64,000 bases of DNA from an uncultured Acetobacteraceae bacterium. Lineage in GTDB: Bacteria > Pseudomonadota > Alphaproteobacteria > Acetobacterales > Acetobacteraceae. The position numbers were made by a program, and so were the translations under genes. The notes under the pieces were generated by a model, which had not been told where the DNA came from, searched no databases, and worked only from the letters and a program-made list of their open reading frames with translations. Shown here piece by piece: positions 1 through 64,000 of this stretch; positions within the stretch are counted from its first letter, which is position 1, and each line of letters starts with the position of its first letter. The stretch lies in the NCBI GenBank assembly GCA_964401305.1, contig CAYNYQ010000001.1:98-64097 (forward strand), written 5' to 3'.

Positions 1-411
1 CGGGACGCCATCCTGCCCTTGGACTCTTCTCACGGGCAGCTCCCCCTCTGGCAGGAGAAGGTCAGGCTCGACGAGGGGTTCTACCAGTCCCTGATTGAGC
101 ATCCCCTGCCGCTGCTCGAGACGGCAGTGCGGCAGATTTCCAGCCGCTCCATGGCCATCGACCTCTATGTCTGGCTGGCTTACCGCCTCCATGCCCTGTC
201 CGCGCCGGTGCCGGTGTCGTGGCAGGCCCTCCGCCGCCAGTTTGGGGAAGGCTATCGCGAGCTGCGGTTCTTCCGTCGCGACGTGCTGCCGAACCTGAAG
301 CTGGCGCTGGCGGTCTACCCGGAGGCTAGGGTGAGCATCGACGAAAAGGACGGGCTCATCCTCTACCCCTCGTCGCCGCCGGTCGCGGAGAAGAAGATGC
401 TCCGGGCTTGA
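1..411 (+). CDS. repA: plasmid replication initiator RepA, C-terminal part (5' end outside window)
   Basis: The frame of ORF 19..411 is open to the window edge. The block SMAIDLYVWLAYRL..PVSWQALRRQFGEGY..FRRDVL..LKLALAVYPEA matches the RepA_C-type initiator C-terminus as I recall it. Confidence 0.75.
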   Translation, partial: RDAILPLDSSHGQLPLWQEKVRLDEGFYQSLIEHPLPLLETAVRQISSRSMAIDLYVWLAYRLHALSAPVPVSWQALRRQFGEGYRELRFFRRDVLPNLKLALAVYPEARVSIDEKDGLILYPSSPPVAEKKMLRA

Positions 412-427
412 CGGGGATTGGACTCTA

Positions 428-1444
428 CTACCGGTCCTGCCCCGGCCCCTCGATCTCTCGCGGCATCTCCCGCGCCACCCTGAACCGCTCGGCCAGCGCC
501 CCCGGCGCCAGCCCTTCCATGGCACGCAGCACGTCCTTGGCCCCCCGGACGATCTCATGCGGGATGACCGGGCGCGGCATCCATCCCAGCTGCGTTGCCT
601 CGCGCCTCCATGCCGCCGGGTCAGGCCTGCCATCCTTGGCCAGCTCCGCGTCCCGCTTCAGGTCGCCGGTGAGTCGCCGCCCCGGCCCGTCCTGCCGCAC
701 CTCCCGGCCCCGGCGGGAGAAGTGCTCGCGAACCCGGTCGGGGATGTCCTGCAACACTGCCGCGCCGGTGATGGCGTGGGCGGTCACATCGGCTCCAAGC
801 TGACGCAGCCGGTCGGCGAGGGCGGCCTGATAGCAGGCCCCAATGCGTTTCACCTGCCCGGACAGCGCCATGGTGTGCAGCGCCCGCACCTTGCCGTCTT
901 GCGTCATGGTGACGTTCGGCACGCTGTAGTGGGTGTGCAGGTCGGGGTCGCCGTGGGTGATGCGCCCATCCTCGAGCATGGGCTTGCTGGTGCCGTGCAC
1001 GGTGGCGGCCCATGTGATGTGGCCGGGCAGCGTGCCGTCCCTCCCGCCAAAGCCCAGCCGCGCCTGCCCGATGACCTTTTCCACCTCGGCCATGGCCTCC
1101 TCGCCGGCGGCACTGTGAGCGTCGGCAAGGGCGGCCTGCTCCTCGGGCGTGCCGAAGGCCCAAGCGACGCTGATGGACTTGTCCGGGGTCAGGATGAAGT
1201 CGTAGGCCGAGATGCCCTCGGCATGGTAGCGCCGCCCCTCGATGCGCTTGCCGTCCAACGTGCGGCCCGCGAGGAGGCAGGCGACCTGGCGCAGAGTGAG
1301 CGGCTGATGGGGGTCGGCCTTTAGCGCTTCGGCAAGGGCAGGGGCCATGTCGGGCCGAAGCGTCGCCGGTTCCGCCGCGAGGTGCCGGGCCAGCGGCATG
1401 GCGGCGGAGGGTGTGGCGGCGGTGACCTTGGCGAACAGGAGCAT
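428..1444 (-). CDS. TrwC/TraI-type relaxase-domain protein, no helicase domain
   Basis: ATG at 1444. DFILTPDKSISVAWAF and HGTSKP..GDPDLHTHYSVPNV align with the TrwC blocks LDLTFSAPKSVS and HETSRERDPQLHTHAVILN. Only 338 aa, and the first Tyr is residue 73. Confidence 0.75.
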   Translation of the reverse strand: MLLFAKVTAATPSAAMPLARHLAAEPATLRPDMAPALAEALKADPHQPLTLRQVACLLAGRTLDGKRIEGRRYHAEGISAYDFILTPDKSISVAWAFGTPEEQAALADAHSAAGEEAMAEVEKVIGQARLGFGGRDGTLPGHITWAATVHGTSKPMLEDGRITHGDPDLHTHYSVPNVTMTQDGKVRALHTMALSGQVKRIGACYQAALADRLRQLGADVTAHAITGAAVLQDIPDRVREHFSRRGREVRQDGPGRRLTGDLKRDAELAKDGRPDPAAWRREATQLGWMPRPVIPHEIVRGAKDVLRAMEGLAPGALAERFRVAREMPREIEGPGQDR

Positions 1445-1470
1445 GGGTTCGGGGCAGGTTCAGAACGGGT

Positions 1471-1701
1471 TCATGGCTGAACCTGTGGCGGCAGCCGCTT
1501 CTCGATGCGATCGAGCTGCTCCTGCATCTCGGCGATCCGCATCGCCAGCACCTTCAGGGCGTCGGAGAGTTCGGACGGCCCCTCCGCCGTGGCGGCCTCG
1601 ACGATCTTGCCGAGCATTTGGGTGTGGAGGTCGAGCGTCGCCGCGATGTCCTCCAGCGTGACCGGCTTGTGCAATGGTGCAGCTCCACTCTCCGCATCCA
1701 C
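1471..1701 (-). CDS. small hypothetical protein upstream of relaxase-domain gene
   Basis: 76-aa ORF with a GTG start, 26 nt upstream of the relaxase-domain gene on the same strand. Coiled-coil-like; no recognisable motif. Confidence 0.4.
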   Translation of the reverse strand: MDAESGAAPLHKPVTLEDIAATLDLHTQMLGKIVEAATAEGPSELSDALKVLAMRIAEMQEQLDRIEKRLPPQVQP

Positions 1702-1763
1702 GGATCATGGACGGTTCTGAGCCGCCCTTGCAACGGGTCTGTCCTGCCGGATAGGCTCGGTGC

Positions 1764-2111
1764 ATGGGCGAGATGGAGCGCATCACGGCGGCGATCAGGG
1801 GCGGCAACACCCGCTCCCCCCTCTACCGCTGGATGCGGCGCAACCACGACGGGCTGGTGGCCGCGCTGGAAGGCGAGCGTCCCGATTGGAAGGTACTCAC
1901 GGCGGAGTTCGCCGCCATGGGGCTGGTGGCGGATGGGACGCGCCCGGAAGCGGTGCGGCATCTGTGGTGGAGGGTAAGGAAGGCGACGGAGAAGGCACGG
2001 GCGAAGCGGCCCCGCATTGCACCGCCGCGTTCCGCTCCCGAAATGACGGGACATGACCCACTGGCAGCACTGAAGGCGGAGATGGCGAAACGGAGCGGGC
2101 GGAATGGCTAA
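1764..2111 (+). CDS. hypothetical protein
   Basis: 115-aa ORF with an ATG start. Its stop overlaps the start of the next gene (2104), suggesting an operon with the P-loop ATPase. Confidence 0.5.
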   Translation: MGEMERITAAIRGGNTRSPLYRWMRRNHDGLVAALEGERPDWKVLTAEFAAMGLVADGTRPEAVRHLWWRVRKATEKARAKRPRIAPPRSAPEMTGHDPLAALKAEMAKRSGRNG

Positions 2112-2823
2112 GGGGCAGCCGGGGCCGGTGCTGGCCGTGGGGCTAGGCAGGGGCGGCGGGGGAAAGTCCACCGCCCTTGCTGAGATGGTCTGGCGGGCGA
2201 AGGCACAGGGCCGTGACGTGGTCGTGGCCGATGCCGATGCGCGAAGCCGCACCCTGTCCGGCCTGTTCCCGGAAGCCATTCAGCCCGACTCGGAAGAGAT
2301 GCCGGACGTAGCGGCGTTCTTCACCGGCCTACTGAACCGGATGGTGAAGGAGAAGCGCAGCGCCGTGGTCGATCTGGGCGGCGGTGATCGCAGCCTGGTG
2401 GAGTACGGGCGCGACCTGAAACTGGTGGAGTTCTGCCGCCGCGTCGGCATTCAACCGGTGGCGATCTACTGCCTCGGCCCGGACGCGGAAGACCTGCGCC
2501 ATGTGGTGACGCTGTGGGACGGCGGGTTCTTCCGGCCCGAACGTGCCGTGCTGCTGCTCAATGAGGGCGTCATTCGTCAGGGCCAGACAACGGTCGGGGC
2601 GTTCGAGCGCACCATGTCGTCGCCCGACTTCGAGCGCATCGTGAAGGAAGGTGCGGTGCCGGTGCTGTTCACGCGGCTGCCGGTGATGCAGCCGGTTCTG
2701 GCGGGTGGCGGGTTCTACGCCGTGCAGGGCCTCGATCCCGTGGAATCCTTCCAGTGTGAGTCGTGGTGCGAGGAGCTGGAGGCGCGGCGCGTGAAGGCGG
2801 GCATAGCTTCGTGGATGCCCTGA
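2104..2823 (+). CDS. ParA/MinD-like P-loop ATPase
   Basis: N-terminal deviant Walker A GLGRGGGGKST followed by VVVADADARS. The size (239 aa) is typical of ParA/VirC1-type ATPases. Confidence 0.6.
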   Translation: MAKGQPGPVLAVGLGRGGGGKSTALAEMVWRAKAQGRDVVVADADARSRTLSGLFPEAIQPDSEEMPDVAAFFTGLLNRMVKEKRSAVVDLGGGDRSLVEYGRDLKLVEFCRRVGIQPVAIYCLGPDAEDLRHVVTLWDGGFFRPERAVLLLNEGVIRQGQTTVGAFERTMSSPDFERIVKEGAVPVLFTRLPVMQPVLAGGGFYAVQGLDPVESFQCESWCEELEARRVKAGIASWMP

Positions 2824-3125
2824 CCAGCTTTCGCAAGCAGCTCGAACGCGCCGGAATCACGGAGGATAAACCACTTCACACGGTTCTCGTCACCGTCATG
2901 CAGGCCAGCGCGGCGGCGGAGAAGCACAGCGAGGCGATGGCGGGACGCGCGGCGGAACTGGCCGTGCGAGCGGTGGAACGCGAGCTGGACCGGATGCTGT
3001 GGCGGGCGCGGTTCGTGGTGTTCATCCGGGGCATGGTGGTTGGCGCGGCGCTGCTCGGTGCTGGTTACGGCGTCGCGAAGTGGGAGGCGGCGGGGTTCAG
3101 GATGCCCGCGTCAATCGTCCGCTAG
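2811..3125 (+). CDS. hypothetical membrane protein (start uncertain)
   Basis: In-frame GTG at 2811 just before the upstream stop (ORF track start is 2763). One hydrophobic helix, FVVFIRGMVVGAALLGAGYGVA. Confidence 0.4.
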   Translation: MDALTSFRKQLERAGITEDKPLHTVLVTVMQASAAAEKHSEAMAGRAAELAVRAVERELDRMLWRARFVVFIRGMVVGAALLGAGYGVAKWEAAGFRMPASIVR

Positions 3126-4240
3126 GCGGTATCGAACAGGCCGATCTGGTCATTTGCCGGAGGCGGAAGATCGGCCAGCGTCATGCCGCTGCGCACGTCC
3201 ACCAGCCCGTGCCCGATGCGCTCGACGGAAAGCGCCACATAATCCGGATTGAGTTCGCAGCCGATGTAACGGCGTCCGTGTTTCAGCGCGACATAGCCGG
3301 TAGTTCCGGAGCCATTGAAAGGGTCAAGCACCAGCCCGCCCTTCGGCGCTCCGGCGAGGATGCAGGGTTCAATGAGGTCAGTAGGAAAGGTGGCGAAGTG
3401 CGCGCCCTTGTAGGGCTTCGTGCTGACCGTCCAGACGGAGCGTCGGTTACGCCAGCCGTTCGGCGCGGCCTGTAAGGACTGGCCGCCCTCGATGCGACTG
3501 CGATGGCGCGAGTAGGTGTCGGAGGCAAGGTCTTTGCGGTCATCGGCGACCTGCGGCTTCCACTGTTCCGCGTTACCCCGTGCGGTGCCATCGGCGTTCA
3601 GATAGGAGAGGCGCGCATCGCGCACGAACCCGTTGCCGCTTGGATGGCTGCTGACAGCGGGCTCTCTGATGGCCTCGTGGTCGTAGTAGTAGCGCGCCGA
3701 CTTGGTCAGCATGAAGATGTACTCGTGCGAGCGCGTACATCGGTCAGTGGTGGAATCCGGCATGGGGTTGGGCTTCGACCAGATGATGTCCTGACGCAGC
3801 CACCAGCCATCGGCCTGCAACGCAAGCGCTACGCGCCATGGGATGCCGATTAGGTCTTTCTGTTTGAGGCCGTCCTGTTTGATGCTACCCGTGCGCGTCT
3901 TCTTATGGGGGTGCGCCGCGATCTGACGTGCGGAGATAACAGAGCGGTCGGCCATCTGGCCAGTACGGCCTTGTGCGCCCCATGATCCAGCGTAGCTGTC
4001 CCCAAGGTTCAGCCATACTGTGCCATCGTCGGCCAACACGTCGCGCACGCAGCGAAACACCTCGACCATCTTGGCCACATAGGCATCGGGCGTTTCTTCC
4101 AAGCCGATCTGGCCGTCGCATCCGTAGTCGCGCAGACCGAAGTATGGGGGCGACGTGACGCAGGTGTTTACCCGCGCACCTTCGGCGGCGAGGCGCTTCA
4201 GCGTGTCACGGCAGTCGCCTTGATAGATTTTGGCATCCAT
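3122..4240 (-). CDS. beta-class DNA methyltransferase, SPPY motif (N4-cytosine or N6-adenine)
   Basis: Internal ATG at 4240 (MDAKIYQGDC). Motif IV TSPPY is N-terminal and motif I VLDPFNGSGTTG is C-terminal, the PF01555-like circular order. The upstream in-frame extension has no support. Confidence 0.85.
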   Translation of the reverse strand: MDAKIYQGDCRDTLKRLAAEGARVNTCVTSPPYFGLRDYGCDGQIGLEETPDAYVAKMVEVFRCVRDVLADDGTVWLNLGDSYAGSWGAQGRTGQMADRSVISARQIAAHPHKKTRTGSIKQDGLKQKDLIGIPWRVALALQADGWWLRQDIIWSKPNPMPDSTTDRCTRSHEYIFMLTKSARYYYDHEAIREPAVSSHPSGNGFVRDARLSYLNADGTARGNAEQWKPQVADDRKDLASDTYSRHRSRIEGGQSLQAAPNGWRNRRSVWTVSTKPYKGAHFATFPTDLIEPCILAGAPKGGLVLDPFNGSGTTGYVALKHGRRYIGCELNPDYVALSVERIGHGLVDVRSGMTLADLPPPANDQIGLFDTA

Positions 4241-4253
4241 AAAAATCCATTGT

Positions 4254-4505
4254 TCAAGGTTTCTCTTGGGTCTCGGCAGCAAGCATGTCGGCCACGAACG
4301 CATCCCAATCGGCCTGCACCCGCTCAAACGGTATCCCGCCCCAGCCCGCGACGCCGGAGCCGCACTCGCAGCGAAACTCACCACTCATGTGTCCCGTCTG
4401 GTAAAGGCCGACGCTGTATTCCGTGTCTCCGCAGCCGGGGCATTGATCGGGGAGTTCGGCGGGAAATCCGGCCATGAACGCTGCAAAATAATCGACGTCG
4501 TTCAT
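4254..4505 (-). CDS. small Cys-rich hypothetical protein
   Basis: 83 aa. CPGCG...CECG suggests a zinc ribbon. ATGA start/stop overlap with the upstream gene. Confidence 0.5.
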   Translation of the reverse strand: MNDVDYFAAFMAGFPAELPDQCPGCGDTEYSVGLYQTGHMSGEFRCECGSGVAGWGGIPFERVQADWDAFVADMLAAETQEKP

Positions 4506-5155
4506 GCCGCCTCCCGCTGCCTGAGCAACTCATCGACGTTGCAGCGGTGCACACGGAAAGAGATGCACCAGACCCACGGGTTAGCGTGCCATGATTCTTC
4601 GCCGTGGATGGAATGCCATAGCCAAGCAAATGCGTCTCTCGCGTCCGGGCGCGGGTCAGAGCAGCCGCACGGCTCCGAGACACCACAGTTCAGGCAGCCG
4701 CCATCCGTGATACCTTCGGCCCTCGCATCCTCCTCGCTGATGTCCTGCAGCCGCTGCACGCGCACGTCGGTGATCTCGAGCGTCAGGCGCGAAGCCCATC
4801 GGGGCATGTGGATGGATGGAATCGCCTTCAGCGGCAGCTTGTAGTCAGCGCCGATCCAGCGATCCCATCCCATGGCGTCACCAACGCGGGTCCCGTCGGC
4901 CGCATACTCGGCGTCGCACCCTGTGATCGCGTCGAGGGATTCTCGCACCCATAACAGGTCGCCGGGAATTCCGTAGGGGCACTTGACCTCACCGCCATCA
5001 AAAACGGCGTATCCGTCCAACATGTGCACGGCCGAGAACGGCCGAGAATCATCGTGGGTGAGCTGAGGCTTCACGATCCTCCGCGTCTGCGTCTTCCTGC
5101 CTTCCAGCAGGGCGCGGATCATCGGGCCGGAGAAGAGGATGGGGCGCGCTTTCAT
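4502..5155 (-). CDS. ASCH-like phage protein
   Basis: N-terminus MKARPILFSGPMIRALLEGRKTQTRR is the hallmark start of a widespread phage ASCH-like family. Translationally coupled on both sides. Confidence 0.6.
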   Translation of the reverse strand: MKARPILFSGPMIRALLEGRKTQTRRIVKPQLTHDDSRPFSAVHMLDGYAVFDGGEVKCPYGIPGDLLWVRESLDAITGCDAEYAADGTRVGDAMGWDRWIGADYKLPLKAIPSIHMPRWASRLTLEITDVRVQRLQDISEEDARAEGITDGGCLNCGVSEPCGCSDPRPDARDAFAWLWHSIHGEESWHANPWVWCISFRVHRCNVDELLRQREAA

Positions 5156-5469
5156 CGTCCTCTCCCTTCCCCGAACACGCGGATCATCTGGCGCTGGAGC
5201 TGCGTCGGCTTCGGCGCGTCGGCGCGATCGGCCTTGAGCTGTGCGATCATCGCCGGAGGGATGTCGGCATAGGCTGCCAGCGGGGCGCGCAGGTCTTCAG
5301 GGCGGAGTACCTCGCGCGGCTTGCCGCCGATCCACAGCACCAGGTTGTCGTCGAGGTCATCGTCGGGCAGGTCACGCGCGACGATGCCGAAGTAGCTTTG
5401 GAGTGGCCCGTCATACCCTACGGTCACGAGGTAGCCCGGCTGCTTCGAGGGGAGGCGGTGCTGGTTCAT
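5152..5469 (-). CDS. hypothetical protein
   Basis: 105 aa, with ATGA overlaps to both neighbours. Confidence 0.55.
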   Translation of the reverse strand: MNQHRLPSKQPGYLVTVGYDGPLQSYFGIVARDLPDDDLDDNLVLWIGGKPREVLRPEDLRAPLAAYADIPPAMIAQLKADRADAPKPTQLQRQMIRVFGEGRGR

Positions 5470-5969
5470 GCGCGCCCCCGCTCGACCTGCGCCTCACGTC
5501 CAGCCACCGCGCGCATGGTGTGGCTCCCCGGCTGCGCGGTGACGTGCTTGTCAATCTCCGGGCCCGTGATCCACGTGTCGCGCTCTCGGACATGCACGGG
5601 GCGGCAGAAGCAGCGGTCGCCGCGCTTGGCGAACTGCATGTGGTAGTAGTCGTCGATGGCCTCTCTGATGATGAACCTCTCCACGCCGTCGCGGTGCTCC
5701 CATGCCACGGGCGGCAGGATGTTCAGCATCTCGTCGAAGCGCTCGGGGGTGATCTCCTCCAGCGGGCGGCTGAGGTAGTAGGCGCGCATGGCCTTCTGGT
5801 AGTCGGCCTCGGTCATGATCTCGAAGCGGATGGGGGTGCCGTCGCGTTGCTCGATGTGGGCGGCGTACCGGCGAGCCTCGTCCATCTTCGCTTCGGCGAT
5901 GGCGCGCGTGGCAACGTAGGAGAAAATCTGCGGTGGGTAGGTGCTGGCGATTAGGATGCTGTCATTCAT
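5466..5969 (-). CDS. DUF1419-like protein
   Basis: FDEMLNILPPVAWEHRDGVERFIIREA resembles the FEILPPLWMRG..FAMREF core I recall for DUF1419 of alphaproteobacterial plasmids and ICEs. Confidence 0.5.
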   Translation of the reverse strand: MNDSILIASTYPPQIFSYVATRAIAEAKMDEARRYAAHIEQRDGTPIRFEIMTEADYQKAMRAYYLSRPLEEITPERFDEMLNILPPVAWEHRDGVERFIIREAIDDYYHMQFAKRGDRCFCRPVHVRERDTWITGPEIDKHVTAQPGSHTMRAVAGREAQVERGRA

Positions 5970-5975
5970 AAATTC

Positions 5976-6164
5976 TCACTGGTCAGGGTTAATCAGTAGC
6001 GGTCTCCGGCACGCCTTCATCCTGCGGAGGTCCAGCTCGGTGACGCGTCGCTTCCCGCTGCGCTTCATCGAGATCAGCGGGCGCGTGCAGCCGAAGTAGT
6101 CGGCGGCTTCGTCGTGCGTGCGGAATCGAGCGTCGCACCAGGCGGCGAAGTCGGTGGGAGTCAT
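5976..6164 (-). CDS. small HTH-like protein
   Basis: 62 aa. The segment EAADYFGCTRPLISMKRSG looks like a helix-turn-helix. Overlaps the stop of the upstream gene. Confidence 0.45.
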   Translation of the reverse strand: MTPTDFAAWCDARFRTHDEAADYFGCTRPLISMKRSGKRRVTELDLRRMKACRRPLLINPDQ

Positions 6165-6487
6165 GCCGCACCGCCTTTCGCCTTGGCGAGGGCAGCGCGG
6201 GCCTTCTTCACAGCAACATTCAAGAGTGCTTCGTCAGGAAAACCGTGGTCGCAAGAGGCGTACCAGTCCCAGAAGGACGAAACGGCATCAAGCAAGTCGG
6301 GCGCTGCTGAGACGAGATGCGCGTTCTCGGCGCTCACTGCTACACGGTACGGTCTTGGCAGCATGTCTGCGAGAATCGTGCCGTCCGGTGCGGTCACCCG
6401 ATAGCCTTGGATGCCGTGCACGGCCAGTTCTTCATCGGGATGTGGCACCAAACGAGCCGTCCAAGGTCCGGGAGTGTGCTGTGTCAT
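6161..6487 (-). CDS. hypothetical phage protein
   Basis: ENAHLVSAAPDLLDAV is the recurrent phage motif (N-A-x-L-I-A-A-A-P-D/E-L-L). ATG at 6487 is preferred over the GTG at 6490. Confidence 0.6.
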   Translation of the reverse strand: MTQHTPGPWTARLVPHPDEELAVHGIQGYRVTAPDGTILADMLPRPYRVAVSAENAHLVSAAPDLLDAVSSFWDWYASCDHGFPDEALLNVAVKKARAALAKAKGGAA

Positions 6488-6693
6488 CACCGCCCTCCCT
6501 CGACCTCGAAGAACGCCTTGACGCTCTCCTTCGTGGCCTCATCCACGAGCATGGTGTTGCAGTTGTCGTCAGCGATGACGATGGCGAGGTGGCGGCGGTC
6601 CTTCATCATCCACACGTTGAGCACGGTCAGGCCGACGAGGATGATGCCGTAGAAGATCAGCGCACCGCGAAGCTGGAGGAGGAGACTACGCAT
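6487..6693 (-). CDS. small membrane protein
   Basis: 68 aa, with one TM helix ALIFYGIILVGLTVLNVWMM. Confidence 0.5.
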   Translation of the reverse strand: MRSLLLQLRGALIFYGIILVGLTVLNVWMMKDRRHLAIVIADDNCNTMLVDEATKESVKAFFEVEGGR

Positions 6694-7054
6694 CGTAGCC
6701 TCCCCGGTGAGGATGGCGGTTGAGCCACGGCGTAAGCTCGGCCTTCAGCGCGGCAGCCTTGGCGTGACTGGCGGCGCAGTCCTTCATCACGCGCAGGCAG
6801 TTGCGCATGGAGATGAGGTCCTGCTCCTGCTGGTGGCGCATCTCCGGGAACGGATAGGCCTGCGGGGTGCGGGCCTGCTGGAACCGCTCGGCGAGCTGGA
6901 TGGTCTTCTCGGCGTAGCGGATCAGGTCGGTGAGCAGTTCGCCACCGGCCATGCAGGCCTTGTGAGTGGCGGCAGCGCGGTCTTTGCCGAATCGCCAGTC
7001 TATCGTCAGTAACGCGGCCTGATAAGCTGGCGAGTTTGCGAGTTGGTCATGCAT
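6686..7054 (-). CDS. hypothetical protein
   Basis: Internal ATG at 7054 is preceded by GGGAGGA. The longer track ORF (to 7303) runs through the neighbouring gene and an AT-rich spacer. Confidence 0.6.
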   Translation of the reverse strand: MHDQLANSPAYQAALLTIDWRFGKDRAAATHKACMAGGELLTDLIRYAEKTIQLAERFQQARTPQAYPFPEMRHQQEQDLISMRNCLRVMKDCAASHAKAAALKAELTPWLNRHPHRGGYDA

Positions 7055-7069
7055 AAGTCCTCCCTTGTT

Positions 7070-7089
7070 GTTACCTGTATTATGGTAAC
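7070..7089. promoter_or_regulatory. inverted repeat GTTACC-N8-GGTAAC (operator candidate)
   Basis: Perfect 6-bp arms in the AT-rich spacer just upstream of the 7054 start. CTTGTTAC recurs at 7091. Confidence 0.35.
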
Positions 7090-7129
7090 GCTTGTTACAG
7101 AAGCAAGATGTATTTAGGCAACAGGTAGT

Positions 7130-7151
7130 GGCGGGACCCGGAGGCCCCGCC
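7130..7151 (-). terminator. GC-rich hairpin after the 7159..7383 gene
   Basis: GGCGGG..CCCGCC stem 8 nt downstream of the stop. No U-run, so a weak call. Confidence 0.3.
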
Positions 7152-7158
7152 GTACTGG

Positions 7159-7383
7159 TCACGCCTCGGACGGTGCCTCCTCCCTCTCCTTCGGCTCGCG
7201 GATGGCGAGGCGGGTGTTCTCGGTGATCACCAGCGGCACGTCGAAGGCGATGTTCCAGCCCTTGCCGTCCTGATGCTCGAAGGCCACGCCGACCTGCCGC
7301 CACTTGCTCTTGTCGGTGCGCTTCTCGCCCTCCTTGATGAAGTAGAGCGGCATCAAGCGGGTCTTCGTCATTTCGTTGGCCAT
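7159..7383 (-). CDS. hypothetical protein
   Basis: 74 aa with an ATG start. Coding-like composition; no motif recognised. Confidence 0.55.
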   Translation of the reverse strand: MANEMTKTRLMPLYFIKEGEKRTDKSKWRQVGVAFEHQDGKGWNIAFDVPLVITENTRLAIREPKEREEAPSEA

Positions 7384-7600
7384 GTCAGGTACTCCTCTGT
7401 GTCTGTGTTCAGCCCTCGCGGGCGCGACACGAGGGCCAGCCGGTCAGACGGCCAGAGCAAGCTGAGGGGAAAGCGCAGCTCCCCGGCTGCACAAGCGAAG
7501 CGCGGAAGCTGGGGATACGGCTTGCTCGGGACGGCGAGGATGGCAGAGGGGGAAGCGCCGCGTGGCGACACAGGCCTCAGCAGGCAGTCCCACCATGGCC

Positions 7601-7924
7601 CTACGACCAAAAGAAGCCATGCCGCGCCGGTCCTACCTCCACGCGGGAGGGCTGAGCGCCGCAGTCAGAGCAGCGCAGGCGGTCGATGAGCTGGTAGAGC
7701 CGGGCGGTGTCGGGCAGGCCGTGCTGACGTGCCGTGGCGCCGATCGGCAGGATAGCCGTGCGTCCGCAGCCGCAGGAGAGGCGAAGCCACCAGGTGCGGC
7801 GGTCAGTGTGTCGTCGTCGGGCTTGGTGCTCTGCGGTTTTGGGGATTAGGCGGGAGGGAGAGAATGTCGTCCACGCTCCACCCGGCGGCCCGCCGCCGAC
7901 CAATGGTGTTCTTCGAGAGACCAA
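7601..7924 (-). CDS. possible small zinc-ribbon protein (start unresolved)
   Basis: SCGCG....RCSDCG pattern in the 3' two thirds. The only in-frame starts are TTG codons that overlap the 7803..8465 gene. Confidence 0.25.
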   Translation of the reverse strand: MVSRRTPLVGGGPPGGAWTTFSPSRLIPKTAEHQARRRHTDRRTWWLRLSCGCGRTAILPIGATARQHGLPDTARLYQLIDRLRCSDCGAQPSRVEVGPARHGFFWS

Positions 7925-8465
7925 CTCTCTTCGACCATTCCGTGTGCGTCAGGGTCTCGCCCTTGTAGGTAAGGAATTTCGTCGAACGACGATTGCGATT
8001 TTGCTCCGCGTGGGTGGCCCAAACACAGTTTTCTGGGGTGTAGTCACCATTGACGTCTTTGCGCTCGATGGTGTGCTTGGGAGATGGCTTTGGCCCCATG
8101 TCGCGAATGAAGTTACGATAGTCATTCCATCTCGGGCAGACCTTAATGCCTCGTGCGCCGTAATTCTTGAACGCGCGGTTGTTGGGATTATTGCAGCGGT
8201 CCCTCATGTGTATCCATGTTTTGTATTCGGAAGGTGTTTTGCGGCCCTTACGCTTCGCTCCGTGTATTCGGTTCAGACCAGCGCATCCGCAGCTACGAGA
8301 ATCGCCTTTGACGACCGAAAAAAGATACAGGATGCGCTCTTTCCCACAATCGCACCGGCACTTGTAAGTGAAGTGCTCATTCAGGTTAGGAGCACGCTCT
8401 ACTAGGGTCCAATACCCAAAGCGGTCCCCCGGTTTTACTGAATCGACTAAAGTCAACGAAGACAT
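7803..8465 (-). CDS. HNH-like (degenerate) homing-endonuclease-family protein with C-terminal HTH tail
   Basis: RCDCG..SRSCGCA, NYGARGIKVCPRW and NGDYTPENCVWATHAEQNRNRR blocks; a paralogue lies at 16662..17195. C-terminal TLTHTEWSKRVGLSKNTIGRR. AT-richer than its surroundings. Confidence 0.65.
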   Translation of the reverse strand: MSSLTLVDSVKPGDRFGYWTLVERAPNLNEHFTYKCRCDCGKERILYLFSVVKGDSRSCGCAGLNRIHGAKRKGRKTPSEYKTWIHMRDRCNNPNNRAFKNYGARGIKVCPRWNDYRNFIRDMGPKPSPKHTIERKDVNGDYTPENCVWATHAEQNRNRRSTKFLTYKGETLTHTEWSKRVGLSKNTIGRRRAAGWSVDDILSLPPNPQNRRAPSPTTTH

Positions 8466-8700
8466 ATAGCGGACATATTAGACGATATTTACATGAGATG
8501 CAACATACATGGGCCGTAGGGTTTGGGCGCTCGCATGTCCACTGGCTTCGGGCTGCCGTCGAGGTGGCGCGACATATGAGAACAAAAGCAGAAAATGCGG
8601 CCTGTGAGGAAGGTCCAATGGGCGGAGAGGCTGGATTCGCTTGAACGCTGCGGTTGGGTTCCGTTAGCGAGAACGCTCACGGAAAGCGGAGCGCGGCGGC

Positions 8701-9708
8701 ATGCGAGAGGCCCGCCACAAGGCGCTGCTGCGCAAGGCCATATCCGCCTGCGTCGCGGCGATCGAGGTTTACAACAAGCCGGTCATGCCGCACCGGGACG
8801 AGACGTTCGCCATGCTGGCGGTGAACGCGTGGGAGCTGCTGCTGAAGGCGCGCCTGGTGAAGGAGGCGGGCAACAAGCTGCAGGCGATTCAGGTTCTCGT
8901 GCCGGTGACGGGGAAGGACGGAAAGCCGACCAAGCGGCTCCGCGTCGAGAAGAACCGGTCCGGCAACCCGAAGACGATTTCGCTGGTCGAGGCGATGAGG
9001 CGCGTCGCTGCACTGCCGAAGCAGCGGCTGGAGAAGGCGTGCGCGGCGAACATCCTGTCGCTGATGGAGATCCGCGACAACGCAGTGCATTTCCTGAACC
9101 ATGACCCGGAGATGGCGCGGCGGACCCATGAGGCGGGCACGGCCTGCATCCGCAACTTCGTGGCAGCGGCAGGGGAGTGGTTCGACGAGGACCTGAGCGA
9201 GCATCGCTTCATGATCCTGCCGCTCTCCTTCGAGACCGTGACCGGACCTGCCATTGCAGTGCCTGCTCGCCGGTCACGGCAGGCCGCGAACCTGATGGCT
9301 TACCTTGACCGCACCGGGGACTCGTACCCGGTCACTCCGGGCAACCGCTACGCGGCGTCCGTGAAGGTGGAGACCCGCATCGTCGGGGCACGCAACCTCG
9401 ATGCCATCGCGGTGCGGCTGACGTCCGGCGCCGACGCCCCGGAAGTGCGGCTCACTGACGAGCAGGTGGCCGGGACCTGGCCTTATACGTACCATGCGTT
9501 CACGGCGCGGCTTCGCAAGCGGCTCCCGGGCCTGAAGCTCAACAAGGCGTTCCATGACGCCATGAAGCCGATCAAGCAGAACCCGCGCTTCGTATTCCGT
9601 CGGCGGCTGGACCCGCGCGATCCGAAGTGCACGGTCTACAAGGACTTTTTTAGCGACGCCGCGGTGGATGCGGCGGTGAAGGTACTCGAGCCGCTGACGC
9701 TGATCTGA
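8701..9708 (+). CDS. DUF3644-like protein with HEPN-type Rx4H motif
   Basis: AAIEVYNKP..RDETF..LAVNAWELLLKA is the DUF3644 signature as I recall it. MEIRDNAVHF contains R-x4-H. Confidence 0.65.
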   Translation: MREARHKALLRKAISACVAAIEVYNKPVMPHRDETFAMLAVNAWELLLKARLVKEAGNKLQAIQVLVPVTGKDGKPTKRLRVEKNRSGNPKTISLVEAMRRVAALPKQRLEKACAANILSLMEIRDNAVHFLNHDPEMARRTHEAGTACIRNFVAAAGEWFDEDLSEHRFMILPLSFETVTGPAIAVPARRSRQAANLMAYLDRTGDSYPVTPGNRYAASVKVETRIVGARNLDAIAVRLTSGADAPEVRLTDEQVAGTWPYTYHAFTARLRKRLPGLKLNKAFHDAMKPIKQNPRFVFRRRLDPRDPKCTVYKDFFSDAAVDAAVKVLEPLTLI

Positions 9709-10004
9709 GGCCCCTACCCCGGCTCAGCGAGCGGGAATTTTCCATAAGATATGTTATGGGGCAAGTAGATTGCGGCCGAGTTGAAGGGCTTAGACCCGTC
9801 CTCTTCCATAATACGTCTCTGATCCATGCCCGGCAACGCCCTCCGCTCGGCTCGCTCACCCGCGATAATCGTTGCGCGAGGGTTAGCCACTGTTAGAATG
9901 GCTCCAACTAGTGAGGAGCATTGGAAGAAGTACCAGCTAGTCTGCCGGAGTATTGGAGCGGCGAACCATTTAAGAGTGATTACATCTGCGCGTTGGGCAG
10001 CATT

Positions 10005-10556
10005 ATGTCGGAGAAAATAGTAGACCTGCGCCACTGCCGATCTCTGGCGCAACTCGTCTCTGAAGCTAGTGCGGCTAAGGCCAAGTATGTGATTGCTGGC
10101 CCCTTCCGGGTCGGGGCGGGTCGGAAGCGCGAAATCCCTTGCTTGTATGTAGTTGGCGGAAAACGATGCCGCACCATCAGAAATGTACTTACCGACAGGG
10201 CAAGTGATCGCAGGCTGATCAAGAAAAAATATCGAGAGGACATTGAGTGTCGGGCACGTCTGATGGTGGCCAACCACAAAAAGCGAGCGCAGCAACTCGG
10301 GATTCCTTTCGACTTGGACGCTACCTTCGTCGCGGAGAAAATACGGGCAGGGAAGTGTGAAGTCTCCGGGGTAGCGTTCGATCTGCTCACCCCACTAGGG
10401 CCGTTCTCCCCTACCCTCGATCAGCGACTGGCTCAGGGCGGCTACACCAAAGACAACGTCCAAGCTGTCTGCCGAATCTACAATCTGATGAAATCGAATT
10501 ATGCCGAGGCCGATGTGCGGCATTTCCTAACGCAGGCTGCGGCGAATCTCACGTGA
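10005..10556 (+). CDS. HNH-like (His-less variant) nuclease-family protein
   Basis: C-terminal CEVSGVAF...SPTLDQRLAQGGYTKDNVQAVCRIYNLMKSN resembles the SxDRID..GY..NV..V...N..K phage family. ATG at 10005 is preferred over the track start at 9921. AT-richer island. Confidence 0.5.
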   Translation: MSEKIVDLRHCRSLAQLVSEASAAKAKYVIAGPFRVGAGRKREIPCLYVVGGKRCRTIRNVLTDRASDRRLIKKKYREDIECRARLMVANHKKRAQQLGIPFDLDATFVAEKIRAGKCEVSGVAFDLLTPLGPFSPTLDQRLAQGGYTKDNVQAVCRIYNLMKSNYAEADVRHFLTQAAANLT

Positions 10557-10694
10557 CGTTATAACATACTCAATCGTATGATAAGCCCCGCTTACCGCGC
10601 ATTTGTCGAAGGCTGCCCTGTTTGCGGAGAAACGGGCATTCAGAAGGGCTTGGCCGCAGCCGTCCGGATGCCGGTGATCGTCCTGCGGGGACGC

Positions 10695-10979
10695 TCAGGC
10701 CGCTTCGGCAGCCTCGTCGAACAGGTCAGGCTGGGCGGACATGCCAAGGGCCACGGCGTAGAGGTCCAGCATGTGCTCCTTCTGCTGGCGCTCGTCGGTG
10801 TCCAGCTTCCTCAGCTTAAGGATCTCCCGCATCGTCGGCACGTCGAAGCCATTGCCACGCGCCTCGGCGAAGACGTCGCGGATGTCGTCCGCAATGGATT
10901 GCTTCTCTTCGGTCAGACGCTCGATGCGCTCAATGTAGCTGCGAAGCTGATCCGCCGCGATATTCCCCACGGTAGCCAT
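10695..10979 (-). CDS. gapR: GapR-like nucleoid-associated protein (DUF2312/UPF0335)
   Basis: QLRSYIERIERLTEEKQSIADDIRDVFAEARGNGFDVPTMREILKLRK matches Caulobacter GapR (QLKSIIDRVERLEVEK..EVYAEAKGNGFDVKVLKKVVRIRK). Confidence 0.85.
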   Translation of the reverse strand: MATVGNIAADQLRSYIERIERLTEEKQSIADDIRDVFAEARGNGFDVPTMREILKLRKLDTDERQQKEHMLDLYAVALGMSAQPDLFDEAAEAA

Positions 10980-11057
10980 TTAACCCCCCTTTATTATTGT
11001 TGAACGTCAAGTATAGATACCATAAATAGTCTAACGCGCAACTGAAAGCGGATACGG

Positions 11058-11282
11058 ATGGTTGCCCCCTCCCCTGCCCCGTCGCAGCTTTTCCCCGGTG
11101 TGACGATCGAAGCCGATGGCAGCCTGCGCTACACCGGCGGCGGCGTGGCGTCGGTCGGATACGTCAACTGGGACGCGGCTGAGCGCGGCGCGGTGCTCGA
11201 CGGCATTTTCACGCCGGAAGCGCTACGCAAGCTCGCCGAGCACATGGAGCGGCACATGAAAGGCCGCGGACAGGCCGGGTGA
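11058..11282 (+). CDS. hypothetical protein
   Basis: 74 aa with an ATG start. Its stop overlaps the GTG start of the next gene. Confidence 0.5.
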   Translation: MVAPSPAPSQLFPGVTIEADGSLRYTGGGVASVGYVNWDAAERGAVLDGIFTPEALRKLAEHMERHMKGRGQAG

Positions 11283-11692
11283 GGCCCCCTCCCCTCATCG
11301 CCGCTCTCGGCGGCATCCTCGCCTGGCTGTGGCGCGCGCTGTTCGGCCCACGGCTGCCGCACGGCTGGTCGGCCGCGTTCATCGCCTCCGATGACTTCCT
11401 GCGCACGCGCCAGTGGGCAGCGGTGCGCTACGAGGCGCTACGCGCGAATGACGGTCGCTGTGAACTCTGCGGACGCGGCAGGCATGAAGGCGTCCGGCTC
11501 AACGTCGACCACATCCAGCCGCGGCATAAGGCCCCTCACCTCGCCCTCACCTTGAACAACCTGCAGGTCCTCTGCGGCGGTGAGGGTGGCTGCAATTCCG
11601 GCAAGGGCGGGCGCCATCATGATGACTGGCGCTCGCCGGAGCATCCGCACCGGCCCCGGCGGCTGCGGCTACGCTTCAGGCGCTCGGTATGA
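11279..11692 (+). CDS. HNH endonuclease
   Basis: CELCG....VDHIQPRHK....NLQVLC..C.N.GKG is the classical HNHc pattern. Confidence 0.75.
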   Translation: MRPPPLIAALGGILAWLWRALFGPRLPHGWSAAFIASDDFLRTRQWAAVRYEALRANDGRCELCGRGRHEGVRLNVDHIQPRHKAPHLALTLNNLQVLCGGEGGCNSGKGGRHHDDWRSPEHPHRPRRLRLRFRRSV

Positions 11693-11749
11693 CCGTCCGA
11701 CCGTCGTTCGGTAGAACGGTAGCACAGTTTATCTAGTCATACGTCCGAC
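11687..11749. repeat. left cluster of GTATGAC / GTCCGAC repeats (centromere-like)
   Basis: GTATGACCGTCCGAC at 11687..11701 and GTCATACGTCCGAC at 11736..11749. The same words occur in the 12842..13277 array. Confidence 0.5.
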
Positions 11750-12185
11750 GGCGGCGCTGTGGCTGAAGCTCGGACGGTGGCACGGGGTAACCAGCTTCGT
11801 GAAACACGCGCGCGACGAGGCGACGCAGACCCCCCTCCCCTTCCGCCGCCTCGGCCAGCATTTTGGCAAACGGCTTCGATGCCTTGAACGACATCATAAG
11901 GACAGGCTCGGCTGCCGGCTTCGTCGCAGGCGGCAACGGCGCAGGCGGCGGCTGAACCGCAACGGGTGCCGGTGGGATGATCGGCTCCGTGGGCGGAGGC
12001 GGCGGAGCAGTCACGACGGGCTGCGGCGCAGGCGGCTCGGGCGGAGCGGCTGGCGGTGGTGACGTCGGAATCAGCGTCGCCGCTATGGGTGCGAGGGCCG
12101 CTGCCAACTCCTTGCTCGATGGCCGTGGCGGAGCCTGACCCCCCTCCCCCGGCTCCTCAATGCGCTTGGGCTTGAACGCGGCCAT
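11733..12185 (-). CDS. ParA partner protein (ParB/ParG-like, Pro-rich)
   Basis: 150 aa immediately downstream of parA, with a 1-nt overlap. Long Pro/Ala-rich spacer, then a short basic C-terminal domain. The call rests on position only. Confidence 0.45.
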   Translation of the reverse strand: MAAFKPKRIEEPGEGGQAPPRPSSKELAAALAPIAATLIPTSPPPAAPPEPPAPQPVVTAPPPPPTEPIIPPAPVAVQPPPAPLPPATKPAAEPVLMMSFKASKPFAKMLAEAAEGEGGLRRLVARVFHEAGYPVPPSELQPQRRRRTYD

Positions 12186-12841
12186 CAGGCAGCCCTCCGC
12201 GCGGGCTTGGCTGGTATCGCGCCGAGGCCGATCAGCTCGTCCACGACCTTCCCGGTATGCAGGCCGATTTTGCCGGACATCGGCACCTTCCCGGACAGCG
12301 TCAGCTTCCCGAAGTCGGACAGGTCGGGAAAGAAGTTGTCCAGCACGGGCGCGCCCGACGCCTCGAGGTCGGCCAGCACGGCGCGCTCGACCAGTCCCTT
12401 CGGATTCCAGCGTGACCGCACAATGGCCACCGGGATCTCCCGGCGGCTCGCTTTGGCGAAGGAGCCGACCTGCCGCACCATCCGCATCGCTTCCACCGTG
12501 CTTGCCCGGTCGGGCATGACCGGGACCAGCACGTAATCGGCGGTGCCGGAGGCGAAGGCGGCAGTGGTGTTGCCGAAGCCCGCCGTGTCGATGATCACCA
12601 CGTCATGCTCGGCGGCCTGCTGCTGGGCATGATCGACGATCTCGTCCTGCCGCACCTCAGCGCTGCAGTCGAACGGCGCACCCTCATAGATGCGGTGCCA
12701 TTGCGCGAAGCAGGCATTCGGATCGGCGTCGATGACGGCCACCCGGTATCGCATCGCGGCCAGCGTCGCCGACAGCACCATGCTCAGCGTCGACTTGGCG
12801 GTGCCCCCCTTCCCCGAGGCCACCGTGATGATACGTCCCAT
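12185..12841 (-). CDS. parA: ParA-family partition ATPase
   Basis: MGRIITVASGKGGTAKST deviant Walker A, VAVIDADPN, and VVIIDTAGF. Confidence 0.85.
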   Translation of the reverse strand: MGRIITVASGKGGTAKSTLSMVLSATLAAMRYRVAVIDADPNACFAQWHRIYEGAPFDCSAEVRQDEIVDHAQQQAAEHDVVIIDTAGFGNTTAAFASGTADYVLVPVMPDRASTVEAMRMVRQVGSFAKASRREIPVAIVRSRWNPKGLVERAVLADLEASGAPVLDNFFPDLSDFGKLTLSGKVPMSGKIGLHTGKVVDELIGLGAIPAKPARRAA

Positions 12842-13277
12842 AGAAGTCCCCCGTCGGACGGTATGACCGTACCCCTCGGTCCGACCGTACCCCTGTAACT
12901 CGTCGGACCATAAAACCGGGCCGACGGTCGGATCAATCTTTCTGGCCGACGGTCAGACGGTTCTACGGCGTATGGTCATTCGAGCCACACCGAAGGACGG
13001 TATGACCGAAAGACCGACAGACCATAGATCGGTCAAGACGGGGTGATGGTATTACAGTAACTCGGTGAGACGGTCGGACCCGTCGGACCGTCCTGCGGTC
13101 TGACCGCTCTGCCAGTAGGACTGTCGCTCCGGAATGACCGGTATTACGTTTGCCGTCAGACAAGTACGTCGGTATGACGGGTCCGACTGTCAGACGTGCC
13201 TTGAGCGATAACCCCTGACAGGTATGACCACCGCAATGTCGAACCGATCGGACCGTCGGACCGTATGACGGATGCCG
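12842..13277. repeat. centromere-like (parS/iteron) repeat array
   Basis: 436 bp with no credible ORF. At least 11 exact GTCNGAC heptamers and 5 GTATGAC words. A 19-mer CCGTCGGACGGTATGACCG (12851) recurs as CCGTCGGACCGTATGACGG (13253). Confidence 0.65.
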
Positions 13278-13691
13278 TCAAGTGCCTGCAAGTTCTTTAA
13301 ATGACAGTACGAGCGGATCGGTACGAGGCGCATGGACCTCGCCCCACTGCTCTTCCGAATACACCTGCACGAAGTCCACCTGACCCCGGCGGAACGCCTC
13401 CACCAGTCCGGCCAGATTGTATCCGGTCACCTGCACCCGGACGTCCCGACACTGCAGCCAGACCCAAGCGACATGGCACTGCCCGGCATCGGCCTCCTCC
13501 GCCGCGTAGCCGACGCTGCGGATCTCGGCGATCGGAACCAGCAGCCCTCCCGCCGGCTCGCCGCGGCCGGGGAAGGGGGCGTCGCGGAACTCCACCATGA
13601 CGCTGTCCGGGTGCTCCCGGCCCCATGGCCGGTAGGGCACAGCCTCGGCCCGGCCCTGCCTCTCCAGCCAAGCGGGAAAGCTCTCCGACAT
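13278..13691 (-). CDS. hypothetical protein
   Basis: 137 aa with an ATG start; no motif recognised. Confidence 0.5.
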   Translation of the reverse strand: MSESFPAWLERQGRAEAVPYRPWGREHPDSVMVEFRDAPFPGRGEPAGGLLVPIAEIRSVGYAAEEADAGQCHVAWVWLQCRDVRVQVTGYNLAGLVEAFRRGQVDFVQVYSEEQWGEVHAPRTDPLVLSFKELAGT

Positions 13692-13800
13692 CGCCGCACC
13701 TCCTGCGGTAGCGTAGCACGGCCCGGGGCAGATCGGCGTCGCATCAAGGCGGCATAAATGCGGAAGCCCTTATTTGACGCCGTCACGCAATCACGCCACA

Positions 13801-13832
13801 AAGGTTCGCAAGAACCTGTAACTGCACCTTTA
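13801..13832 (+). other. candidate oriT (MOBQ type)
   Basis: Inverted repeat AGGTTC-gcaa-GAACCT followed by GTAACTGCACCTT, 15 nt upstream of the relaxase ATG. It resembles the RSF1010 hairpin plus the TAAGTGCGCCCT nick region as I recall it. Confidence 0.45.
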
Positions 13833-13846
13833 GAAAAACCACTCTT

Positions 13847-14932
13847 ATGCCTGAAGCTGCCTTCTACCGCAGCGAGTTCAAGAACCACTCCCGGCGCAGC
13901 CCGCTTTCACCGGAGGCTGCTGCTGCTTACCGGACCGGCTCGAAGTCGGTGGTGAGCCACAGCCCGATCCGCAACATTGCTTACCGCTCCGGGTCCGCCC
14001 TTTTCGACGAGCAGGAGCAGACCGGACACGATTACACGAACCGGGCGCGGCGGATCATTGAGCGCAGCGCCATCTGGGCCCCACCTGGCGCTCCTGACTG
14101 GGCCACTGACCGCCAGCGGCTATGGACCGAGGCGCTGAAGCTCGAGACCCGCAAGAACGCCCGGTGGATGAAGGAGAACATCCTCACCCTCGACTATGGC
14201 CTGAACCGCGACCAGCGATGGGCGGCGGTCGAGAAGTATGCCCGCGACGCCTTCGTCCGGCGCGGCATCATCGTCGATGCCTCGATGCACCGCTACGGCG
14301 CGCTGGTCGAGCCGACCGACGAGGACTTCGCCGAGAAGCTGGCGGAGTGGCAGGGCAGGGGGCATCCCTTCCTCGACGAGGCCACGGCGCTGAAGACGGA
14401 CGCGGTGCATGTCATGGTCGAACGTGCCAAGGACGGCACGCTGCGGGGCTACCGGCTCTACCAGCCGCACGCGCATCTCTCTCTGCTGACGCGCTCGATC
14501 GGCCCCGGCGGCTTCGGGCCGAAGCTGGAGATGATGAACCAGAAGCGCCAACTATTCCTCTGGCGTCAGGCGTGGGAGCAGCACCTCAACGAGGCGCTCG
14601 CCGCCGCCGGGAGCACGGCGCGGGCGGATTGCCGCAGCTACTTCGCGCAGGGCATCGACAAGAAGCCGACCAGGCCGCACGGGCTGGCCAAGCGCCTGAA
14701 AGCCCCGTCGGAAAAAATGCAGAAGCGCATCGCCGAGAACCACGACGTCAGTAGCTGGAATTACGCGCTCGATGTCGCGCGGCGCTCGGCGCGGCTGGTC
14801 GGCCCCATCGCTGGCGCGCTGGCGACGGGTAATCCCATCATGCTCGGCGTGGCGGTAGGTAACGCCGTGGCGCAGGTCTCGGCAGGGCAGGGGAGGGACC
14901 GCCTGCCGCCGCGCTCTCCCGGGGTCTCCTGA
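13847..14932 (+). CDS. MobA/MobL-family (MOBQ-like) relaxase
   Basis: AYRSGSALFDEQEQTGHDYTNR, APDWATDRQRLWTEALKLE, IVDASMH, QPHAHLSLL, GFGPKLEMMN, WRQAWEQHLNEAL and CRSYFAQGI follow the MobA/MobL block order. Confidence 0.8.
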   Translation: MPEAAFYRSEFKNHSRRSPLSPEAAAAYRTGSKSVVSHSPIRNIAYRSGSALFDEQEQTGHDYTNRARRIIERSAIWAPPGAPDWATDRQRLWTEALKLETRKNARWMKENILTLDYGLNRDQRWAAVEKYARDAFVRRGIIVDASMHRYGALVEPTDEDFAEKLAEWQGRGHPFLDEATALKTDAVHVMVERAKDGTLRGYRLYQPHAHLSLLTRSIGPGGFGPKLEMMNQKRQLFLWRQAWEQHLNEALAAAGSTARADCRSYFAQGIDKKPTRPHGLAKRLKAPSEKMQKRIAENHDVSSWNYALDVARRSARLVGPIAGALATGNPIMLGVAVGNAVAQVSAGQGRDRLPPRSPGVS

Positions 14933-15447
14933 TGGTGCGAGGACGCCCTCAGCACCACACCAAAGCCGTGGTGACGACGCCGCCAATGATGGAGGCGGGG
15001 CCAGTGCTGACGGAGGATGACCCCTATCTCGGCCCCGGCGCTCCCTACCGAATGATGCGCCTGGTGCGCGGCAACCGCTCCGCCAAGCGATGCCGCCTGC
15101 GCCCGGCGCAAGGGCCGGGGCATAACCCGAAGTGGGCATACATCTTCGATCTCATCGACGATTTCGAGCGGCACGGCAGCCGCACGGCGCAGAGCATCAC
15201 GATGGTCACGAATGTCGGCACGTTCCAGATCGAGGGCTTCGGCCTCGATGTGCCGGGCGGCCTGTACGAGATGCTCGAGCAGGAACACGTGCTGGAAGTC
15301 GCGGCCTATGACGTGAGGCGGCACGGCACGAAGCCGAGCGGGCCCTACGTCAGCGCCATCCGCGAGGTGCTGGAGGCGCAAGGGAAGCCAGAGCCGCAGG
15401 AAGAACCAGACGAGGGCGAGCGCCACGAAGGGGCGCGAGCCGCGTAG
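14932..15447 (+). CDS. hypothetical protein
   Basis: 171 aa. The ATG overlaps the relaxase stop (TGATG). Confidence 0.5.
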   Translation: MVRGRPQHHTKAVVTTPPMMEAGPVLTEDDPYLGPGAPYRMMRLVRGNRSAKRCRLRPAQGPGHNPKWAYIFDLIDDFERHGSRTAQSITMVTNVGTFQIEGFGLDVPGGLYEMLEQEHVLEVAAYDVRRHGTKPSGPYVSAIREVLEAQGKPEPQEEPDEGERHEGARAA

Positions 15448-15451
15448 AAAA

Positions 15452-15473
15452 GCACGGGCCGAAAGACCCGTGC
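15452..15473. terminator. bidirectional intrinsic terminator between convergent genes
   Basis: 7-bp stem GCACGGG/CCCGTGC, flanked by AAAA on the plus strand, which reads TTTTCT after the hairpin on the minus strand (ArdC side). Confidence 0.55.
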
Positions 15474-15498
15474 CGTTCCACACGGGCAGGGGAGGGGC

Positions 15499-16431
15499 CT
15501 AAGCGGCCTCCTCCATCTCCTCCTCGTCCGGGGCTTCGGCCTTCGGCTGCAGCGAGTGCAGGAAGTCGGCGGCGCGTTGGGCATGGGCCGAAGCTTGGAA
15601 GATGAAGCGCTTGTCGTTCTTCAGCGCCTTGAGCCATGACGCGATATAGGAAGCGTGCTCCTGCCTCGGGTCCGGCTCGATGCCAAGATCGGCGCAAAGG
15701 AACACGGAACCCAGCTCGGCAACCAGCTCCTCCTGCGCGTAGCCCTCATCGCCGAAGCGCTTACGCCCGAAGTCGCGGTCGAGGCGGCTCGGTGCCTTGG
15801 TCCAGTGCACCAGCTCGTGCAGCGCAGTGCCGTAGTAGGCCTCGGCATCGGCGAACGTCTCGAACGGGGGCATGCGGATGCGGTCTGTGGCCACGTTGTA
15901 GGCTGCGACATTCCCGCCATGCTCGACACTCGCGCCAGTGTTGGCGATGAAGATGTCGGCGGCGGTGATCCGCTCCATGTCGGTCTTGGGCTGCACCGCC
16001 TTGGCGTAGAAGTGCGGGGGCAGGCCGTCGATCTGCTCCACGTTGAAGACGCTGTAGGACTTCAGGAAGAAGATGGAGCGCTCCTCGTCCGTCTCCTCGT
16101 CGCGCCGCTTGATCTTGTCGGCATAGGTGACGGGGCTGGCCCTCTCGCCCTTCCTGACCTGGCCGCCAAGCTCTGCGGCCTGCCGGTAGGTCATCCAGAT
16201 CGGGGCGCTGTATCCCTTCGCCTCCGCTGCCATCCACAGCATGACAACATTAATTCCGCGATACGGAACGGAATTGTGGCGCAAAGGCCGAGTAATTCTC
16301 CCTGCCGCGTGCTCGGCATTCCAAGGCTTCCGCCAAGGTGGCGTTCCCGCTTCCAGTGCTGCGATGATAGCGTCCGTGACCGTCTGATAGATGTCCGCGC
16401 GCTCGGTGGCGGGCTTGCTGATCTTCCTCAT
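15499..16431 (-). CDS. ardC: ArdC-type antirestriction protein (ssDNA-binding N-domain + metalloprotease)
   Basis: ATG at 16431 with a GGAG RBS. PPWRKPW, PYRGINVVMLW, WMTYRQAAELGGQVRKGE and HELVHWT match ArdC/DUF1738 plus the HExxH domain. Confidence 0.85.
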   Translation of the reverse strand: MRKISKPATERADIYQTVTDAIIAALEAGTPPWRKPWNAEHAAGRITRPLRHNSVPYRGINVVMLWMAAEAKGYSAPIWMTYRQAAELGGQVRKGERASPVTYADKIKRRDEETDEERSIFFLKSYSVFNVEQIDGLPPHFYAKAVQPKTDMERITAADIFIANTGASVEHGGNVAAYNVATDRIRMPPFETFADAEAYYGTALHELVHWTKAPSRLDRDFGRKRFGDEGYAQEELVAELGSVFLCADLGIEPDPRQEHASYIASWLKALKNDKRFIFQASAHAQRAADFLHSLQPKAEAPDEEEMEEAA

Positions 16432-16661
16432 CTTAATATCTCCCAAGAAAAGCGAACGCTTTCTTGGGAACGAGCCCTGCGGCGGCGAGCACGGGTGAAT
16501 GCCGGAAAGCAGAAACGACAAGGTTGGTGCGGGCCGGAGCGCAGCGACTACTCGGCCTTGTCGTTTGTGCTTGTAGACAGAGGGCGGAGCCCTCCTAGAT
16601 GAACTTGTTAGACAAATGAAATTCGGAAGCTACAATAAGCGTCATTCAAATAGGAGGACTT

Positions 16662-17195
16662 GTGTTTGAGATTATGCCGAGAGAACTACCGACAAAAGTG
16701 AAGGATCGCTTTGGTCAACGATACGGAAACCTGACCGCTATCACCTTTAGCCATGTGCAGCGCCAGTACGCGTGGTGGTGGTTTCGCTGTGACTGCGGCG
16801 TGTATGTGCTCAAACGAGCCGGAGACGCGGGCCACAATAGTCGGTCGTGTGGGTGTGCGCGGTCACCATATGGCGTTGGGAGGAGCCATTCCCTTCAGTC
16901 TCCAAAATTCCACGGGATGTCGAAGACAAAGCTCTATGGGCGTTACCGGAACATGCTCAACAGATGCTACTTCCCCGGAGAAATCGGCTTCCACAACTAC
17001 GGAGGACGCGGCATCGCAGTGTGTGACGAGTGGCGCACTGATCCAAAGGCGTTTTTCGCTTGGGCACTCAACAACGGATATGACGAGAGCTTGGTCCTAG
17101 ACCGAATCGACAACGATGGCGATTACACGCCTGAGAACTGTCGTTGGGTCACGCGCTCCGTTAGTAACCGCAACAAGCGGCCTCGTCGGACATAA
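16662..17195 (+). CDS. HNH-like (degenerate) homing-endonuclease-family protein
   Basis: Paralogue of 7803..8465: RCDCG..SRSCGCA, NYGGRGIAVCDEW, NDGDYTPENCRWVTRSVSNRNKR. AT-richer island at about 16540-17240. Confidence 0.65.
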   Translation: MFEIMPRELPTKVKDRFGQRYGNLTAITFSHVQRQYAWWWFRCDCGVYVLKRAGDAGHNSRSCGCARSPYGVGRSHSLQSPKFHGMSKTKLYGRYRNMLNRCYFPGEIGFHNYGGRGIAVCDEWRTDPKAFFAWALNNGYDESLVLDRIDNDGDYTPENCRWVTRSVSNRNKRPRRT

Positions 17196-17242
17196 GATAC
17201 GCCCCCCTCTTATGGATGAAAATCCTCCGGAATGAGTTTTTT

Positions 17243-17749
17243 TCAACCATTGGACAAATCGGCCGCGTCAGCGGCCATGCGTCTGGCTATCCTCTCGAAG
17301 CGGTCGGACGCCCGGCGGAAGGCGTGGAAGGCGTCGCTCATCCCATCAACGGTGCTGAGCCACGGCTTCAGGTCAGGAGCGTTCAGCGCGCCATCGTCGA
17401 TGAAGGCTCGCCACTCGGGGTCGGCGCGCTCGGCCAGCATGAGCAGGTGCCGCATCGCCCGCACCAGCTCGTCGAGGCCCGCCTGCGCGGCCCGCGTATC
17501 GTCGTTCCATGAGTTCAGGTAGATCGCCAGCCCCTGCGCGAAGCGGTGGCAGGCCGTGGAGAGGCGCAGGAAGGCCGCGGTGAGATCTGGTGGGGCAGGG
17601 GAGGGACGGCCCTGTCCCCATCGCTCCACGGCTTCGACCAGCCGCCACAACGCGGCGTCAGGGGCGGGCTCGTCGAGGTCACCGGCGAGCGCATGGCGTG
17701 CGGCGGCAAGGCCAAGGAGTGACGCGAGAAAGGGCCTGCGATGCATCAT
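17243..17749 (-). CDS. secreted hypothetical protein (Tat-like signal)
   Basis: N-terminus MMHRRPFLASLLGLAAARHALA has an RRxFL twin-arginine-like motif followed by AxA. Confidence 0.5.
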   Translation of the reverse strand: MMHRRPFLASLLGLAAARHALAGDLDEPAPDAALWRLVEAVERWGQGRPSPAPPDLTAAFLRLSTACHRFAQGLAIYLNSWNDDTRAAQAGLDELVRAMRHLLMLAERADPEWRAFIDDGALNAPDLKPWLSTVDGMSDAFHAFRRASDRFERIARRMAADAADLSNG

Positions 17750-17814
17750 GCCTGGTCCCCTGACGTTTTGGCCCGAATTTGCACCGACTCCGGGACTCGC
17801 CGCAGGATGGGCGA

Positions 17815-18522
17815 ATGTCCACCGAGCACCTGGTACCCGAGGACCTCCGGCAGCTCTACCACGTCCGGGAGTGGCGAAACGCCGCCGGCGTGCTTTCCAC
17901 GGCCTGCCCGGATGAGTGGAACGACATTATCGAGATTCTGCGTTCCTTCCGCTTGCTCCGCTCGCAGGTCCTTACGGCGGGCGGCGGCCTGTCTCCCATT
18001 TCGCAGGGGATCAACAGCGCCTTCGACGCGCGGGGGTGGAAGGAGAAGAAGTTCGAGACGCGGATCGTCGTCGACGAGACGGAATACAAGAGCCCGACGC
18101 ATCTGGTCGACTGCTTCAAGGGACGCGTCGCGCTGGAGTTGGAGTGGAATAACAAGGACCCGTTCTACGATCGAGACCTGAACAACTTCCGCCTGCTCTT
18201 CGACCTCCGGGCCATCGACGTTGGTGTCATCCTGACCCGTGCCAGCGAGCTGCAGGGCATCTTCGACAGTCTGGGGAAGGGGGCGAGCTACGGGCCGACC
18301 ACGACGCACCATAGCAAGCTCTGGCCACGGATCGAGGGCGGCGGTGGCGGCGGGTGCCCCGTCCTGACGTTCGCCATCACTCCCGCGCTGTACGTCGATG
18401 ACGGGGAGGAGGCGCTGAGGGCGGCCCTTGCTGCGCGGGAGGAGAGGCTCAGCCGCAGCCGGAGAAGGCGCGGGGGCGTGTCGGCAGCGGCGGGGTCTGA
18501 GGACAATGGCGAATCCGCCTGA
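17815..18522 (+). CDS. BglII/BamHI-fold restriction endonuclease-like protein
   Basis: VDCFKGRVALELEWNNKDPFYDRDLNNF parallels the BglII core DFGKRDTLVEVQFSN (D-x8-E-x-E/Q). ATG at 17815 is preferred. Confidence 0.6.
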   Translation: MSTEHLVPEDLRQLYHVREWRNAAGVLSTACPDEWNDIIEILRSFRLLRSQVLTAGGGLSPISQGINSAFDARGWKEKKFETRIVVDETEYKSPTHLVDCFKGRVALELEWNNKDPFYDRDLNNFRLLFDLRAIDVGVILTRASELQGIFDSLGKGASYGPTTTHHSKLWPRIEGGGGGGCPVLTFAITPALYVDDGEEALRAALAAREERLSRSRRRRGGVSAAAGSEDNGESA

Positions 18523-19192
18523 CAAGGCTCGCATGGGCGTCGGCTTCGCGATGTACGTGCTGGAGCACGAGGTGCGGGACGACCGGTTCGTCCGGATCAT
18601 CGACGATATCGCTCGCCTGATCGCATCGTCGGAGGACGCGTGCGAGCGGGCGGTGGCTTCCGGGAACGACGATTTCGCAGACGCTGTGATCGCCACGGAG
18701 ACGGACTATCTGGAAGACCTGATCGGTACGATCTTCCTGATGCTGCAGACCAAGATTCGACGTGTCGGTGAAGCGGCAATGGTTGTGTCGGACGCGCTGG
18801 AGCGTGGCTATGGCGCGGCGGCGAAGAAGTGGGCCAAGCCGCCGGTCGTGAGAGCCGAAGGCGGGGCGTACAACGGAACGCCGCATAGCCTCGTCGAGCT
18901 GGTCTGGGCGGTGGGGAACTACTTTAAACACCGCGACGAATGGTCGTCTGACGTGTGGACGCCGCCTGCAACCATAACGAAGGGCCTCAAGCAGTCCATC
19001 GCTACCCGAACCGTGGTTCAGAGCGTGGGCGTCGTGGAATCGTCCACCGGCAACATGCGGACCGCACTGGAGTTCTTCGGCGTCGATCCTTACTCATCCT
19101 GCGGCAAGCTGGCTCAGGACGTGCAGGCGTGGGCCGACACCCTGCTTGACGATGCGCGGGCCGCTGCGAAGGCGGCACAGGGAACGCCGTGA
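18506..19192 (+). CDS. hypothetical protein between nuclease and methyltransferase
   Basis: 228 aa. ATG at 18506 with a GAGGA RBS, overlapping the end of the nuclease gene. The only notable motif is VGNYFKHRDEW. Confidence 0.55.
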   Translation: MANPPDKARMGVGFAMYVLEHEVRDDRFVRIIDDIARLIASSEDACERAVASGNDDFADAVIATETDYLEDLIGTIFLMLQTKIRRVGEAAMVVSDALERGYGAAAKKWAKPPVVRAEGGAYNGTPHSLVELVWAVGNYFKHRDEWSSDVWTPPATITKGLKQSIATRTVVQSVGVVESSTGNMRTALEFFGVDPYSSCGKLAQDVQAWADTLLDDARAAAKAAQGTP

Positions 19193-19196
19193 AGGT

Positions 19197-19877
19197 TTAG
19201 TCGGCCTCGGCGTACTGCTGGCGCTCCGCTGCCGAATTGTGGGAGTAGGTGGGCCAGTTCGGCGCGTAGCTCTCGTCGGCCTGGTCGCCCCACACGGTCC
19301 ATCCCTTGCGGGCGCCGCGCGCGAACAGTTCGAGCCGGGGAGTGAAGCTGCATGCCTCAATGATGGGGTAAATCTCGTCTGGCTTGCGGGAGTGCTCGCG
19401 CTTGCGGGTCTGGAGGTAGTTCACCTGCGTCCGGCCGGGATCAAGCGTCCGGGCGTTCTTTCCGCGCACCCCGAAGAGGACCAGCTCGGTCACGTTGCGG
19501 AAATAGAACCCGACGCCGCGCCCGTCGCTGCCGCCGTCCTTCCTGATCTTCCGCCAGACGATGTTGGACTTGTAGTCGAAGCCCCACGCCTTCATCACCG
19601 CCAGTCCCTCGGGGAGGAGAGCGTTCGGCACCCACAGATAGAGGTGTGACGGATCGGCGGCGAGCTGCGAGACCGGCAGCTTGGAGATCGTCGAGACGTC
19701 GAGTGTGCCGTACCGGGACAGGCGGCGGTGTTCCGGCGCCATCTTCCCGGTGCGGTTGATAAACTGCCATGGAGGGTCGGCGAGGATCGTGCCGAACTTC
19801 TTCCCGCCGGCGGCGGCGAGGAGATCGGCGGATGGATCAGGCGCGTTCTGCAGTCGGGACACGGCGTAACTCCACAC
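19197..19877 (-). CDS. MT-A70-family N6-adenine DNA methyltransferase
   Basis: ILADPPWQF (DPPW), NVTELVLFGVRG and HSRKPDE are MT-A70 blocks. GTG start. Confidence 0.85.
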   Translation of the reverse strand: MWSYAVSRLQNAPDPSADLLAAAGGKKFGTILADPPWQFINRTGKMAPEHRRLSRYGTLDVSTISKLPVSQLAADPSHLYLWVPNALLPEGLAVMKAWGFDYKSNIVWRKIRKDGGSDGRGVGFYFRNVTELVLFGVRGKNARTLDPGRTQVNYLQTRKREHSRKPDEIYPIIEACSFTPRLELFARGARKGWTVWGDQADESYAPNWPTYSHNSAAERQQYAEAD

Positions 19878-20114
19878 GCGCCGGACCTAGCCGGACCTTC
19901 AACGGAAGGAAAGACTCGCACGGCTTGACTCGATTCGTCCAGCGCATCAGGGGCCTCTGGTTCATAAGCGTCTCAAAAGAGAGTCAGTTGCTGCGGCTTC
20001 CCGCGCGGTCTCATCGGCTCGGTCGAGACGGGTCGGCTGATGACGGGGGAGGGGGGTTCTGCAGGAATATCAGCCGCTTGCCCGTTGGTCGCGACAGGCG
20101 TGTCGTGAGCAGGG

Positions 20115-20810
20115 CTAGAACAACTCATGCCACCGGTTCCCATTTTCGGCGTCCCATCGCCGCGACGTGGTGAGAGCTTTGGCGAGCGTCGGAAAACGCT
20201 GGATGCGGAGTGCGCCGTTGACGCGCTTCTGCAAGGTGAACCCGCTGCGGCGGAGAGGAATGATGCCGCGCCGATAGCGGACATAATCCACCATCTCCAG
20301 TAGGTCGGACGCATCTTCAACACTCGGTTTCTCAATGCTGTACCGGGCGAATTCGCCATGGTAGCGCAGCGCCATGGCATCATAGACACGGGCAGCTAGC
20401 TCCGGCGTTGGCAACAGGCACGTCCGAATCTCTACGCCATCAAGGACAATGGTGGCGTTCCAGCCGCCACGACGTTGGACGATGCCTTTGTACGGCTGCT
20501 GGCTGTGACGCCGCTTCTTCGAGTTGCGCGCATTTTCACGATGCTCACAGAGGCGCAGATTGCAGCGCCGATTATCGAGCGTGTCGCCGTTGATGTGATC
20601 GACATGTTGGCCGGGCTTTGCGCCCGTGACGATCCGGTGCAGCGCGACGCGGCGGCCATTCTTGTGGCGGATGCAGGCGTAGAAGCCGCCATGAAGGCCG
20701 CCCTTCGTGCGGTAGAGCTTTGCGCCGTCGAGTTGCTCGAAGTCGGCTCGGTCGATCTTGGTTAGCAACCCGCCGAAAAGCGTTACTTCGATATACTCGG
20801 CATCGGTCAT
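20115..20810 (-). CDS. HNH homing endonuclease with AP2-like DNA-binding domain
   Basis: LHRIVTGAKPGQHVDHINGDTLDNRRCNLRLC (HNH_3 type), then YKGIVQRRGGWNATIVLDG (AP2-like). ATG at 20810 with a GAGAGG RBS. AT-richer cassette. Confidence 0.8.
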   Translation of the reverse strand: MTDAEYIEVTLFGGLLTKIDRADFEQLDGAKLYRTKGGLHGGFYACIRHKNGRRVALHRIVTGAKPGQHVDHINGDTLDNRRCNLRLCEHRENARNSKKRRHSQQPYKGIVQRRGGWNATIVLDGVEIRTCLLPTPELAARVYDAMALRYHGEFARYSIEKPSVEDASDLLEMVDYVRYRRGIIPLRRSGFTLQKRVNGALRIQRFPTLAKALTTSRRWDAENGNRWHELF

Positions 20811-20859
20811 AAACCCTCTCTGCAATGATTATAAGCGATTTGAAATAAATGTCTAACGA

Positions 20860-21180
20860 GAACTGGCCCCGGTGGGTGTTGTGCAACTCGAGATCGTGGA
20901 ACACGGTGCCGAGCACGTCGGACGGCTCGGCGTCGAGCGCCATGACCAGCTCGCCGAGCATCATGGAGAACCGCTCCACCTCCTCCTTGCTGTAGCGCTT
21001 GACGATCTCGAGGTAGCGCTTCTCGCGCTCCGCGCGGTGGGCGAGGTCGACGGAGTTGCTGATGGCGATGGCGGACATCTCGCAGAAGTCGGCGAAGACC
21101 TGCCATGTGGGGTGGCGGTAGGCGTTCTGCTGAATCAGCTTGATGAGGTTCTTGCGGTGCTGGTCACTGGATGTCGGCAC
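20860..21180 (-). pseudogene. 5' fragment of a methyltransferase-like gene, ending at GQF
   Basis: 107 codons of good coding sequence (WQVFADFCEMSAIAISN...DVLGTVFHDLELHNTHRGQF). The frame then runs into the AT-rich leader of the HNH cassette. GQF(FTP) is motif X/I of gamma-class MTases as I recall it. Confidence 0.4.
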
Positions 21181-21208
21181 ATAGCTAATCGGGGTGAGGT
21201 TGAATCAG

Positions 21209-21928
21209 TCACAGGTCGAGCACGCCCTGTCCGGGCACTTCCATGCGTCGCCGCATGAGGCGTCCGACGTGCGAGCGAGGCATGGCGGCTGCCTCTGGGT
21301 TGAAGCGCCCTAGCTCGCCCCACTGGTCGGCCATAGCGTCGGCGACGCCCTCGAAGAAGCGGGAGCGTTCCTTCCATCGGTCCTCGCTGGGCGGCATCCG
21401 GTGCACGCGGCTCTCGCGGCCCTCGACGATGTTGGTGGGCCGAAGGGGAGGGAGGTTCTTCAGCCAGAAGCAGGTGCGCTTCGTCTCGCCATGCCCGAAC
21501 TGCCACGGCTGGATGCTTTGCGTGAAGTCCTCATAGTTGCGGATGCGCTCCTTCGCGTGCCGGTGCATGACGGGGTTCTCGATGCAGATGCGGTCGATCG
21601 GCGCGTTCCAGAAGTCCGAGAACAGGGCCGCGCCCTCGTCCAGCTCGCGCCACATCTGCTCGGACGTCTTGCCCGGTGGTGGAGCGGTGAGCCATCGGAC
21701 GCCGCTATTGCAGAGCCTGGTGCACGGCGGATGGGCCACCATGAGCAGGTCCCAGCCGTCATTCAGATGATCGCGGGCATCACCCTGAATGTGCCGATTG
21801 CTTCCGTCTTCTGCTGGCAGAAGGTCGCACGACCATGCGTCGTGTCCTCTTGCCAGAAATGCGTTTCGGACGATCCCGGAAAACTCGCAGGCTATCAGTA
21901 CGCGTAGAGGTTCAAACGCTCGTTCCAC
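21209..21928 (-). CDS. C5-cytosine methyltransferase-like phage protein (short form)
   Basis: RVLIACEFSGIVRNAF (motif I-like), AHPPCTRLCNSG (PPC) and CIENPV (ENV-like). GTG start. Confidence 0.55.
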   Translation of the reverse strand: MERAFEPLRVLIACEFSGIVRNAFLARGHDAWSCDLLPAEDGSNRHIQGDARDHLNDGWDLLMVAHPPCTRLCNSGVRWLTAPPPGKTSEQMWRELDEGAALFSDFWNAPIDRICIENPVMHRHAKERIRNYEDFTQSIQPWQFGHGETKRTCFWLKNLPPLRPTNIVEGRESRVHRMPPSEDRWKERSRFFEGVADAMADQWGELGRFNPEAAAMPRSHVGRLMRRRMEVPGQGVLDL

Positions 21929-21992
21929 AAACTCCGAGTGCTTTCTCCGGCGCGGGGCGGCCGGGCGCGTTGAATGTCATGTTGATGGGGAA

Positions 21993-22012
21993 GGGGGCGG
22001 CGAACCGCCCCC
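21993..22012 (-). terminator. perfect 8-bp GC hairpin after the 22020..22613 gene
   Basis: GGGGGCGG-cgaa-CCGCCCCC, 8 nt downstream of the stop. No clear U-run. Confidence 0.4.
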
Positions 22013-22019
22013 AGCCCGG

Positions 22020-22613
22020 TCAAGCGGCCTTAGCGAAGTCCGCCTTGATACCGGCAACCGCATCTTCGCTGAGTGCGATGAGTGCGTTCGCCACGCCGAG
22101 CTTGCGGCGCAGCTCCTCGGGCAGCGGCACCACCTCCTCCACCTCGTCGAGTGTCTTCGCGGCGTACAGGAATGTGCGATACTCGCTATGCTTCCGCTTG
22201 CGAATGTCACGCGCGGCGTCGGCGAGCTTCATCCAGTGATCGGCAGCGTCAGCCAGCGCCTGGTCGCACGCGAACGCTTCCGAGCGATAGCAGCCAGCCG
22301 CGCCGGGGATGTCGGCAAGGCGAGGCCTGACCACCTCAAGCAGCTCGTAATCGCGGTTGAAATTCACATCGAACACGCGCCCGGTGTCGAGGACAGCGAA
22401 CCGGAGGCAGGTGTCTTTCCGCGTCACTTCGTAGCGGCGCAGGACAGCCATATCGGCCTCGGGATATTTGACCCGGAGAGTGGCGTTGATTCGCTCGATG
22501 AGATCATCAAGCGCGGCGGTCTCGGCAGCCTTGTCGCGCTTCTCGTCGTACTGGGCCATCATGTAGTCGAGGATGGCGTCGCGGCGTTCGTTGGTCAGTC
22601 TGAGTTTGGACAT
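22020..22613 (-). CDS. hypothetical phage protein (possibly Nmad5-like)
   Basis: 197 aa. The MSKLRLTNERRDAI start and the acidic/helical C-terminus recall a family found next to phage DNA-modification genes. The family assignment is weak. Confidence 0.55.
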   Translation of the reverse strand: MSKLRLTNERRDAILDYMMAQYDEKRDKAAETAALDDLIERINATLRVKYPEADMAVLRRYEVTRKDTCLRFAVLDTGRVFDVNFNRDYELLEVVRPRLADIPGAAGCYRSEAFACDQALADAADHWMKLADAARDIRKRKHSEYRTFLYAAKTLDEVEEVVPLPEELRRKLGVANALIALSEDAVAGIKADFAKAA

Positions 22614-22793
22614 AAAGCCTCCTTGGTTGTTTTCGTTGTTGGCGTCCCGAAAGACGCGACCCCGTTCAGCGGGCCGTCGGCGGCTGCCGCAAGGGGCTAC
22701 ACGGTCGCTGGTGCGGGCCGCCCCTTGTGGCAGGCGACAGGCCCGCTAGGGGTCAGGGCGGATGAGGGACGGCGACGGAAACAGGGTAGGGGA

Positions 22794-23120
22794 TCATGAC
22801 CGCCCCCGTCCCGCTGCTCGCTCATCGCGGATGCGCGTCGCCCACGGCCCCAGCACCGGCTGCTTGTGCGCCAGCTCGACGGCGACGTGGTGCCAGTCGG
22901 CTTCGGCGAGCGCGGTATGCGCCCATGGTGAGACGAGGCCATCGTCGCGGGGAACGGTGCGCTCGATATGCCCCTCGGCGTACCGGCGTAACGCATTGGC
23001 GAGAGCGGCGGGGTTGTCGTCGAGCCGCTCAAGGTCGCGTGCCACCTCCGCGTCGGAGGCTTTCAGGTCACGCGCCCATCCGAGAGCTATGATCGTCTGC
23101 TGGGTTGGTCCATGGTCCAT
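22794..23120 (-). CDS. hypothetical protein
   Basis: 108 aa with an ATG start. Confidence 0.5.
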   Translation of the reverse strand: MDHGPTQQTIIALGWARDLKASDAEVARDLERLDDNPAALANALRRYAEGHIERTVPRDDGLVSPWAHTALAEADWHHVAVELAHKQPVLGPWATRIRDERAAGRGRS

Positions 23121-23130
23121 ACGTGCTCCC

Positions 23131-23316
23131 TCAAGCGTTCAGCGCCTGCTCGGCGAAAGCCAGCGCCTCGTTCAGATTGCGGTAGATGCGCGCCACGTTG
23201 CGGTCGGACACGCGGTCGGCCACGACGGACTTCGCCTCGATGCCTGCCTGCCGCAGGTCTTCGAGCGCGGTGCGCAGCGTCTCCATGCGGGTGTGCAGTT
23301 CGCGGTAGCGCATCAT
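23131..23316 (-). CDS. small coiled-coil protein
   Basis: 61 aa, overlapping the stop of the upstream gene. Confidence 0.45.
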   Translation of the reverse strand: MMRYRELHTRMETLRTALEDLRQAGIEAKSVVADRVSDRNVARIYRNLNEALAFAEQALNA

Positions 23317-23903
23317 GGCTTCAGCTCCGCTAGCGCCTGCTCGCGGGCACGGTTCAGCTCGGCCATCGCGTCGTCACTGCCACCCGCGTCGGGATGGCGC
23401 GTCCGGGCCAGCCGACGGTAGGCGGCCTCGATGTGTTCGCGCGTGACATCTTCACCCCGGGGATGACGCGGTGGGATACCTAGGACTTCGCGCCAAGCCC
23501 TACTCGGCGCGGGCAGCGCGGTGAACCCGGAGAACGCCCGGTCGAGCATGTCTCCCGTGCCCCAGCGAGCGATGCCGCGCATCGCTTCGATGGTCTTTGC
23601 AATGGCGTGGATGTTGTGCTCGACCTTATCCCAGTTGTCGCAGGCGAAGCACATCGGCTTGCCCTTGTACGCGAAATAGACAGCCACGCCGGGGTCGTCC
23701 GGTTGTGGTTGGCCGCTCTTCGGCAGGCCGTCGAGCCGCAAGGCAAGGTTTGTCGAAAGCACTTCGTCACGCGCGCCGAGGCGCTCCAACTCGGCGATAA
23801 GGCCATCGCGTGCCTTGCTGAAACCGGTGTCGAAGCGGCTGCGCTCGCGTCGCGCGGCACGGGGGCGACCCATAGGCCACGCAAGGGGAAATGCATGGGT
23901 CAT
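23313..23903 (-). CDS. J-domain (DnaJ-like) phage protein
   Basis: C-terminal IEAAYRRLARTRHPDAGGSDDAMAELNRAREQA contains the HPD motif. ATG at 23903 with a GGGAGG RBS. Confidence 0.7.
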   Translation of the reverse strand: MTHAFPLAWPMGRPRAARRERSRFDTGFSKARDGLIAELERLGARDEVLSTNLALRLDGLPKSGQPQPDDPGVAVYFAYKGKPMCFACDNWDKVEHNIHAIAKTIEAMRGIARWGTGDMLDRAFSGFTALPAPSRAWREVLGIPPRHPRGEDVTREHIEAAYRRLARTRHPDAGGSDDAMAELNRAREQALAELKP

Positions 23904-24112
23904 CGTCCCCTCCCTTCGCAGCACCCCTGCGCCTGCATCCGGTCAGCCCATGACGTGAGGCGGTTCACCTCGCTGCCGGTGCGCTCCTGCCGGTCGCTCA
24001 GCTCCTCGAGCAGGCGACGCTGCCGGTCCTGCTGCGTGGCCATCAGCGCGACGCAGAGCATGGAGGTGATCGGGGCGATGGTCTGGAAGCGGAGAAGCGT
24101 GGCGGGGGTCAT
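23900..24112 (-). CDS. hypothetical protein
   Basis: 70 aa, with ATGA overlaps to both neighbours. Confidence 0.45.
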   Translation of the reverse strand: MTPATLLRFQTIAPITSMLCVALMATQQDRQRRLLEELSDRQERTGSEVNRLTSWADRMQAQGCCEGRGR

Positions 24113-24540
24113 GCGTCCCCCTCCTTCGGCCAGTGGAAAGCGATGCCGTTCCGCTGGATGATGGTGACGCCAACATACTCAGGCGGCTGGAATTCAGGGC
24201 CGCCTGTCCAGCGCGCTTTCATGTGTGCTGGCACTTCGCCGTGCACCACGTTGCCGTGGTAATGCCCTCCGACGATCTGCAGGATGTCGCCGATTTGCGG
24301 CTCGAGGAGACGCACGCAATCAGGTGCTACGTAGAAGCGGGGCACAGAGCGCAGAATGGAGGTTTCAATGGTAAACTCGCATAGACCCGGCATGGGAACG
24401 ACATAATGCGCCCATCCGCAGTAATTCTGTCTGGAAAGGCGAAAGCTATTTGAGTTGGTGCTCATGCCTTGAAAGAAGATGCCGTGATGCTTGGCCATCC
24501 ATGCGGCGGCGAGGGGATCGTCGTAGTACCAGCGGGTCAT
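24109..24540 (-). CDS. hypothetical phage protein
   Basis: 143 aa with an ATG start. Confidence 0.55.
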   Translation of the reverse strand: MTRWYYDDPLAAAWMAKHHGIFFQGMSTNSNSFRLSRQNYCGWAHYVVPMPGLCEFTIETSILRSVPRFYVAPDCVRLLEPQIGDILQIVGGHYHGNVVHGEVPAHMKARWTGGPEFQPPEYVGVTIIQRNGIAFHWPKEGDA

Positions 24541-24677
24541 GCGCCGCCCCCGCCAAAGATGCTGTAGGCGAGCGCCACAAGCAGGTTGAACGCGGACCAG
24601 AACCAGCGCTGGCCCGCACTGAGGTTGGGCGCGCAGTAGATGGCGCTTAAGAGCAGGAAGAATTCAGCGTTGCTCAC
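24537..24677 (-). CDS. small membrane protein (not in ORF track)
   Basis: The GTG at 24677 overlaps the upstream stop (GTGA), and the stop overlaps the ATG of the next gene (ATGA). Translation VSNAEFFLLLSAIYCAPNLSAGQRWFWSAFNLLVALAYSIFGGGGA. Confidence 0.4.
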   Translation of the reverse strand: MSNAEFFLLLSAIYCAPNLSAGQRWFWSAFNLLVALAYSIFGGGGA

Positions 24678-24961
24678 GCCGCCTCCTTCCGCACCGTCTC
24701 GATGGCGATGCCGTAGGTGGTGAGCACGCGCACGAGGATGGCGACTTCCGGCGGGACGGGATGCCGCCCGGATTCCCAGTGCCAGATCGTGTCAGGGCTG
24801 CGCCCGATGATGTCGCCCAGCTCGGCCTGCGACAGACGGTGCTTGGTGCGGAAGCGGCGAACCGCGCTGCCGGGAATGCTGAATGGCAGGGTCGGCAGGC
24901 TGATCGGGTACTGTCCGACCAGCTTTGCCGACTTCAGGTGAACGCGCCGCTTTGTAGTCAT
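24674..24961 (-). CDS. XRE-family HTH regulator (Cro/CI-like)
   Basis: RFRTKHRLSQAELGDIIGRSPDTIWHWESGRHPVP is a canonical XRE HTH. An AT-rich promoter-like spacer lies upstream (24962..25045). Confidence 0.75.
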   Translation of the reverse strand: MTTKRRVHLKSAKLVGQYPISLPTLPFSIPGSAVRRFRTKHRLSQAELGDIIGRSPDTIWHWESGRHPVPPEVAILVRVLTTYGIAIETVRKEAA

Positions 24962-25045
24962 AAATCAAGCAAGTCGAGTGAGTGAATAAGGTAAACATAC
25001 CGAATCAGTCACATATAAACAAGCGGCAGTTTTGCCACACCTCTG

Positions 25046-25540
25046 TTAGTCCCAGTCGCGTCGCGGCCTGAACACTCCCGCGCCGGGATTGTCGCCGTAC
25101 AGGCCGGAGCCGTCGCCGAGGGGCAGAATGCTGTCGAACAGGCTGCCGCCGTCGCCCGACGCCGACGGGTGCCGGTCATCCATGGGTGACGATCCGCCGC
25201 CGCCCCGGTCCCGGCGTTCGCCCGCATCATCCACGCCGGGGCTGAGGCAGTCGGTCATCCAACACACGCCGCCGAGTAGGACAGCCGTGGCGAGCAATGC
25301 CTGTCCCGGCGTGAAGCCGCCGCGCTGCTCCGGCTGGTAGGTCGGCGCAGGGAGAGGCGCAGGCGCAGACGGTGGCACATAGGCGGCCCGCGTCGCCGGG
25401 GGCGTGTAGGCCGGTGGCACGTAGCCAGTCACCGGTGGGGCAGGGGGGATGTAGCGGTACGCGAGCCGCTGCGACGGCTGCGGTGCGCAGGCCTGCAGCG
25501 TGGCGAGGATGGCGATGCAGGACAGGATGGGGCGGGACAT
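25046..25540 (-). CDS. lipoprotein, Pro-rich linker
   Basis: ATG at 25540 with a GGAG RBS. MSRPILSCIAILATLQAC is a signal peptide plus lipobox, followed by PP-rich repeats and a Gly/Asp-rich tail. Confidence 0.65.
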   Translation of the reverse strand: MSRPILSCIAILATLQACAPQPSQRLAYRYIPPAPPVTGYVPPAYTPPATRAAYVPPSAPAPLPAPTYQPEQRGGFTPGQALLATAVLLGGVCWMTDCLSPGVDDAGERRDRGGGGSSPMDDRHPSASGDGGSLFDSILPLGDGSGLYGDNPGAGVFRPRRDWD

Positions 25541-25551
25541 GACTGATCTCC

Positions 25552-25923
25552 TCAGTTCATGACGGAGCGGATGTGGGAGGGCAGCCGGGCGCGCATGACG
25601 CGCTCGCTCGGGGAGGCGCGGCGGGACGGTGCCGAGACGGCCACCGTGACGCGCTGCGCCTTCAGCGGCTTGGCCTTCTTCGGCAGCTTGAAGCGCGTCG
25701 TCATCGGCGGGTTGAGGCTGTTCGCCATGGCCCGGCACAGAACGGACGCGCCGAACAGGACGGCGAACATGGTCCATGCCTCGTCCGTCGGCAGCATGTG
25801 CTCCTCGGTGTAGAGCGCGACGCCGATGACGATGAACGGCCACATCAGCTTCGAGCCGAACACGCGGCACAGGAAGTAGAGCTGGTAGCGGAAGCTGTAG
25901 CGGGGGAAGAGGAAGCCGAGCAT
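25552..25923 (-). CDS. polytopic small membrane protein
   Basis: 123 aa. Hydrophobic segments LMWPFIVIGVALY and AWTMFAVLFGASVLCRAMA, with a basic C-tail. Starts 3 nt after the ATPase stop. Confidence 0.6.
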   Translation of the reverse strand: MLGFLFPRYSFRYQLYFLCRVFGSKLMWPFIVIGVALYTEEHMLPTDEAWTMFAVLFGASVLCRAMANSLNPPMTTRFKLPKKAKPLKAQRVTVAVSAPSRRASPSERVMRARLPSHIRSVMN

Positions 25924-25926
25924 GGG

Positions 25927-27420
25927 TCAGATGCTCCCCTGCCGAAACTGCGCGGGCATCCACGCCGCCTTCGAGGAGCGCCATGTCTGGCCGCCCTTGA
26001 ACAGCACGGCGTCCACGATGCCCCGGTTGGCACGTCCGCCGTTCCTGAGCGTGGTGAAGTGCGCGGGCAGGACGGGATACTCAATCACCTGCTGCGACGA
26101 GCGGCTGCTTCCGAGATTCCAGTTCTCGCTGCGGCCACGTCCGCCGCCACCGCCCGTTGCGCCCCAGCTATGGTTGCGGTTGTCGCCTTCCCCCTGCCCC
26201 TCGTTCTCGCTGTAGGATTCACGCCACTCTTCGCGCTTGGCGATAGTATCGGCCGCCCACTGGTTCGTATCGACGCAAGAGTTGGCGTGGAAGATTTTTG
26301 TCTGAAAGTTGCCCAGTAGCGCCTTGGCAGTATTCAGCGGGTTGCGGCCGCCCATCTGCTCGGCAACTCCCAAAATATTCTGGGTGAGCCAGACCGTCGC
26401 AGCCCGCGCGCCGCGTGCGGTACTTTGGAATTCCGCGTCGTAGGGCGAGGCGAAGAGATGCCCTTCGTCGGCCCACAGGAACACGGGGCGGCCCCGGCTG
26501 CCGCGCCGCTCGGTGGCGCGCTGCCACAGGTACTTGAAGATGTGCTGCGCGAGATGGCCCGCCTCGTTCCAGACCTTCAGCGGGAAATCGAGGACGATGA
26601 TCGCCCCCTCGTGCGTCATCTCCGGCACGATGGTGAGGTCGGTGCCGAACAGCTCGTGCATCGGCCCGGATAGCAGCGGGGAGAGATCGGCGGACAGCGT
26701 GGCGACCAGGTTGCCCGTGGTGCGCGGATCGGGATTGGGCAGCCGCTTGGTCAGGTAGTCCCGTGCCTGCTCGAAGTCGTGCTGCTTCATGGGATGGACG
26801 GGACCGGCTTTGCACTTCATCAGCGTGGCGTTCATGAAACCGTTCAGGTACGCCATGCCGCTCAGGTCATCCGGCTTCGGCGGGCGCGACTGGATCAGCT
26901 TCAGGAGGTCGGGCAGCGTGATGTCCCCGTAAGCGCACCACAGCACTGCCGAGCCGTGCGCGAGGAACTCGCGCGAGGACTTACCCCAGAAGGGATTGTC
27001 GCCGCCGCCGACGGGCGAGCCGACTTCCCCGGACGCGGTGCGAAGGACATGGGTCAGCACGGCCACGGTGTTGGTGACGGGGTCGGTGTCCGACGCGGCA
27101 GCCATGGCGTAGCGGAGGAAGTTGAAGCGGTAGCGGCCGGAGCCGTCGAAGCGCATCAGGGAGCGCTGGCGACCGGCGAGGCGGCACAGCGCCTCCCAGC
27201 GGTCGGCCTCGTCTGGCTTGGCGCACAGGACGATGCCGCCCCAGCCCGCGCGGGCGAGGGCAAGGGCGATGGCATACCCGCTGGCGCTGGTCTTGCCGGA
27301 GCCGGGGGCCCCGATGATCGCGGTGCCCTCATAGGCATCGCGGACGCGCCACACGTCGCGGCCAAAGCGGAGCAGGGGGGCTTCATGGTGGGAGAGGCAG
27401 GCGCTTGGCCAGAGTCGCAT
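25927..27420 (-). CDS. TraG/VirD4/TraD-like (T4CP-like) P-loop NTPase lacking TM helices
   Basis: Walker A GAPGSGKTS, Walker B RPVFLWADEGHLF, and ARGARAATVWLTQN..GVAEQMGG in the coupling-protein style. The N-terminus is not hydrophobic. Confidence 0.7.
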   Translation of the reverse strand: MRLWPSACLSHHEAPLLRFGRDVWRVRDAYEGTAIIGAPGSGKTSASGYAIALALARAGWGGIVLCAKPDEADRWEALCRLAGRQRSLMRFDGSGRYRFNFLRYAMAAASDTDPVTNTVAVLTHVLRTASGEVGSPVGGGDNPFWGKSSREFLAHGSAVLWCAYGDITLPDLLKLIQSRPPKPDDLSGMAYLNGFMNATLMKCKAGPVHPMKQHDFEQARDYLTKRLPNPDPRTTGNLVATLSADLSPLLSGPMHELFGTDLTIVPEMTHEGAIIVLDFPLKVWNEAGHLAQHIFKYLWQRATERRGSRGRPVFLWADEGHLFASPYDAEFQSTARGARAATVWLTQNILGVAEQMGGRNPLNTAKALLGNFQTKIFHANSCVDTNQWAADTIAKREEWRESYSENEGQGEGDNRNHSWGATGGGGGRGRSENWNLGSSRSSQQVIEYPVLPAHFTTLRNGGRANRGIVDAVLFKGGQTWRSSKAAWMPAQFRQGSI

Positions 27421-27424
27421 CGTT

Positions 27425-27447
27425 GCCGTCCTTCTGTTGAGGACGGC
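27425..27447 (-). promoter_or_regulatory. leader hairpin overlapping the Shine-Dalgarno of the ATPase gene
   Basis: 8-bp stem GCCGTCCT/AGGACGGC with a 7-nt loop. On the mRNA, AAGGAC lies in the 3' arm a few nt before the ATG. Confidence 0.4.
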
Positions 27448-27543
27448 GGGCCGGTCGCGGTTATGATGGTGTCAGGACGATCGTCGCCTGGTCAATGGAA
27501 TTCTGCTAAAGGCACGCTCCTTATCAGGAGGCCCGATATCATC

Positions 27544-27996
27544 ATGGCCGGAAAGAAGGATGGCGGGGCGGCTGAAGAGGTCGACACGGCCGCGGCACTG
27601 AGACAGTTGCAGGCGCTTCAGAAGGCTCACCTGACTGCAGGCATAGCGTCCCAGCCCGGCATTGGGTTGGGGATAGGGCTGCTCGCTAAAGCGATGGTGG
27701 CGCTGCTGGGAGGCGGCGTGGGCATAGTTGAGGCAAAGCCGCGCGGCAGGCCAGTCAGCGAGAAGACCGCGTTGGATTTTCAACATGCTCCCGAGGGGAA
27801 GAAGACCTTTGCAGCCAATCTCAAGCGGGAACGACTGCGTGCTGGTTTGGGGCAGGCGGAGTTGGCGGAGCGGGCGGGTCTGAGTCAGTCGCACGTGAGT
27901 CAGCTGGAAAACGCGAAGTGGGGGCCGAGGCTGGACACCGTACAGGCCCTTGCACGCGCCCTCGGGTGCCAAGCTCACGATTTGTTGAAAATGTAG
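27544..27996 (+). CDS. XRE-family HTH regulator with hydrophobic N-terminal segment
   Basis: ATG at 27544. The C-terminal LKRERLRAGLGQAELAERAGLSQSHVSQLENAKWGP is an XRE HTH. The N-terminal part has GIGLGIGLLAKAMVALLGGGVGIV. Divergent from 25927..27420. Confidence 0.7.
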   Translation: MAGKKDGGAAEEVDTAAALRQLQALQKAHLTAGIASQPGIGLGIGLLAKAMVALLGGGVGIVEAKPRGRPVSEKTALDFQHAPEGKKTFAANLKRERLRAGLGQAELAERAGLSQSHVSQLENAKWGPRLDTVQALARALGCQAHDLLKM

Positions 27997-28144
27997 AGGG
28001 TCTTTGCGACGCCGTAGCAGGCTGATTCCACGAGCAAACCTGCATTCTGATAATACGATTATCTTTATTGGAGTCCCGCATATCGGTTGCCATACTCGGC
28101 TTGCGGTGGGCCGGTCGCACACCCACAGCCAAGGAGCCACAACG

Positions 28145-28393
28145 ATGGCAAACCGGTTCACCAGCGCGCTCGGCGCGATCTGGGACGGCATTTACGGGCC
28201 GCGCGGCGCGGCCGAGGACATCCGCCACAAGATGGAAGAGGCGGTGTACGGGCGCACCATCACCCCGTGGTCGCATGACCCCAGCGCACGCGCGGGCAAG
28301 GACATCCACGGCAACGGGCCGGAGCTGGATGACCAGTGGAACCGGATGGATCCGGCCACGCCCGACGATCTCAACGACAGCTTCGAGCGGTAG
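28145..28393 (+). CDS. hypothetical protein
   Basis: ATG at 28145 preceded by AAGGAG. 82 aa. Confidence 0.5.
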   Translation: MANRFTSALGAIWDGIYGPRGAAEDIRHKMEEAVYGRTITPWSHDPSARAGKDIHGNGPELDDQWNRMDPATPDDLNDSFER

Positions 28394-28402
28394 GAGGCGG
28401 CC

Positions 28403-28813
28403 ATGATGTTTGGGCTTCTTGCGATCCCATTCGCGGGTGGTGGCTTTGTGCTGTTCGGCATCCCCGGTGCACTGGTAGGAGGCGTGATAGCGCTCGCGCT
28501 GTCGCGTTTGCCGCAGGACGAGAAGCAGACGGCAGGGCCGGAAGGACCCGCGGCCAGCCTGACTGATCGGGTGCTGGCGACGCAGGTGGTGCCGACAGGC
28601 GTCACGGCGAGCGGCACGCAGCGATTCCGCATCGAAAGTCGGGCGGAGCAGATCAGGCTGGCCTTCCTTTGCGTCCGCATGACCGTGTGGGTGGTCGTGC
28701 TGGTCGGGGGGCTGCTGTTCCATGACAGCATCCTCGCGTGGCTCGGCTCGCAGATGGGCCGCAATGCCGCGCCGTTGGCAGGCGGGTTCCTGAGCGGGAT
28801 GTTCGGCCGATGA
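28403..28813 (+). CDS. multi-pass membrane protein
   Basis: 136 aa with a TAGGAGG RBS and at least three hydrophobic segments. Confidence 0.6.
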   Translation: MMFGLLAIPFAGGGFVLFGIPGALVGGVIALALSRLPQDEKQTAGPEGPAASLTDRVLATQVVPTGVTASGTQRFRIESRAEQIRLAFLCVRMTVWVVVLVGGLLFHDSILAWLGSQMGRNAAPLAGGFLSGMFGR

Positions 28814-29094
28814 GCGAGGCTTGGCGCGAGCACCTGAAACGGTGGGCCACGCATTTGCACGAAACGGCGTGGACCCACACGGCGTACGGAAGCCCGACGC
28901 TCCTCGACGAAGCGCCGCAGAAAATCGCGGTGGTCGAGGCCATGGCGCAGTGCGCCACGGAAAAGGAAGCGGAGGAGGTGGCCCGGAAGTTCCTCCCGGA
29001 GGAATACCATGACGTAGCATGGGCGATCATGGAGGGGACGATGAAAGTCCCTGAGCCTGAGCAGGAGAGAGGCGGGCCGGGATTCGACCCGTGA
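28810..29094 (+). CDS. hypothetical protein
   Basis: The ATG at 28810 overlaps the upstream stop (ATGA). 94 aa. Confidence 0.55.
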   Translation: MSEAWREHLKRWATHLHETAWTHTAYGSPTLLDEAPQKIAVVEAMAQCATEKEAEEVARKFLPEEYHDVAWAIMEGTMKVPEPEQERGGPGFDP

Positions 29095-29106
29095 AGGGGG
29101 AGGGGG

Positions 29107-29631
29107 CTAGGGCTTGGCCTGTTCGTACAGGTCAGCCTCGGCCTCACGGCGGCGGATGAGGCCGCGCAGCACCTTGCCGCCTGCGCGGTTCCACCGCTTC
29201 ATCTCGGCAGGCACGTCGTCATGGCGGCCTGCGTTGATGCGCTTCAGCATGGTGGACTGCTTCAGAGCGCCGGGGCCTAGATTGAACGTCCACGAGGACA
29301 CGCTGTCATGCTGGAGTGGCCAGAGCGGCACGGTGACAGCGCGGTTCACATAGGCGGAGTGCTTCGCCACGTCCTCGCGCAGTAAGTCCTCAGCGGCCTT
29401 GCCGACAAGCGGAATGGGGTAGTCCCGGCCCTTCTGCATCAGGTGGCCGGTGCCGATCGTGAGATGGCCTGCCGCGTCCCGGTACGGATAGGGGCTGTAT
29501 CCCTCGAATTCGCGGATGAGCGCGATGCCCGCCGGGGTGACGTGGCAGTTGCGCAGGCACTGCTTCACTGGCGCATCGGCAGGAAGCGGCGCGGCGGCGA
29601 TGAAGAGGCTGGCAAGCCATGCCTTAATCAC
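29107..29631 (-). CDS. GH24 (T4-type) lysozyme endolysin with N-terminal signal/SAR-like segment
   Basis: LIREFEGYSPYPYRDAAGHLTIGTGH carries the E-x8-D-x5-T catalytic triad. The hydrophobic N-terminus is MIKAWLASLFIAAAPLPA. Confidence 0.85.
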   Translation of the reverse strand: MIKAWLASLFIAAAPLPADAPVKQCLRNCHVTPAGIALIREFEGYSPYPYRDAAGHLTIGTGHLMQKGRDYPIPLVGKAAEDLLREDVAKHSAYVNRAVTVPLWPLQHDSVSSWTFNLGPGALKQSTMLKRINAGRHDDVPAEMKRWNRAGGKVLRGLIRRREAEADLYEQAKP

Positions 29632-29857
29632 GGCTGGCCTCCTTGCGAACCGCTTCCACCTCCAGCGCGTAGCCGGTGGCTCCTACCCAGTCTTTCACGA
29701 CACAGGATGGCAGGCGCTTGGCCGCGTGTTCCTGCCGCATCCACGTCTGGGTGCAGGTGCTGAGGTGATACGGCTCGGGCAGTGCCGGAATGACCGGGGC
29801 AGGGCAGGAGGCGCTGCACCCGGCAAGGAGGAGAAGGCTAAAAACGGGGAACCGCAT
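29624..29857 (-). CDS. o-spanin (outer-membrane lipoprotein)
   Basis: ATG at 29857. MRFPVFSLLLLAGC lipobox, 77 aa. The start overlaps the 3' end of the i-spanin gene. Confidence 0.65.
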   Translation of the reverse strand: MRFPVFSLLLLAGCSASCPAPVIPALPEPYHLSTCTQTWMRQEHAAKRLPSCVVKDWVGATGYALEVEAVRKEASRD

Positions 29858-30095
29858 AGGTATCAAGCCACTGTAAGAGTTTCTCTTGATCGTCGGATTG
29901 CGGCACGGTGCGGCGCACCTTGGCGCGGGCCTTCTGCGCCTTCTGCTCAACCTTCACCGATTCTACGAACTGGCGGTTGACGCAGGCGGAGGAGCCGTCC
30001 GCACGGCCCTTCACGTACGCGCCGGTCAGCAGCGCCATGAACAGCGCGGCCCCCAGCAAGGCCCGCCCCAGCGGGTTAGCGAGCAGGGCGGGCAT
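29838..30095 (-). CDS. i-spanin candidate
   Basis: 85 aa, with N-terminal TM ALLGAALFMALLTGAYV and a charged periplasmic part. Overlapped architecture with the o-spanin. Confidence 0.6.
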   Translation of the reverse strand: MPALLANPLGRALLGAALFMALLTGAYVKGRADGSSACVNRQFVESVKVEQKAQKARAKVRRTVPQSDDQEKLLQWLDTYAVPRF

Positions 30096-30483
30096 GACGC
30101 TTCTTTTGGGGGGCGCTCCGGGTCACAGCCATGATGGGCTGCATCTCGGCCTTCGCGTCGGCAACGGCGATCTCACGCTTCGCCTGACGCTTCACCGGGT
30201 CGGTGAAGAAGTCGATCAGCGGCGTGGTGGCGCGGTCAATGGCGACAGCGAGGATGACCCAGCCGAACATCTCCGGGCGGAAGGTGATGCCAGCTTCGGT
30301 GGCGTAGGGCTCCATCTGCCACAGCGCATAGCCGTAGAGCGGGATGCGGTAGGTGGCGATCAGCGTCTCGAGGTTGAGGAAGCGGCGGGCCTGATGGGCG
30401 AGGAAGTCGCGCAGCAGGTCACGGGCGGCAACGAGAAGGGCGCGGAACCGGGCCTTCAGTGCATCGCGGGTTTCATCGGTCAT
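30076..30483 (-). CDS. membrane protein in lysis cassette (holin/antiholin candidate)
   Basis: ATG at 30483, one TM (MFGWVILAVAI). The call rests on position upstream of the spanins. Confidence 0.4.
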   Translation of the reverse strand: MTDETRDALKARFRALLVAARDLLRDFLAHQARRFLNLETLIATYRIPLYGYALWQMEPYATEAGITFRPEMFGWVILAVAIDRATTPLIDFFTDPVKRQAKREIAVADAKAEMQPIMAVTRSAPQKKRHARPAR

Positions 30484-30775
30484 ACGTCTCCTTGGGTTCG
30501 GATTTCGGCTGGTAGTCGAGGCGGGTCTCGATGCGCACAAGGCGCTCAATGATGCGGTTCAGGCGATCAGCAATGACGCTATCGCCGCTCCGGCGGTCGT
30601 TCTCAAACTGCTCGATTTTCTCGATGCGCCCTTCGTGATCTTCAAGGCGGCTATCCGCCTTGGCCACCCACCACACGATGCCGCCGGTTTGCAGGAGCAG
30701 GGAGACGATGAGGGCGAGGGGGATCTCTTTGCTGACGTGCCAGCGGCGGCGTTCGGTGTCCGGCTTCTCCGTCAT
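30473..30775 (-). CDS. single-pass membrane protein (holin candidate)
   Basis: 100 aa, TM IPLALIVSLLLQTGGIVWWVA followed by a coiled coil. First gene of the lysis block. Confidence 0.45.
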   Translation of the reverse strand: MTEKPDTERRRWHVSKEIPLALIVSLLLQTGGIVWWVAKADSRLEDHEGRIEKIEQFENDRRSGDSVIADRLNRIIERLVRIETRLDYQPKSEPKETYDR

Positions 30776-31287
30776 ACAGGCTCCATGTCGTTGTGCAGTT
30801 CTCCCTTGGCCACCGGGACAGCGGACATGACGCCGCTGTCGCTGACCGTCACCCGGAAGCGCTTACCGCTTTCGGATTCTAGGTAGAGGGCGGTGTCCAC
30901 CATGCGGACGCTTGTGTCCTGCACGCTGATCATGTTGCGGCTCTTGTCCTTGCGATCCCAGAACTCGGCGTCCCAGAAGCCGACCTTGCCCTTCGCGCCG
31001 TCGGTGCCCCGGTACATGCTGAAGTGGTTGTCGCGGTACTTCTTGCCGCCGATCACCTTGCACTCGTGAGCCACGAGGCCGAACATGAACGCCCCGGCGC
31101 GGGTGACCCAGCGGATGAAGCCGTAGCTGGTGTCCTTCTCGGGAATGATGGTGATCGCTTCCTGATCCTCGCGGGCGAGGACGGTGACGCGCTCGACGAC
31201 CAGCTCCTTGATGTAGGTGCGTCCGTCAAAGGTGTGCTTCACGCCGGAGAGGCGTTCGGTCCACAGGTCTCGTTGTGTCTCGGTCAT
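30772..31287 (-). CDS. hypothetical protein downstream of tail fibre
   Basis: 171 aa with an ATGA overlap to the next gene. Confidence 0.55.
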   Translation of the reverse strand: MTETQRDLWTERLSGVKHTFDGRTYIKELVVERVTVLAREDQEAITIIPEKDTSYGFIRWVTRAGAFMFGLVAHECKVIGGKKYRDNHFSMYRGTDGAKGKVGFWDAEFWDRKDKSRNMISVQDTSVRMVDTALYLESESGKRFRVTVSDSGVMSAVPVAKGELHNDMEPV

Positions 31288-31298
31288 GGCGGGCCTCC

Positions 31299-33161
31299 TC
31301 AGCGGAATTCGACGTGGCAGCTGTCGAAGATCGGGTCGGCCACGCCGTCGCCGGTGACGATCATCGCAAGGAAGACGTCACGCAGCGCGGCGGAGCGCAG
31401 GTCGATCCAGCCGGAATCCTTGAAGCCCGTCGTGTCGATCGGCACCGATACCTCCGTCACGCCTATGTCGGCATAGTCGGTGACGGTCTGGCTGTAGGGC
31501 GTGGCGTACCGCAGGATGGCCTTCGCGCCCGTCGCCCCGATGGTGGAAACGTAGAGCAGGATGCGGGCCTGCGTGCAGGCGGAAAGGTCGGCCTCGGTGA
31601 CGTGCCTCCATGTGCCGCCCATGGCGGTACCTGCCAGCGCCGCGTTGGTCGTCGTGACACCGGCGTTGGCGGCGGCGTGCAGCGTGACCCGGTAGATCGG
31701 ACGATAGTTCGTCGTGATGTCCAGCGATGCGGCGAAGGGGAGGGGGTGCAGCACTGGCTCCATGATATCGACGGTGCGCGTCCCGGCGACGGTCTCGTCC
31801 ACCTCGACGCGCACGCGCCAGATGATTCCGCTCGTGCCATCGGTGAACAGGTCAGGGGTGCGCAGGATGAGCCGGAGGTCGCCGTTCGGCAGGAGATCCT
31901 TGACCACCGTGCCCACATTGACGCTGTCGTTCTCGTAGCTGTAGCGCGTCGAGAACATTCGCTGCGACGTGGCGGTGCCCGTTGTGTCCTGCTGCTCCAG
32001 ATAGACCGAGCGGAGCACGCCGAGCGTGCCTGCCGGGATGACCACCTCGGCTTCGGCCCGGTACCAGGTGAAGGCGGAGACGCCGGACGTGAGCGTGGAC
32101 GGCGAGGTCAGGAACTGGACGTTGCCGTTGTCGGCCCCGCCGCCCGGGCTGGTGATGGCGAGGCGTACCGCGTTGACCGTGTCGCCGTTGAAGTTGGTCC
32201 GCGAGACCACGCTCGCCGCGACGGTGAGGGTGCCGGAGCGGGTAACCTGAAAGCCGGACGGAACCGAACCCGTGACGCCTGTGCCAGCTGTGCCACCCGT
32301 CCCGGTGGCGAAGTCGGCATTGCTGAGCAGGTTGCCGTACGGGGCGGTGGTGACGTTGTAGGCCTCGGGAATGTCCCGGCGCAGCTTGTCGTAGGTGGCG
32401 CTGGCCTTCCATGCAGGCAGGTAGCCAAGCCGGGCCACGGTCTCGCCCCCTCGGCTGTTCCAGTGCAGGCCGTCATCGGACAGCGTCAGCTGAAGATCGC
32501 CGTTTACATCGGCCACGATCAGGTCGAGGTCGATCAGGATGACGCCCGGGGTACGGGCTGCAAAGTCGCGGGTGCGGCGGTTCACCTCGGTCGCCACGGC
32601 CCGCTGGGGCGCGGTGAACTGCTTGCCGTCGCTGTTATGGCGCGGCGGGATTGTCTCGATCCACACCGATGCGCCCTGATCGACGGCGAGCTTCGCCATC
32701 ATGTGCTTGTTGCGGGCGATCTCGTTCGCGGTGCGGCCTTCCGTGACGTCGTTGGTGCCGCCGCCAAGGACGACCAGGCTCGGGTTCTTCGAAAGCACGT
32801 CGCGGCGGAAGCGGGCGAGCATCTGGCGGGTGTAGGTCGAGCCGATGCCGACGTTGTGCCCGGCAGGAGGCGTGTTCGTCGCGGCCGATATCGTGTTGCC
32901 GTAATACTGGATGACGTGGGCGTAGGGCCACCCCGCCATCGCCTGAAACCAGTTGAACGCGCCGCGCTGGTGGAAGTAGATGTTGTTGCCCGTGGCATTG
33001 ATGCCGTAGCCGTTGCCCATGAGCGAATCGCCCATGAGGATGGCGACGCCACCGCGCGATGCGGCGGTCAGCCCCGCCGGTCCTTGCGGCCCTGTCGCGC
33101 CGGTCGGCCCCTGCGGCCCTTGCGTGCCTACCAGCACAACACTTACAGCATCATCGGTCAT
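31299..33161 (-). CDS. tail fibre/spike with collagen-like repeat and SGNH/GDSL hydrolase domain
   Basis: N-terminal GTQGPQGPTGATGPQGPAG (Gly-X-Y repeats), then ILMGDSLMGNG (block I GDS), VVLGGGTNDV (block III) and DDGLHW (block V). Confidence 0.8.
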   Translation of the reverse strand: MTDDAVSVVLVGTQGPQGPTGATGPQGPAGLTAASRGGVAILMGDSLMGNGYGINATGNNIYFHQRGAFNWFQAMAGWPYAHVIQYYGNTISAATNTPPAGHNVGIGSTYTRQMLARFRRDVLSKNPSLVVLGGGTNDVTEGRTANEIARNKHMMAKLAVDQGASVWIETIPPRHNSDGKQFTAPQRAVATEVNRRTRDFAARTPGVILIDLDLIVADVNGDLQLTLSDDGLHWNSRGGETVARLGYLPAWKASATYDKLRRDIPEAYNVTTAPYGNLLSNADFATGTGGTAGTGVTGSVPSGFQVTRSGTLTVAASVVSRTNFNGDTVNAVRLAITSPGGGADNGNVQFLTSPSTLTSGVSAFTWYRAEAEVVIPAGTLGVLRSVYLEQQDTTGTATSQRMFSTRYSYENDSVNVGTVVKDLLPNGDLRLILRTPDLFTDGTSGIIWRVRVEVDETVAGTRTVDIMEPVLHPLPFAASLDITTNYRPIYRVTLHAAANAGVTTTNAALAGTAMGGTWRHVTEADLSACTQARILLYVSTIGATGAKAILRYATPYSQTVTDYADIGVTEVSVPIDTTGFKDSGWIDLRSAALRDVFLAMIVTGDGVADPIFDSCHVEFR

Positions 33162-33517
33162 TTCGTGACTTCCTTATCGAGGGTTAGCTTTCCTTTCACC
33201 ACGCGGTCCACGGTGCCGCCCGGGCTGACGATCTCGATGTCATAGACACCGACGTCGAAGGCGAGCGCGGCGGTATCGGCCGCGGTCATGTTGAGGATGA
33301 GGGTGCCGTTGCTCGGGGTCGGCACCGTGATCTTCCCGTTCGTTGTGGAGAGGTCGAACAGGGTGGATGCCGACGTGAAGTCGAGGCGTCCCTGCGCGCG
33401 CACGCTGAAACCGGTGAGGTTGATCGGGTCACGGTTGGCGTCGAGGAGCTGGTAGCTCTGCCTCAGCGTCGCGCCCTGATAAATGGTGAGCGGTATGTTC
33501 GCGGGTGTCTGGGTCAT
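33158..33517 (-). CDS. tail-associated hypothetical protein
   Basis: 119 aa of beta-rich sequence. ATGA overlap with the fibre gene. Confidence 0.55.
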   Translation of the reverse strand: MTQTPANIPLTIYQGATLRQSYQLLDANRDPINLTGFSVRAQGRLDFTSASTLFDLSTTNGKITVPTPSNGTLILNMTAADTAALAFDVGVYDIEIVSPGGTVDRVVKGKLTLDKEVTK

Positions 33518-33541
33518 ACGTCTCCTGAGCGGGGGAGGGGG

Positions 33542-34417
33542 TTAGTAGAGAAGGACGATGCGGCCCGGGTTGCCGTCTGCCCCGGACGCGCCGAGGCCCG
33601 CGCTGCCCGAGTAGTCGGCATCGCCTGAATTCGCGGGGCTGGACCCTGAGCCGGAGGTCATGACAGCATTCGCGGTCTGTGCCGGGTTGGCCCAGCTGGA
33701 GCCACCGCCACCATCAGCCTCGGTCGGACTGACCGAGTTGCGCCTACCACCCGCGCCGCCAAACCAGCCCGCACCGCCGCCGGAGCCAGCGTCATTGGTA
33801 CCGGGGCCGGGGTCGCCCGCGCCGCCACGCAGCCATGAGCCGGAGGAGGCGCTGTAGCCGCCGTCCGCCGTGCCTCCTGCGCTCTGCGAGCCGTCGCGCG
33901 TCCCGCCGCTGAGGCCGACGCCGGGACGGGGTGAGGAGCCTGCGCCGCCACCTGCGCCCGCGACGAGCAGGACGGTGATGTTGCCCTGTACGTCCTTGCG
34001 GGCGACCATGGTGAGGCCCCCGCCCCATGCCCCGTGACGGGCCTGGCCGGAATCGAGGCCGCCGGGCGCTCCGGTGAAGCGGGCCTTGGACGCACTGTAG
34101 TCGCCATGGGCCAGCGCCGCCTCGAGGCCACCCGCGCCGACCGTGCAGAGGATCGTATCCCCCGCTGCCACGGCGAAGTCAGCCTGCGCGAACGCGCCGC
34201 CCCCGCCTGCCGTGCCACCATATCCGGCCCCGCCTGCCGCGCCCCACGTCTTGGCGCGGAACACGGACTTCCCGGCGGGAACGGCGAACTCGTAGTAGCC
34301 GAACGCGCCGTAGGCCTGCACGCCGCCGGTGCTGACGAAGGGCGGGATGACGCTGTACGGCGTGGCAATGCCGGGCCGTGCCAGTCGGCGGGCGGCGTAT
34401 GGGGTGAGAAGCCTCAT
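33542..34417 (-). CDS. glycine-rich tail-associated protein
   Basis: 291 aa. GAAGGAGYGGTAGGGGAF and many further Gly runs. Position in the tail-tip block. Confidence 0.6.
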   Translation of the reverse strand: MRLLTPYAARRLARPGIATPYSVIPPFVSTGGVQAYGAFGYYEFAVPAGKSVFRAKTWGAAGGAGYGGTAGGGGAFAQADFAVAAGDTILCTVGAGGLEAALAHGDYSASKARFTGAPGGLDSGQARHGAWGGGLTMVARKDVQGNITVLLVAGAGGGAGSSPRPGVGLSGGTRDGSQSAGGTADGGYSASSGSWLRGGAGDPGPGTNDAGSGGGAGWFGGAGGRRNSVSPTEADGGGGSSWANPAQTANAVMTSGSGSSPANSGDADYSGSAGLGASGADGNPGRIVLLY

Positions 34418-34419
34418 GG

Positions 34420-34785
34420 TCAGGCCGTCAGGTCTTGGCGCGTCACCTTGCCGACGATGGCGAGGCTGGTGCTGTCGTCGGAGGAGAGGCCCTGCAGGAC
34501 GACACCACCCTTCAGGGTGAACGTACCGATGGGGAGCGCGCCGTCGCTGCCTGCCGTGCCCTTGCCGGGAACGGTGAAGGTCATGACGTCGGGATGGGAG
34601 GAACTGCCGAAGCGCAGGGTCAGGGTGCGCGGCGAGTTGTTGGAGTTGAATACGGACAGCTCGATGTCGTCGGTCTGGTCGGCGTCACTGGTCGCGGTGT
34701 GAATCGTCGTCGCCGTCGTGGCGATGGCGATCGGTCGTCCGTTGGTCGAGCCGGAAAGGGGAGTGCGGGTAACGGTGCGTGCCAT
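34420..34785 (-). CDS. tail-associated hypothetical protein
   Basis: 121 aa with an ATG start. Confidence 0.55.
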   Translation of the reverse strand: MARTVTRTPLSGSTNGRPIAIATTATTIHTATSDADQTDDIELSVFNSNNSPRTLTLRFGSSSHPDVMTFTVPGKGTAGSDGALPIGTFTLKGGVVLQGLSSDDSTSLAIVGKVTRQDLTA

Positions 34786-34800
34786 AAATCTCCTTTGAAA

Positions 34801-35448
34801 TCAGGCGAAGAGGGATGCGCCGAGGTAGATCGTCACCTCGTCGATGGATGGGCTGAGGTCGGTGTTGGTGATGGACTTCCCGTCGCCGTCGAGATTGGCG
34901 GCGAGCTTCGGGGCCGGATCGTCGAACAGCGAGGCGATGCCGGTCGCTGGTCCCTTCGGGCCGGTGGTCACGAGAATCCAGTCGGCGTAGGTGCCAGCGC
35001 CCGCGCCTTCCTGCACGATCAGGGTGATCGAGTTCGTCGCGCTGACCGTGTCGATCGCGCTGACATAGCCCCACATATAGACGGAGAGGTCCGCGGTCGG
35101 GCTGGCCTTGAGCCAGTCGCCGGGTCGGATCGGCACGTCGGGATCGAGGTCCTGCGCCACGCTAAAGGTACGGGTGCCGCTCGTCGTGACGGTGAGTGAG
35201 CTGGTGCTGGTCGCCCGCAGGCGGCTGGAGACGGCACCGGCGGAGCGGTCGGCCTCGTCGGCGCAGAGGTCGAAGAAGCGGGCGCAGCCGTTGAGGAACG
35301 TGGCCCCGTCATTCACGGCGCGGGTCAAATTCACCTTGTAGCCGCGTGACGCCATCCCGAACGGGTTGGTCACCACGTTGTACGGGTTCGGGTTGTAGAA
35401 CGGGCCGCGCGTCAGGGCGTCCAGCTCGGCAGCGGTGAATTCGGCCAT
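34801..35448 (-). CDS. tail-associated hypothetical protein
   Basis: 215 aa. The start overlaps the upstream stop. Confidence 0.55.
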   Translation of the reverse strand: MAEFTAAELDALTRGPFYNPNPYNVVTNPFGMASRGYKVNLTRAVNDGATFLNGCARFFDLCADEADRSAGAVSSRLRATSTSSLTVTTSGTRTFSVAQDLDPDVPIRPGDWLKASPTADLSVYMWGYVSAIDTVSATNSITLIVQEGAGAGTYADWILVTTGPKGPATGIASLFDDPAPKLAANLDGDGKSITNTDLSPSIDEVTIYLGASLFA

Positions 35449-36314
35449 CAGATAACCTCTTTGATGCTGATCGGAATGCGGTCGTGCGCCGCCGTGGCGA
35501 GCGCGAGCAGGTCAAGCTGCTGCAGGCGCGCGAGATAGGCGGTGCGAAGCAGCTGCAGCTCGTCGTCGGGGTCGGCCCAGAAGAAGAACGGGCGGGACAC
35601 GCCATGCTGGCGCTGCGTCTCGTAGAACTGGCCAAGCGCGGTCTCCCGGCTCACGTAGGCCAATTCCCCGGTGAGGACGCGGGGCTGGCCGCGCTCCTCG
35701 AAATACTCAACGCCGCCATCGCCCTCGGTGACGACGGTGCGGGACGTGAAGCCGTAGCTTGAGCCGAAGCTCAGCCCGATGGGGAAGGGCCGCGCCGTGG
35801 CAGGCTCGCACAGGCCAAGCTCGACATAGCCGGCCGGATTGCCCTGATCGTTGATCTGCACCTCGAAGGCGCGGGTCGGCCAGTTGTCCGGGATGTTGAG
35901 CGGGCGGTTCAGCCGCGCCCCGACCAGCTCCTCGTCGGTGTAGGTCGCGTCCCAGAGGTTGCCGCTATCCCAGTCGCACTCCTCGGCGTCCTCGGGATAG
36001 ATCTCCGGCATGACGGGCAGGACGCCGGAATCGTAGAGCAGCTCGGTGCGGCCCGCGTCGAAGAACAGGCGCACCCGGTAGGTCGCGTACTTGGTCAGGT
36101 TGTGGCGGCACAGCGCGACCAGGCCGATCTTGCGCGTGTCGCTGAACGTGCCGACGAAGGTGGTATCGATGGTGTTCAGCGAAGCGCTGCGCCAGACCCG
36201 CGCCACGGGCAGCACGCCGAGATGCGAGACGGGGTATCCGGGGGCGGATGCGCCGGAGCTGGTGAACACGCATTCGTCACGCCAGCTCGGCAGCCCTGCA
36301 AGAGGTGGTGCCAT
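35448..36314 (-). CDS. tail tip/baseplate-like protein
   Basis: ATG at 36314, 3 nt after the upstream stop. The longer track ORF (to 37064) overlaps the neighbouring gene out of frame. Confidence 0.6.
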   Translation of the reverse strand: MAPPLAGLPSWRDECVFTSSGASAPGYPVSHLGVLPVARVWRSASLNTIDTTFVGTFSDTRKIGLVALCRHNLTKYATYRVRLFFDAGRTELLYDSGVLPVMPEIYPEDAEECDWDSGNLWDATYTDEELVGARLNRPLNIPDNWPTRAFEVQINDQGNPAGYVELGLCEPATARPFPIGLSFGSSYGFTSRTVVTEGDGGVEYFEERGQPRVLTGELAYVSRETALGQFYETQRQHGVSRPFFFWADPDDELQLLRTAYLARLQQLDLLALATAAHDRIPISIKEVI

Positions 36315-36316
36315 GT

Positions 36317-37897
36317 CTAACCGAAAATCTTGATCTCGGCGGTCCGGGTGTTGTCGCGCACGCGGATGCCGTGAATGATGAAGTCCTTGCCGTTCGCCAT
36401 GCCCTGAAGCGGCTGGGTGATCCTGATCTCCGCCCCGATCTCGAGCAGTGCCGCGAACTCGGGGCCGAAGCTGACCGTGGCCTGCCAGAACCGGCGCTTC
36501 GTGCCGAACAGGGCGGCGAACACGTCGCGCAGCGCCTCGGCGTCGGCTTCGGAGGCGAGCAGGGTGTCGAAGGTCAGCGTCTCGGCGTTGCCGTACTGCG
36601 CCGCGATGGCCGCATCGGTGGCCGGGTCGGTGGTGCGCCATGCCTCGGTGAGGAAGGCGCGATCCTCGTCGCTCACCGCGTCGGCGATATCGGCCGCGCT
36701 GTGGACGGTCCAGTTCGGGGCGTAGCGGACGCTGACCTCCTTGGCCGGCATCCATGCCTCCCCGATCACCGGCTCGCAGGTGATCAGGTCGCCCTCGTTC
36801 GTCGCGGCGGCGGTGAGCAGCCCGAAGCGCTGGAAACGGGCGACGGGGGTGCCGGTCGGCGCGGCGATGCGCCTGATGCGGTACTGGCCGAGCCGGTCGG
36901 GGACATAGACCGCCGCGATGGAGGCGGCGAGGCGGTCGCACACCTCGCGGTACGTGATCTCCCCGTCCACGTAGAACCCGGCCTCGTAGGGCGCGGCGGC
37001 GTTCAGGGCGGTCAGGTCGGCGGCATTGATGTCGCCCAGCGCCACCCCGGCGTCGAGCAGCCATGCCTTGAGCAGGTTGGCCGCGTAGCGCTCAGCGGCG
37101 GCGTCTTCGATCGTCACGTCCACTGTGACCGGCCCGCCGTTGAGGCCGGCCGAGCCGCCCATCATGACCAGGCTTTCGGCCTTGCACGTGTTGTACGTCC
37201 CGCCGGTTGGGGTCGAGGCGGCGAGGAGGGCAGCGGTGGCGTAGTCGGTGCCGAATGTCCATTCGCTGCCCCGGAACCGCACTGCATCGATGCTGTGGGT
37301 CGGGGCGCGGTTGCCGTCCTTGTCGAAGTTCCAGCCGTAGATCCGCAGCGAGGCGTTCAGCAGCTTCGGGCGGATGGCCTTCAGCACGCCACAGGCCCGG
37401 GGCTTGCGCTGCCCTTTGAGGTCGGCGGGCAGGCCTTCCAGCCCGGTGGTGCCGGAGTTGGTCCCGGCGAAGGTCGCGGGGCTGGCCAGCTCGTCCAGCT
37501 CGCGCAGCCTGCCTTCCCAGAGCAGGGAGAAGCGCTGGCTGCCCGGCTGCAGGTCGGCGCAGCGGGCCGAGACGACCGTGACGAAGTCTGCGTACGGGGC
37601 CGTGGCCTCGCCGAGTTTCAGCGTGGCGGGCTGGCCAAAGCCGAGATCGAGCCATGCGTCAAAGCGGCCGTCGTTGACCGCAGTCACATCGCCGAACTGG
37701 ATGTCTCCCGCGCCGAATTCCCGGTTGGCGAAGACGGAGCGCTGCACCGCGATGCCGGAGGATTCGGCGGCGATGGCAGGCTCGAAGAACCCGGGCGCGG
37801 TCGGGTGGGCGTAACCCTCCCCGGTGCTCAGGCGGATCGGGACAGTGGCGGCGCTGTCGTCCTTGCCCGTGGTCTCGTAGAGGTAGATCAGGCCCAT
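36317..37897 (-). CDS. distal tail / tail tip protein
   Basis: 526 aa immediately after the tape measure gene (10-nt overlap). Confidence 0.65.
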   Translation of the reverse strand: MGLIYLYETTGKDDSAATVPIRLSTGEGYAHPTAPGFFEPAIAAESSGIAVQRSVFANREFGAGDIQFGDVTAVNDGRFDAWLDLGFGQPATLKLGEATAPYADFVTVVSARCADLQPGSQRFSLLWEGRLRELDELASPATFAGTNSGTTGLEGLPADLKGQRKPRACGVLKAIRPKLLNASLRIYGWNFDKDGNRAPTHSIDAVRFRGSEWTFGTDYATAALLAASTPTGGTYNTCKAESLVMMGGSAGLNGGPVTVDVTIEDAAAERYAANLLKAWLLDAGVALGDINAADLTALNAAAPYEAGFYVDGEITYREVCDRLAASIAAVYVPDRLGQYRIRRIAAPTGTPVARFQRFGLLTAAATNEGDLITCEPVIGEAWMPAKEVSVRYAPNWTVHSAADIADAVSDEDRAFLTEAWRTTDPATDAAIAAQYGNAETLTFDTLLASEADAEALRDVFAALFGTKRRFWQATVSFGPEFAALLEIGAEIRITQPLQGMANGKDFIIHGIRVRDNTRTAEIKIFG

Positions 37898-40800
37898 TTC
37901 AGCTCGTCGGTACGCGCCATGCGCTCCGTCAGCGAGTTGAGCTGGGCAAGCTGCTCGGCGCTGAGCTGGCCAGAGGCGGCCGTCACGCGGATCAGGGTCT
38001 GCACGTCGCTACGCAGGGAAGCGATATCGCTGCGGTTGTCATTCGCCGCCGTGCCACCGGGTACGAGGAACTGCGGCAGGCCCAGCGCGGCACCGGCTTG
38101 CAGGGCGCGGGCGTTGGCGGCCATGTCGGAGTTGAAGAACGCCGTGGCGTTGCCGTTGCCGAACTGCCCGGTGAACCCGGACGCGCGGATGATGTTCATC
38201 GCCGTCTGGCTGTCCAGCTGGCCGGAGGCGATGGCCTGCTGAAATAGGGTGTTCGCGTTCACGCCGGACACGGCGGGGCCGCCGAAGGCGCGGCTCAGGA
38301 TGTCGGTCTGCTCCTCGGCCTGCGCGAGGATGTTCTCCATGATCGCGGCCTGCCGCTCGGCAACGGACTGGGCCGCCTCTGCGAGGGATTCGGTCAGGGC
38401 GCGGTCTTTCTCGAACTCCTCGTCGAAGCCGTTGACGGAGCCGGACAGCTCGAGGAACTGCGGCAGGAGCCGGGCCAGCTCCTCCTGAGCGGCGATGTCG
38501 CCAAGCTGGGCCCGTGCCCCGGCGCTCTGCACCATGCCCCGGAGCGAGGCGAGGTTGGCGGTGGGGGAGAGTGGGGTGTAGGTCCCGTTCCTGACCGACC
38601 AAAGGATGGAGCCGAACTGTTCGGCGGTCTGGCCGAAGCGGCGTCCAAGCTCCCCGGCCTTCCGCAGGCTATCCTGATAGGTCTTGTCGTTCTGCTGCAG
38701 GAGCCGTTGGACGTTCGCCTGGTGCAGGGCGGTGATCCGGGCGATGCCCTCCTGCGACACGCCCAGCTCGGTGGCGCGGGCGAGGTTCGCGGCGTGCTCG
38801 GCGCTGGCCTGTGCCATCGCGGCATATCCGGGGATGATCTGGTCGAGCAGGGCGCCATCGACCTGCTGCATGAAGGCCTTGCGGAGGTCGTCGCGGGTCA
38901 GCGCCTTTACGATCTCCTCGACGACCTCGGCGCTGGTCTTGCCTTCGGTGGAAAGCTCTCGCAGCGATGGGATCAGCTCGGCGTCCATGATGGCGGAGAG
39001 GTCGTCGGAGGCGTCGAGGACCAGCTTCAGGAACCGGGCCAGCCCGTTGTCGGCGTCGTTCGGGTCGAAGGTGACGGTGTCGAGCGGGTTGCGCTGCGAC
39101 CAGTCGCCGAAGCTGTAGAAGCCGGTGCCGTCATCCACGCCGCCCTGAAGGCCTTGGATGAAGTCGAGGTTCAGGCCCGCCGCCTGCATCGCGGCAAAGG
39201 ACTGCTGCAGCGCTCCGGCCATGCTGGACGCCGTGGAGGTGTCCATGTGCTTCGCCTGCAGGTTGGCGTTGCGGAAGTCGAGGCCGGTGGTGCCGAAGCT
39301 GCTGGCGGGATGCGGGCGAGGGCCGGAAAAGACACCAAGCATCTGGGCCGCCGTAAGCGCGAGGCCCGCGTATCCGAGGTAACCCGCAAGCCCGGTTGCT
39401 GCCCCGGCGGCCATGGGTGCGCCGCCTGCTGCCGCGACGCCCGGGCCGATAGCCGACGTATAGACCGGCAGGCCAAGCGTGGTGGCTCCGAAGCCGTTTA
39501 TCGCGGCGGTGATGCCGCTGGTGATGCCGGTAGCATTGCCGATCAGGCCGCCGCCCTGCGAGAGCAGGCTGCTGATGCCACTGCCGCCTGATGCACCGGA
39601 AAGGCCGCCGACTGACAGGCCGGAGAGGCTCGGCCCCAGCAGTTGCAGTGTCAGCGCTTCCGCGACGGCACGTTTCAGGGCGTTCTTCACGCCGCTGTAC
39701 AGCGATTTTCCAAAGGCCTCGATGCCGTCATCGGCATTGTCGAGGCCGTCATAGATGGCGTCGCTGACCGCGTTCTGGATATTGCGCGCGGCATTGATGA
39801 ACGGCTCGTTCATCGCTTCCGCGATGCGCTCGTTCTGGCGCTTGATCTCTTCGGCGACTTCCTCTGCGGCCTTCTTCGCCGCCTTCATGTTGGCCGTGGC
39901 GATGGTCTGCTCGCGCAGAAGCCTGACGTAGCGCTCCTGCTGCTCGTTGAGAGGGCCGAAGCGGTGGGTCAGTTCGTCGATGGCGTTGTCAAAGTCGAGC
40001 GCGGCCTTTTCGGCATCGCTCATGTGGACGGCGAGGAACTCGGTGTTGGACTCGACGCCCAGCTTGCGCAGGGCCTCCGCCAGCTTCTCAGCGTTCTTTG
40101 CTGCCTCGCCTGCCGCCTTCCCGGCCGCGGGGATGCCCTTGCCTCCCTTCCCGCCGACATCGTCCATGGCCCCCGCGGCGTCCTTCCCGGCGCTGGCGAG
40201 GTCTTGGAAGCGCTGGCGGAGGCCGTTCAGGGCCTCGCCTGCCACATCGTCGTCGATGATGCCGAGTGCGTTCTGCGCCCCGATCGACATGGTGGCAAAG
40301 CCCGTGACGGCGGTCTGGAGCAGGGTGCCGCCCCACTCGCCGAGCGTGGAGAGCAACTGCACCAGCGTGGCCGTCGCCTCGGAAGCCCCGTTGGCGATGT
40401 CCGCGATGGACTGGGTAATCATCGGGTTGGCCAAGGACTCGGCCATGGAATCGGCCGCGTCGGCGATGTTCTCCAGCAGCCCGCCCTGCGCGATGGTGTT
40501 GGCGGCTTCCTCCCATGAATTCTTGAAGCGGCCCATCGCGGCACGGGCGCTGTCTGCCGCCTCGCTCACGCCCCCGGCGAAGCGCTCGCGCATGCCTTTG
40601 GCGAACTTCGGGAGGAATTCCTCGGTGATGACCTCCCCGTTCTCCATCATCTTGATGAACTCGGCCGTGGTGACGCCGAGCGCCTGCGCGGCGATCTTCG
40701 TCGCGCCGGGGATGCGGTCGCCGAGCTGAAGCTTGAATTCCTCGGACATCACCGTGCCCTTGGAGATCATCTGCTCCAGTGCGCGGATCGCGCCTGCCGT

Positions 40801-41253
40801 GTCGGTGGCGGAGAGCCCCATGACGCTGGCGGCCTCGGCGACGGCGGTGAACACGTCGCGGATGCCGCGACCCTCGAGGCTCGTGTCCCGGGCAGCGGAT
40901 ACCAGCTTTGCGTAGGCGTTCGCCGTTTCCAGCGTGTTCAGGCCGAGTCGGTTGGTTTCCTCGCGCAGGAACGCGAATTCACGGGATGCCTGCTCGGTGG
41001 AGCCGGTCGCCGCCTTCAGCTGGATGTTGACGCGGTCGAACGCCATGCCGGTCTGGGCGATGGCCCGTACCGTGTTGACACCGAGATAGGTGCCGATCAC
41101 CCCGCCGAGGCGGGAGAAGCTCTGCTCAAGGCCCTTGTTGTTGCGCTGGACCCCTTTGGCGAAGGAGTCCATCTGCTTGTCGACCCGATGAATCGAGGCT
41201 TCAAGCTGATCGGTCTTCGCCCTCAGTTCGATGATCAGTTCGTCCAGCTTCAC
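37888..41253 (-). CDS. tail tape measure protein
   Basis: 1121 aa, Ala/Gly-rich helical sequence with hydrophobic Gly-rich central segments. Located after the G/GT chaperones. GTG start. Confidence 0.9.
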   Translation of the reverse strand: MKLDELIIELRAKTDQLEASIHRVDKQMDSFAKGVQRNNKGLEQSFSRLGGVIGTYLGVNTVRAIAQTGMAFDRVNIQLKAATGSTEQASREFAFLREETNRLGLNTLETANAYAKLVSAARDTSLEGRGIRDVFTAVAEAASVMGLSATDTAGAIRALEQMISKGTVMSEEFKLQLGDRIPGATKIAAQALGVTTAEFIKMMENGEVITEEFLPKFAKGMRERFAGGVSEAADSARAAMGRFKNSWEEAANTIAQGGLLENIADAADSMAESLANPMITQSIADIANGASEATATLVQLLSTLGEWGGTLLQTAVTGFATMSIGAQNALGIIDDDVAGEALNGLRQRFQDLASAGKDAAGAMDDVGGKGGKGIPAAGKAAGEAAKNAEKLAEALRKLGVESNTEFLAVHMSDAEKAALDFDNAIDELTHRFGPLNEQQERYVRLLREQTIATANMKAAKKAAEEVAEEIKRQNERIAEAMNEPFINAARNIQNAVSDAIYDGLDNADDGIEAFGKSLYSGVKNALKRAVAEALTLQLLGPSLSGLSVGGLSGASGGSGISSLLSQGGGLIGNATGITSGITAAINGFGATTLGLPVYTSAIGPGVAAAGGAPMAAGAATGLAGYLGYAGLALTAAQMLGVFSGPRPHPASSFGTTGLDFRNANLQAKHMDTSTASSMAGALQQSFAAMQAAGLNLDFIQGLQGGVDDGTGFYSFGDWSQRNPLDTVTFDPNDADNGLARFLKLVLDASDDLSAIMDAELIPSLRELSTEGKTSAEVVEEIVKALTRDDLRKAFMQQVDGALLDQIIPGYAAMAQASAEHAANLARATELGVSQEGIARITALHQANVQRLLQQNDKTYQDSLRKAGELGRRFGQTAEQFGSILWSVRNGTYTPLSPTANLASLRGMVQSAGARAQLGDIAAQEELARLLPQFLELSGSVNGFDEEFEKDRALTESLAEAAQSVAERQAAIMENILAQAEEQTDILSRAFGGPAVSGVNANTLFQQAIASGQLDSQTAMNIIRASGFTGQFGNGNATAFFNSDMAANARALQAGAALGLPQFLVPGGTAANDNRSDIASLRSDVQTLIRVTAASGQLSAEQLAQLNSLTERMARTDELKWA

Positions 41254-41441
41254 TCAGGTCTCTTGCTCTTGGCGTTCTCGGCCTTCATCCATGCGCGGAT
41301 GTCCGCGATCTCGGAGGCAGTCAGTTTCGGCGGCTTCTTGTCCTTGATGCCGTTGGCCCGCTTCCACCCGGTCAGGGCGCGGTGCACGTCATGCAGGGTG
41401 GCGCGGTAGAAGGCGTCGGGCGTCCAGCGCAGGACGCCCAT
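41250..41441 (-). CDS. tail assembly chaperone, T part (also reachable by -1 frameshift from G)
   Basis: MGVLRWTPDAFYRATLHDVHRALTGW resembles the GTA-type TIGR02216 family. Its frame is open upstream across the 3' end of 41462..41824. Confidence 0.7.
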   Translation of the reverse strand: MGVLRWTPDAFYRATLHDVHRALTGWKRANGIKDKKPPKLTASEIADIRAWMKAENAKSKRPE

Positions 41442-41461
41442 GGCGAATTCCGCGTAGGCGT

Positions 41462-41824
41462 CTATCCAGTGGCCTTCGCGGGCTTCTTCTTTCCCACGGC
41501 GCGTTCCACCTTCGGGAAGACGCCGTTCAGGAAGCGGAGGCTGGCGCTGAACAGCGGCTTCTTCGGGTTCTGCAGATCAGCTAGCATCGCCTCGGCGACG
41601 TCATCGAAGGACACGTCCTTCACGTCGTTGGCCCGAAGCGCCTGGTAGAGCACCGTGGCATTCAGGCCGACGCCGAGCTGCATGGCCTCCATGCCGACCT
41701 GCAGGATCGGCTTGCCGGTGGCCTGCTCGATGGCAAGGATCGCCTTCACGTTCGGCAGGATGGTGTATTCCGTGCCGTCGAGCGTGAAGCTCACCTCGCC
41801 GCGGGTATGGGTCGCGTCAGTCAT
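41462..41824 (-). CDS. tail assembly chaperone G (GTA-type)
   Basis: 120 aa between the major tail and tape measure genes. FTLDGTEYTILPNVKAILAIEQATGKPI is GTA-chaperone-like. Confidence 0.75.
   Translation of the reverse strand: MTDATHTRGEVSFTLDGTEYTILPNVKAILAIEQATGKPILQVGMEAMQLGVGLNATVLYQALRANDVKDVSFDDVAEAMLADLQNPKKPLFSASLRFLNGVFPKVERAVGKKKPAKATG
41489..41495 (-). other. -1 programmed ribosomal frameshift slip site GGGAAAG
   Basis: On the minus strand this reads G GGA AAG in the G frame. The -1 frame continues ...GKEEAREGHWIDAYAEFAMGVLRW into the T ORF without a stop. Confidence 0.7.
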
Positions 41825-41829
41825 GACGG

Positions 41830-42249
41830 TTACGCGGACTGGGTGTTGGTCACGGCCCCGGCGGACTCGAACGAGACGTTGTAGGTCTGCGCCCCGCCCT
41901 CATCGCCTGCCAGCGCCATGCTGGTGACCTGGAACGTGCCGACGAACTTGTCGCCGGCGGCGGTGCCATAGACGATCTCGAGGTTCACATGGGTCTGCGC
42001 CATGGCGGCGGTCAGCAGGGCATTGAGGCCCGCGCTGTCGTCGAAGATGCCGTTGCCGGACACGGAGACGGAGCGCACGCCAGCGCCCTGCAGGAGCTTG
42101 CGCACCCCGGCGTCGTCCTTCGTGGTGATATCGACGGGCGTGCTGTTGATGGTCAGGCTCTCAGCCGTCATGCCGCCGATGGCGGTATAAACGACGGGCG
42201 AACCTGCCCCGAGTTTGATGCGTAGGATGCGGCCGGAAGCTGCAGGCAT
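41830..42249 (-). CDS. major tail protein (TP901-1/GTA type)
   Basis: 139 aa with an AAGGAG RBS. LTINSTPVDITTKDDAG...VSVSGNGIF...F..SGA pattern of TIGR02126-like tail tube proteins. Confidence 0.8.
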   Translation of the reverse strand: MPAASGRILRIKLGAGSPVVYTAIGGMTAESLTINSTPVDITTKDDAGVRKLLQGAGVRSVSVSGNGIFDDSAGLNALLTAAMAQTHVNLEIVYGTAAGDKFVGTFQVTSMALAGDEGGAQTYNVSFESAGAVTNTQSA

Positions 42250-42277
42250 GGGTAATCTCCTTGGTTAAATGAGTCGG

Positions 42278-42844
42278 TTAGGTGAAAAGCGAGGGGTAAG
42301 ACTCCTTGCAGAAGCCGAGGCCACGAAGCAGCGCCACGTCGGCGGCGTATCGCTCGAACGTGGGGGCGTCGTACGTGCCGACCGGGTGGCGGTAGGGCTC
42401 GCCATCGGCCCAGTGGCCCGGGGCTGCGTCGAAGCCGAGGAGGATCACCTCCTCCGCGCCGAGCAGGCGGGCCAGCACGGCGGCCTTGATGCCGGAGTTG
42501 CTGTTCGCGGCGGAGAAGGTCCTGCGGCCCTTCTTCACGGTCAGCGTGTCAGGATCGACGTAGCGGATGCGCGGATGGTTTCCAGCGGCGAGGGCAGGGG
42601 CCGTGCTGAACAGGTGCAGGCCCTTGAAGCGCCAGAAGTCGGCGGCCGGGTTGTTCACGTCGCGCCAGTGCGCGTAGAAGCCGTCGTCGCCGAAGAAGAA
42701 CGCGGTGGCGAAGGGCAGCTTCAGGAAGGCGAGGTTCACCGCCATGGTCTGCTCGCCGTGCAGCTTGCTCCAGTCGAGGTCCTTCAGCGATGCGCCACCG
42801 CCGATGACGTACACGGGGCGTTCGGGGTTGAAGATCGGGTCCAT
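42278..42844 (-). CDS. DUF115/MAF-like Rossmann protein (putative glycosyl/sugar transferase-like) in tail module
   Basis: VYVIGGGASLKDLDW...AVNLAF...FFGDD and SNSGIKAAVLARLLGAEEVILLGFD fit the DUF115-type two-block pattern. ATG at 42844 is preferred over the GTG at 42874. Confidence 0.45.
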   Translation of the reverse strand: MDPIFNPERPVYVIGGGASLKDLDWSKLHGEQTMAVNLAFLKLPFATAFFFGDDGFYAHWRDVNNPAADFWRFKGLHLFSTAPALAAGNHPRIRYVDPDTLTVKKGRRTFSAANSNSGIKAAVLARLLGAEEVILLGFDAAPGHWADGEPYRHPVGTYDAPTFERYAADVALLRGLGFCKESYPSLFT

Positions 42845-42846
42845 GG

Positions 42847-42972
42847 TCAGAGGCTCGGTTGGTGACAGATGCACAGGAAGATCAGGACGGCGATCACCAC
42901 GGCGGCGCTGGCGAGCACGGCGGTGAAGATGTCCGCCTGAAAGTCGTCGTCACGTTCGCAATGGTGGCACAT
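42847..42972 (-). CDS. possible small membrane protein (not in ORF track as separate ORF)
   Basis: ATG at 42972. MCHHCERDDDFQADIFTAVLASAAVVIAVLIFLCICHQPSL has one TM and fills the gap between two genes. Confidence 0.3.
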   Translation of the reverse strand: MCHHCERDDDFQADIFTAVLASAAVVIAVLIFLCICHQPSL

Positions 42973-42974
42973 GG

Positions 42975-43382
42975 TCAAATATCCTGTGTGAGGGCGCGAT
43001 ATCGCTGGATGCCGTGCCAGTAGGTGTCGTTCGGCGTCGTCTGCTGGAAGCTGGTCTGGAACTCGCAGCGCAGCAGGATCAGCCGCCCGCTGGTGAGGGT
43101 GATACTGCCCTCCTGATTGTGGAGCGCGGCGTTCACCAGCTTCATGAGGTTCTCGACTTCGAGCGGGCTTTCCTTCGAGCGCGAGAAGGCGTGCACCTCG
43201 AACTCGACGTCGTGCAGCTCCAGATCCTTGGCGCTGGCGTCGTCCACGGTCACATCGCCGATCCGCAGGTACGGGTACGCGGCACCGGCGGGGACGTGGC
43301 TGTAGATGCGCGTTCCGGCGGGCATGGCGGCGGTGAGGCGGGCGTAGATGCCCGCGCGTAGCGTCACGGTGTCGAGCGCCAT
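42975..43382 (-). CDS. tail terminator / tail completion protein (DUF3168-like)
   Basis: 135 aa. The position between HK97 gp10-like and tail tube genes, and the YPYLRIGD..V.VH.FS pattern. Confidence 0.65.
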   Translation of the reverse strand: MALDTVTLRAGIYARLTAAMPAGTRIYSHVPAGAAYPYLRIGDVTVDDASAKDLELHDVEFEVHAFSRSKESPLEVENLMKLVNAALHNQEGSITLTSGRLILLRCEFQTSFQQTTPNDTYWHGIQRYRALTQDI

Positions 43383-43385
43383 GGG

Positions 43386-43829
43386 CTACTTCTTCGCCGC
43401 TTTGCGGTTGGCCTTCTGCACGCCCTGCCTGAGGCGGGCCTCGATGCGCGGCTTCTCCTCCTTCAGCGCGGGACGGAAGAAGGGGCGCGCCGCCATCTTG
43501 TCGGTGCCGAATTCCAGCATGGCGGCGTAGTCCACGGCGCCACCCCCGGCCTTCACCAGTACGCGCTTGCGGGCCGGTTCCGGCTGCACGGTGATGGAGT
43601 TGACCAGGCGTCCGGTCTGGTTGGCCGGGGCCTCGCCGGGCGCGGATGCCTGCCGGGTGACGCTGCGAACCTTGTAGGTGCGGCCAGTCTTCGGCCCGGA
43701 CATGATGCGCCGCTTGGCGTTGGCCTCGATCATGTATCCGCCTGCCACGAGTGCGGCGGCGACTTCCTTGTCGATCTCGGCCTTCAGGCGCGTGCGGATG
43801 GTGACCCATTGCTGGAGGAGACTAGGCAT
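43386..43829 (-). CDS. HK97 gp10-family head-tail joining protein
   Basis: SGPKTGRTY...GEAPANQTGRL..S...VDYAAMLEFGTDKMAARPFFRPAL. Confidence 0.75.
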   Translation of the reverse strand: MPSLLQQWVTIRTRLKAEIDKEVAAALVAGGYMIEANAKRRIMSGPKTGRTYKVRSVTRQASAPGEAPANQTGRLVNSITVQPEPARKRVLVKAGGGAVDYAAMLEFGTDKMAARPFFRPALKEEKPRIEARLRQGVQKANRKAAKK

Positions 43830-44178
43830 CGAGTTCCCCCTCCCGGCAGCGCAGGACGAGCATGACGTTGGCCTCCTCGGGGTTCAGCGCCTCCACGATC
43901 TCGAACACGCGGGAGCCGAATAGGAGGCGTTGGTTGGCGGTGACGCCTGCGCGGTAGCGGATGGTCACCTTGTGGGTGATCGGCGTCTCAAGCTGGCCCA
44001 TGCGGAACGTCTGCATTCCGCTCTGCGGCTCGATCTTGGCCCACAGGTCGGTGACCTTGCTCCATGCGACGGTCGCGCCGCCGATGATGTCGGTGGTCTG
44101 CGTCTTGGCCTGCAGGGTGACGCGGTGGCGCAGCTCGCCGGGGCTGAGGCAGGGGCGCTTGCGGGGCGTGCAGCCCAT
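43822..44178 (-). CDS. head-tail adaptor (SPP1 gp16 / Phage_H_T_join type)
   Basis: LRHRVTLQ....D..GG....W......WA.IEP.SG.E.......THKVTIRYR pattern. Confidence 0.75.
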   Translation of the reverse strand: MGCTPRKRPCLSPGELRHRVTLQAKTQTTDIIGGATVAWSKVTDLWAKIEPQSGMQTFRMGQLETPITHKVTIRYRAGVTANQRLLFGSRVFEIVEALNPEEANVMLVLRCREGELDA

Positions 44179-44810
44179 CAGGCAGCCTTCAGGACGCGGT
44201 ACGGTGCCAGCAGCGCCATGGAGGCGTCGGGCAGGGCTCCGCAGTCGCGCGAGTGGTAGAATTCGGTGACGGCCTGCTTGATGGCGAGGCGGATCGGGGA
44301 GGGGATCGTCGCGGCGGTCGTGCCGTATCCCGCGAGGTAGGTGATCTCGGCGGCGGCGCGGTCGCGCAGCTCTCCGGGCCAGCTCTGGCCGTCCTTCAGG
44401 TACACCCGCGCCCCCGGCACATCGACGCCATAGACGGAGGTGGCCAGCGTCGAGGCGGTGTCGCTGCAGTCATAGGTCACGATGGAACTGACCTGCTGCA
44501 GCGGGGGCATGGGGAGGGGGACCGGGCCATAGCCGCCCATGACGAGGGAGACCGGCACCTCGCGCACCCCGTCCCACCAGCGGTCCTCGCGCGCCTTGTC
44601 CCGGGGGAAGGCATCCAAGGTGAGCTTCAGCGTCTGGGTGATCAGGGCGCGGCGCAGGTACTGCTCCGCCATGGCCCGGGCCGCCCCGATCATCTCGGCG
44701 ATGACGGAGTCCTCCGTGTCGCTGTCGAGGCGCAGGAAGAGCTTCATCTCCTCCACCGTCACCGGTTCAACGGTGGGTGGGGTGACGATGGTGACGGAGG
44801 TGCGGTCCAC
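44178..44810 (-). CDS. gp6-like head-tail connector protein
   Basis: VTVEEMKLFLRLDSDTEDSVIAEMIGAARAMAEQYLRRALITQT is the Phage_connect_1 N-terminal signature. GTG start. Confidence 0.7.
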   Translation of the reverse strand: MDRTSVTIVTPPTVEPVTVEEMKLFLRLDSDTEDSVIAEMIGAARAMAEQYLRRALITQTLKLTLDAFPRDKAREDRWWDGVREVPVSLVMGGYGPVPLPMPPLQQVSSIVTYDCSDTASTLATSVYGVDVPGARVYLKDGQSWPGELRDRAAAEITYLAGYGTTAATIPSPIRLAIKQAVTEFYHSRDCGALPDASMALLAPYRVLKAA

Positions 44811-44830
44811 GGGTCAGGCGGGCAGTTGTG

Positions 44831-45163
44831 TTACTCGGCAGCCTGAGCGGCTTCGATGGCGGCGATCAGGTCAGCCTTGCGCTCGCGTCCGGCCAGCTCA
44901 ATGCCAAGCTCCTTGGCCTTCTCGGTGAGCTGGGCAACGGTGAGGTCGGAGAGCTTCGGCTCGCCCTTGTTCTCCGGTGCACCGGACAGGGCCTTGTTCT
45001 CGTCGGGGCCATCGGCCTTCGCCTTGCCCTTCGGCGCGACGCCCAGTTCCTGCAGGCGGGTGAGCTGCTCGCCGTCGAAGACGTAGTCCTCGCCCTCGGC
45101 GAACTGGTGGATGTTGATGCCGTCGAACGCAACCTTGTCGGTCTTCAATGCGGTGAATTTCAT
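44831..45163 (-). CDS. head-associated protein with Rho-N/SAP-like C-terminal motif
   Basis: The C-terminal LSDLTVAQLTEKAKELGIELAGRERKADLIAAI resembles the Rho_N/SAP helix-hairpin. Confidence 0.55.
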   Translation of the reverse strand: MKFTALKTDKVAFDGINIHQFAEGEDYVFDGEQLTRLQELGVAPKGKAKADGPDENKALSGAPENKGEPKLSDLTVAQLTEKAKELGIELAGRERKADLIAAIEAAQAAE

Positions 45164-45243
45164 GGGAATGTCCTTTGATGGTGAGGAAGAGGGGGCGACG
45201 GCCTAGGTCACCGCCGCCCCGCTTCCGTTCAGGAGCCGCCGCG

Positions 45244-45654
45244 TTACGCGACGGGGCCGAGGCGGTTGTGACCGAGGATCGCGGTCGCTCCGAGGCCACC
45301 GCCGGACGTGACGCCGGTGGAGACCCAGCTCAGGCGCACGTAGCGCTTCGAGCCGATGTAGCCGATCTTCTTGGCCGTGTTGTCGTTCGCCGCGACGAAG
45401 GCGACGGAAGCTTCGGTCACGGTGAGGTCGGCATCGGCTACGGCGGCGGCGTCCGACTTATCCGAAGCGTTGGCTTCCTCGATCAGCGGCGTGAAGGTGC
45501 CGTCGGTGATGGTGGCCGACTGCATCGAGAAGGTCAGGCTGTCGAAGCCGTCGGTGTCGATCCACGTGCCGTTCGTCGTGGTGTTCGACGTGATGGAGGC
45601 GTGGTTGAAGGCGGGAGTGACCTTGATGTCACTCACCAGTTCGCGTTCTGCCAT
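45244..45654 (-). CDS. head decoration-like hypothetical protein
   Basis: 136 aa directly after the capsid gene and its hairpin. Confidence 0.5.
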   Translation of the reverse strand: MAERELVSDIKVTPAFNHASITSNTTTNGTWIDTDGFDSLTFSMQSATITDGTFTPLIEEANASDKSDAAAVADADLTVTEASVAFVAANDNTAKKIGYIGSKRYVRLSWVSTGVTSGGGLGATAILGHNRLGPVA

Positions 45655-45677
45655 GGGTATGGTCCTTTCAAATGAGA

Positions 45678-45699
45678 GGGGCGGCCCGGAAGCCGCCCC
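45678..45699 (-). terminator. hairpin after major capsid gene
   Basis: Perfect 8-bp stem GGGGCGGC/GCCGCCCC with a 6-nt loop, about 20 nt downstream of the capsid stop, followed on the mRNA by TCTCATTTG. Confidence 0.55.
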
Positions 45700-45720
45700 C
45701 GTGTTTCACTGGTTGATGGG

Positions 45721-47007
45721 TTACGCCGCGAGCTTCTGGAGCTTGAGGGCTTCCCAGTTGACGACGTCGCCGCCGACGCGCTTCGTGAAGTAGAACTCCA
45801 CGAAGGGCTTGGCGGTGTAGATGTCGCGGATCACGCGCACCCCGATGCGATCGACGATCAGGTAGCCCTGACGGAAGTCGCCGTAGGCCAGCGACAGGGC
45901 GTCGTTGGCGATGGCGGGCATGTCGTCCGCGAAGACGAAGCGCTGGCCCATGATGAGGGAGGTGAGGCCGACGTTCTTGTCGAACATCAGGTTGAAGATC
46001 GGGTGGTTCTCCCCGTCCTTCAGCTTCATCAGGGCGGCGAAGCTGGCACGCTTGCCCATGAAGACCGCGCCGGGCTGGTACGGCTCCTTCAATGCGGCCT
46101 GCAGGTCGACCAGGCCGTCATAGGTGAACGCGCCGTTGGAGCCGGACTTGATCTGCTCGATCTTGCCAGTCTCGAAGACGCCGGCGGACGTGTAGTTTCC
46201 GTAGCTCAGGAAGCCCTTCGGCTTGGCGATGCCGTCACCGGAGACGAACGCCGTGTTCTCGACGCGCGAGAACTTGTCCGCCACCTTCCCGGACAGCCAC
46301 GCCTCGACGTCGATCGAGGAGTCGTCCAGCATCTGCTGGGTGACCTTCGGCTTGGCGTACTGCTCGTGCACCGGGATTTCCTGCTTGCCGAAATCCGGGG
46401 TGTCGGTCGTGGTGCGGGTCTGCTTCTCGCCTGCCCAGCCACCGGACGCGGCTTCGTCGTTGTCGGTGACGAAGACGAGGCGGTCCGTGCCGATCGTGAT
46501 CTGCGAGGCCACGGCGCGGATCGGCGAGGTCTCGAACACGCGCTGCTGCATCATGGCGCCAAGCGCGGGCAGCACGGTGTAGCCGCCCTCGGTCTGGATC
46601 GCGACGCTGAGCTCCTTGAACTCCGGCGTCTGCTTCAGGAACTCGTCCATCGGCAGACGGGGGAAGGATTCACCGACACGAGCGAACTTGTTGAACGCCT
46701 CGGTCAGCTTCTTCTCGATGCCCTTGGCGTCGTCGCGCTTCTCGGCCGGCAGGCGCTGCAGCACGGCTTCGAGCTGGTTGAATCGTTCGGTGTCCGCCTT
46801 CTCCTTGGCTTCGAGCTTGAGCTGGAAGCTCTGAGACTGCTCGGCGGCCTTGGAAGCGATCTCGGTGACGCGGGCTTCGACATCTTTTTCGATGGCGTCG
46901 AGTTGCTCAGTCTTCTTCTCGAGGATGCCCTTGACGTCATTGACGGCTTTCAGGGCCTCTTCGGCTTGCCGGAGAACCTTCTCCTGCGTGATTACTTCAT
47001 TGGTCAT
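45721..47007 (-). CDS. HK97-fold major capsid protein with N-terminal delta/scaffold domain
   Basis: 428 aa. A roughly 110-aa coiled-coil N-terminus is followed by a capsid-like core. The gene follows the prohead protease. Confidence 0.9.
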   Translation of the reverse strand: MTNEVITQEKVLRQAEEALKAVNDVKGILEKKTEQLDAIEKDVEARVTEIASKAAEQSQSFQLKLEAKEKADTERFNQLEAVLQRLPAEKRDDAKGIEKKLTEAFNKFARVGESFPRLPMDEFLKQTPEFKELSVAIQTEGGYTVLPALGAMMQQRVFETSPIRAVASQITIGTDRLVFVTDNDEAASGGWAGEKQTRTTTDTPDFGKQEIPVHEQYAKPKVTQQMLDDSSIDVEAWLSGKVADKFSRVENTAFVSGDGIAKPKGFLSYGNYTSAGVFETGKIEQIKSGSNGAFTYDGLVDLQAALKEPYQPGAVFMGKRASFAALMKLKDGENHPIFNLMFDKNVGLTSLIMGQRFVFADDMPAIANDALSLAYGDFRQGYLIVDRIGVRVIRDIYTAKPFVEFYFTKRVGGDVVNWEALKLQKLAA

Positions 47008-47653
47008 AAAATCCTTTGAGAGTGGTGGTTAGCTTGGTGAGGGCCGTGAGGGTCGGCGTCAGGTCCTCAGCATCCCGCTGGGCGTCCTCTGCCTTGAATC
47101 CGTGAGCGGCGATGGCCTTCGCGCGCTCGCGGCTGAAGCCCCCTGCATCCCGCAGGAGTTCCTCGAATTCTCTGATGGTCTGTGGCGGCTCGCCCTTTAC
47201 GGCGATGACCCGCGCGTTCTCGTTGGCCGGGAAGGTGACGAGCGAAACCTCGTACAGCTTCACCGCCTTGATCAGGCGAACCTTGCTTCCCTTGTCCAGC
47301 TCCTCGGCCAGCGTGCGGAAGCCGATGGACATGGAGTCGAGCGCACCGGCCTTCGCCTCCTCGTAGCAGTCGCGCCCGAGGGTGGTGTTGAGGAATGCGC
47401 CCTTGAGGAACAGGCCCTTGCCGTCCTCGCGCGCTTCCGTCCACACGCCGCACAGCTTGTCGCTGCGGTGCTGGTACAGCATCTTTGGCATGCGCTGGCG
47501 CAGTGTCTCGGCGAAGGCGCCGGGGGCGATCACGTCACCATAGGCGTCCGGCTCACCGCCAAAGGTGGAGCCGTAGCCGGAGATCGTCATCAGGTCGCCG
47601 TCCTGCTTGACCTCCATGTCGTCGAAGCGGAAGGCTTTAAGTTCCTTGGTCAT
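46997..47653 (-). CDS. HK97-family prohead protease
   Basis: ISGYGSTFGGEPDAYGDVIAPGAF...MLYQH....G.W........GL...G......MSIGF.....L.EVSLVTFPAN. Confidence 0.9.
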   Translation of the reverse strand: MTKELKAFRFDDMEVKQDGDLMTISGYGSTFGGEPDAYGDVIAPGAFAETLRQRMPKMLYQHRSDKLCGVWTEAREDGKGLFLKGAFLNTTLGRDCYEEAKAGALDSMSIGFRTLAEELDKGSKVRLIKAVKLYEVSLVTFPANENARVIAVKGEPPQTIREFEELLRDAGGFSRERAKAIAAHGFKAEDAQRDAEDLTPTLTALTKLTTTLKGFYDQ

Positions 47654-48413
47654 CGGGTGCCTCTCTGTGGATGAGGGTGCATCGGCAGTTCACGGTGAGA
47701 CTGGCCGGTGCGAAGGGGTCGCCGGGGCGGTCCATCAGGACGCCGCCGACGGTGAATTTCTGGTCCAGCGGGATTGCCGGGTGCCGCGCCATCGCGGCGT
47801 GTGCGTCGCGGGTCCGGCTGTCGAGCGTAGGGACCCACTGCTTCATCAGCCTGAGGCCGTAGGTGCGCTCGGCTTCCTTTGCCGCTCCGGCCTGCGCGTA
47901 GAGCGCGGCCTGGTGCGTCTCGGTGCGGGCCACCACGGCGGCGCGGTAGGCCGAGAGCGCGGCCACGGTGCGGATGCGCCGGGCGATGGATTCGGTGCCT
48001 TCCCCCGCCTCGAAGCCTTTCTCCAGCGCGGTGAGCACGTCGGTGCGGGCCGTCTCGGTGATCTGACGGGACCGGCGCAGGGCCTCGGTGGCGATCCACT
48101 CCCGGATCAGGCGCTCGATCCATGTCTCCTCGGCCTTCTGCGTCAGCGTGGCGAGGTCGCCGGCGGTGAGGCGGGCGAAGCGAGCAATGACGCGACGGTA
48201 GTGGTCCTCGAGGATCAGCCGCAGCGCGGCGCGGTGAGCGATGGCCTCGCCGTCGAAGGCGCGGTCCCCGTTCAGGTAGTCCGACGCGCACTGCTCGACG
48301 AAGGCGTTGCGGAGGTTCTTCACCGCGCGGGCGAAGGGCACCTCCATCCGCACCAGAATCGCCTCGTTGCGGGCCTGCAGCGCCTCAGGACTGGGTATCC
48401 GGCGCAGGGTCAT
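47637..48413 (-). CDS. head morphogenesis protein (SPP1 gp7 / Mu F-like)
   Basis: ARTETHQA...WVPTLDSRTRDAHAAM......F.......PGDP......NCRCTL. Confidence 0.8.
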   Translation of the reverse strand: MTLRRIPSPEALQARNEAILVRMEVPFARAVKNLRNAFVEQCASDYLNGDRAFDGEAIAHRAALRLILEDHYRRVIARFARLTAGDLATLTQKAEETWIERLIREWIATEALRRSRQITETARTDVLTALEKGFEAGEGTESIARRIRTVAALSAYRAAVVARTETHQAALYAQAGAAKEAERTYGLRLMKQWVPTLDSRTRDAHAAMARHPAIPLDQKFTVGGVLMDRPGDPFAPASLTVNCRCTLIHREAPDDQGT

Positions 48414-49707
48414 CGGTGGCAGGGGCGGGCGGTTCGTTCAGGTCGGCCCCCGCCATGTCGAGCGGGATCTGGCCGGTCGGCACGAGGATCACCTTGCCCT
48501 CGCCGTTCGGCAGCTCGTCGAAGCCGCTCATCACGCGCTTCTCGTCCACGGTCAGCCAGGTCGCCTTGGCGGCGCGGTCGAACATGATCTGGCGGCGCGG
48601 CTCCAGCGCCCGGATCGAGTCCTCGTCGTAGGCGAGGCGGAGGCCCGGCTCGCCGTACTGGGGCACGAGCCAGCCGTTCAGGTATTCCAGCAGGCTGTCC
48701 AGCTCGGGCAGCACGGTGTTCTCCCAGAAGGAGAGCTGGGCCTGCTCGAAGTTGGCGAAGGTGGAATCGCCGGGGATGCCGAGCAGCTGGGGCGGCACGT
48801 CATGGGCCAACGCGATCAGGCGGGCGTTGGCCCAGAGGCCTTCGACATAGTCCATGTCCTTCGGGTTCATGGACATCTCGCGCCAGTCCATCCCGCCTTC
48901 GAGCAGCATCGGGTATCCGGCGTTGCCGGGGCCGCTGTACTGGCTGTCAATCTGTTCCCTCAGCCGGGTGAACTGCTCCTCTGAGAGCGTTGTCTGCGCG
49001 CCGTCCTTGCCGGTCATCACCATGGCGCCGGAGGGGCGCGCGCCGTTGTCGAGCAGCGCCTTGTTCCACGTCTGCGCCTTGTTGAACGTGTCGATCGAGT
49101 AGGCCGCGGCCTCCATGGGGGAGAGGCCGTACCAGTCCGACAGCGGGTGGAACGTGCGGAGCTGCAGCACGTCGGAGAAACCGGTCAGGAGGTTGACCGG
49201 GTAATCGCGCTGCACGTCGCCGACCTTGTAGCGGTAGGCGGTGGGCAGGCCGTCGCCGCCAAGCACGGTGACGCGGTCGGGGCGCAGCAGCCATAGCTCG
49301 GACGGTCCACCCTTGGGTTGGCGGGCCGCGTCGGTCATGGGCAGGCGGGTCAGGTAGGCGTTGCCCGCGATGAGCTTGAACGCGACGAGCGCCTCGATCA
49401 GCAGCGGGCCGGGCGTCATCGGGTTGGGCCGCTGCAGGAGCTTCAGGATGGCGTGGTCCTCGATGAGGTCCACCGTGCCGTTCGGGCTGACCTTCTCCAG
49501 CTGGAGCCGCACCGAGGCCACGGCACGGGCCTTCTTGGTGACGCAGGCGAAGCCGAGGGCGTTGGCGATGTAGCCTTCACGGGCGAACGCTTCCGGGCTG
49601 CGCTCCATCCACGCCGGCCACATCGAGCCGTAGGTGGGGAAGAACGCCGGGCGGTTCGGTGCCGTGGGTGTCTCGCTGCGGGCCTTAGCTCGGCTGAACG
49701 GCCACAT
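48385..49707 (-). CDS. portal protein (HK97 family)
   Basis: 440 aa between the terminase and MuF-like genes. LSPMEAAAYSIDT..A...N..LL.NGARPSG and QL..IP blocks. Confidence 0.9.
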   Translation of the reverse strand: MWPFSRAKARSETPTAPNRPAFFPTYGSMWPAWMERSPEAFAREGYIANALGFACVTKKARAVASVRLQLEKVSPNGTVDLIEDHAILKLLQRPNPMTPGPLLIEALVAFKLIAGNAYLTRLPMTDAARQPKGGPSELWLLRPDRVTVLGGDGLPTAYRYKVGDVQRDYPVNLLTGFSDVLQLRTFHPLSDWYGLSPMEAAAYSIDTFNKAQTWNKALLDNGARPSGAMVMTGKDGAQTTLSEEQFTRLREQIDSQYSGPGNAGYPMLLEGGMDWREMSMNPKDMDYVEGLWANARLIALAHDVPPQLLGIPGDSTFANFEQAQLSFWENTVLPELDSLLEYLNGWLVPQYGEPGLRLAYDEDSIRALEPRRQIMFDRAAKATWLTVDEKRVMSGFDELPNGEGKVILVPTGQIPLDMAGADLNEPPAPATDDPAPDTQS

Positions 49708-49725
49708 CGGCAGCAGGGTGTTGGT

Positions 49726-51114
49726 TCATCGTAGTGGTCTCCCGGCGTTGGGGGCGAGGCTCCGTATGCGCGGCTGCGCTTGGGGCTGATTGAGTTCGTT
49801 GAATGCTCCGGCCAGCGCGTCGACCTGGTCGTCCTTCGCCCCGGTGGGGAAGTTCTCCAGCTCGGTCAGGAACGCCTCGTTCCACGGGCCGCGCACCAGC
49901 TTGACGTTGCCGACCTCCGCCTGTGCCGAGACGGCGGAGGCGCGGACGATCTTGGAGCCGGTCTCGCGCTCGCTGCGGACCTGATACCCGGCCAGCATCG
50001 TCGTCAGGTTTTGCACCTGCGCCTTGCCTGCCTGTCCCGGGTCTTGCGGCAGGCCGATCAGGCAGTCCTTTCCGTCCAGCGCCGCCGTGGTGAGGATGGC
50101 CTGCTCGACACGGGCCGGGCTGGCCTGGAAGCGCTCGACATGCTCGACGTAGCAGGTGCCGTGCCGGTCGCGGGCCATCCGGAGGCCGACGGTCCAGTCA
50201 GGCTCCGCTCCATCTTTCGGGTCGGTCGCGGCGAGGTCCCAGCGGCGGATGCGCCGGGCATCGGCCGGGGCGGCGTCCACGATCTCGAAGTAGTGCCGCT
50301 TGAAGTAGAGCCCGGCGGCGGGCCTGATCTTCCAGTTGCCCTTCAGCAGCCTCTCGCGCTCGACCAGGTCGAGGGCCTTCAGGTTGCCGAGGTAGCCCGG
50401 GTCCCGCTCCAGCAGGATCTGGTTGTCGTACACGCTGGAGACGATGAACGTGACCGACTTTGGCTCGTGGTCCTCCGCGTCGGGGAAGCGCTCGAGCAGC
50501 TCGGCCTTCGTGTCGGCCCAGTGGATCGCCTCGCCCCGGCGCAGCATCCAGCGGATCACGCCGGAGCGCTCGGGGATGGCGTATCCCGTGTCGGGGTCGA
50601 TCCACCACGCGATGAACTCCGCGACCCAGCTATCGGCGTCGGGGTTGCACGTCGCGCGGACGTAGGGCCGGACGCCGCAGGTCGAGCGGTTCCGGCTCAG
50701 CATGTAGAAGAACTGGGTCCGGCTGAAGTGGGTCAGCTCGTCGAACAGGAGCAGCGCGATCTGCGCGCCCTGCCAGTCGTATTTCGTGTCCTCGTGCTCG
50801 AGGTGGCCGAAGCCGATCCGCGAGCTGCTGCTGAACAGCCACTTCTTGAGCTGGACGTTCGGCGTCGCGCCTAGCAGCTTGTAGAGGCCGGAGCTGGTGT
50901 CCCACAGGCCTCCCTCTTTCGTCACGTCCGCCAGCGTGCGGCGGAAGATCACCGCGCCGAAGTCCGGCACGTGGATGTGCCGGAGCGGCTCCAGCAGGAG
51001 GGCGTAGCTTTTGCCGCCGCCCGCCGCCCCGCCGTAGATGGCGATGTCGGCCGAGGTGGCGAGGAATGCTTCCTGAGGCCCCGGCTGCGGTCGCAGCTCG
51101 ACGGAGGCCGTCAC
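49726..51114 (-). CDS. terL: terminase large subunit
   Basis: Walker A IYGGAAGGGKSY, Walker B LLLFDELTHF, and a C-terminal nuclease part with DDQVDAL. The GTG start overlaps the terS stop. Confidence 0.9.
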   Translation of the reverse strand: MTASVELRPQPGPQEAFLATSADIAIYGGAAGGGKSYALLLEPLRHIHVPDFGAVIFRRTLADVTKEGGLWDTSSGLYKLLGATPNVQLKKWLFSSSSRIGFGHLEHEDTKYDWQGAQIALLLFDELTHFSRTQFFYMLSRNRSTCGVRPYVRATCNPDADSWVAEFIAWWIDPDTGYAIPERSGVIRWMLRRGEAIHWADTKAELLERFPDAEDHEPKSVTFIVSSVYDNQILLERDPGYLGNLKALDLVERERLLKGNWKIRPAAGLYFKRHYFEIVDAAPADARRIRRWDLAATDPKDGAEPDWTVGLRMARDRHGTCYVEHVERFQASPARVEQAILTTAALDGKDCLIGLPQDPGQAGKAQVQNLTTMLAGYQVRSERETGSKIVRASAVSAQAEVGNVKLVRGPWNEAFLTELENFPTGAKDDQVDALAGAFNELNQPQAQPRIRSLAPNAGRPLR

Positions 51115-51602
51115 GTCTCCTCGCTGGCGTCATCCCTCCCGTTGCTCGGAAGATAGACCTGCACCGGCGATGCGGCGGGAAGCGCCTTGCCGTCGGGGTC
51201 GCTGATCGCCTGGTTGATCCGCTCGCCGTACTTCTTCGGATTCATCCGGGCCAGCATCTTCAGGCGGGTATCGACGCGGAGCCGGGAGCGGCTGATCCAC
51301 TCGCTATCCGGTACTTCCTGCTCGTAGTCGCCGCGCTTGATGACCTTCGTGTCGCGGTGCGTCTCGTCGGCGATTTCGAGGCAATCCTCGAACAGGGCTT
51401 CTTCCCGGGCCTGCATCGCGCGGGCGTACTGGTCCTTCTGCTCTGGCGTGGCATGGAGCGAGAGCCAGTCATAGAAGCGATTACGACGCTTGTCCGTGCA
51501 CTCGTCGCGGAAGAAGGCGTGCACGCTGTGGCCGTCGGTGATGTAGTCGCACAGGCGGTCGAGCAGGTCCTGCGAGATGTATTCTGCGGAGATGGTGCTC
51601 AT
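51111..51602 (-). CDS. terS: terminase small subunit
   Basis: ATG at 51602. RLRVDTRLKMLARMNPKKYGERI is the conserved terS C-terminal block, directly upstream of terL. Confidence 0.7.
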   Translation of the reverse strand: MSTISAEYISQDLLDRLCDYITDGHSVHAFFRDECTDKRRNRFYDWLSLHATPEQKDQYARAMQAREEALFEDCLEIADETHRDTKVIKRGDYEQEVPDSEWISRSRLRVDTRLKMLARMNPKKYGERINQAISDPDGKALPAASPVQVYLPSNGRDDASEET

Positions 51603-51727
51603 GGAGACTGGAAGAAAAGCCCCGCCGGTGAGGGCAGGGCTTTCAAGGAGGAGTCTAACGAGTAAGGAAAGACGACAATGGATTCTCCCAAATACTACCG
51701 AAACAGTTCCGGTGTGTAAAGGCGGCG

Positions 51728-52609
51728 TCAATCCTTAGTCGCATTCTGATAATGGAGCCTCAACCGGTCGAGTGCTTTACGGAAGCGCGGCATCTTCGCG
51801 TTCTTGTCTTGGCAGCAGGGGAAGGAGCCGGTGGCGAGGGCGCTGCCATACAAGCATACGTGTATGATCATGGCACGATCGGTGGGGTCGGGGATGGCGG
51901 CGATGGCGCGGCGCAGGCGTCGGTCGGCGTCGATGTTGGGCAGGGGCCAGTCGGGCAGCTTGCCCCCGTCCACCATGATGCGGCCCATTTCGGGGACGAT
52001 GGCGGGCGGGATGGAGGCTTCTTCGTAGTCGAGCCAGAGGCGCATCCCGGCCTCGTACTGCGGGTGGGTGATCAGTCCCTTTGTGCGGTAGAGGGTCAGG
52101 GCCTTGTTGGGGGCGCGGACGAAGGCGGGGCGGGCGCCGCGGCCGAGGCCGGTCACCTCGAGCAGCTGGGGCGCGACGCCGAGTTTCTGGGGCTCGGGGT
52201 CGCGGTCGATGAACCGGTAAACCGGGATGCCGGCTTGATTGATGGCACGCTGCATCTTGGCGGCGTTCTCGACGGCGCGGCGGGCGCGGTTGCGCGTCTT
52301 CCGGGCCTTCCGGCGAATGGCAGGTGATGTGTCCGTGGCGGCGGGCCCGGGCTCTTCCGACTGTCGAAGACGCTTGATCAGGTCGGCGAGCGCGTGCCGG
52401 TCCAGCTCGATTGCGCCATGCTTCACGGCGAGCTTACGCTTCGCCTGGCAGATGTCGTAGTGCGGCGTGCTCGCCCGGCGCTGGAACCACTTCCGGGCCA
52501 CGCCGATCTGGTCGGCCATGGCGTGAAGCTCATCGGGCGTGTCCGCCAGCATGTGGCACATGATCATGCGGCCGTAGCGGTGTCGGGCATTGTCAACGTA
52601 GACGGGCAT
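51728..52609 (-). CDS. DUF4031-domain fusion protein
   Basis: ATG at 52609 with an AAGGAGG RBS. MPVYVDNARHRYGRMIMCHMLADTPDELHAMADQIGVARKWFQ..HYDI is DUF4031-like. About 200 extra C-terminal residues are of unknown function. Confidence 0.65.
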   Translation of the reverse strand: MPVYVDNARHRYGRMIMCHMLADTPDELHAMADQIGVARKWFQRRASTPHYDICQAKRKLAVKHGAIELDRHALADLIKRLRQSEEPGPAATDTSPAIRRKARKTRNRARRAVENAAKMQRAINQAGIPVYRFIDRDPEPQKLGVAPQLLEVTGLGRGARPAFVRAPNKALTLYRTKGLITHPQYEAGMRLWLDYEEASIPPAIVPEMGRIMVDGGKLPDWPLPNIDADRRLRRAIAAIPDPTDRAMIIHVCLYGSALATGSFPCCQDKNAKMPRFRKALDRLRLHYQNATKD

Positions 52610-52630
52610 AACCCTCCTTGGGCTGAAGTG

Positions 52631-52663
52631 CCGGGGGAGGGGCTGATCTGCCACCTCCCCCGG
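52631..52663 (-). promoter_or_regulatory. perfect 10-bp stem-loop at early/late junction
   Basis: CCGGGGGAGG-13 nt-CCTCCCCCGG, about 20 nt upstream of the first packaging-side gene, inside a 180-bp intergenic region (52610..52789). Confidence 0.45.
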
Positions 52664-52789
52664 TTGCCGGTGCGCGCCGATTAGCAGGGATATGTGCCAC
52701 CCTTGTCTCCCGCCCTGCCTGCTTTCGCATATCGGCACACGGACCCATCCGGCTGGTCCTATGGAGGTGCCCGGGAGGGGGTGTCTCGT

Positions 52790-52996
52790 TCATCGCGGCT
52801 GCTCCGGGAACAGCTCGGCGAGGTCGGGCCGGAACTCCCGCGCCCGCTTCTCGCCGTTCATCAGCACGAGTAACGCCCAGTCGTGGCGCTGCCGTGGCGT
52901 CGGCTGCGTGTCCACCAGCATGGTGACGCCGTCGCGGCTGTCGTTCGTCCCGGCGCGGATGACACGGATCTCGGGAAGCTTCGCGGCAGCGCTCAT
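52790..52996 (-). CDS. hypothetical protein
   Basis: The ATG at 52996 overlaps the upstream stop (ATGA). 68 aa. Confidence 0.5.
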   Translation of the reverse strand: MSAAAKLPEIRVIRAGTNDSRDGVTMLVDTQPTPRQRHDWALLVLMNGEKRAREFRPDLAELFPEQPR

Positions 52997-53319
52997 GGCT
53001 GCACCTCCAGCGGCTCGGGCTGGCAGGGCATGCCGTCGCTGGTCAGGTAGATCGGGGGCCGGGAGAGGTGCGCGATGCGCTCCTGCGCCGCCTCGAAGCT
53101 GTGAACCTTGGCAATGGGCACCCAGTCGAGGTGAGCGAACGGAGACCAGCATTTCTTCAGCAGCAAGAACGAGCCATCCTTGGCCGGTTCTACCAGATAG
53201 GGCGGAGTGGCTTCGAAGGCCGCTCGCCTCCTGTCCTCGCGCATTTTTCTGTACTCTTTTGACCGAGTTGTCTCGGCCTCGCGCTTGCGTTTAGCGTTGT
53301 TCCAGAAATCCCATTTCAT
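52993..53319 (-). CDS. hypothetical protein
   Basis: 108 aa with a GGGAGA RBS. Confidence 0.55.
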   Translation of the reverse strand: MKWDFWNNAKRKREAETTRSKEYRKMREDRRRAAFEATPPYLVEPAKDGSFLLLKKCWSPFAHLDWVPIAKVHSFEAAQERIAHLSRPPIYLTSDGMPCQPEPLEVQP

Positions 53320-53335
53320 ACGTTCTCCCTGTGGT

Positions 53336-53995
53336 TCATGGTTCGATGCGGTGCGCCTCGGTCAGCGCGGCCATGATCTGGCCAAGCGTGCGCTGCCCAG
53401 GCGGTGCGGGCTGGCGGGTGCGCGGACGGTACGGCTTCTCGAGCAGCTTCGCGGCGCGCCGCCGGAGACGCTCGATGCGGCGCATGTGCGGATAGGCGAG
53501 GTCGGCGAGCTGCTTGGCGCGCGGAAACCACTTCTCGCCGCTGTCCCGGTACTGGTTGCAGGCCTCGACCAGCACGGCCTCGGGGAGGTGGCCGATGTCG
53601 TGCCAGTAGTCGTCCAGCATGGGGGCGAGCAGGCTCGGGTCGCGGAATTGCTGCGGGTAATGCAGCGCCAGCTTTGAGAGGTGCGCGGCGAAGGCCATGC
53701 GCGTGGCGGGGCGCAGCGCCTCCTCGAACACGGCCTCGGCCTCGACCAGCTCTGCGCGGGTCTTCGGCCCGATGGCGGGAAGGGGGCGTGTGGCGAGGTT
53801 CACCGGGCCCGTGCTGCGGGCGATGTCGACCTGCCCGTGTTCGTCGAAGGCGTGCGTGCCGTCCCAGTCATACCTCTCCTCGGTCAGCAGCCCACTGACG
53901 CGCTCCGACAACGAAAGCCTCGTGAGCGGAGAGGGGCCTGTCCCTGCCGGGGCCGGAGCGGTGGGGGCGCGATGCGTTGCTGGCAATGTCTCCAT
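53336..53995 (-). CDS. hypothetical early protein
   Basis: ATG at 53995 with a GGAGGA RBS. The track start at 54112 is less likely. Confidence 0.5.
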   Translation of the reverse strand: METLPATHRAPTAPAPAGTGPSPLTRLSLSERVSGLLTEERYDWDGTHAFDEHGQVDIARSTGPVNLATRPLPAIGPKTRAELVEAEAVFEEALRPATRMAFAAHLSKLALHYPQQFRDPSLLAPMLDDYWHDIGHLPEAVLVEACNQYRDSGEKWFPRAKQLADLAYPHMRRIERLRRRAAKLLEKPYRPRTRQPAPPGQRTLGQIMAALTEAHRIEP

Positions 53996-54578
53996 GGATT
54001 TCCTCCACTGTGATGGTTTTCGTTCGTTGGCGGATGCTCTCCGCGATGTCCCGGTCGAACATGGCGAGGCTGGCGCGGGGCGGCTCGCGCCCGCTGGCGA
54101 TGTGCCGCTCAATCACCGGCTTCACGTCCAGCTCGGGAATGGCCCCGGACCTCAGCCAGGCGATGGCCGGACCGGCGATGTAGATTCTCTGGTTGCCGAA
54201 GCGCGCCTGAATCCATTCGGTCAGCTCCACAGCCTGAGCGACCACGTCCTGCGGCGCCTCGACGCGCGCGGCGTCGGCATCGGCGAGCGAGGGGCTGGGG
54301 GGATTAAGGGGGGGTTCGGGAAGGGGTGCAGGGGAAGGGCAAGGGGGGCCATCAAGGGGGGAAGGGGTGTCTGCGCCGTCCGCAGTTGTCCGCAGACTCA
54401 GCAGACGCTTTTCCTCCTCGCGCTTGAGCCTTTTGCGCTCCGCATCGCTGGCCCGCCGCCGCTCGGCAGCTTCGTCTTTCGGCGCATGAAGTTCCATGTC
54501 GGCCACGGCAGCGACAATTGCTTCTGCCGTCATACCGGCGGCCAGCATGTGCCGGACAGCCTCGGCGATCATGCCCAT
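53868..54578 (-). CDS. hypothetical early protein with Pro-rich linker
   Basis: ATG at 54578 or 54572 next to the upstream stop. N- and C-terminal domains are joined by PSPLDGPPCPSPAPLPEPPLNPPSPS. The 3' end overlaps the next gene by 128 nt. Confidence 0.45.
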   Translation of the reverse strand: MGMIAEAVRHMLAAGMTAEAIVAAVADMELHAPKDEAAERRRASDAERKRLKREEEKRLLSLRTTADGADTPSPLDGPPCPSPAPLPEPPLNPPSPSLADADAARVEAPQDVVAQAVELTEWIQARFGNQRIYIAGPAIAWLRSGAIPELDVKPVIERHIASGREPPRASLAMFDRDIAESIRQRTKTITVEEIHGDIASNASRPHRSGPGRDRPLSAHEAFVVGARQWAADRGEV

Positions 54579-54955
54579 GACAGCACTCCGAGGTCTTTGA
54601 CCCCGACCATGATCGATGGCGGGGTTGGTATCGGCACATCGTGGGGCCGCCAGAGGTGAAGGCAGAACGGATGATTGTTGACGTACTCGGACTGCGGAGG
54701 GTGCAGCTGCATCACGCACTCTTCCGGCTCGAAGAAGAGATCCTTCAATTGGCACATCTCCTCCCAACTCGGACACCGGGTGCTGAGCGATGCGCTCAGG
54801 TGATCCCATCCGTAGTCGGTGCTGATGATGACCTTGACTACGGGGCCTTTCGGCAGCCGCACTTTGAACATCCCAAAAGGGTCGCCATAGCATGTTGCGA
54901 AGGTGCCGATGGTGACGCGGTAAGGCTCGATGAGCGGGTTGGGAAATGGTCTCAT
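54569..54955 (-). CDS. conserved phage protein
   Basis: WDHLSASLSTRCPSWEEMCQLKDLFFEPEECVMQLHPPQSEYVNNHPFCLHLW is a recurrent phage family (W.HvSvS...R.PtWeEM..vK..F) as I recall it. Confidence 0.6.
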   Translation of the reverse strand: MRPFPNPLIEPYRVTIGTFATCYGDPFGMFKVRLPKGPVVKVIISTDYGWDHLSASLSTRCPSWEEMCQLKDLFFEPEECVMQLHPPQSEYVNNHPFCLHLWRPHDVPIPTPPSIMVGVKDLGVLSWA

Positions 54956-55467
54956 CGCGGCCCCCGATCTGGGGCGAAGGCCTTATGGGAGACGCGCTCG
55001 CCTCTAGATTGCGCGTCCATACGCCGTGCGAATTCTCGGCATACGTCGTCGGGGTGAAGGTCCGCCATCCGGCAAAGGTCGTTAAGGTCAGCCTTTCGCT
55101 GAGGATTCTGGAAAAGGCTGCGGTCCCAGTCTTCGAGCGCCATCAGCACGACTGCCCTCCATAGGGCGACACGTCGCCGGTGGAATTCGGGATCCTCGGG
55201 GATAGGTCGGTAGAACCCGCCGCCGTCGCCGGGGTCTTCGTCGACGGAAGCGAGAAGCTGCCGACGCGGGCCATCATCTCGTCGCGGCTGGGCTTCGGTT
55301 GCGGGCTTCGCCGCGATCCTGTCGAGGATGTCGTTGCCGGGGATGGGCTTTCGCTCGGGCCGTGGTGTCCATGGCTGGGCGGTGACGGCAGGCTTTCGGA
55401 CGACGGTGGCGGAGCGCTCTTCACTGCATCGCGCAGCTCGGTCATCGCGTCGATCGCGGCGCTCCAC
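54952..55467 (-). CDS. protein with ADLHPD-box domain (5' limit unresolved)
   Basis: FHRRRVALWRAVVLMALEDW...ADLNDLCRMADLHPDDVCREF is paralogous to the N-domain of 56193..56618. GTG start at 55467. Overlaps 55143..56045 by 325 nt in the -1 frame. Confidence 0.45.
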   Translation of the reverse strand: MERRDRRDDRAARCSEERSATVVRKPAVTAQPWTPRPERKPIPGNDILDRIAAKPATEAQPRRDDGPRRQLLASVDEDPGDGGGFYRPIPEDPEFHRRRVALWRAVVLMALEDWDRSLFQNPQRKADLNDLCRMADLHPDDVCREFARRMDAQSRGERVSHKAFAPDRGPR

Positions 55468-56045
55468 CCCTCGCCACTCGCTGAGGGAGACGATGCGGGT
55501 GGCAGAGGCGGCGGCGGGTCTTCGCTCTGCTGGGGCTGCTTTCCCAGCAAGGCGTCCGCCGGGGCCTCCTCCGTAGCTCTCGGCTCCTTCGCACTGCGCG
55601 GGATCAGCCCTTCAGCGCGAAGCTGGCCGAGATAGGTGTGCACCGAGGTACGCTTGCAGTCGGCGAACTCCATCAGCTCGTCGGCGGTGCGGAGGCCTTT
55701 GTTCCAGCCTTCGAGCACGAGCATCTTCTTGGTGGGTTGCAGCGCCGTGGGAGCGCTGGCCGTCTCGGCGGGCAGCTCGTTGCGCGGAAAGGCAACGGGC
55801 ACCCCCTGCGGTTCTGGCGTGGGCGTCGAGGCGGCGATCAACGTCGCTGGGTCGAGCAGCGCCCTCCGCTCCTCCTGCGTCACGGTGACCGTCACCGGGG
55901 CAGGGGCCATGGCCGCGCCATACTCGAGGCCCGCGATGAAGCCGTGGATGGCGCCGGGGCCGTGCTGATCGACGAGGGCCGCGCCGCGCTTCAATGCGTC
56001 GAGAACAAAGGAATGAAGATTAGGACCTGAAACGCCAGTCGCCAT
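55143..56045 (-). CDS. HTH protein (3' third doubtful)
   Basis: VLEGWNKGLRTADELMEFADCKRTSVHTYLGQLRAEGLIP is paralogous to the HTH of 56193..56618. After about residue 210 the frame becomes Ser/Pro-rich and overlaps a better-looking frame. Confidence 0.45.
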   Translation of the reverse strand: MATGVSGPNLHSFVLDALKRGAALVDQHGPGAIHGFIAGLEYGAAMAPAPVTVTVTQEERRALLDPATLIAASTPTPEPQGVPVAFPRNELPAETASAPTALQPTKKMLVLEGWNKGLRTADELMEFADCKRTSVHTYLGQLRAEGLIPRSAKEPRATEEAPADALLGKQPQQSEDPPPPLPPASSPSASGEGWSAAIDAMTELRDAVKSAPPPSSESLPSPPSHGHHGPSESPSPATTSSTGSRRSPQPKPSRDEMMARVGSFSLPSTKTPATAAGSTDLSPRIPNSTGDVSPYGGQSC

Positions 56046-56192
56046 AAATACCCCATCCCCATGCGAGTTATGGTGGGGGTGGCAGCATGGATGGGGTTAC
56101 ATGCGCTGAACTTTGGTAGCGAACCGAAGTCGCCACCCCGTTCGCTAGTTTATTGTTCCCTAATCATTCTGCAAGCGGTATTTACGCAACAC

Positions 56193-56618
56193 TTACACGC
56201 GACCCCGATAGAGTCGCGGTATTGGGTGCCCCTGCTTCCTGAGGGCGATCAGGTGGCGTTTCACCGTGACGGACTCCAGCCCGGTATGCCGCGCTATGTC
56301 GTCTCGCGTCCTGCACCCGGCGTTCCATGCGTCCAGCACGCGCTGCGGGGCGGTCTTCTCCGGCTTGAAGATTGGCAGCGCCTCGCCCCGGCGATAGCAG
56401 CGCAGCACGTAGTCGGGATGGAGGTCGGCCCAGTCGCAGACGCGCTCGAAGTCTGCCCGCTGGCTTCGCCGCTCGAACCAGGCACGGGCCTCCGCGACGT
56501 ACCGCTCGCGCAACCCGCTGCCGTTCCCGTCGATCACCACCACGCCGGACGCTTCCAGCAGCGCCTCCTGAATCACGCGCCGCCACAGGTAGACGCAGTC
56601 ACCAGCCGGATCCGCCAT
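56193..56618 (-). CDS. ADLHPD-box + HTH protein
   Basis: 141 aa. LWRRVIQEALLE...ADFERVCDWADLHPDYVLRCY, then VLDAWNAGCRTRDDIARHTGLESVTVKRHLIALRKQG. Confidence 0.6.
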   Translation of the reverse strand: MADPAGDCVYLWRRVIQEALLEASGVVVIDGNGSGLRERYVAEARAWFERRSQRADFERVCDWADLHPDYVLRCYRRGEALPIFKPEKTAPQRVLDAWNAGCRTRDDIARHTGLESVTVKRHLIALRKQGHPIPRLYRGRV

Positions 56619-56621
56619 ACC

Positions 56622-57206
56622 CTACCGGAACTTGCCCGCCGGCTCGCCGTAGGCCAGCTCGAAGAGGCGGGGCACGGTGACGATGACGCCGCCGACGCGG
56701 ATGATCTGGTGGCCTCCATGGCGCTCGAACGTCACCTCCTCGCCCTTCCCGGTCAGGATGCCAGCGGCATGGCCGACGCTGCGGGGCGGCGGGGCTGGCC
56801 GGGTGTCCGTCTCCGGCACCGTGATCTTCGGCCCGTCGTCCTTCCGTCGTCTGGTCAGTTTGCGCGGTACCTCGCCGTCCTGTCGGTAGAAGGTCAGCAC
56901 GGCCTTGACGCGGTGCCCCGGGATGCCGAGCCGCGCCGCGACCTGCTCGCGCTTCATGCCCTGCTCGGTGGTGAGCCGGATAATCTCCGCGCCCTGCTCG
57001 ACAGTGTAGGCGGGAACCCCCTGCTTCGGCTGACAACCCTTGCGCCGGTCGATCAGGTGCAGCCCCTTGGCGCGGTACACGCTGGCCCGCCAGCTCGCCG
57101 CCGCGTGCGTCGTCTCCAGCCTGGCCAACACCTCGTCCATGGAGAGGCTGGCGTCGTTCCAGAGGCGCTCGAACGTGCGGGCCGCGTCGTCGGGGAAGCC
57201 GGTCAT
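56622..57206 (-). CDS. HTH-containing early protein
   Basis: The ATG at 57206 overlaps the upstream stop (ATGA). GMKREQVAARLGIPGHRVKAVLTFYRQ is HTH-like. Confidence 0.55.
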   Translation of the reverse strand: MTGFPDDAARTFERLWNDASLSMDEVLARLETTHAAASWRASVYRAKGLHLIDRRKGCQPKQGVPAYTVEQGAEIIRLTTEQGMKREQVAARLGIPGHRVKAVLTFYRQDGEVPRKLTRRRKDDGPKITVPETDTRPAPPPRSVGHAAGILTGKGEEVTFERHGGHQIIRVGGVIVTVPRLFELAYGEPAGKFR

Positions 57207-57577
57207 GTCAGGCGCACCTCGATTCCGAGGCAGGCCTTCATGAGGCGCTTCTTCAGCTTGAACTCGGGGGTCTCGAAGCCCTTGGTGTCCTCGACGATCA
57301 CCTCGCCCGTGGTAAGGTCGCGATACCGGAAGTCTCCGACGTAGTCGGCGATGTGGTGGCCGTTGACCTCCAGCCGGAAGCGGGGCTGGCACTCGATGGG
57401 GCCGATCGTGCCGTCTCGCTGGAGGATGAGGAGCGCGCCGTACCGCTTCGCCTCCTTCTTTGAGTGGAAGGTGCGCCCGAACGCCGTGACCTTCCGGGCC
57501 TTGTATTTCGTCCCCCGGGCGGCGCGGTCAGCGGCAAGCTGCGCCTGGTACTCCGCTGCGCTGATGGTCTCTGTCAT
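57203..57577 (-). CDS. DUF1064 nuclease-like protein
   Basis: KYKARKVTAFGRTFHSKKEAKRYGALLILQRDGTIGPIECQPRF....IADYVGDFRYRD..GEVIVEDTKGFETPEFKLKKRL matches the DUF1064 pattern. Confidence 0.7.
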   Translation of the reverse strand: MTETISAAEYQAQLAADRAARGTKYKARKVTAFGRTFHSKKEAKRYGALLILQRDGTIGPIECQPRFRLEVNGHHIADYVGDFRYRDLTTGEVIVEDTKGFETPEFKLKKRLMKACLGIEVRLT

Positions 57578-57816
57578 ACACCTGCCGCGACAAGGTCATC
57601 CCCATAACCGCCGCTGAGGACGGTGCGCTGCACGACGGGCGGAGCGTTCAGCCGGTTCTGCAGGCTGTCGATCACCTGCTGTTGCCGGTGGAACTCCCCG
57701 GTGAGCTTGTCCAGACGAGCGGCGAGAGGCAGCAGAAACTCATCGACCAGAACGTCAGGGGAAACACGTGCATAGAGATCATCACGGCGGGAAAGAAGGG
57801 CATCGTACAGGCTCAT
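57574..57816 (-). CDS. hypothetical protein
   Basis: 80 aa with overlapping start and stop codons. Confidence 0.5.
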   Translation of the reverse strand: MSLYDALLSRRDDLYARVSPDVLVDEFLLPLAARLDKLTGEFHRQQQVIDSLQNRLNAPPVVQRTVLSGGYGDDLVAAGV

Positions 57817-58049
57817 ACGTTAGTCCTCCGCCCCTCGATGATCCAGCGATGCGCCTCGGTCATCGCGGCGTCGAGCGTGGGGAAGATGCCGTCCGTGCCG
57901 ATCTTCGCCTTCCCGCGCTGCTTGGGGGAGAGCTTCAGGCAGCGCACCACGGCGGTGCCGTCCTGCGCCTCGGTGATGCGGAACGCGCGACGCGTGATCT
58001 CGTCGGTGAACATGAAGTCGGACTTCGGCGCAGGCTTAGGCAGTGACAT
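57813..58049 (-). CDS. hypothetical protein
   Basis: ATG at 58049 with a GGAGGA RBS is preferred over the track start at 58088. Confidence 0.5.
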   Translation of the reverse strand: MSLPKPAPKSDFMFTDEITRRAFRITEAQDGTAVVRCLKLSPKQRGKAKIGTDGIFPTLDAAMTEAHRWIIEGRRTNV

Positions 58050-58491
58050 GGGCTTCCTCCGTGTCGGTTGGTGGCAGTAGGTGTTCATTGGGGAAGGGCA
58101 GCTCGAAGCCGAACTGGGCGTAATGCGCCCTGATCCGCGTCATGAAGTCCTCGCATTCGGTGGTGGTGTATTGGGCCGTCGATTTCAGGACGACGACATC
58201 GTTGCCGGAGATGCCCCGGCGAATGGTCTTCAGGCCGAATTCCTGTTTCAGCATGTCCTTCACCTCCTCAGGTGAGAGGAGCTGTCCTGCTTCGAGGTGG
58301 GCTTGCTGGACGGCAGCGAAGAAGGGGCCGTGCATGAAGCGGTTCTGCTGGCAGCTCCGACGCTTCCCAAGCAGCTCGATGGTGATGCGGACGCGCTTCC
58401 CGGCGAAGTGCGAGAGAAGGATGCGAACCTGATCCGCCTTGCTGAAGCGGCCCTGCTCGGTGATCCTTCCCTCGAACTCGCACTTGGTCAT
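58036..58491 (-). CDS. NinB/Orf-like recombination mediator
   Basis: GKRRSCQQNRFMHGPFF and LKSTAQYTTTECEDFMTRIRAHYAQFGFELPFP parallel lambda NinB RNRSLDQNRKLW and QSTSRMRVGEFAELLELIQAFG. Confidence 0.5.
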   Translation of the reverse strand: MTKCEFEGRITEQGRFSKADQVRILLSHFAGKRVRITIELLGKRRSCQQNRFMHGPFFAAVQQAHLEAGQLLSPEEVKDMLKQEFGLKTIRRGISGNDVVVLKSTAQYTTTECEDFMTRIRAHYAQFGFELPFPNEHLLPPTDTEEAHVTA

Positions 58492-58498
58492 AAACGGC

Positions 58499-58834
58499 TC
58501 AGGCGGCGTCCTTCATCATGTCGTCGAAGCGAGCCTGCGCGTTGCGCCACGTCGCCTCGTGCAGGTGGTCGCAGAAGCGCAGAAGCTGGGCGTCGTCGCT
58601 TTCTGTCATGCCGGTCTTGGCAAGGGCGAAGGCATGGTTGGCTACCTGCCGCGAGGTGACGATGGAGAGCACGGAAAACGTGATGCTCATGATCTCCGGG
58701 ACGTTCAGGGCGTCATTATGAAAGGCCCGCTTGTTGAACTTGTCGAACACCGCGTCGATCTCGGTGATGAGGCGCTTCGCTTCCGGCCCGATCTTGTCGA
58801 TGCTGGTACTCTGTAGGCTTGCGTTGATTTCCAT
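58499..58834 (-). CDS. hypothetical protein
   Basis: ATG at 58834 preceded by GAGGAGGA. Confidence 0.55.
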   Translation of the reverse strand: MEINASLQSTSIDKIGPEAKRLITEIDAVFDKFNKRAFHNDALNVPEIMSITFSVLSIVTSRQVANHAFALAKTGMTESDDAQLLRFCDHLHEATWRNAQARFDDMMKDAA

Positions 58835-58844
58835 AGGTTCCTCC

Positions 58845-59288
58845 TCAGAATGGAATTTCGTCATCTAATTCAGGCGCTTGGGATGGTGCGGCAGCGCGAC
58901 GGGCGGGGGGCGCTTCATCGTCGCCAGTCCCGCCGTCGCGCTTGCTGTCGAGAAGCAGCAGCTTCGCGTCGAAACCTTGCAGCACGATCTCGGTGCTGTA
59001 TCGCTCGGCTCCGTCGTTGTCCGTCCACTTCCTTGTCTGCAACTTGCCGGAGACATAGAGCTTGCTGCCCTTGTGGACGTAGTTCCGCACCACCTTCACC
59101 AGCCCTTCGCTGAAGATGGAGACGCGGTGCCATTCGGTGCGGCTCTGGCGTTCGCCGTCGGCGTCCTTCCAGCTTTCCTCCGTGGCGAGGGATAGGTTTG
59201 CGATTTCCCGGCCATCCCGCGTCGAGCGGATTTCGGGGTCACGTCCCACGTTGCCGATGAGAGTGACGCAGTTCAGAGAGCCAGCCAT
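58845..59288 (-). CDS. ssb: single-stranded DNA-binding protein
   Basis: LNCVTLIGNVGRDPEIR...TEWHRV.IF......V..Y..KGS.LYV.G.LQTRKW OB-fold pattern and an acidic tail ending DDEIPF. Confidence 0.9.
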   Translation of the reverse strand: MAGSLNCVTLIGNVGRDPEIRSTRDGREIANLSLATEESWKDADGERQSRTEWHRVSIFSEGLVKVVRNYVHKGSKLYVSGKLQTRKWTDNDGAERYSTEIVLQGFDAKLLLLDSKRDGGTGDDEAPPARRAAAPSQAPELDDEIPF

Positions 59289-59317
59289 TGTTTCCTCCTT
59301 GTCTGGTTGTCGTGTTA

Positions 59318-59980
59318 TCAGCGGATGGAGACGCCGGATTCCTGGAAGATGTCCAGCCCCGGTATCTCGCGCGCGCCGCTGGTGATCGCTTTGCGGACTG
59401 CCACGGCATCGACCTGCACAAGGTCTGGCCGTGCGGCGGCGAGGGCCTGAATGTCCGTGAGGCTGAAGGTCCAGCGTTTCTGGATGACGCTCGTGGCGTC
59501 GGTGGCCTTGCCTACGTTCACCTTCTCTGGCTCGGCGCGTACCTGCACCGCCTGGCGAAGCGCCACCTCGGCCTGCACAGCGTTTCCGGCCTCCTCCTCC
59601 GCTGCGGCCTTGGCAAGCAGAGCAGCGCGCTCTTCTTCCTGACGCTTCCTCGCCTCGGCCAATAGCTCGGCCTCACGCTTGCGCTGGTAGTCGAGGATGT
59701 TTCGCTTCACCATGTCCTGCGCGATGGCGAGCGGCTCGGTGATGCGCTTGAAGCGGTCGTTGATCGCCTTTACGCCGTCGTTGAATGGCTTCACCATCGC
59801 CTTCCGCTCTTTCTCGGCGAGGTCGGCGTGTCGCTTGATGCGACCAGCAAGGTCGATGCAGGCGGCAAGGGAGTTGTCGTCGAACGCCGTGCAGGTGTTG
59901 GCCTCGTCGATGAGAACTTGCACCGCGCCGCTCAGGCGCGCTTCGGGTTCGCTGGTCTGTGCGTGTGCAATCGCATTCAT
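59318..59980 (-). CDS. coiled-coil recombination-module accessory protein (Gp157/DUF1351-like position)
   Basis: ATG at 59980 with an AAGGAG RBS. Located between the SSAP and SSB genes. Long Ala/Glu/Lys/Arg helix. Confidence 0.45.
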   Translation of the reverse strand: MNAIAHAQTSEPEARLSGAVQVLIDEANTCTAFDDNSLAACIDLAGRIKRHADLAEKERKAMVKPFNDGVKAINDRFKRITEPLAIAQDMVKRNILDYQRKREAELLAEARKRQEEERAALLAKAAAEEEAGNAVQAEVALRQAVQVRAEPEKVNVGKATDATSVIQKRWTFSLTDIQALAAARPDLVQVDAVAVRKAITSGAREIPGLDIFQESGVSIR

Positions 59981-60018
59981 AGATTCTCCTTGTTGATTCG
60001 GTTGTTGTTCAAGGTACG

Positions 60019-60720
60019 TCATGGCGCAGCCGTCCCGACCGTCGCCACGATCTCCTTCTGCTTCTTTGCCTTGGCAGCGGCGGCACGCTTGGCGACAGCG
60101 GGATAGGTGGCGGCGTTCTCCGTTACCCATGAGCGCCAGCCGTCCGAAACGGTGGCCAAAGCCTCCGCGTCCTCGGCCTCCGCGATCTGTGCTTCCAACC
60201 GGACAAGCTCGGCCTCGATGTCATCGGGCAGCGGCTTCTCGGGCGCGGGAGTGGGCTTGGCGGCTGGCTTCGCCGCCTCCTGCTTTTCCTTCTTGAGCGC
60301 GGCGACATAGCGGTTGTCGTCGAACTTGCCCTCGAACACGTCGGCACTGAAGCCGATATAGGAGAGCGCCTTGGTGATCGCGTCCGTGGTCGCCTTCTTC
60401 GCGGCGTCCTCGTCGAGGTGCACCTTGCCGTGCTTGTCGGTGCTCGCCAGTGCGTTCGTCGCGCACACAGGGAACGCTTCGCTGCGCTTCCCATCGTGCA
60501 CGTACCAGAGCTTCACGATGGCAATGGCGAGGCCTTCCTGAAAGCGGAACTCCGCGTCATAGCCCCAGCCTGTTCCAATCGGGCCGAACACGTCGGTCGC
60601 CCGTTTGATCTGATAGTAGCTGTCGATGGCGGTGAAGCCGCCGCGCTGGTTGATGTGTCGGGTGCGGTCGGGGTCGGTCGTCTCTACCGACTGCCAGAGT
60701 GCGAGGTTTCCATTCAGCAC
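60019..60720 (-). CDS. Rad52/Sak-like single-strand annealing protein
   Basis: DEDAAKKATTDAITKALSYIGFSADVFEGKFDDNRY is the Rad52-family SSAP signature (K.A.TDA..K.L...G...D.). GTG start. Confidence 0.7.
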   Translation of the reverse strand: MLNGNLALWQSVETTDPDRTRHINQRGGFTAIDSYYQIKRATDVFGPIGTGWGYDAEFRFQEGLAIAIVKLWYVHDGKRSEAFPVCATNALASTDKHGKVHLDEDAAKKATTDAITKALSYIGFSADVFEGKFDDNRYVAALKKEKQEAAKPAAKPTPAPEKPLPDDIEAELVRLEAQIAEAEDAEALATVSDGWRSWVTENAATYPAVAKRAAAAKAKKQKEIVATVGTAAP

Positions 60721-61025
60721 ATAGCCTCACGATCTGCCAGCACGCTTTTGCTGGCGTCGAAGTTCGCGGCAGCGGTTTCAATCTCAGCCTTCTGACGCTG
60801 GCGTTGCTCCCAAATGACCTTGATGCATTCTGCCTGAGCGATCAGGCCACTCACTAGTGTGTCCAGCTGAGCCTGATCGACATGCTCCCCGAAGAAGGTC
60901 ATACGGCGCTGTATGGTGCCCATGGCGCGGGTCGCAACCATCTCCATCTCGGAAATGGCCATGGCCACGTGATGCTTCTCAACGGCGTCGCGCGCGGTGA
61001 AATACTCTGAAGCGGAGAATGTCAT
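60714..61025 (-). CDS. hypothetical protein
   Basis: 103 aa with an ATG start. Confidence 0.5.
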   Translation of the reverse strand: MTFSASEYFTARDAVEKHHVAMAISEMEMVATRAMGTIQRRMTFFGEHVDQAQLDTLVSGLIAQAECIKVIWEQRQRQKAEIETAAANFDASKSVLADREAMC

Positions 61026-61216
61026 TAGCGGCCTCTCTCGGTGACGAAGTGGCCGGTGCGCGGGTCATAGACGCGATGCGCCGCGCCCTTCTCCGCCTCG
61101 ATCTGCCGGTGCGTGTCAGCGACGATGGCGAGCGCCAGCGCGAGGCCGATCAGCAGCGCGAAAGCGGCAAGGGCAACTTCTTCGCGTCGCTTCCATGCCA
61201 TGTGTAAGAACTCCAT
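61025..61216 (-). CDS. small membrane protein, first gene of leftward early operon
   Basis: ATG preceded by AAGGAGGA. TM VALAAFALLIGLALALAIVA. Confidence 0.5.
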   Translation of the reverse strand: MEFLHMAWKRREEVALAAFALLIGLALALAIVADTHRQIEAEKGAAHRVYDPRTGHFVTERGR

Positions 61217-61240
61217 AAATCCTCCTTGTTAAAATCTCGC

Positions 61241-61293
61241 TTGCACGTAAACAAACGATAGCGTAATAATAGCCGCGAGAATTCTTAATTCAA
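61241..61293. promoter_or_regulatory. divergent promoter pair with overlapping -10 boxes
   Basis: Plus strand: TTGCAC (61241) - 17 nt - TAATAA (61264). Minus strand: TTGAAT (61293..61288) - 16 nt - TATTAT (61271..61266). This is the only strongly AT-rich stretch between the two operons. Confidence 0.45.
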
Positions 61294-61300
61294 GCACAAA

Positions 61301-61588
61301 ATGAGCAAATACTTAGCCGATGATGAGTTGATCTCCGAGAAGCAGATGGATGCCGCTCTCGGGCTCCTGCGCTGGACAGATGAGGGGTTAGCTCACGTCG
61401 TCGGCGTGGATCGCAAGAGCATCGTCCACCTCCGCAATACGCCGCCGGTGCGCACCAAGATGGACCCGCGCCGGAAGCGTCTGCTGCGCCGCATCGGCAC
61501 CGCTCTCCGCGAGCACGTGCGCTTCCTGCGAAGCGGGGGCGTCGAACCAGTCAAACAGCCCAGGGGAGGAATCAATGGGAGTTCTTAA
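61301..61588 (+). CDS. HTH-like regulator, first gene of rightward operon
   Basis: 95 aa. LLRWTDEGLAHVVGVDRKSIVHLRN looks like a helix-turn-helix. Confidence 0.5.
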   Translation: MSKYLADDELISEKQMDAALGLLRWTDEGLAHVVGVDRKSIVHLRNTPPVRTKMDPRRKRLLRRIGTALREHVRFLRSGGVEPVKQPRGGINGSS

Positions 61589-61916
61589 TTTCAAATCGTC
61601 GAAGCGGGTGGCGCGTGCCAACCGGAAGGCCGTGACCAAGCGGGAGTTCTCCGGGCGGGTCTTGGAGCATGAGCAGTTGCCGGACGGGTACGCATACCGG
61701 CACAGCACGAAGGGTCGGCGCGTTCGCCACGACGGCGGCGACGACATCGCCTACCGCAACGCGCTGCTGGACCTGCTGGCGATCTCCATGCGGGCAGCGG
61801 CGCGCGAGCGTGTCATCGACACCGGAGCGTTCAACCTGTTCCGCATCGAGCGTGCCAAGGTGAAGCGCCTGCGCCGCAAGGAGCGGAACGCAAACCTCGC
61901 AGCACGTGCTGCATAA
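61575..61916 (+). CDS. basic hypothetical protein
   Basis: 113 aa, overlapping the upstream gene by 14 nt. Confidence 0.45.
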   Translation: MGVLNFKSSKRVARANRKAVTKREFSGRVLEHEQLPDGYAYRHSTKGRRVRHDGGDDIAYRNALLDLLAISMRAAARERVIDTGAFNLFRIERAKVKRLRRKERNANLAARAA

Positions 61917-61938
61917 CCATTAACAGGGGGAGGAACCC

Positions 61939-62073
61939 ATGAGGGAATATCTGCACATCATACTGGCCACCGGCCTCGTCGCGCTCGTCGTCGGATGGAC
62001 GGCTGGCTACACCGCGAACTCGGCGGAGCGTCCGATGAAGGGACGCATCGCGCTGTCCGATCTGCGCGAGTAG
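61939..62073 (+). CDS. small membrane protein (not in ORF track)
   Basis: ATG at 61939 preceded by GGGGGAGGA. MREYLHIILATGLVALVVGWTAGYTANSAERPMKGRIALSDLRE. Confidence 0.4.
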   Translation: MREYLHIILATGLVALVVGWTAGYTANSAERPMKGRIALSDLRE

Positions 62074-62112
62074 CGCGGCTCAAATTCAAGCCTTTCACAA
62101 CAGGGAGTTTTT

Positions 62113-63285
62113 ATGAATGAAGGTTCTATCATCAAAAAGGTAGCGGTCGGAGCGGTCGTCATCATCGCGGTCATCGTCGCCGCGCTGTCGTCCATGCTCT
62201 TCCAGACCAACGACGCCGGGTACGTGCAAGTGAAGCAGGCCGCCGGAACGGGCGAGATGACGGTGCGCACCACGCCGGGCGTCTATGCGCAGATGTTCGG
62301 TGACATCCACGAGTACAAGATTTCGGACGTCTACGATTTCAACACGGACGATGAGCAGATCATCGTTCGGTTCAACGATGCCGCCACGGCACGCATCTCC
62401 GGCCAGATCAAGTACCGGCTTCCCGTGACGGCGGCGGGCATCCTCAAGATTCACGAGGATTTCCGCAGCTTCGAGGCGGTGCAGTCCGATCTCGTGCGGC
62501 AGGTCGTCGCGGCGAGCCTGAAGCAATCTGCCACGCACTTCGGCGCGGAGGAGGTCTATTCGACCCGCCGCTCGGACTTCATCGACCTGGTCAACGCTCA
62601 GATCAAGAGCGGCATCTTCGCCACGTCCTATACCGAGCGGGTCCGCAAGGACGAGGACGGCAACAACTTCATCCAGCGCATCGTGGCGGTGCGCCTGAAC
62701 GAGGACGGCAAGCCGATCATCTCCGAGCCGTCGGCGTTCGACCGCTACGATGTGGACCTGATCCAGCTCGTCATCAACGACATCGATTTCGACGACAAGA
62801 CCGACGAGCTGATCGCGAAGCGCAAAGAGGCCGAGCAGGAGCAGGTCGTCGCCAAGGCGAAGGCCGAGCGTGCCAAGCAGGACGCCATCACCGCGCAGGA
62901 GCAGGGTAAGGCCAACGTCGCCATCGCCGAGGCCGAGGCGCTGGTGATCAAGAAGCGCGCCGTGATCGAGGCCGAGAAGGAACGCGAGGTCGCGGAGCAG
63001 CAGGCGCTGAAGGCCGAAGAGGAGAAGAAGGCCATCATCGCTCGCGGCGAGGCCGAGGCCCGCGCCAACGCGCTGAAGGTGACGGCTGGCCTGACCCCTC
63101 AGGAGAAGGCCCAGTTCGACAAGGAGACCGCGATCGGTGTCGCGGCCGAGCTGGCCAAGGTCCAGTTGCCGAAGCTCATGGTGATCGGCGGGAGCGGGTC
63201 CCAGTCCGGGCCGGTCAACCCGTTCGATGCGGTGGGGCTGGAGTCCTTCATCCGCATCAGCAAGGGGCTGAGCAAACATGAGTAG
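62113..63285 (+). CDS. SPFH/Band-7 (flotillin/prohibitin-like) membrane protein
   Basis: N-terminal TM VAVGAVVIIAVIVAALSSMLF and an SPFH-like core (GYVQVKQ....GVYAQMFGDI...). A long AEAEA/EAEKE flotillin-type coiled coil follows. Confidence 0.75.
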   Translation: MNEGSIIKKVAVGAVVIIAVIVAALSSMLFQTNDAGYVQVKQAAGTGEMTVRTTPGVYAQMFGDIHEYKISDVYDFNTDDEQIIVRFNDAATARISGQIKYRLPVTAAGILKIHEDFRSFEAVQSDLVRQVVAASLKQSATHFGAEEVYSTRRSDFIDLVNAQIKSGIFATSYTERVRKDEDGNNFIQRIVAVRLNEDGKPIISEPSAFDRYDVDLIQLVINDIDFDDKTDELIAKRKEAEQEQVVAKAKAERAKQDAITAQEQGKANVAIAEAEALVIKKRAVIEAEKEREVAEQQALKAEEEKKAIIARGEAEARANALKVTAGLTPQEKAQFDKETAIGVAAELAKVQLPKLMVIGGSGSQSGPVNPFDAVGLESFIRISKGLSKHE

Positions 63286-63445
63286 CCGGCTCGTCGTCTA
63301 TCTGGTCGAGGGGGTAATCGCCCTCTCGATCATCTGGCTCCTGTTCAAGCTGGTCTACTTCCGCGTCTTCCCGCGCGGCGTGGTGAACGCCGTGAAGCTC
63401 CGCAAGGCGGGCGAGAAGTACGAGCGTGACCTGAGGAAGCGGTGA
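63278..63445 (+). CDS. small membrane protein (not in ORF track)
   Basis: The ATG at 63278 overlaps the SPFH 3' end. MSSRLVVYLVEGVIALSIIWLLFKLVYFRVF... followed by a basic tail. Confidence 0.45.
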   Translation: MSSRLVVYLVEGVIALSIIWLLFKLVYFRVFPRGVVNAVKLRKAGEKYERDLRKR

Positions 63446-63681
63446 CCCCCGGCGTCGTCTGGCATCGCATCCCGCCTGAGTGGCAGGCGAAGATCCGCCA
63501 TGCGGTCATCGCTGCCGGTGTGGCGGGCCTGACGGTGCTGGTCGGCGACATCATCCGTGGCGTCGATCAGCCGCCGCCGCGCCACCGGGGGCCGGACGAT
63601 CCGCCGCCGGGAAGCCGCACCTACAGCCACCGGTACGACGGGCGGACGCAGGGGCAGAACCATTGGAAGCGGAGGGAGTGA
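63442..63681 (+). CDS. small membrane protein with Pro-rich tail
   Basis: The GTG overlaps the upstream stop (GTGA). TM IRHAVIAAGVAGLTVLVGDII. Confidence 0.4.
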   Translation: MTPGVVWHRIPPEWQAKIRHAVIAAGVAGLTVLVGDIIRGVDQPPPRHRGPDDPPPGSRTYSHRYDGRTQGQNHWKRRE

Positions 63682-63878
63682 TGGAATACCTACTCGGAAT
63701 CTACCTCCTCGCCATCGGCGCGCTGCTGGAGCGCACCTTCGACCACCTCAACGCAGCGGAGCTGGCGCAGGCAAGGAGCCAGCCCTTGTTGCTGGTCACG
63801 GCCTATGTCGCGCTGGCCGTCACCGTCCCCTTCGTCATCGCTGGCGAGCTGGTGCGCAGCATGACGGGGCGGCGCTAG
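63681..63878 (+). CDS. two-pass small membrane protein
   Basis: ATG at 63681 preceded by GGAGGGAG, overlapping the upstream stop by 1 nt. Two hydrophobic helices. Confidence 0.5.
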   Translation: MEYLLGIYLLAIGALLERTFDHLNAAELAQARSQPLLLVTAYVALAVTVPFVIAGELVRSMTGRR

Positions 63879-64000
63879 AACCGCTCCGCCGCAGGAAGGT
63901 CGGAATGTCGAGGCCAAGCTCCTCCACCTTCCGCAGCGCCTCCATCCTGCGCCGGTGCGGGCAATCCGGGCAGCTCCCCGGCCGCACCGACGGCGGGCAG
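63835..64000 (-). CDS. 3' end of a gene entering from the right window edge (tentative)
   Basis: The frame is open to the window edge and translates ...CPDCPHRRRMEALRKVEELGLDIPTFLRRSGSS.... A D-I-P-x-F-L-R-R box is a recurrent alphaproteobacterial peptide motif. Confidence 0.25.
   Translation of the reverse strand, partial: CPPSVRPGSCPDCPHRRRMEALRKVEELGLDIPTFLRRSGSSAAPSCCAPARQR

Follow-up and report, generated by a model that had tools for sequence, protein, structure and literature searches.

The first two genes of a three-gene operon in an Acetobacteraceae phage-plasmid probably encode a coupling protein (T4CP) that lacks a transmembrane domain (TMD) and a membrane anchor supplied to it in trans, together serving conjugative mobilisation. 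The operon lies on the minus strand of the window, the whole 64,000-nucleotide stretch of DNA analysed here, which is a circular phage-plasmid of about 65 kb. It comprises an ATPase (gene i), a small membrane protein (gene ii) and a putative lipoprotein (gene iii), and the conserved unit within it is the ATPase with its membrane partner, often accompanied by a divergent XRE regulator, and not the set of three genes put forward in a preliminary description, since gene iii is an orphan of one lineage. That description knew of no named defence or exclusion system of this composition and weighed two possibilities: either the coupling protein is split and serves the relaxases of the element, or the operon makes an envelope-anchored FtsK/HerA-type translocase used for superinfection exclusion or abortive infection. 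The combination of a TMD-less T4CP with a small membrane protein is a recognised subclass (PMC7434980, PMC7431656), and the coupling-protein reading is supported by the T4CP fold, a family without transmembrane (TM) helices, the downstream membrane protein and linkage to relaxases. TraJ/TraI of pIP501 exemplify that architecture, but neither the present family nor its occurrence on a phage-plasmid has been described before.

A soluble ATPase with a predicted T4CP fold

Gene i (positions 25927-27420, minus strand) encodes a soluble T4CP-like ATPase of 497 aa, characterised by its ORF, motifs, Pfam profiles, an AF2 model and Foldseek comparisons. It is a P-loop NTPase as initially described, its translation containing GAPGSGKTS (Walker A), RPVFLWADEGHLF and ARGARAATVWLTQN; the Walker A motif and VFLWADEG are intact, and residues K43, D318, E319, R336 and Q347 are invariant in 32 of 32 homologues. 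The AF2 model (pLDDT 83.8, pTM 0.81) opens directly with the NBD and sets a block of helices (residues ~101-258) between the strands that carry Walker A and Walker B, giving a layout of NBD and all-alpha insertion with no TMD, and residues ~407-437 form a disordered loop rich in G, S, N and R. No TM-like segment is found in the ATPase, and the 13 homologues inspected (491-626 aa) all lack N-terminal TM helices, the extra length of the longer ones being low-complexity loop. The best Foldseek matches of the model are all T4CPs (TrwB-deltaN70, Cag-beta and DotL; probability 1.0), with E = 6e-10 and a TM-score of 0.63-0.67, normalised to the target, for TrwB-deltaN70, and the structural alignments with this protein cover about 500 columns. 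HerA and VirB4 rank lower among the matches, the T4CP folds being ahead of HerA by 4-5 orders of magnitude in E-value. The modelled protein has a T4CP fold, and the likeness to a T4CP cytoplasmic core without N-terminal TM helices that was first noticed in the letters alone is borne out by model and homologues alike. Because the ATPase, its model and its homologues have no N-terminal TMD in the same polypeptide, gene i is not of the VirD4 type and fits the recognised subclass of T4CPs lacking a TMD.

By sequence, the similarity of gene i to characterised T4CPs is marginal. Among the profiles suggested at the outset, Pfam TraG-D_C passes its cut-off (23.7 bits against 22), TrwB_AAD_bind falls just under it (19.7 against 20.5) and T4SS-DNA_transf does not match gene i but does match some homologues; PF12696, PF10412 and PF02534 are all found on homologues. 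The NCBIfam models SXT_TraD (18.5 against 366) and CD1115 (13 against 250) stay far under their cut-offs on gene i, and at E <= 0.01 a search with the family profile retrieves no sequence from the PDB. The family comprises at least 1,685 clusters at 50% identity, carries no name or merely generic annotation, includes HTH fusions and variants, and is hosted by Alphaproteobacteria, Verrucomicrobiota, Planctomycetota and Bacteroidota.

A conserved membrane partner and a putative orphan lipoprotein

Gene ii (25552-25923, minus strand) encodes the 123-aa membrane partner, recognised by hydropathy, jackhmmer searches, alignment and the membrane proteins found downstream of the ATPase family-wide. 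The size given earlier stands, and of the two to three hydrophobic segments then proposed hydropathy finds two, at residues ~17-35 and ~49-67, and not a third. The tail of the protein is strongly basic (13 K/R against 1 D/E), and a basic linker leads to the conserved C-terminal motif RVTVAV..PSRRASPSE..M.ARLP..I..VM; the C-terminal consensus of the partner family is ...RLPxxLxxL or ...RLPxxIxxL. Homologues of gene ii lie downstream of the ATPase in Belnapia, the JGI contig, Skermanella, Falsiroseomonas and others (jackhmmer E 1e-25 to 1e-44). The gene directly 3' of the ATPase almost always encodes a small polytopic membrane protein. This is so in all ten contexts inspected, often with a 4-nt ATGA overlap, and a naive call finds a downstream ORF with at least two TM segments in 54 of 77 further loci; at least six more loci are mis-called and truly encode a membrane and J-domain protein. 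Partners occur as two-TM, 4-5-TM and J-domain types across the family, and in P0177, P0181 and P0208 the TM segments are fused to the C-terminus of the ATPase in the order of the two separate genes. Synteny, motif conservation and these fusions suggest that the ATPase and the gene ii product are in contact, and gene ii is proposed to be the trans-supplied membrane anchor of the ATPase.

Gene iii (25046-25540, minus strand) starts at an internal ATG within a longer ORF and encodes a putative, lineage-specific lipoprotein of 164 aa. Its CIAILATLQAC fits a lipobox according to a PROSITE-like pattern, with the cysteine at position 18 and an arginine in the n-region, and this is kept in the sole homologue. 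The length and the Pro/Gly/Asp-rich mature part, with its Pro-rich linker and Gly/Asp tail, agree with what was described before, to which a conserved internal hydrophobic segment at residues 81-99 is to be added. Only one homologue is found among 5.8 billion clusters, and it occupies the equivalent position between flanks that are ~90-95% identical; gene iii itself is 59% identical, with 40 synonymous and 49 non-synonymous codon differences. The gene is absent from all other ATPase-partner contexts inspected, including two sister phage-plasmids, and its slot holds nothing in the JGI contig and an unrelated 170-aa protein in S. rosea. It is a fast-evolving orphan outside the conserved module, a piece of co-transcribed cargo added on in one lineage; as a guess made with low confidence, it could be an envelope protein of the entry-exclusion or superinfection-exclusion type.

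Operon structure and candidate control elements

Independent gene calls on identical public contigs agree with the ORFs on the three-gene set, and the spacing first reported is confirmed, with 3 nt (TGA-CCC-ATG) between genes i and ii and 11 nt between genes ii and iii, each spacer having a GGAG-type Shine-Dalgarno. The GC3 values of genes i, ii and iii (0.86, 0.97 and 0.84) are typical for coding sequence in DNA of 65% GC. A terminator-like hairpin with a T-run lies directly 3' of the gene iii stop (25023-25038, minus strand), a weak call given that three such sites are found in the region against 1.9 expected. An AT-rich spacer of 84 nt separates this hairpin from the next gene, and the downstream XRE gene (24674-24961, minus strand; 95 aa), placed by gene calls and Pfam, opens the following early-gene block.

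As the preliminary description had it, the leader of the ATPase gene carries an 8-bp inverted repeat that covers the AGGA Shine-Dalgarno; the repeat, GCCGTCCT-N7-AGGACGGC (27425-27447, minus strand), ends 4 nt before the ATG. This repeat and a conserved box 5' of it (TGCGACCGGCC / GCGACCGGCC) are kept in three related elements (L009, L005 and L007) whose ATPases are only 50-56% identical, and the hairpin is absent in the wider ATPase family. One stem pair is GC in the window against AT in Belnapia (two stems compared by hand), the folding energy of the whole leader is not unusual (z = -1.2), and the repeat could be an RNA hairpin or an operator. The divergent control region between the operon and the XRE gene (27421-27543, assigned to neither strand), delimited on the sequence, contains no match to the sigma-70 consensus. 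The divergent XRE regulator itself (27544-27996, plus strand; 150 aa) has a C-terminal HTH (Pfam HTH_31/HTH_3) that is 45-49% identical to those of the divergent XREs of Belnapia and S. rosea; the regulator accompanies the ATPase-partner pair in the closest relatives, and Belnapia, S. rosea and the JGI contig show the same divergent arrangement. Beyond the regulator comes the lysozyme/moron block; gene calls and Pfam recover the flanks originally reported.

Relaxases near the ATPase family and in the phage-plasmid

A MobA_MobL (MOBQ) or TrwC (MOBF) relaxase lies within 10 kb of the ATPase in 38 of the 46 loci that have full 10-kb flanks (83%), and is not detected by local HMMs in eight of these complete neighbourhoods. 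A MOBQ relaxase lies at a median of 1.9 kb from the ATPase and a TrwC relaxase at a median of 0.3 kb. The type of partner follows the type of relaxase: of 20 loci with the 192-aa type, 19 have MOBQ and none has TrwC, and of 24 loci with the J-domain type, 15 have TrwC and one has MOBQ. In sphingomonads and Nitrosospira the ATPase, partner and relaxase form a single gene string, the order on Nitrosospira multiformis plasmid 1 being mobC-relaxase-x-x-ATPase-membrane protein. No VirB4-like or other recurrent MPF genes are found in cis across the 46 complete neighbourhoods, and the large ORFs scanned near the ATPase, whether clustered or selected, are restriction-modification, helicase or kinase cargo. 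The conserved neighbours are relaxases and their accessory genes, ArdC, ParA, replication initiators and small recombinases, and the module is not consistently joined to an effector domain (nuclease, SIR2, TIR). It had been considered that the homologues might occur almost only inside complete T4SS/relaxase loci without the small partners, as a plain T4CP would; they are found with relaxases and a partner, and T4SS genes are absent. A search of 50,697 phage records and a pattern scan over 2.9 million IMG/VR contigs yield no member of the family. Four of the seven plasmids carrying it are called 'non-mobilizable' by PLSDB/MOB-suite, and the two of these inspected carry a MobQ or MobA/MobL relaxase.

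The element in the window combines a full siphovirus module with RepA, ParA, two relaxases, an oriT-like site and ArdC, and no T4SS or mating-pore genes are found in the window. The MOBQ (MobA_MobL) relaxase (13847-14932, plus strand), recognised by Pfam on the identical contig and by a local family HMM (E = 5.8e-52), is the presumed client of the coupling protein. A 171-aa gene product encoded at 14932-15447 (plus strand) is assigned as a relaxase accessory protein by its position, which is kept in all contexts inspected, and by a weak accessory HMM match (6e-5), and a 137-aa protein encoded divergently from the relaxase (13278-13691, minus strand) belongs to a recurrent relaxase-accessory family (local HMM E = 8.5e-10). 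The oriT-like site (13802-13828, plus strand), about 20 nt upstream of the relaxase start, consists of the inverted repeat AGGTTCGCAAGAACCT and then GTAACTGCACC, which we take to resemble the nic region of RSF1010/R1162 (TAAGTGCGCCCT); related elements have an inverted repeat with (G)TATAAGTGCAC in the equivalent place before the relaxase. The second relaxase (428-1444, minus strand; 338 aa), identified by annotation and a local HMM, has the TrwC (MOBF) relaxase domain only and stands beside RepA_C. An ArdC-type antirestriction protein, or zincin metallopeptidase, is annotated at 15499-16431 (minus strand); ArdC is a typical companion of conjugatively transferred DNA, and members of its family are found in 20 of 80 related loci. 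The ATPase-partner pair in the window is 11 kb from the MOBQ relaxase and heads the phage early/immunity region instead of adjoining the relaxase.

Proposed role and alternative explanations

In the mechanism proposed here, the gene i product would be the cytoplasmic motor and receptor, formed by its NBD and all-alpha domain and presumably hexameric, and the gene ii product a two-helix inner-membrane anchor whose basic cytoplasmic tail and C-terminal ...RLPxxIxxL peptide would dock the motor onto the membrane, replacing the in-cis N-terminal TMD of classical VirD4/TrwB. The pair, the RSF1010-like oriT, the MobA/MobL relaxase with its accessories, the TrwC-type relaxase and ArdC would form a mobilisation module. 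Because the phage-plasmid has no mating-pore genes, the coupling protein would pass the relaxase-DNA complex on to a T4SS encoded by a conjugative plasmid or ICE in the same cell, and conjugation would become a second transfer route of a tailed temperate phage-plasmid. Expression is probably low, under the divergent XRE protein and the leader repeat that covers the Shine-Dalgarno, and gene iii would sit in a variable slot at the operon end, inserted and rapidly diverging.

The close spacing and good Shine-Dalgarnos of the operon, with a terminator-like hairpin only after gene iii, might be taken to mean that the three proteins are one envelope-spanning machine, its lipoprotein extending into the periplasm or to the outer membrane, with gene iii as a partner of the pair in this lineage, e.g., an entry-exclusion or docking factor. 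The order gene ii-gene iii-XRE is also seen in one related contig, and the signal and lipobox, hydrophobic segment and C-terminal motif of gene iii are conserved; its single homologue, its absence from every other ATPase-partner context and its divergence, much faster than that of its flanks, make this explanation very unlikely. The position of the module between two XRE genes, adjoining the lysis/moron block, would be in keeping with a function in defence or exclusion, expressed from the prophage immunity region, in which a membrane-tethered FtsK/HerA-like translocase aborts infection or expels or blocks incoming DNA. HerA defence ATPases do appear among the lower-ranked fold matches, defence cargo is frequent on islands carrying the ATPase family, and PADLOC returns mad8 for the ATPase, a match that is not significant (E = 0.0016, 16 bits) and stands without other mad genes, genes ii and iii giving no match. 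As the HerA/FtsK folds fall well below the T4CPs, the neighbours are of relaxosome type down to single ATPase-partner-relaxase gene strings, the partner co-varies with the relaxase and no nuclease, SIR2 or TIR effector is consistently attached, a role in superinfection exclusion or abortive infection is very unlikely.

The lack of linked MPF genes in all 46 complete neighbourhoods bears on whether a T4SS is used at all. The pair could be a T4SS-independent DNA motor, either a self-sufficient translocase (cf. actinomycete TraB/FtsK-type conjugation) or an intracellular motor that works with the relaxases in rolling-circle replication, dimer resolution or segregation of the phage-plasmid, and the distinctness of the family from canonical T4CPs by sequence, its HTH DNA-binding and J-domain variants, which suggest extra activities, and the relaxase-domain-only TrwC beside RepA are in keeping with this. 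However, missing MPF genes are what defines mobilisable elements, two inner-membrane proteins cannot provide the passage through the outer membrane that diderm hosts require, the RSF1010-type oriT and ArdC point to a helper T4SS, and replication, partition and packaging are already served in the window by RepA, ParA and a terminase, so that the two forms of this explanation are, taken jointly, quite improbable. A plain T4CP role does leave the G/S/N-rich loop, the J-domain partners and the HTH fusions unexplained. It is conceivable, at a very low probability, that the ATPase and anchor form the heart of a separate, minimal pathway of DNA export, which uses MOBQ/MOBF relaxases without a classical mating pore and might even, in these phage-plasmids, cooperate with phage functions; such a route would explain the absence of MPF genes in cis, the sequence isolation of the family, the expandable loop and the HTH and J-domain variants.

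Implications

If the coupling-protein reading is true, this large unnamed family couples many MOBQ/MOBF mobilisable plasmids and islands to the conjugation machinery of other elements. Standard mobility typing tools miss the ATPase family, and surveys may undercount mobilisable plasmids and islands because plasmids bearing it are called 'non-mobilizable' despite their relaxases. The pair would also offer a Gram-negative system for asking what the TMD of a T4CP does, since the TMD is here already separated from the motor in nature. A tailed temperate phage-plasmid equipped with an oriT, two relaxases, a T4CP and ArdC would be able to spread horizontally in two ways, in virions and by conjugation; conjugation functions in phage-plasmids have been reported as only sporadic.

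Comparison with known systems

Some T4CPs without a TMD are known to use a small membrane protein, and TraJ/TraI of pIP501 resemble the present pair, as described, in joining a coupling ATPase without its own TMD to a separate small two-TM protein proposed as its anchor (PMC7434980, PMC7431656, PMC12857230). The pIP501 system is Gram-positive and self-transmissible, with both genes inside a 15-gene T4SS operon, whereas the present pair belongs to diderm mobilisable plasmids, IMEs and a phage-plasmid without T4SS genes, and its anchor is encoded directly downstream of the ATPase and has its own conserved C-terminal motif; no pIP501 protein is among the matches of the library or PDB searches. 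TrwB of R388, VirD4, Cag-beta and DotL share with gene i the soluble part (NBD and all-alpha domain), over which they give the best structural match, as well as Walker A/B, TraG-D_C and linkage to relaxases. Unlike these classical VirD4-type proteins, gene i has no N-terminal TMD, is 10-13% identical to them in structural alignments, carries an extra low-complexity loop near its C-terminus and belongs to a family whose profile does not reach them by sequence. The ATPases of SIR2-HerA, DUF4297-HerA and MADS (mad8) share the ASCE/FtsK-HerA superfamily fold with gene i at lower rank, with a weak match for mad8, and differ from it in a much weaker structural match, the effector partner that gene i lacks and the relaxosome neighbours that gene i has.

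In R27-type TraG-TraJ, the T4CP needs an adjacent polytopic protein of ~200 aa with up to five TM helices (PMC7434980), which resembles the 4-5-TM partner variants of the present family; R27 TraG differs from gene i in being an integral membrane protein and in belonging to a full conjugative system. Mobilisable elements with their own T4CP are also known, including CloDF13 with MobB (PMC7431656) and Mesorhizobium IMEs and mobilisable plasmids with virD4-like genes (PMC8627217). As is proposed for the present element, CloDF13 and the Mesorhizobium IMEs bring their own coupling protein and relaxase and borrow only the mating pore. MobB differs in carrying a TMD of three helices that mobilisation requires and in working with a MOBC relaxase, whereas in the present family the TMD would be supplied in trans and the relaxases are MOBQ or MOBF.

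Gene organization and the ATPase family

The three same-strand genes of the preliminary description are real: all are ORFs on the minus strand, encoding the T4CP-like ATPase (gene i, 25927-27420, 497 aa), its membrane partner (gene ii, 25552-25923, 123 aa) and a putative lipoprotein (gene iii, 25046-25540, 164 aa), and identical public contigs carry the same gene calls. The spacers are as reported, 3 nt between genes i and ii (ATC TGA CCC ATG) and 11 nt between genes ii and iii (TGA ggagatcagtc ATG), each with a GGAG Shine-Dalgarno sequence, and the GC3 values of 0.86, 0.97 and 0.84 for genes i, ii and iii are coding-like for sequence of 65% GC. Genes i and ii share a reading frame, with TGA and the single codon CCC between them (25924-25929), such that read-through of the stop would yield an ATPase-anchor fusion resembling natural fusions in the family. 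Programmed TGA read-through was rejected as a general mechanism because the two genes overlap by ATGA, in different frames, in most homologues.

The Walker A and Walker B motifs and the sensor motif described for the ATPase were all recovered, as was its lack of any TM-like segment, and an alignment of 32 homologues shows no variation at residues K43, D318, E319, R336 and Q347. Sequence evidence for its identity is thin. Pfam TraG-D_C is passed at 23.7 bits (cut-off 22), TrwB_AAD_bind misses its threshold by a small margin, and searches of NCBIfam and PADLOC gave sub-threshold matches only. As the family profile retrieved nothing from PDB sequences at E <= 0.01, the link between the family and T4CPs rests on fold comparison, where the predicted structure provides clear evidence. 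An AF2 model built on the 32 homologues is confident (pLDDT 83.8, pTM 0.81), begins straight at the nucleotide-binding domain and contains a helical insertion at approximately residues 101-258. In Foldseek the model is matched best by the soluble portions of the T4CPs TrwB-deltaN70 (E = 6e-10, TM 0.63-0.67), Cag-beta and DotL.

The ATPase belongs to a large and discrete family. At 50% identity it comprises at least 1,685 clusters (E <= 1e-30, 1.84 billion representatives searched), found in Alphaproteobacteria, Verrucomicrobiota, Planctomycetota, Bacteroidota and other taxa. An N-terminal TM domain was present in none of the 13 homologues read, and the extra length of homologues is instead a low-complexity loop rich in G/S/N/W/R. 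In the window protein this loop spans residues ~407-437 (26112-26202) and is disordered in the model; it is flanked by two beta strands close to the C-terminus and exceeds 100 residues in many homologues (e.g., P0005, P0017, P0022, P0025). In three homologues (P0177, P0181, P0208), the ATPase itself carries TM segments fused at its C-terminus. These and P0178, P0202, P0223, P0240 and P0183 exemplify fusions of two types, one combining an XRE-type HTH, the ATPase and one or more C-terminal TM segments, sometimes with extracellular repeats, and the other an N-terminal HTH, a long Pro/Ala-rich linker and the ATPase. The fusions suggest that regulator, motor and anchor are functionally linked, and the link between motor and membrane segment is supported by a fusion order that matches the order of the two genes.

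The membrane partner

Two of the two to three hydrophobic segments attributed to gene ii were found (at about residues 17-35 and 49-67) and the third is absent; the tail of the protein is strongly basic. Neither gene ii nor gene iii matched anything in PHROGs, PADLOC, NCBIfam or Pfam, and a word-indexed search with gene ii returned only itself and one relative at 88%. The gene ii family was thus assembled by genomic position and local jackhmmer, by which gene ii is homologous to the genes downstream of the ATPase in eight other elements (E 1e-25 to 1e-44). The alignment retains two TM helices, a basic linker and the tail ...V.VAV..P.R.ASP.E..M.ARLP..L..LM. A small membrane protein gene directly follows the ATPase in all ten contexts inspected by annotation, namely a Belnapia plasmid contig, the Skermanella rosea phage-plasmid, the 83-kb JGI phage-like contig, S. 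mucosa pSM-4, Acuticoccus p4, Nitrosospira multiformis plasmid 1, three chromosomal islands and the window itself.

A downstream ORF with at least two TM segments was found in at least 54 of 77 further loci, commonly overlapping the ATPase stop by ATGA. Downstream genes were called naively from the first start after the stop, and this figure is a lower bound because real partners were missed: at six or more verrucomicrobial loci the caller was wrong and the true partner, starting at +22 to +29, is a membrane protein of 294 aa that has 4-5 TM helices and carries a J domain at its C-terminus. Partners of this type (~294 aa, HPD, 4-5 TM) occur at L048:8717-9601 and 23 other loci, mostly of Verrucomicrobiota, and a short C-terminal motif of the type LPxx[LC]xxL is widespread among partners. 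In the window, the early operon downstream of the trio encodes a protein of ~200 aa (23313-23924, minus strand) with a C-terminal J-domain-like motif, RHPD; its Pfam DnaJ match (E = 4.5e-4) is under the cut-off, a curious observation beside the J-domain partners elsewhere.

Relaxase linkage and genomic neighborhoods

Clustering every ORF of 80 genomic loci and ranking the clusters by recurrence placed MobA_MobL (MOBQ) relaxases and their ~155-aa accessory protein at 36 loci each and TrwC relaxase-helicases at 20. Other recurrent neighbors include ParA (23 loci), small tyrosine recombinases (22), RPA-type replication initiators (21) and ArdC (20), and a Pfam scan of large neighboring ORFs identified MmeI, SNF2, GmrSD, kinase, TIR and RHS cargo. 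No VirB4-like or other mating-pore gene was recurrent among the clustered neighbors. A relaxase is present in 38 of the 46 loci with complete 10-kb flanks, at a median distance from the ATPase of 1.9 kb for MOBQ relaxases and 0.3 kb for TrwC, which is mostly divergent and adjoins the ATPase. The gene order is ATPase-partner-relaxase-accessory on one strand in sphingomonads and mobC-relaxase-x-x-ATPase-partner in Nitrosospira. Partner type and relaxase type co-vary across loci: the 192-aa partner type (20 loci) is found with MOBQ at 19 and with TrwC at none, and the J-domain type (24 loci) with MOBQ at one and with TrwC at 15, where the relaxase-helicase is in most cases divergent and lies ~0.3 kb upstream of the ATPase.

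In related elements, the MOBQ relaxases are preceded by an inverted repeat and then (G)TATAAGTGCAC. The window has an oriT-like site, AGGTTCGCAAGAACCT-G-TAACTGCACC, on the plus strand at 13802-13828, upstream of the gene for a MobA_MobL relaxase (13847-14932) with accessory genes, and this site resembles the nic region of the RSF1010/R1162 oriT (TAAGTGCGCCCT). The inverted repeat at 13802-13828 is accompanied by GTAACTGCACC.

The MOB-suite label in PLSDB is "non-mobilizable" for four of the seven plasmids with the ATPase (NZ_CP086110.1, NZ_CP133484.1 and others), and the two of these four that were inspected have an annotated MobQ or MobA/MobL relaxase and the T4CP-like gene. The 18.9-kb Nitrosospira plasmid is typed "conjugative"; of its 19 annotated features, the 16 seen include no mating-pore gene.

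The host element

Several sequencing runs yielded contigs of exactly 65,118 bp that carry the identical ATPase and begin at different points from run to run, which makes the element a circular replicon of ~65.1 kb, nearly all of which is covered by the window. Its siphovirus-type module is complete, with small and large terminase, portal, Mu-F, prohead protease, HK97-type capsid, connectors, a 1,121-aa tape measure, a GDSL-domain tail protein and lysozyme. RepA_C and ParA are its plasmid genes, and further transfer and cargo genes include ArdC, a BglII-type restriction-modification pair, MT-A70 methylase and GapR. Because no integrase was found in the element and the phage module is combined with plasmid genes, its gene content is best described as that of a phage-plasmid. 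The capsid is 52.5% identical to that of the 100-kb S. rosea plasmid CP086115, which also carries the closest plasmid-borne ATPase (49.9%), and shares 40% identity with the capsid of Azospirillum phage Cd. No phage-borne relatives of the ATPase were found by tblastn of INPHARED or by a pattern scan of IMG/VR.

A TrwC protein of 338 aa (428-1444, minus strand), with the relaxase domain only and no helicase, may represent either a further MOB system or an HUH nuclease related to replication; its gene directly adjoins the RepA_C gene, which spans the window start. Cargo and accessory regions at approximately 17500-20500, at 58036-58491 (minus strand) and at 62113-63285 (plus strand) include the BglII-type endonuclease beside an unannotated ORF of 219 aa, MT-A70 methylase, HNH, NinB and SPFH/Band-7.

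Gene iii and the control region

The lipobox pattern reported for gene iii is matched, with the cysteine at position 18, and a conserved hydrophobic segment lies internally at residues 81-99. A single homologue (59% identity) was found among 5.8 billion clusters, on a 908-bp contig with the same ii-iii-XRE order and coding flanks ~90-95% identical to the window. The pair differs by 40 synonymous and 49 non-synonymous codon changes. Given the shared order and the dominance of third-position differences, gene iii is real but fast-evolving. It is absent from both sister phage-plasmids and therefore occupies a variable slot outside the conserved module: on the JGI contig the partner is followed by the XRE gene with nothing between, and in S. 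rosea an unrelated 170-aa protein occupies the position. From the lipoprotein signal, the fast divergence and analogy only, with TrbK/TraT or Cor/Llp as the presumed analogues, our guess is that gene iii could encode an exclusion-type envelope protein.

An AT-rich spacer of 84 nt (24962-25045), unusual in DNA of 65% GC, has a terminator-like hairpin immediately behind gene iii, suggesting that the trio is transcribed as a separate unit and that a promoter of its own drives the next XRE gene. Upstream, the described leader inverted repeat, GCCGTCCT-N7-AGGACGGC, is present at 27425-27447 and ends 4 nt from the start codon. The divergent XRE gene, with an HTH 45-49% identical between elements, is common to the closest relatives, as is a leader in which a box, TGCGACCGGCC, is followed by CCGTCC...GGACGG across the Shine-Dalgarno sequence; by hand comparison, a stem pair that is G-C in the window is A-T in Belnapia. 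The folding energy of the leader is not exceptional, and the case for a hairpin rests on conservation among these relatives; the leader feature was not found in the wider family. The repeat could be a translation-limiting RNA hairpin or an XRE operator. No sigma-70 consensus match was found in the control region, a result that says little in this taxon. A reading in which the trio does no more than interrupt a cI/cro-type switch of a phage was considered and rejected, as the XRE-leader-ATPase-partner unit also occurs on the 20.8-kb Belnapia plasmid. No phage genes were seen in the ~19 kb of that plasmid inspected, which identifies the unit as a portable module.

Function and comparison with known systems

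The best-supported reading, which we regard as probable, is that genes i and ii form a two-piece coupling protein that would serve the relaxases of the element and borrow a helper T4SS. The split coupling protein originally proposed is supported for genes i and ii, and the trio as a three-gene unit is not. The alternative raised at the outset, an envelope-anchored translocase of the FtsK/HerA type used for exclusion or defense, is without support in the evidence gathered. HerA and the R388 VirB4 homologue trail the T4CP matches by four to five orders of magnitude in Foldseek, and PADLOC assigns the ATPase only a sub-threshold mad8 match (E = 0.0016), judged to be chance or superfamily-level similarity; a defense system is accordingly a highly improbable identity for the pair. 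A T4SS-independent role of the ATPase and its partner is very unlikely, and nothing positive points there.

The two-piece architecture has precedents. Reviews recognize "T4CPs lacking TMD", including pIP501 TraJ with the two-TM protein TraI, as well as TraG-TraJ pairs (PMC7434980, PMC7431656, PMC12857230), and the pIP501 combination is a precedent for the arrangement of genes i and ii. Mobilizable elements with their own T4CP are likewise known from CloDF13 MobB and the Mesorhizobium IMEs (PMC7431656, PMC8627217), and conjugation functions are reported to be sporadic in phage-plasmids (10.1101/2025.11.07.687105). New features are the ATPase family as such, the dedicated anchor encoded downstream, which has a conserved tail, the distribution of the family across diderm mobilizable plasmids and islands that are often typed as non-mobilizable, and its presence on a tailed phage-plasmid.

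Follow-up and report, generated by a model that had tools for sequence, protein, structure and literature searches.

The window analyzed here, a stretch of 64,000 bp, is part of a 65,088-bp circular element and falls 1,088 bp short of closure. The element contains iteron-repA, parA, and relaxase-like genes together with a full siphovirus structural and lysis gene set, and no integrase is on record among the precomputed Pfam hits covering the genome; on this gene content, it is therefore probably a phage-plasmid rather than an integrated prophage. Seven open reading frames (ORFs) on the plus strand, all found where the initial annotation had placed them, form a rightward unit that points towards repA. 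As had also been claimed, the strand of this operon is opposite to that of every structural and lysis gene.

The unit begins with p95 (61301..61588; 95 aa, basic, pI 10.9), which overlaps p113 (61575..61916; 113 aa, very basic, pI 11.4, 28 Lys and Arg residues) by 14 nt; the latter is the basic protein that had been described beside an HTH-like one. p44 (61939..62073; 44 aa) has one N-terminal transmembrane (TM) helix by hydropathy and is separated by a 39-nt gap, without overlap, from the gene for a 390-aa SPFH/Band_7 protein (62113..63285). Three small ORFs follow: p55 (63278..63445; 55 aa; a single-pass protein characterized by a TM helix at the N-terminus, a YFRVFPR motif, and a tail of basic character; 12 of its 55 residues are Lys or Arg), p79 (63442..63681; 79 aa; GTG start, a single TM helix, and a tail rich in Pro and Arg), and p65 (63681..63878; 65 aa, read as two TM helices). 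The start/stop overlaps reported at 63278, 63442, and 63681 are real and measure 8 nt (SPFH-p55), 4 nt (p55-p79), and 1 nt (p79-p65). Hydropathy scanning (Kyte-Doolittle windows of at least 1.6) flagged one TM window each in p44, p55, p79, and p65; the second TM helix of p65 was seen by eye only and was not flagged by the scan.

The ORFs of the operon combine a GC3 of 0.75-0.91 (0.82 in p113) with a low GC2, resembling the capsid gene, and Shine-Dalgarno motifs were recognized by eye upstream of p113 (GGAGG), p44, the SPFH gene, p55, p79, and p65. A 394-aa antisense ORF was rejected as spurious because its GC3/GC2 pattern is the inverse of that of the operon ORFs. On the minus strand, a better-coding ORF (63835-64041) runs convergently toward the 3' end of the operon.

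To the left of the operon, the divergent promoter region described in the initial annotation is present as an AT-rich, 84-bp divergent intergenic region (61217..61300) between p95 and the first leftward gene (61025-61216, minus strand), which encodes 63 aa. The region carries GAGAATTCTTAATT, and the motif occurs again at 61205-61214 (inverted) and at 61578-61590; we regard these repeats as a candidate operator. The same region has a single sigma-70-like match, which is oriented along the minus strand. The HTH-like character ascribed to p95 drew some support from the Foldseek matches of its AF2 model, which were mostly to HTH proteins of the XRE/Cro/434-repressor type, C-proteins, and HipB; however, these matches were weak (E 0.2-1), the modeled 4-helix bundle has a pLDDT of 65, and p95 has no Pfam or PHROG match. 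Judging from the model, p95 is probably a small Cro/XRE-type HTH regulator. Only a single homologue of p95 was found among 5.8 billion proteins, and sequence searches of the PDB yielded nothing informative on p95 or p113.

SPFH proteins are universal membrane organizers whose functions in bacteria are largely obscure. The 390-aa product had been described as an SPFH/Band-7 protein with an N-terminal TM segment, and both features were confirmed: Pfam Band_7 (PF01145) matched residues 36-257 with a score of 51.2 bits, above the gathering threshold of 23.6 (E=2.1e-13), and the AF2 model (pLDDT 79.6) places a TM helix at residues 3-26. The protein also matched phrog_11908 (3e-43) and phrog_200 (5e-18), and its relatives comprise 707 homologues. 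In the model, the N-terminal TM anchor is followed by the SPFH domain (30-221), a continuous helix of ~97 residues (228-324; CC1), a CC2 helix (329-347), and a C-terminal helix (370-386). As modeled, this is the complete architecture of cage-forming SPFH proteins, and we infer from it that the protein, which was predicted as a monomer only, may form a ring or dome oligomer on the membrane.

The best Foldseek match of the model was HflC (7vhq_G, 5e-9), followed by prohibitin, HflK, stomatin, QmcA (8z5g), and flotillin (to 2e-5). HflC was also the best HMM match, with weak sequence similarity (E=0.002). The flotillin-type coiled coil proposed for the protein stands as far as the long helix is concerned, but flotillin was a weaker fold match than HflC or prohibitin, and the Flot domain (the flotillin C-terminal domain) is absent, Band_7 being the sole Pfam match at E<=1. 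The protein shares with the E. coli HflK/HflC-FtsH complex an N-terminal TM helix, an SPFH domain, a long coiled-coil helix, and a C-terminal helix. In contrast to the paralogous HflK/HflC pair, it is encoded by a single gene, shows ~15% identity, has a CC1 helix of ~97 residues, and is carried by phages and plasmids. No second Band_7 gene was found in the operon or among the precomputed genome-wide Pfam hits, and no NCBIfam family, including the HflK/HflC equivalogs, matched at E<=0.1.

The N-terminal flank of the TM helix was richer in Lys and Arg in 50 of 101 SPFH homologues and the C-terminal flank in 23 of 101. This modest signal points to an N-in protein with a periplasmic SPFH domain and coiled coil, as in HflK/C. 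The related family PHROG 200 is annotated as 'lipoprotein', and a protein of a Vi01-like phage is annotated as 'SPFH ... lipoprotein' (PMC10892097). The predicted periplasm-facing topology would match that of the HflK/HflC-FtsH complex, whereas flotillins of the FloT/YqiK type have a cytoplasmic orientation. QmcA, too, forms a cage that extends into the cytoplasm (PMC13086221).

In the SPFH-NfeD operons (QmcA-YbbJ, FloA-NfeD, and YqiJ-YqiK), the SPFH gene is likewise tightly linked, and co-transcribed, with a gene for a dedicated small membrane protein. However, the partners encoded beside phage SPFH genes are single-pass proteins of 44-80 aa, too short for the NfeD OB-fold domain. Of the HMM searches suggested in the initial annotation, that for Band_7 was positive, but those for flotillin and NfeD were not; an NfeD partner was rejected, as none of p44, p55, p79, and p65 matched Pfam NfeD (PF01957) at E<=1.

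A single-protein contig scan for related loci found nothing, and an alignment-based rescan yielded 54 loci. In 87 non-redundant related loci, position -1 relative to the SPFH gene is occupied by a small TM protein gene in 66% of cases, compared with a background of 19%. Similarly, an adjacent small TM ORF on the same strand accompanies 54 of 80 non-redundant SPFH genes and 12.6% of control genes, and TM proteins are mildly enriched at positions -2 and -3; the P-values of these enrichments are inflated because the related loci are not phylogenetically independent. The small TM partners (44-80 aa) belong to at least three unrelated families, of which the two examined for NfeD did not match it, and those that are annotated include crAss001 gp92 (63 aa) and pVp-1_0096 of Vibrio phage pVp-1 (52 aa), both encoded directly upstream of the SPFH gene. 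The recurrent neighbor of phage SPFH genes is thus a tiny single-pass TM protein, which replaces NfeD. Co-occurrence of SPFH and small TM genes, which the initial annotation had proposed to check, is seen at the -1 position, but the sequences of p44, p79, and p65 are not recurrent in the related loci examined.

No other conserved neighbor was present among 786 clusters built from 1,065 neighbor proteins, and no Pfam family was enriched in 150 representatives of these clusters (helicase domains had three members and SLT two). Defense or anti-defense genes are not recurrent neighbors either: in jackhmmer searches, TROVE, VWA, Acb2/Tad1, and Tad2 each occurred in single loci only. TROVE/VWA genes adjoin the SPFH gene in crAss001 and in one 65-kb contig, and MVP was among the fold matches; a vault-like assembly was rejected, since such neighbors are confined to single loci and none occurs in this genome.

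The phage SPFH proteins of PHROG 11908 and PHROG 200 (crAss001 gp91, pVp-1 gp0097, and that of Aeromonas phage 1233) belong to the same family, with 27-32% identity. Identity to the crAss001 homologues is 31-32% over 94% of the protein, and that to the homologues of T5-like vibriophages is 27-29% over about two-thirds of it; a megablast comparison of the region with phage records found no match. Virulent and jumbo phages commonly carry members of the family, and in virulent phages the SPFH gene lies in early/middle regions. In crAss001, it is located between the early and middle modules and not among the late genes (PMC8375218). In contrast to these virulent phages, the present carrier is a temperate-looking phage-plasmid, and its conserved partner, p55, lies downstream of the SPFH gene.

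In 10 of 11 loci of the clade, the SPFH gene is immediately followed by a homologue of p55; these loci include that of the Skermanella rosea plasmid pSR-4, whose counterpart is 59% identical to p55. A discrete nucleotide block (62174-63415) that is 79% identical is common to the element and pSR-4 and ends ~30 nt short of the end of p55; in pSR-4, an XRE HTH gene precedes the cassette and a type II restriction-modification system adjoins it. A phmmer search with p55 against 1.8 billion representatives gave three matches only. Within the operon, conservation elsewhere is limited to the SPFH gene and p55, and these constitute a two-gene accessory membrane cassette within a short operon whose other small membrane proteins are lineage-specific. 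We are highly confident that the cassette encodes a cage protein of the SPFH type together with a miniature partner dedicated to it.

The initial annotation had described the SPFH gene as embedded in a chain of four coupled membrane proteins. This chain is not conserved as a system: p65 is an ORFan whose only match in 5.8 billion proteins was itself, and no homologues of p44 or p79 occur in the related loci examined. The odds are only slightly short of even that p44, p79, and p65, as well as p95 and p113, are lineage-specific filler that merely shares a transcript with the SPFH gene and p55, and that no five-protein 'system' exists. Homologues of all five proteins were absent from the related SPFH loci examined and from pSR-4, which argues for such filler, as do the ORFan status of p65, the single homologue of p95, and the end of the pSR-4-shared block shortly before that of p55. 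On the other hand, the ORFs are tightly coupled in translation, and p44, although it has no sequence homologue, occupies the -1 slot that most related loci give to a small TM partner; moreover, homology is not a fair test for small TM proteins, given their rapid evolution.

The operon had been assigned to the lysogeny side, which was an assumption: the element is phage-plasmid-like and has no integrase match, and 34 kb separate the operon from the best candidate for a CI-like repressor (27544-27996; HTH_3; PHROG 3/4 'transcriptional repressor'). With a small, putatively Cro-like HTH protein encoded by its first gene and an orientation toward repA, the rightward unit is just as compatible with an early-right operon of the lambda PR type. 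The SPFH homologues in virulent crAss001 and T5-like vibriophages also bear on the earlier suggestion that a phage SPFH complex tunes the lysis-lysogeny decision; because virulent phages encode these proteins, such tuning cannot be the general role of the family.

SPFH proteins have been annotated in many phages (crAss001, T5-like, T4-like, Vi01-like, and jumbo phages), none of them characterized, and our literature search for their function yielded mentions in genome annotations only and no functional study. In agreement with the earlier view that the gene set belongs to no named system, none of the seven operon proteins matched PADLOC-DB 2.0 at E<=0.1, and NCBIfam likewise gave no match. Among the possible functions, we favor a cage of the SPFH protein and p55 for membrane-level protection or exclusion, to which we assign a probability of roughly 0.3. 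The SPFH protein would oligomerize into a dome above a patch of the inner membrane, and p55, N-out with its basic tail in the cytoplasm, would be held at or inside the ring by contacts between TM helices. Such a cage could corral an inner-membrane client and thereby condition the envelope of the carrying or infected cell, with the entry of incoming phage DNA or membrane-targeting abortive effectors as possible targets. The early/middle position of the SPFH gene in virulent phages fits exclusion or protection that acts before lysis. However, a dome over a small patch would not obviously block entry unless a specific factor were sequestered, and both the lack of a PADLOC match and the non-recurrence of defense or anti-defense neighbors speak against this function.

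Lambda rexAB, T4 imm/sp, and T5 llp are prophage- or early-expressed exclusion genes that encode accessory membrane proteins and are located beside a regulator or in early regions. The SPFH cassette resembles them in logic only and has no sequence or structural relationship to them.

We favor protection or exclusion over tuning of the lambda CII/FtsH type, although the closest structure and sequence matches (HflC, HflK, and prohibitin) are all protease-associated cages. The protein might be an HflK/C mimic whose homo-oligomeric cage captures host FtsH, or another membrane protease, and alters the turnover of regulators or membrane proteins; CII/CIII/Xis-like proteins and Rep would be the targets, and in temperate carriers the effect would be to tune lysis-lysogeny or plasmid maintenance. 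No function of the SPFH family is better established than its association with membrane proteases (PMC13086221), and both the predicted periplasm-facing topology and the location of the SPFH gene in a regulatory/replication region beside an HTH gene, here and in pSR-4, are consistent with such a mimic. Nevertheless, the HflC match is only marginally above those of stomatin, QmcA, and flotillin, and its sequence E-value is 0.002; the SPFH gene stands alone, with neither an hflK-hflC pair nor an NCBIfam HflK/HflC match. The family is also common in virulent and jumbo phages, which have no lysogeny decision, and no CII/CIII-like gene was identified in the element. We therefore regard an HflK/C mimic as a tentative and rather unlikely explanation.

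A lysis-cassette reading of the SPFH operon was rejected in favor of the complete lysozyme/spanin cassette at 29107-30775 (minus strand), which comprises a Phage_lysozyme gene (SAR-like lysozyme) and genes for a TM protein, an i-spanin-like protein, and a lipoprotein resembling an o-spanin. A role in membrane integrity or lysis timing is very doubtful. Together with the small TM proteins, the cage would stabilize the energized inner membrane during infection or restrain holin-like p79 and p65, and so delay lysis or counter membrane-depolarizing host defenses. The SPFH gene does lie among small TM genes (p65 is holin-like, N-in/C-in, by eye, and p79 weakly matched phrog_1356 'holin' at E=0.004), TM proteins are mildly enriched at -2 and -3, the crAss001 SPFH gene adjoins a gene for a 2-TM protein and lies two genes from one for a peptidoglycan hydrolase, and isolated loci adjoin Acb2/Tad1 and Tad2 anti-defense genes, but the canonical lysis cassette is on the opposite strand at a distance of 32 kb, neither p79 nor p65 is conserved alongside the SPFH gene, the anti-defense and hydrolase neighbors are non-recurrent, and the crAss001 holin and endolysin are late genes located elsewhere (PMC8375218).

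In its broadest and still unlikely form, the proposal would be that SPFH proteins of the PHROG 11908 type and interchangeable miniature single-pass partners make up an undescribed two-component system that sequesters a host inner-membrane machine for superinfection exclusion or counter-defense. The cage would face the periplasm, its target might be FtsH or a factor for DNA entry or transport, and virulent phages, phage-plasmids, and plasmids would all use it to commandeer or protect the inner membrane. If true, this would be a new class of mechanism, in exclusion/counter-defense or in the control of a host protease; otherwise, the SPFH gene is one more accessory membrane gene. With a fixed miniature partner instead of NfeD in the phage clade and joint movement of the two genes between phages and plasmids, the cassette offers a compact, testable unit of ~1.3 kb for studying a viral SPFH cage.

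The 390-aa protein encoded on the + strand at 62113-63285 is an SPFH protein, as the initial annotation stated, and the finding is real: the protein scored 51.2 bits with Pfam Band_7, whose cutoff is 23.6. It falls in PHROG 11908 (3e-43), a PHROG without an assigned function, and less strongly matches PHROG 200, which bears the annotation 'lipoprotein'. The kind is already known, SPFH being annotated in many phages and having a PHROG family; the modest novelty lies in a mini-partner cassette that lacks NfeD and in a phage-plasmid as the likely carrier. An AF2 model based on 29 homologues (pLDDT 79.6) placed a TM helix at residues 3-26, the SPFH fold at 30-221, an unbroken helix at 228-324, a second helix at 329-347 and a C-terminal helix at 370-386. 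With this model, Foldseek ranked HflC first (7vhq_G, 5e-9) and prohibitin, HflK, stomatin, QmcA and flotillin next, each of them a cage-forming protein; the best viral structural matches were other phage SPFH proteins. A profile search of PDB sequences matched HflC alone, and weakly (E=0.002). Because Lys/Arg residues tend to precede the TM helix (N-flank richer in 50 of 101 homologues, C-flank richer in 23), an N-in, periplasm-facing orientation is suggested, a predicted likeness to HflK/C.

All + strand ORFs reported by the initial annotation were recovered: p95 (61301-61588), p113 (61575-61916; very basic, pI 11.4), p44 (61939-62073), the SPFH gene, p55 (63278-63445), p79 (63442-63681; GTG start) and p65 (63681-63878), the small ORFs being named by length in amino acids. 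A hydropathy scan gave an N-terminal TM segment in the SPFH protein and one TM window each in p44, p55, p79 and p65, the last having two TM helices by eye. The reported overlaps at p55, p79 and p65 measure 8, 4 and 1 nt, respectively, and 39 nt separate p44 from the SPFH gene. Shine-Dalgarno motifs were seen by eye upstream of every ORF from p113 to p65. All seven ORFs have a GC3 of 0.75-0.91 and a low GC2, like the capsid gene; a 394-aa antisense ORF with the opposite pattern was rejected as spurious.

At E<1e-5, 707 homologues of the SPFH protein were retrieved, and we compared 134 loci, taken from viral contigs, MAGs and records, that encode one. Within the clade nearest to it, with identity of 57% or more, the next ORF downstream of the SPFH gene was a p55 homologue at 10 of 11 loci. 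This ORF starts about -17 to +56 nt from the SPFH stop, and its product combines a TM helix and a basic tail with the motif YF(R/K)VFPR. The closest named relative of the carrier element, Skermanella rosea plasmid pSR-4 (Azospirillaceae; 100.9 kb), has the order XRE-HTH, SPFH (81% identity), a 62-aa p55 homologue (59% identity) and an unrelated 293-aa protein, and the region with 79% nucleotide similarity (62174-63415) covers essentially the SPFH and p55 genes alone. In more distant relatives, the small single-pass TM protein is instead encoded directly upstream and represents at least two other, unrelated families: in one, a charged helix of the KKAWKK type comes after the TM helix; the other, from Bacteroidota/crAss, ends in IPFYY(F/W). 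Annotated genes follow the same rule in the cultured phages crAss001 (gp92, 63 aa, just before the SPFH gene gp91) and pVp-1 (pVp-1_0096, 52 aa, just before pVp-1_0097). An adjacent same-strand small TM ORF accompanied 54 of 80 non-redundant SPFH genes, compared with 12.6% of control genes from the same loci (250 aa or longer), and 66% of small genes at position -1 carried a TM helix against 19% at a distance of at least five genes; the loci are mutually related, which inflates P-values, but the effect is large. Neither p44 nor p55 matched NfeD in the Pfam search.

The ORFs p44, p79 and p65, like p95 and p113, had no homologues in related SPFH loci or pSR-4. Among 5.8 billion proteins, p65 is an ORFan and p95 has one homologue. 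Whether p44, p79 and p65 are passengers with no functional link is a question apart from cassette function, and the chance that they are is somewhat below even. No other neighbour of the SPFH gene was conserved across the compared loci. In some phages it lies beside VWA and Acb2/Tad1-hairpin, TROVE/VWA or Tad2-like genes (contigs L144, 4865-5824; L145, 4626-5942; L146, 8332-8592; crAss001, 233-1651), and a TROVE protein encoded a few genes from it is common to crAss001 and one contig of 65.9 kb. SPFH, TROVE and VWA recall components of the eukaryotic vault particle; such an association recurred in none of the other ~130 loci.

At the level of predicted genes, these comparisons show an SPFH protein of the cage type and a mini partner dedicated to it and translationally coupled with it, the two travelling as a cassette. 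The SPFH protein would homo-oligomerise into a dome that faces the periplasm, has p55 at its TM ring and corrals an inner-membrane client. Envelope protection or exclusion ranks first among the functional readings, tentatively and with a probability of about 0.3. Modulation of FtsH or another protease is slightly less probable, and control of membrane integrity or lysis timing is improbable. The operon was said to fit no named system, and indeed its proteins had no match in PADLOC or NCBIfam, and we found no paper giving a phage SPFH protein a function, only annotation-level mentions.

A role in the lysis-lysogeny decision cannot be the general function of these proteins, because in crAss001 the SPFH gene lies between the early module (TROVE) and the middle one (replication), the holin and endolysin being late genes (PMC8375218), and in other ~65-kb contigs it lies amid primase and helicase genes. 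For the present locus, the strand argument is correct, the unit being on the + strand and the phage series from 61216 on the minus strand, opposite; the 'lysogeny side' label is an assumption, and three points weaken it. The strongest candidate for a CI-type repressor (HTH_3; PHROG 3/4) is distant, at 27544-27996, and the 'HTH-like' p95 gave Foldseek E-values of just 0.2-1, although most matches were of the 434 repressor/Cro type. The rightward unit points to repA and is as similar to an early operon of the lambda PR type as to one of the PRM type. It is still plausible that the cassette is expressed in the carrier state, since in both pSR-4 and the element it sits behind an HTH gene in the maintenance/regulatory region. 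The motif G(A/G)(A/G)TTCTTA(ATT) occurs at 61205-61214 (inverted, at the first leftward gene start), 61279-61290 (just 5' of the p95 ATG) and 61578-61590 (p113 start); the first and second, inverted relative to each other, flank the divergent promoter region, and all three are possible operator sites.

The exact SPFH protein occurs on 19 Logan contigs, most of ~65.1 kb, one of which, overlaid on the window, gave a closed circle of 65,088 bp, seen on 17-19 contigs; it has 1,088 bp more than the window (contig L001, 11889-12976). The minus-strand series begins with exonuclease-like proteins (PHROG 7838, PHROG 10477), SSB and NinB, continues with TerS, TerL, portal, protease and capsid, then tape-measure protein and GDSL lipase, and ends in a canonical Gram-negative lysis cassette (29107-30775) encoding a TM protein (100 aa), a protein of 135 aa, an i-spanin-like protein (85 aa), an o-spanin-like lipoprotein (77 aa; LAGC lipobox) and a Phage_lysozyme (174 aa) whose hydrophobic N-terminus is SAR-like. 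The structural and lysis module is complete and siphovirus-type. Plasmid-type genes encode RepA_C, ParA, ArdC, MobA/MobL-like and TrwC-like relaxase domains and a 497-aa TraG-D_C protein (type IV coupling protein-like; 25927-27420, minus strand), and restriction-modification genes also count among them. Because phage and plasmid-type genes coexist and no integrase match was recorded among the precomputed Pfam matches, which span the entire circle, the element is best read as a phage-plasmid, and may be mobilisable. pSR-4 shares the exonuclease/SSB/NinB genes, has a capsid gene with 52% identity and carries a full T4SS. The iteron-like 16-mer CTTGGACTCTTCTCAC has three direct and one inverted copy in a 220-bp gap 5' of repA (L001 12260-12432, genome 64372-64544), with one more copy within and one just after repA (L001 12994-13009 and 13393-13408); this clustering suggests an iteron-controlled replicon in which repA has its own promoter.

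The rightward unit probably ends near 63878, because repA has its own iteron region and a 68-aa minus-strand ORF (63835-64041; L001 11723-11929) converges on p65, overlapping its 3' end by 44 nt. This ORF runs past the window end at 64000, and its coding statistics beat those of the gene-caller's 56-aa + strand ORF. It had no Pfam or PHROG match and no homologue in the loci compared; it is marked by CxC/CPxC motifs rich in Cys, and its peptide LDIPTFLRR resembles the conserved FtsZ C-terminal peptide (DIPAFLRR/K). As restriction-modification cargo, the element carries a BglII-like endonuclease gene near an MT-A70 methyltransferase gene and a separate N6_N4 methyltransferase elsewhere (window 17815-19862 and 3122-4240); in pSR-4, a different type II restriction-modification pair directly adjoins the SPFH cassette. 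An 85-aa + strand protein (L001 11991-12248, genome 64103-64360), encoded after the SPFH unit and before the repA iterons, combines a bacterial SH3 domain (SH3_3/SH3_4, E ~1e-11) with a signal/lipoprotein-like N-terminus (..SPALAC).
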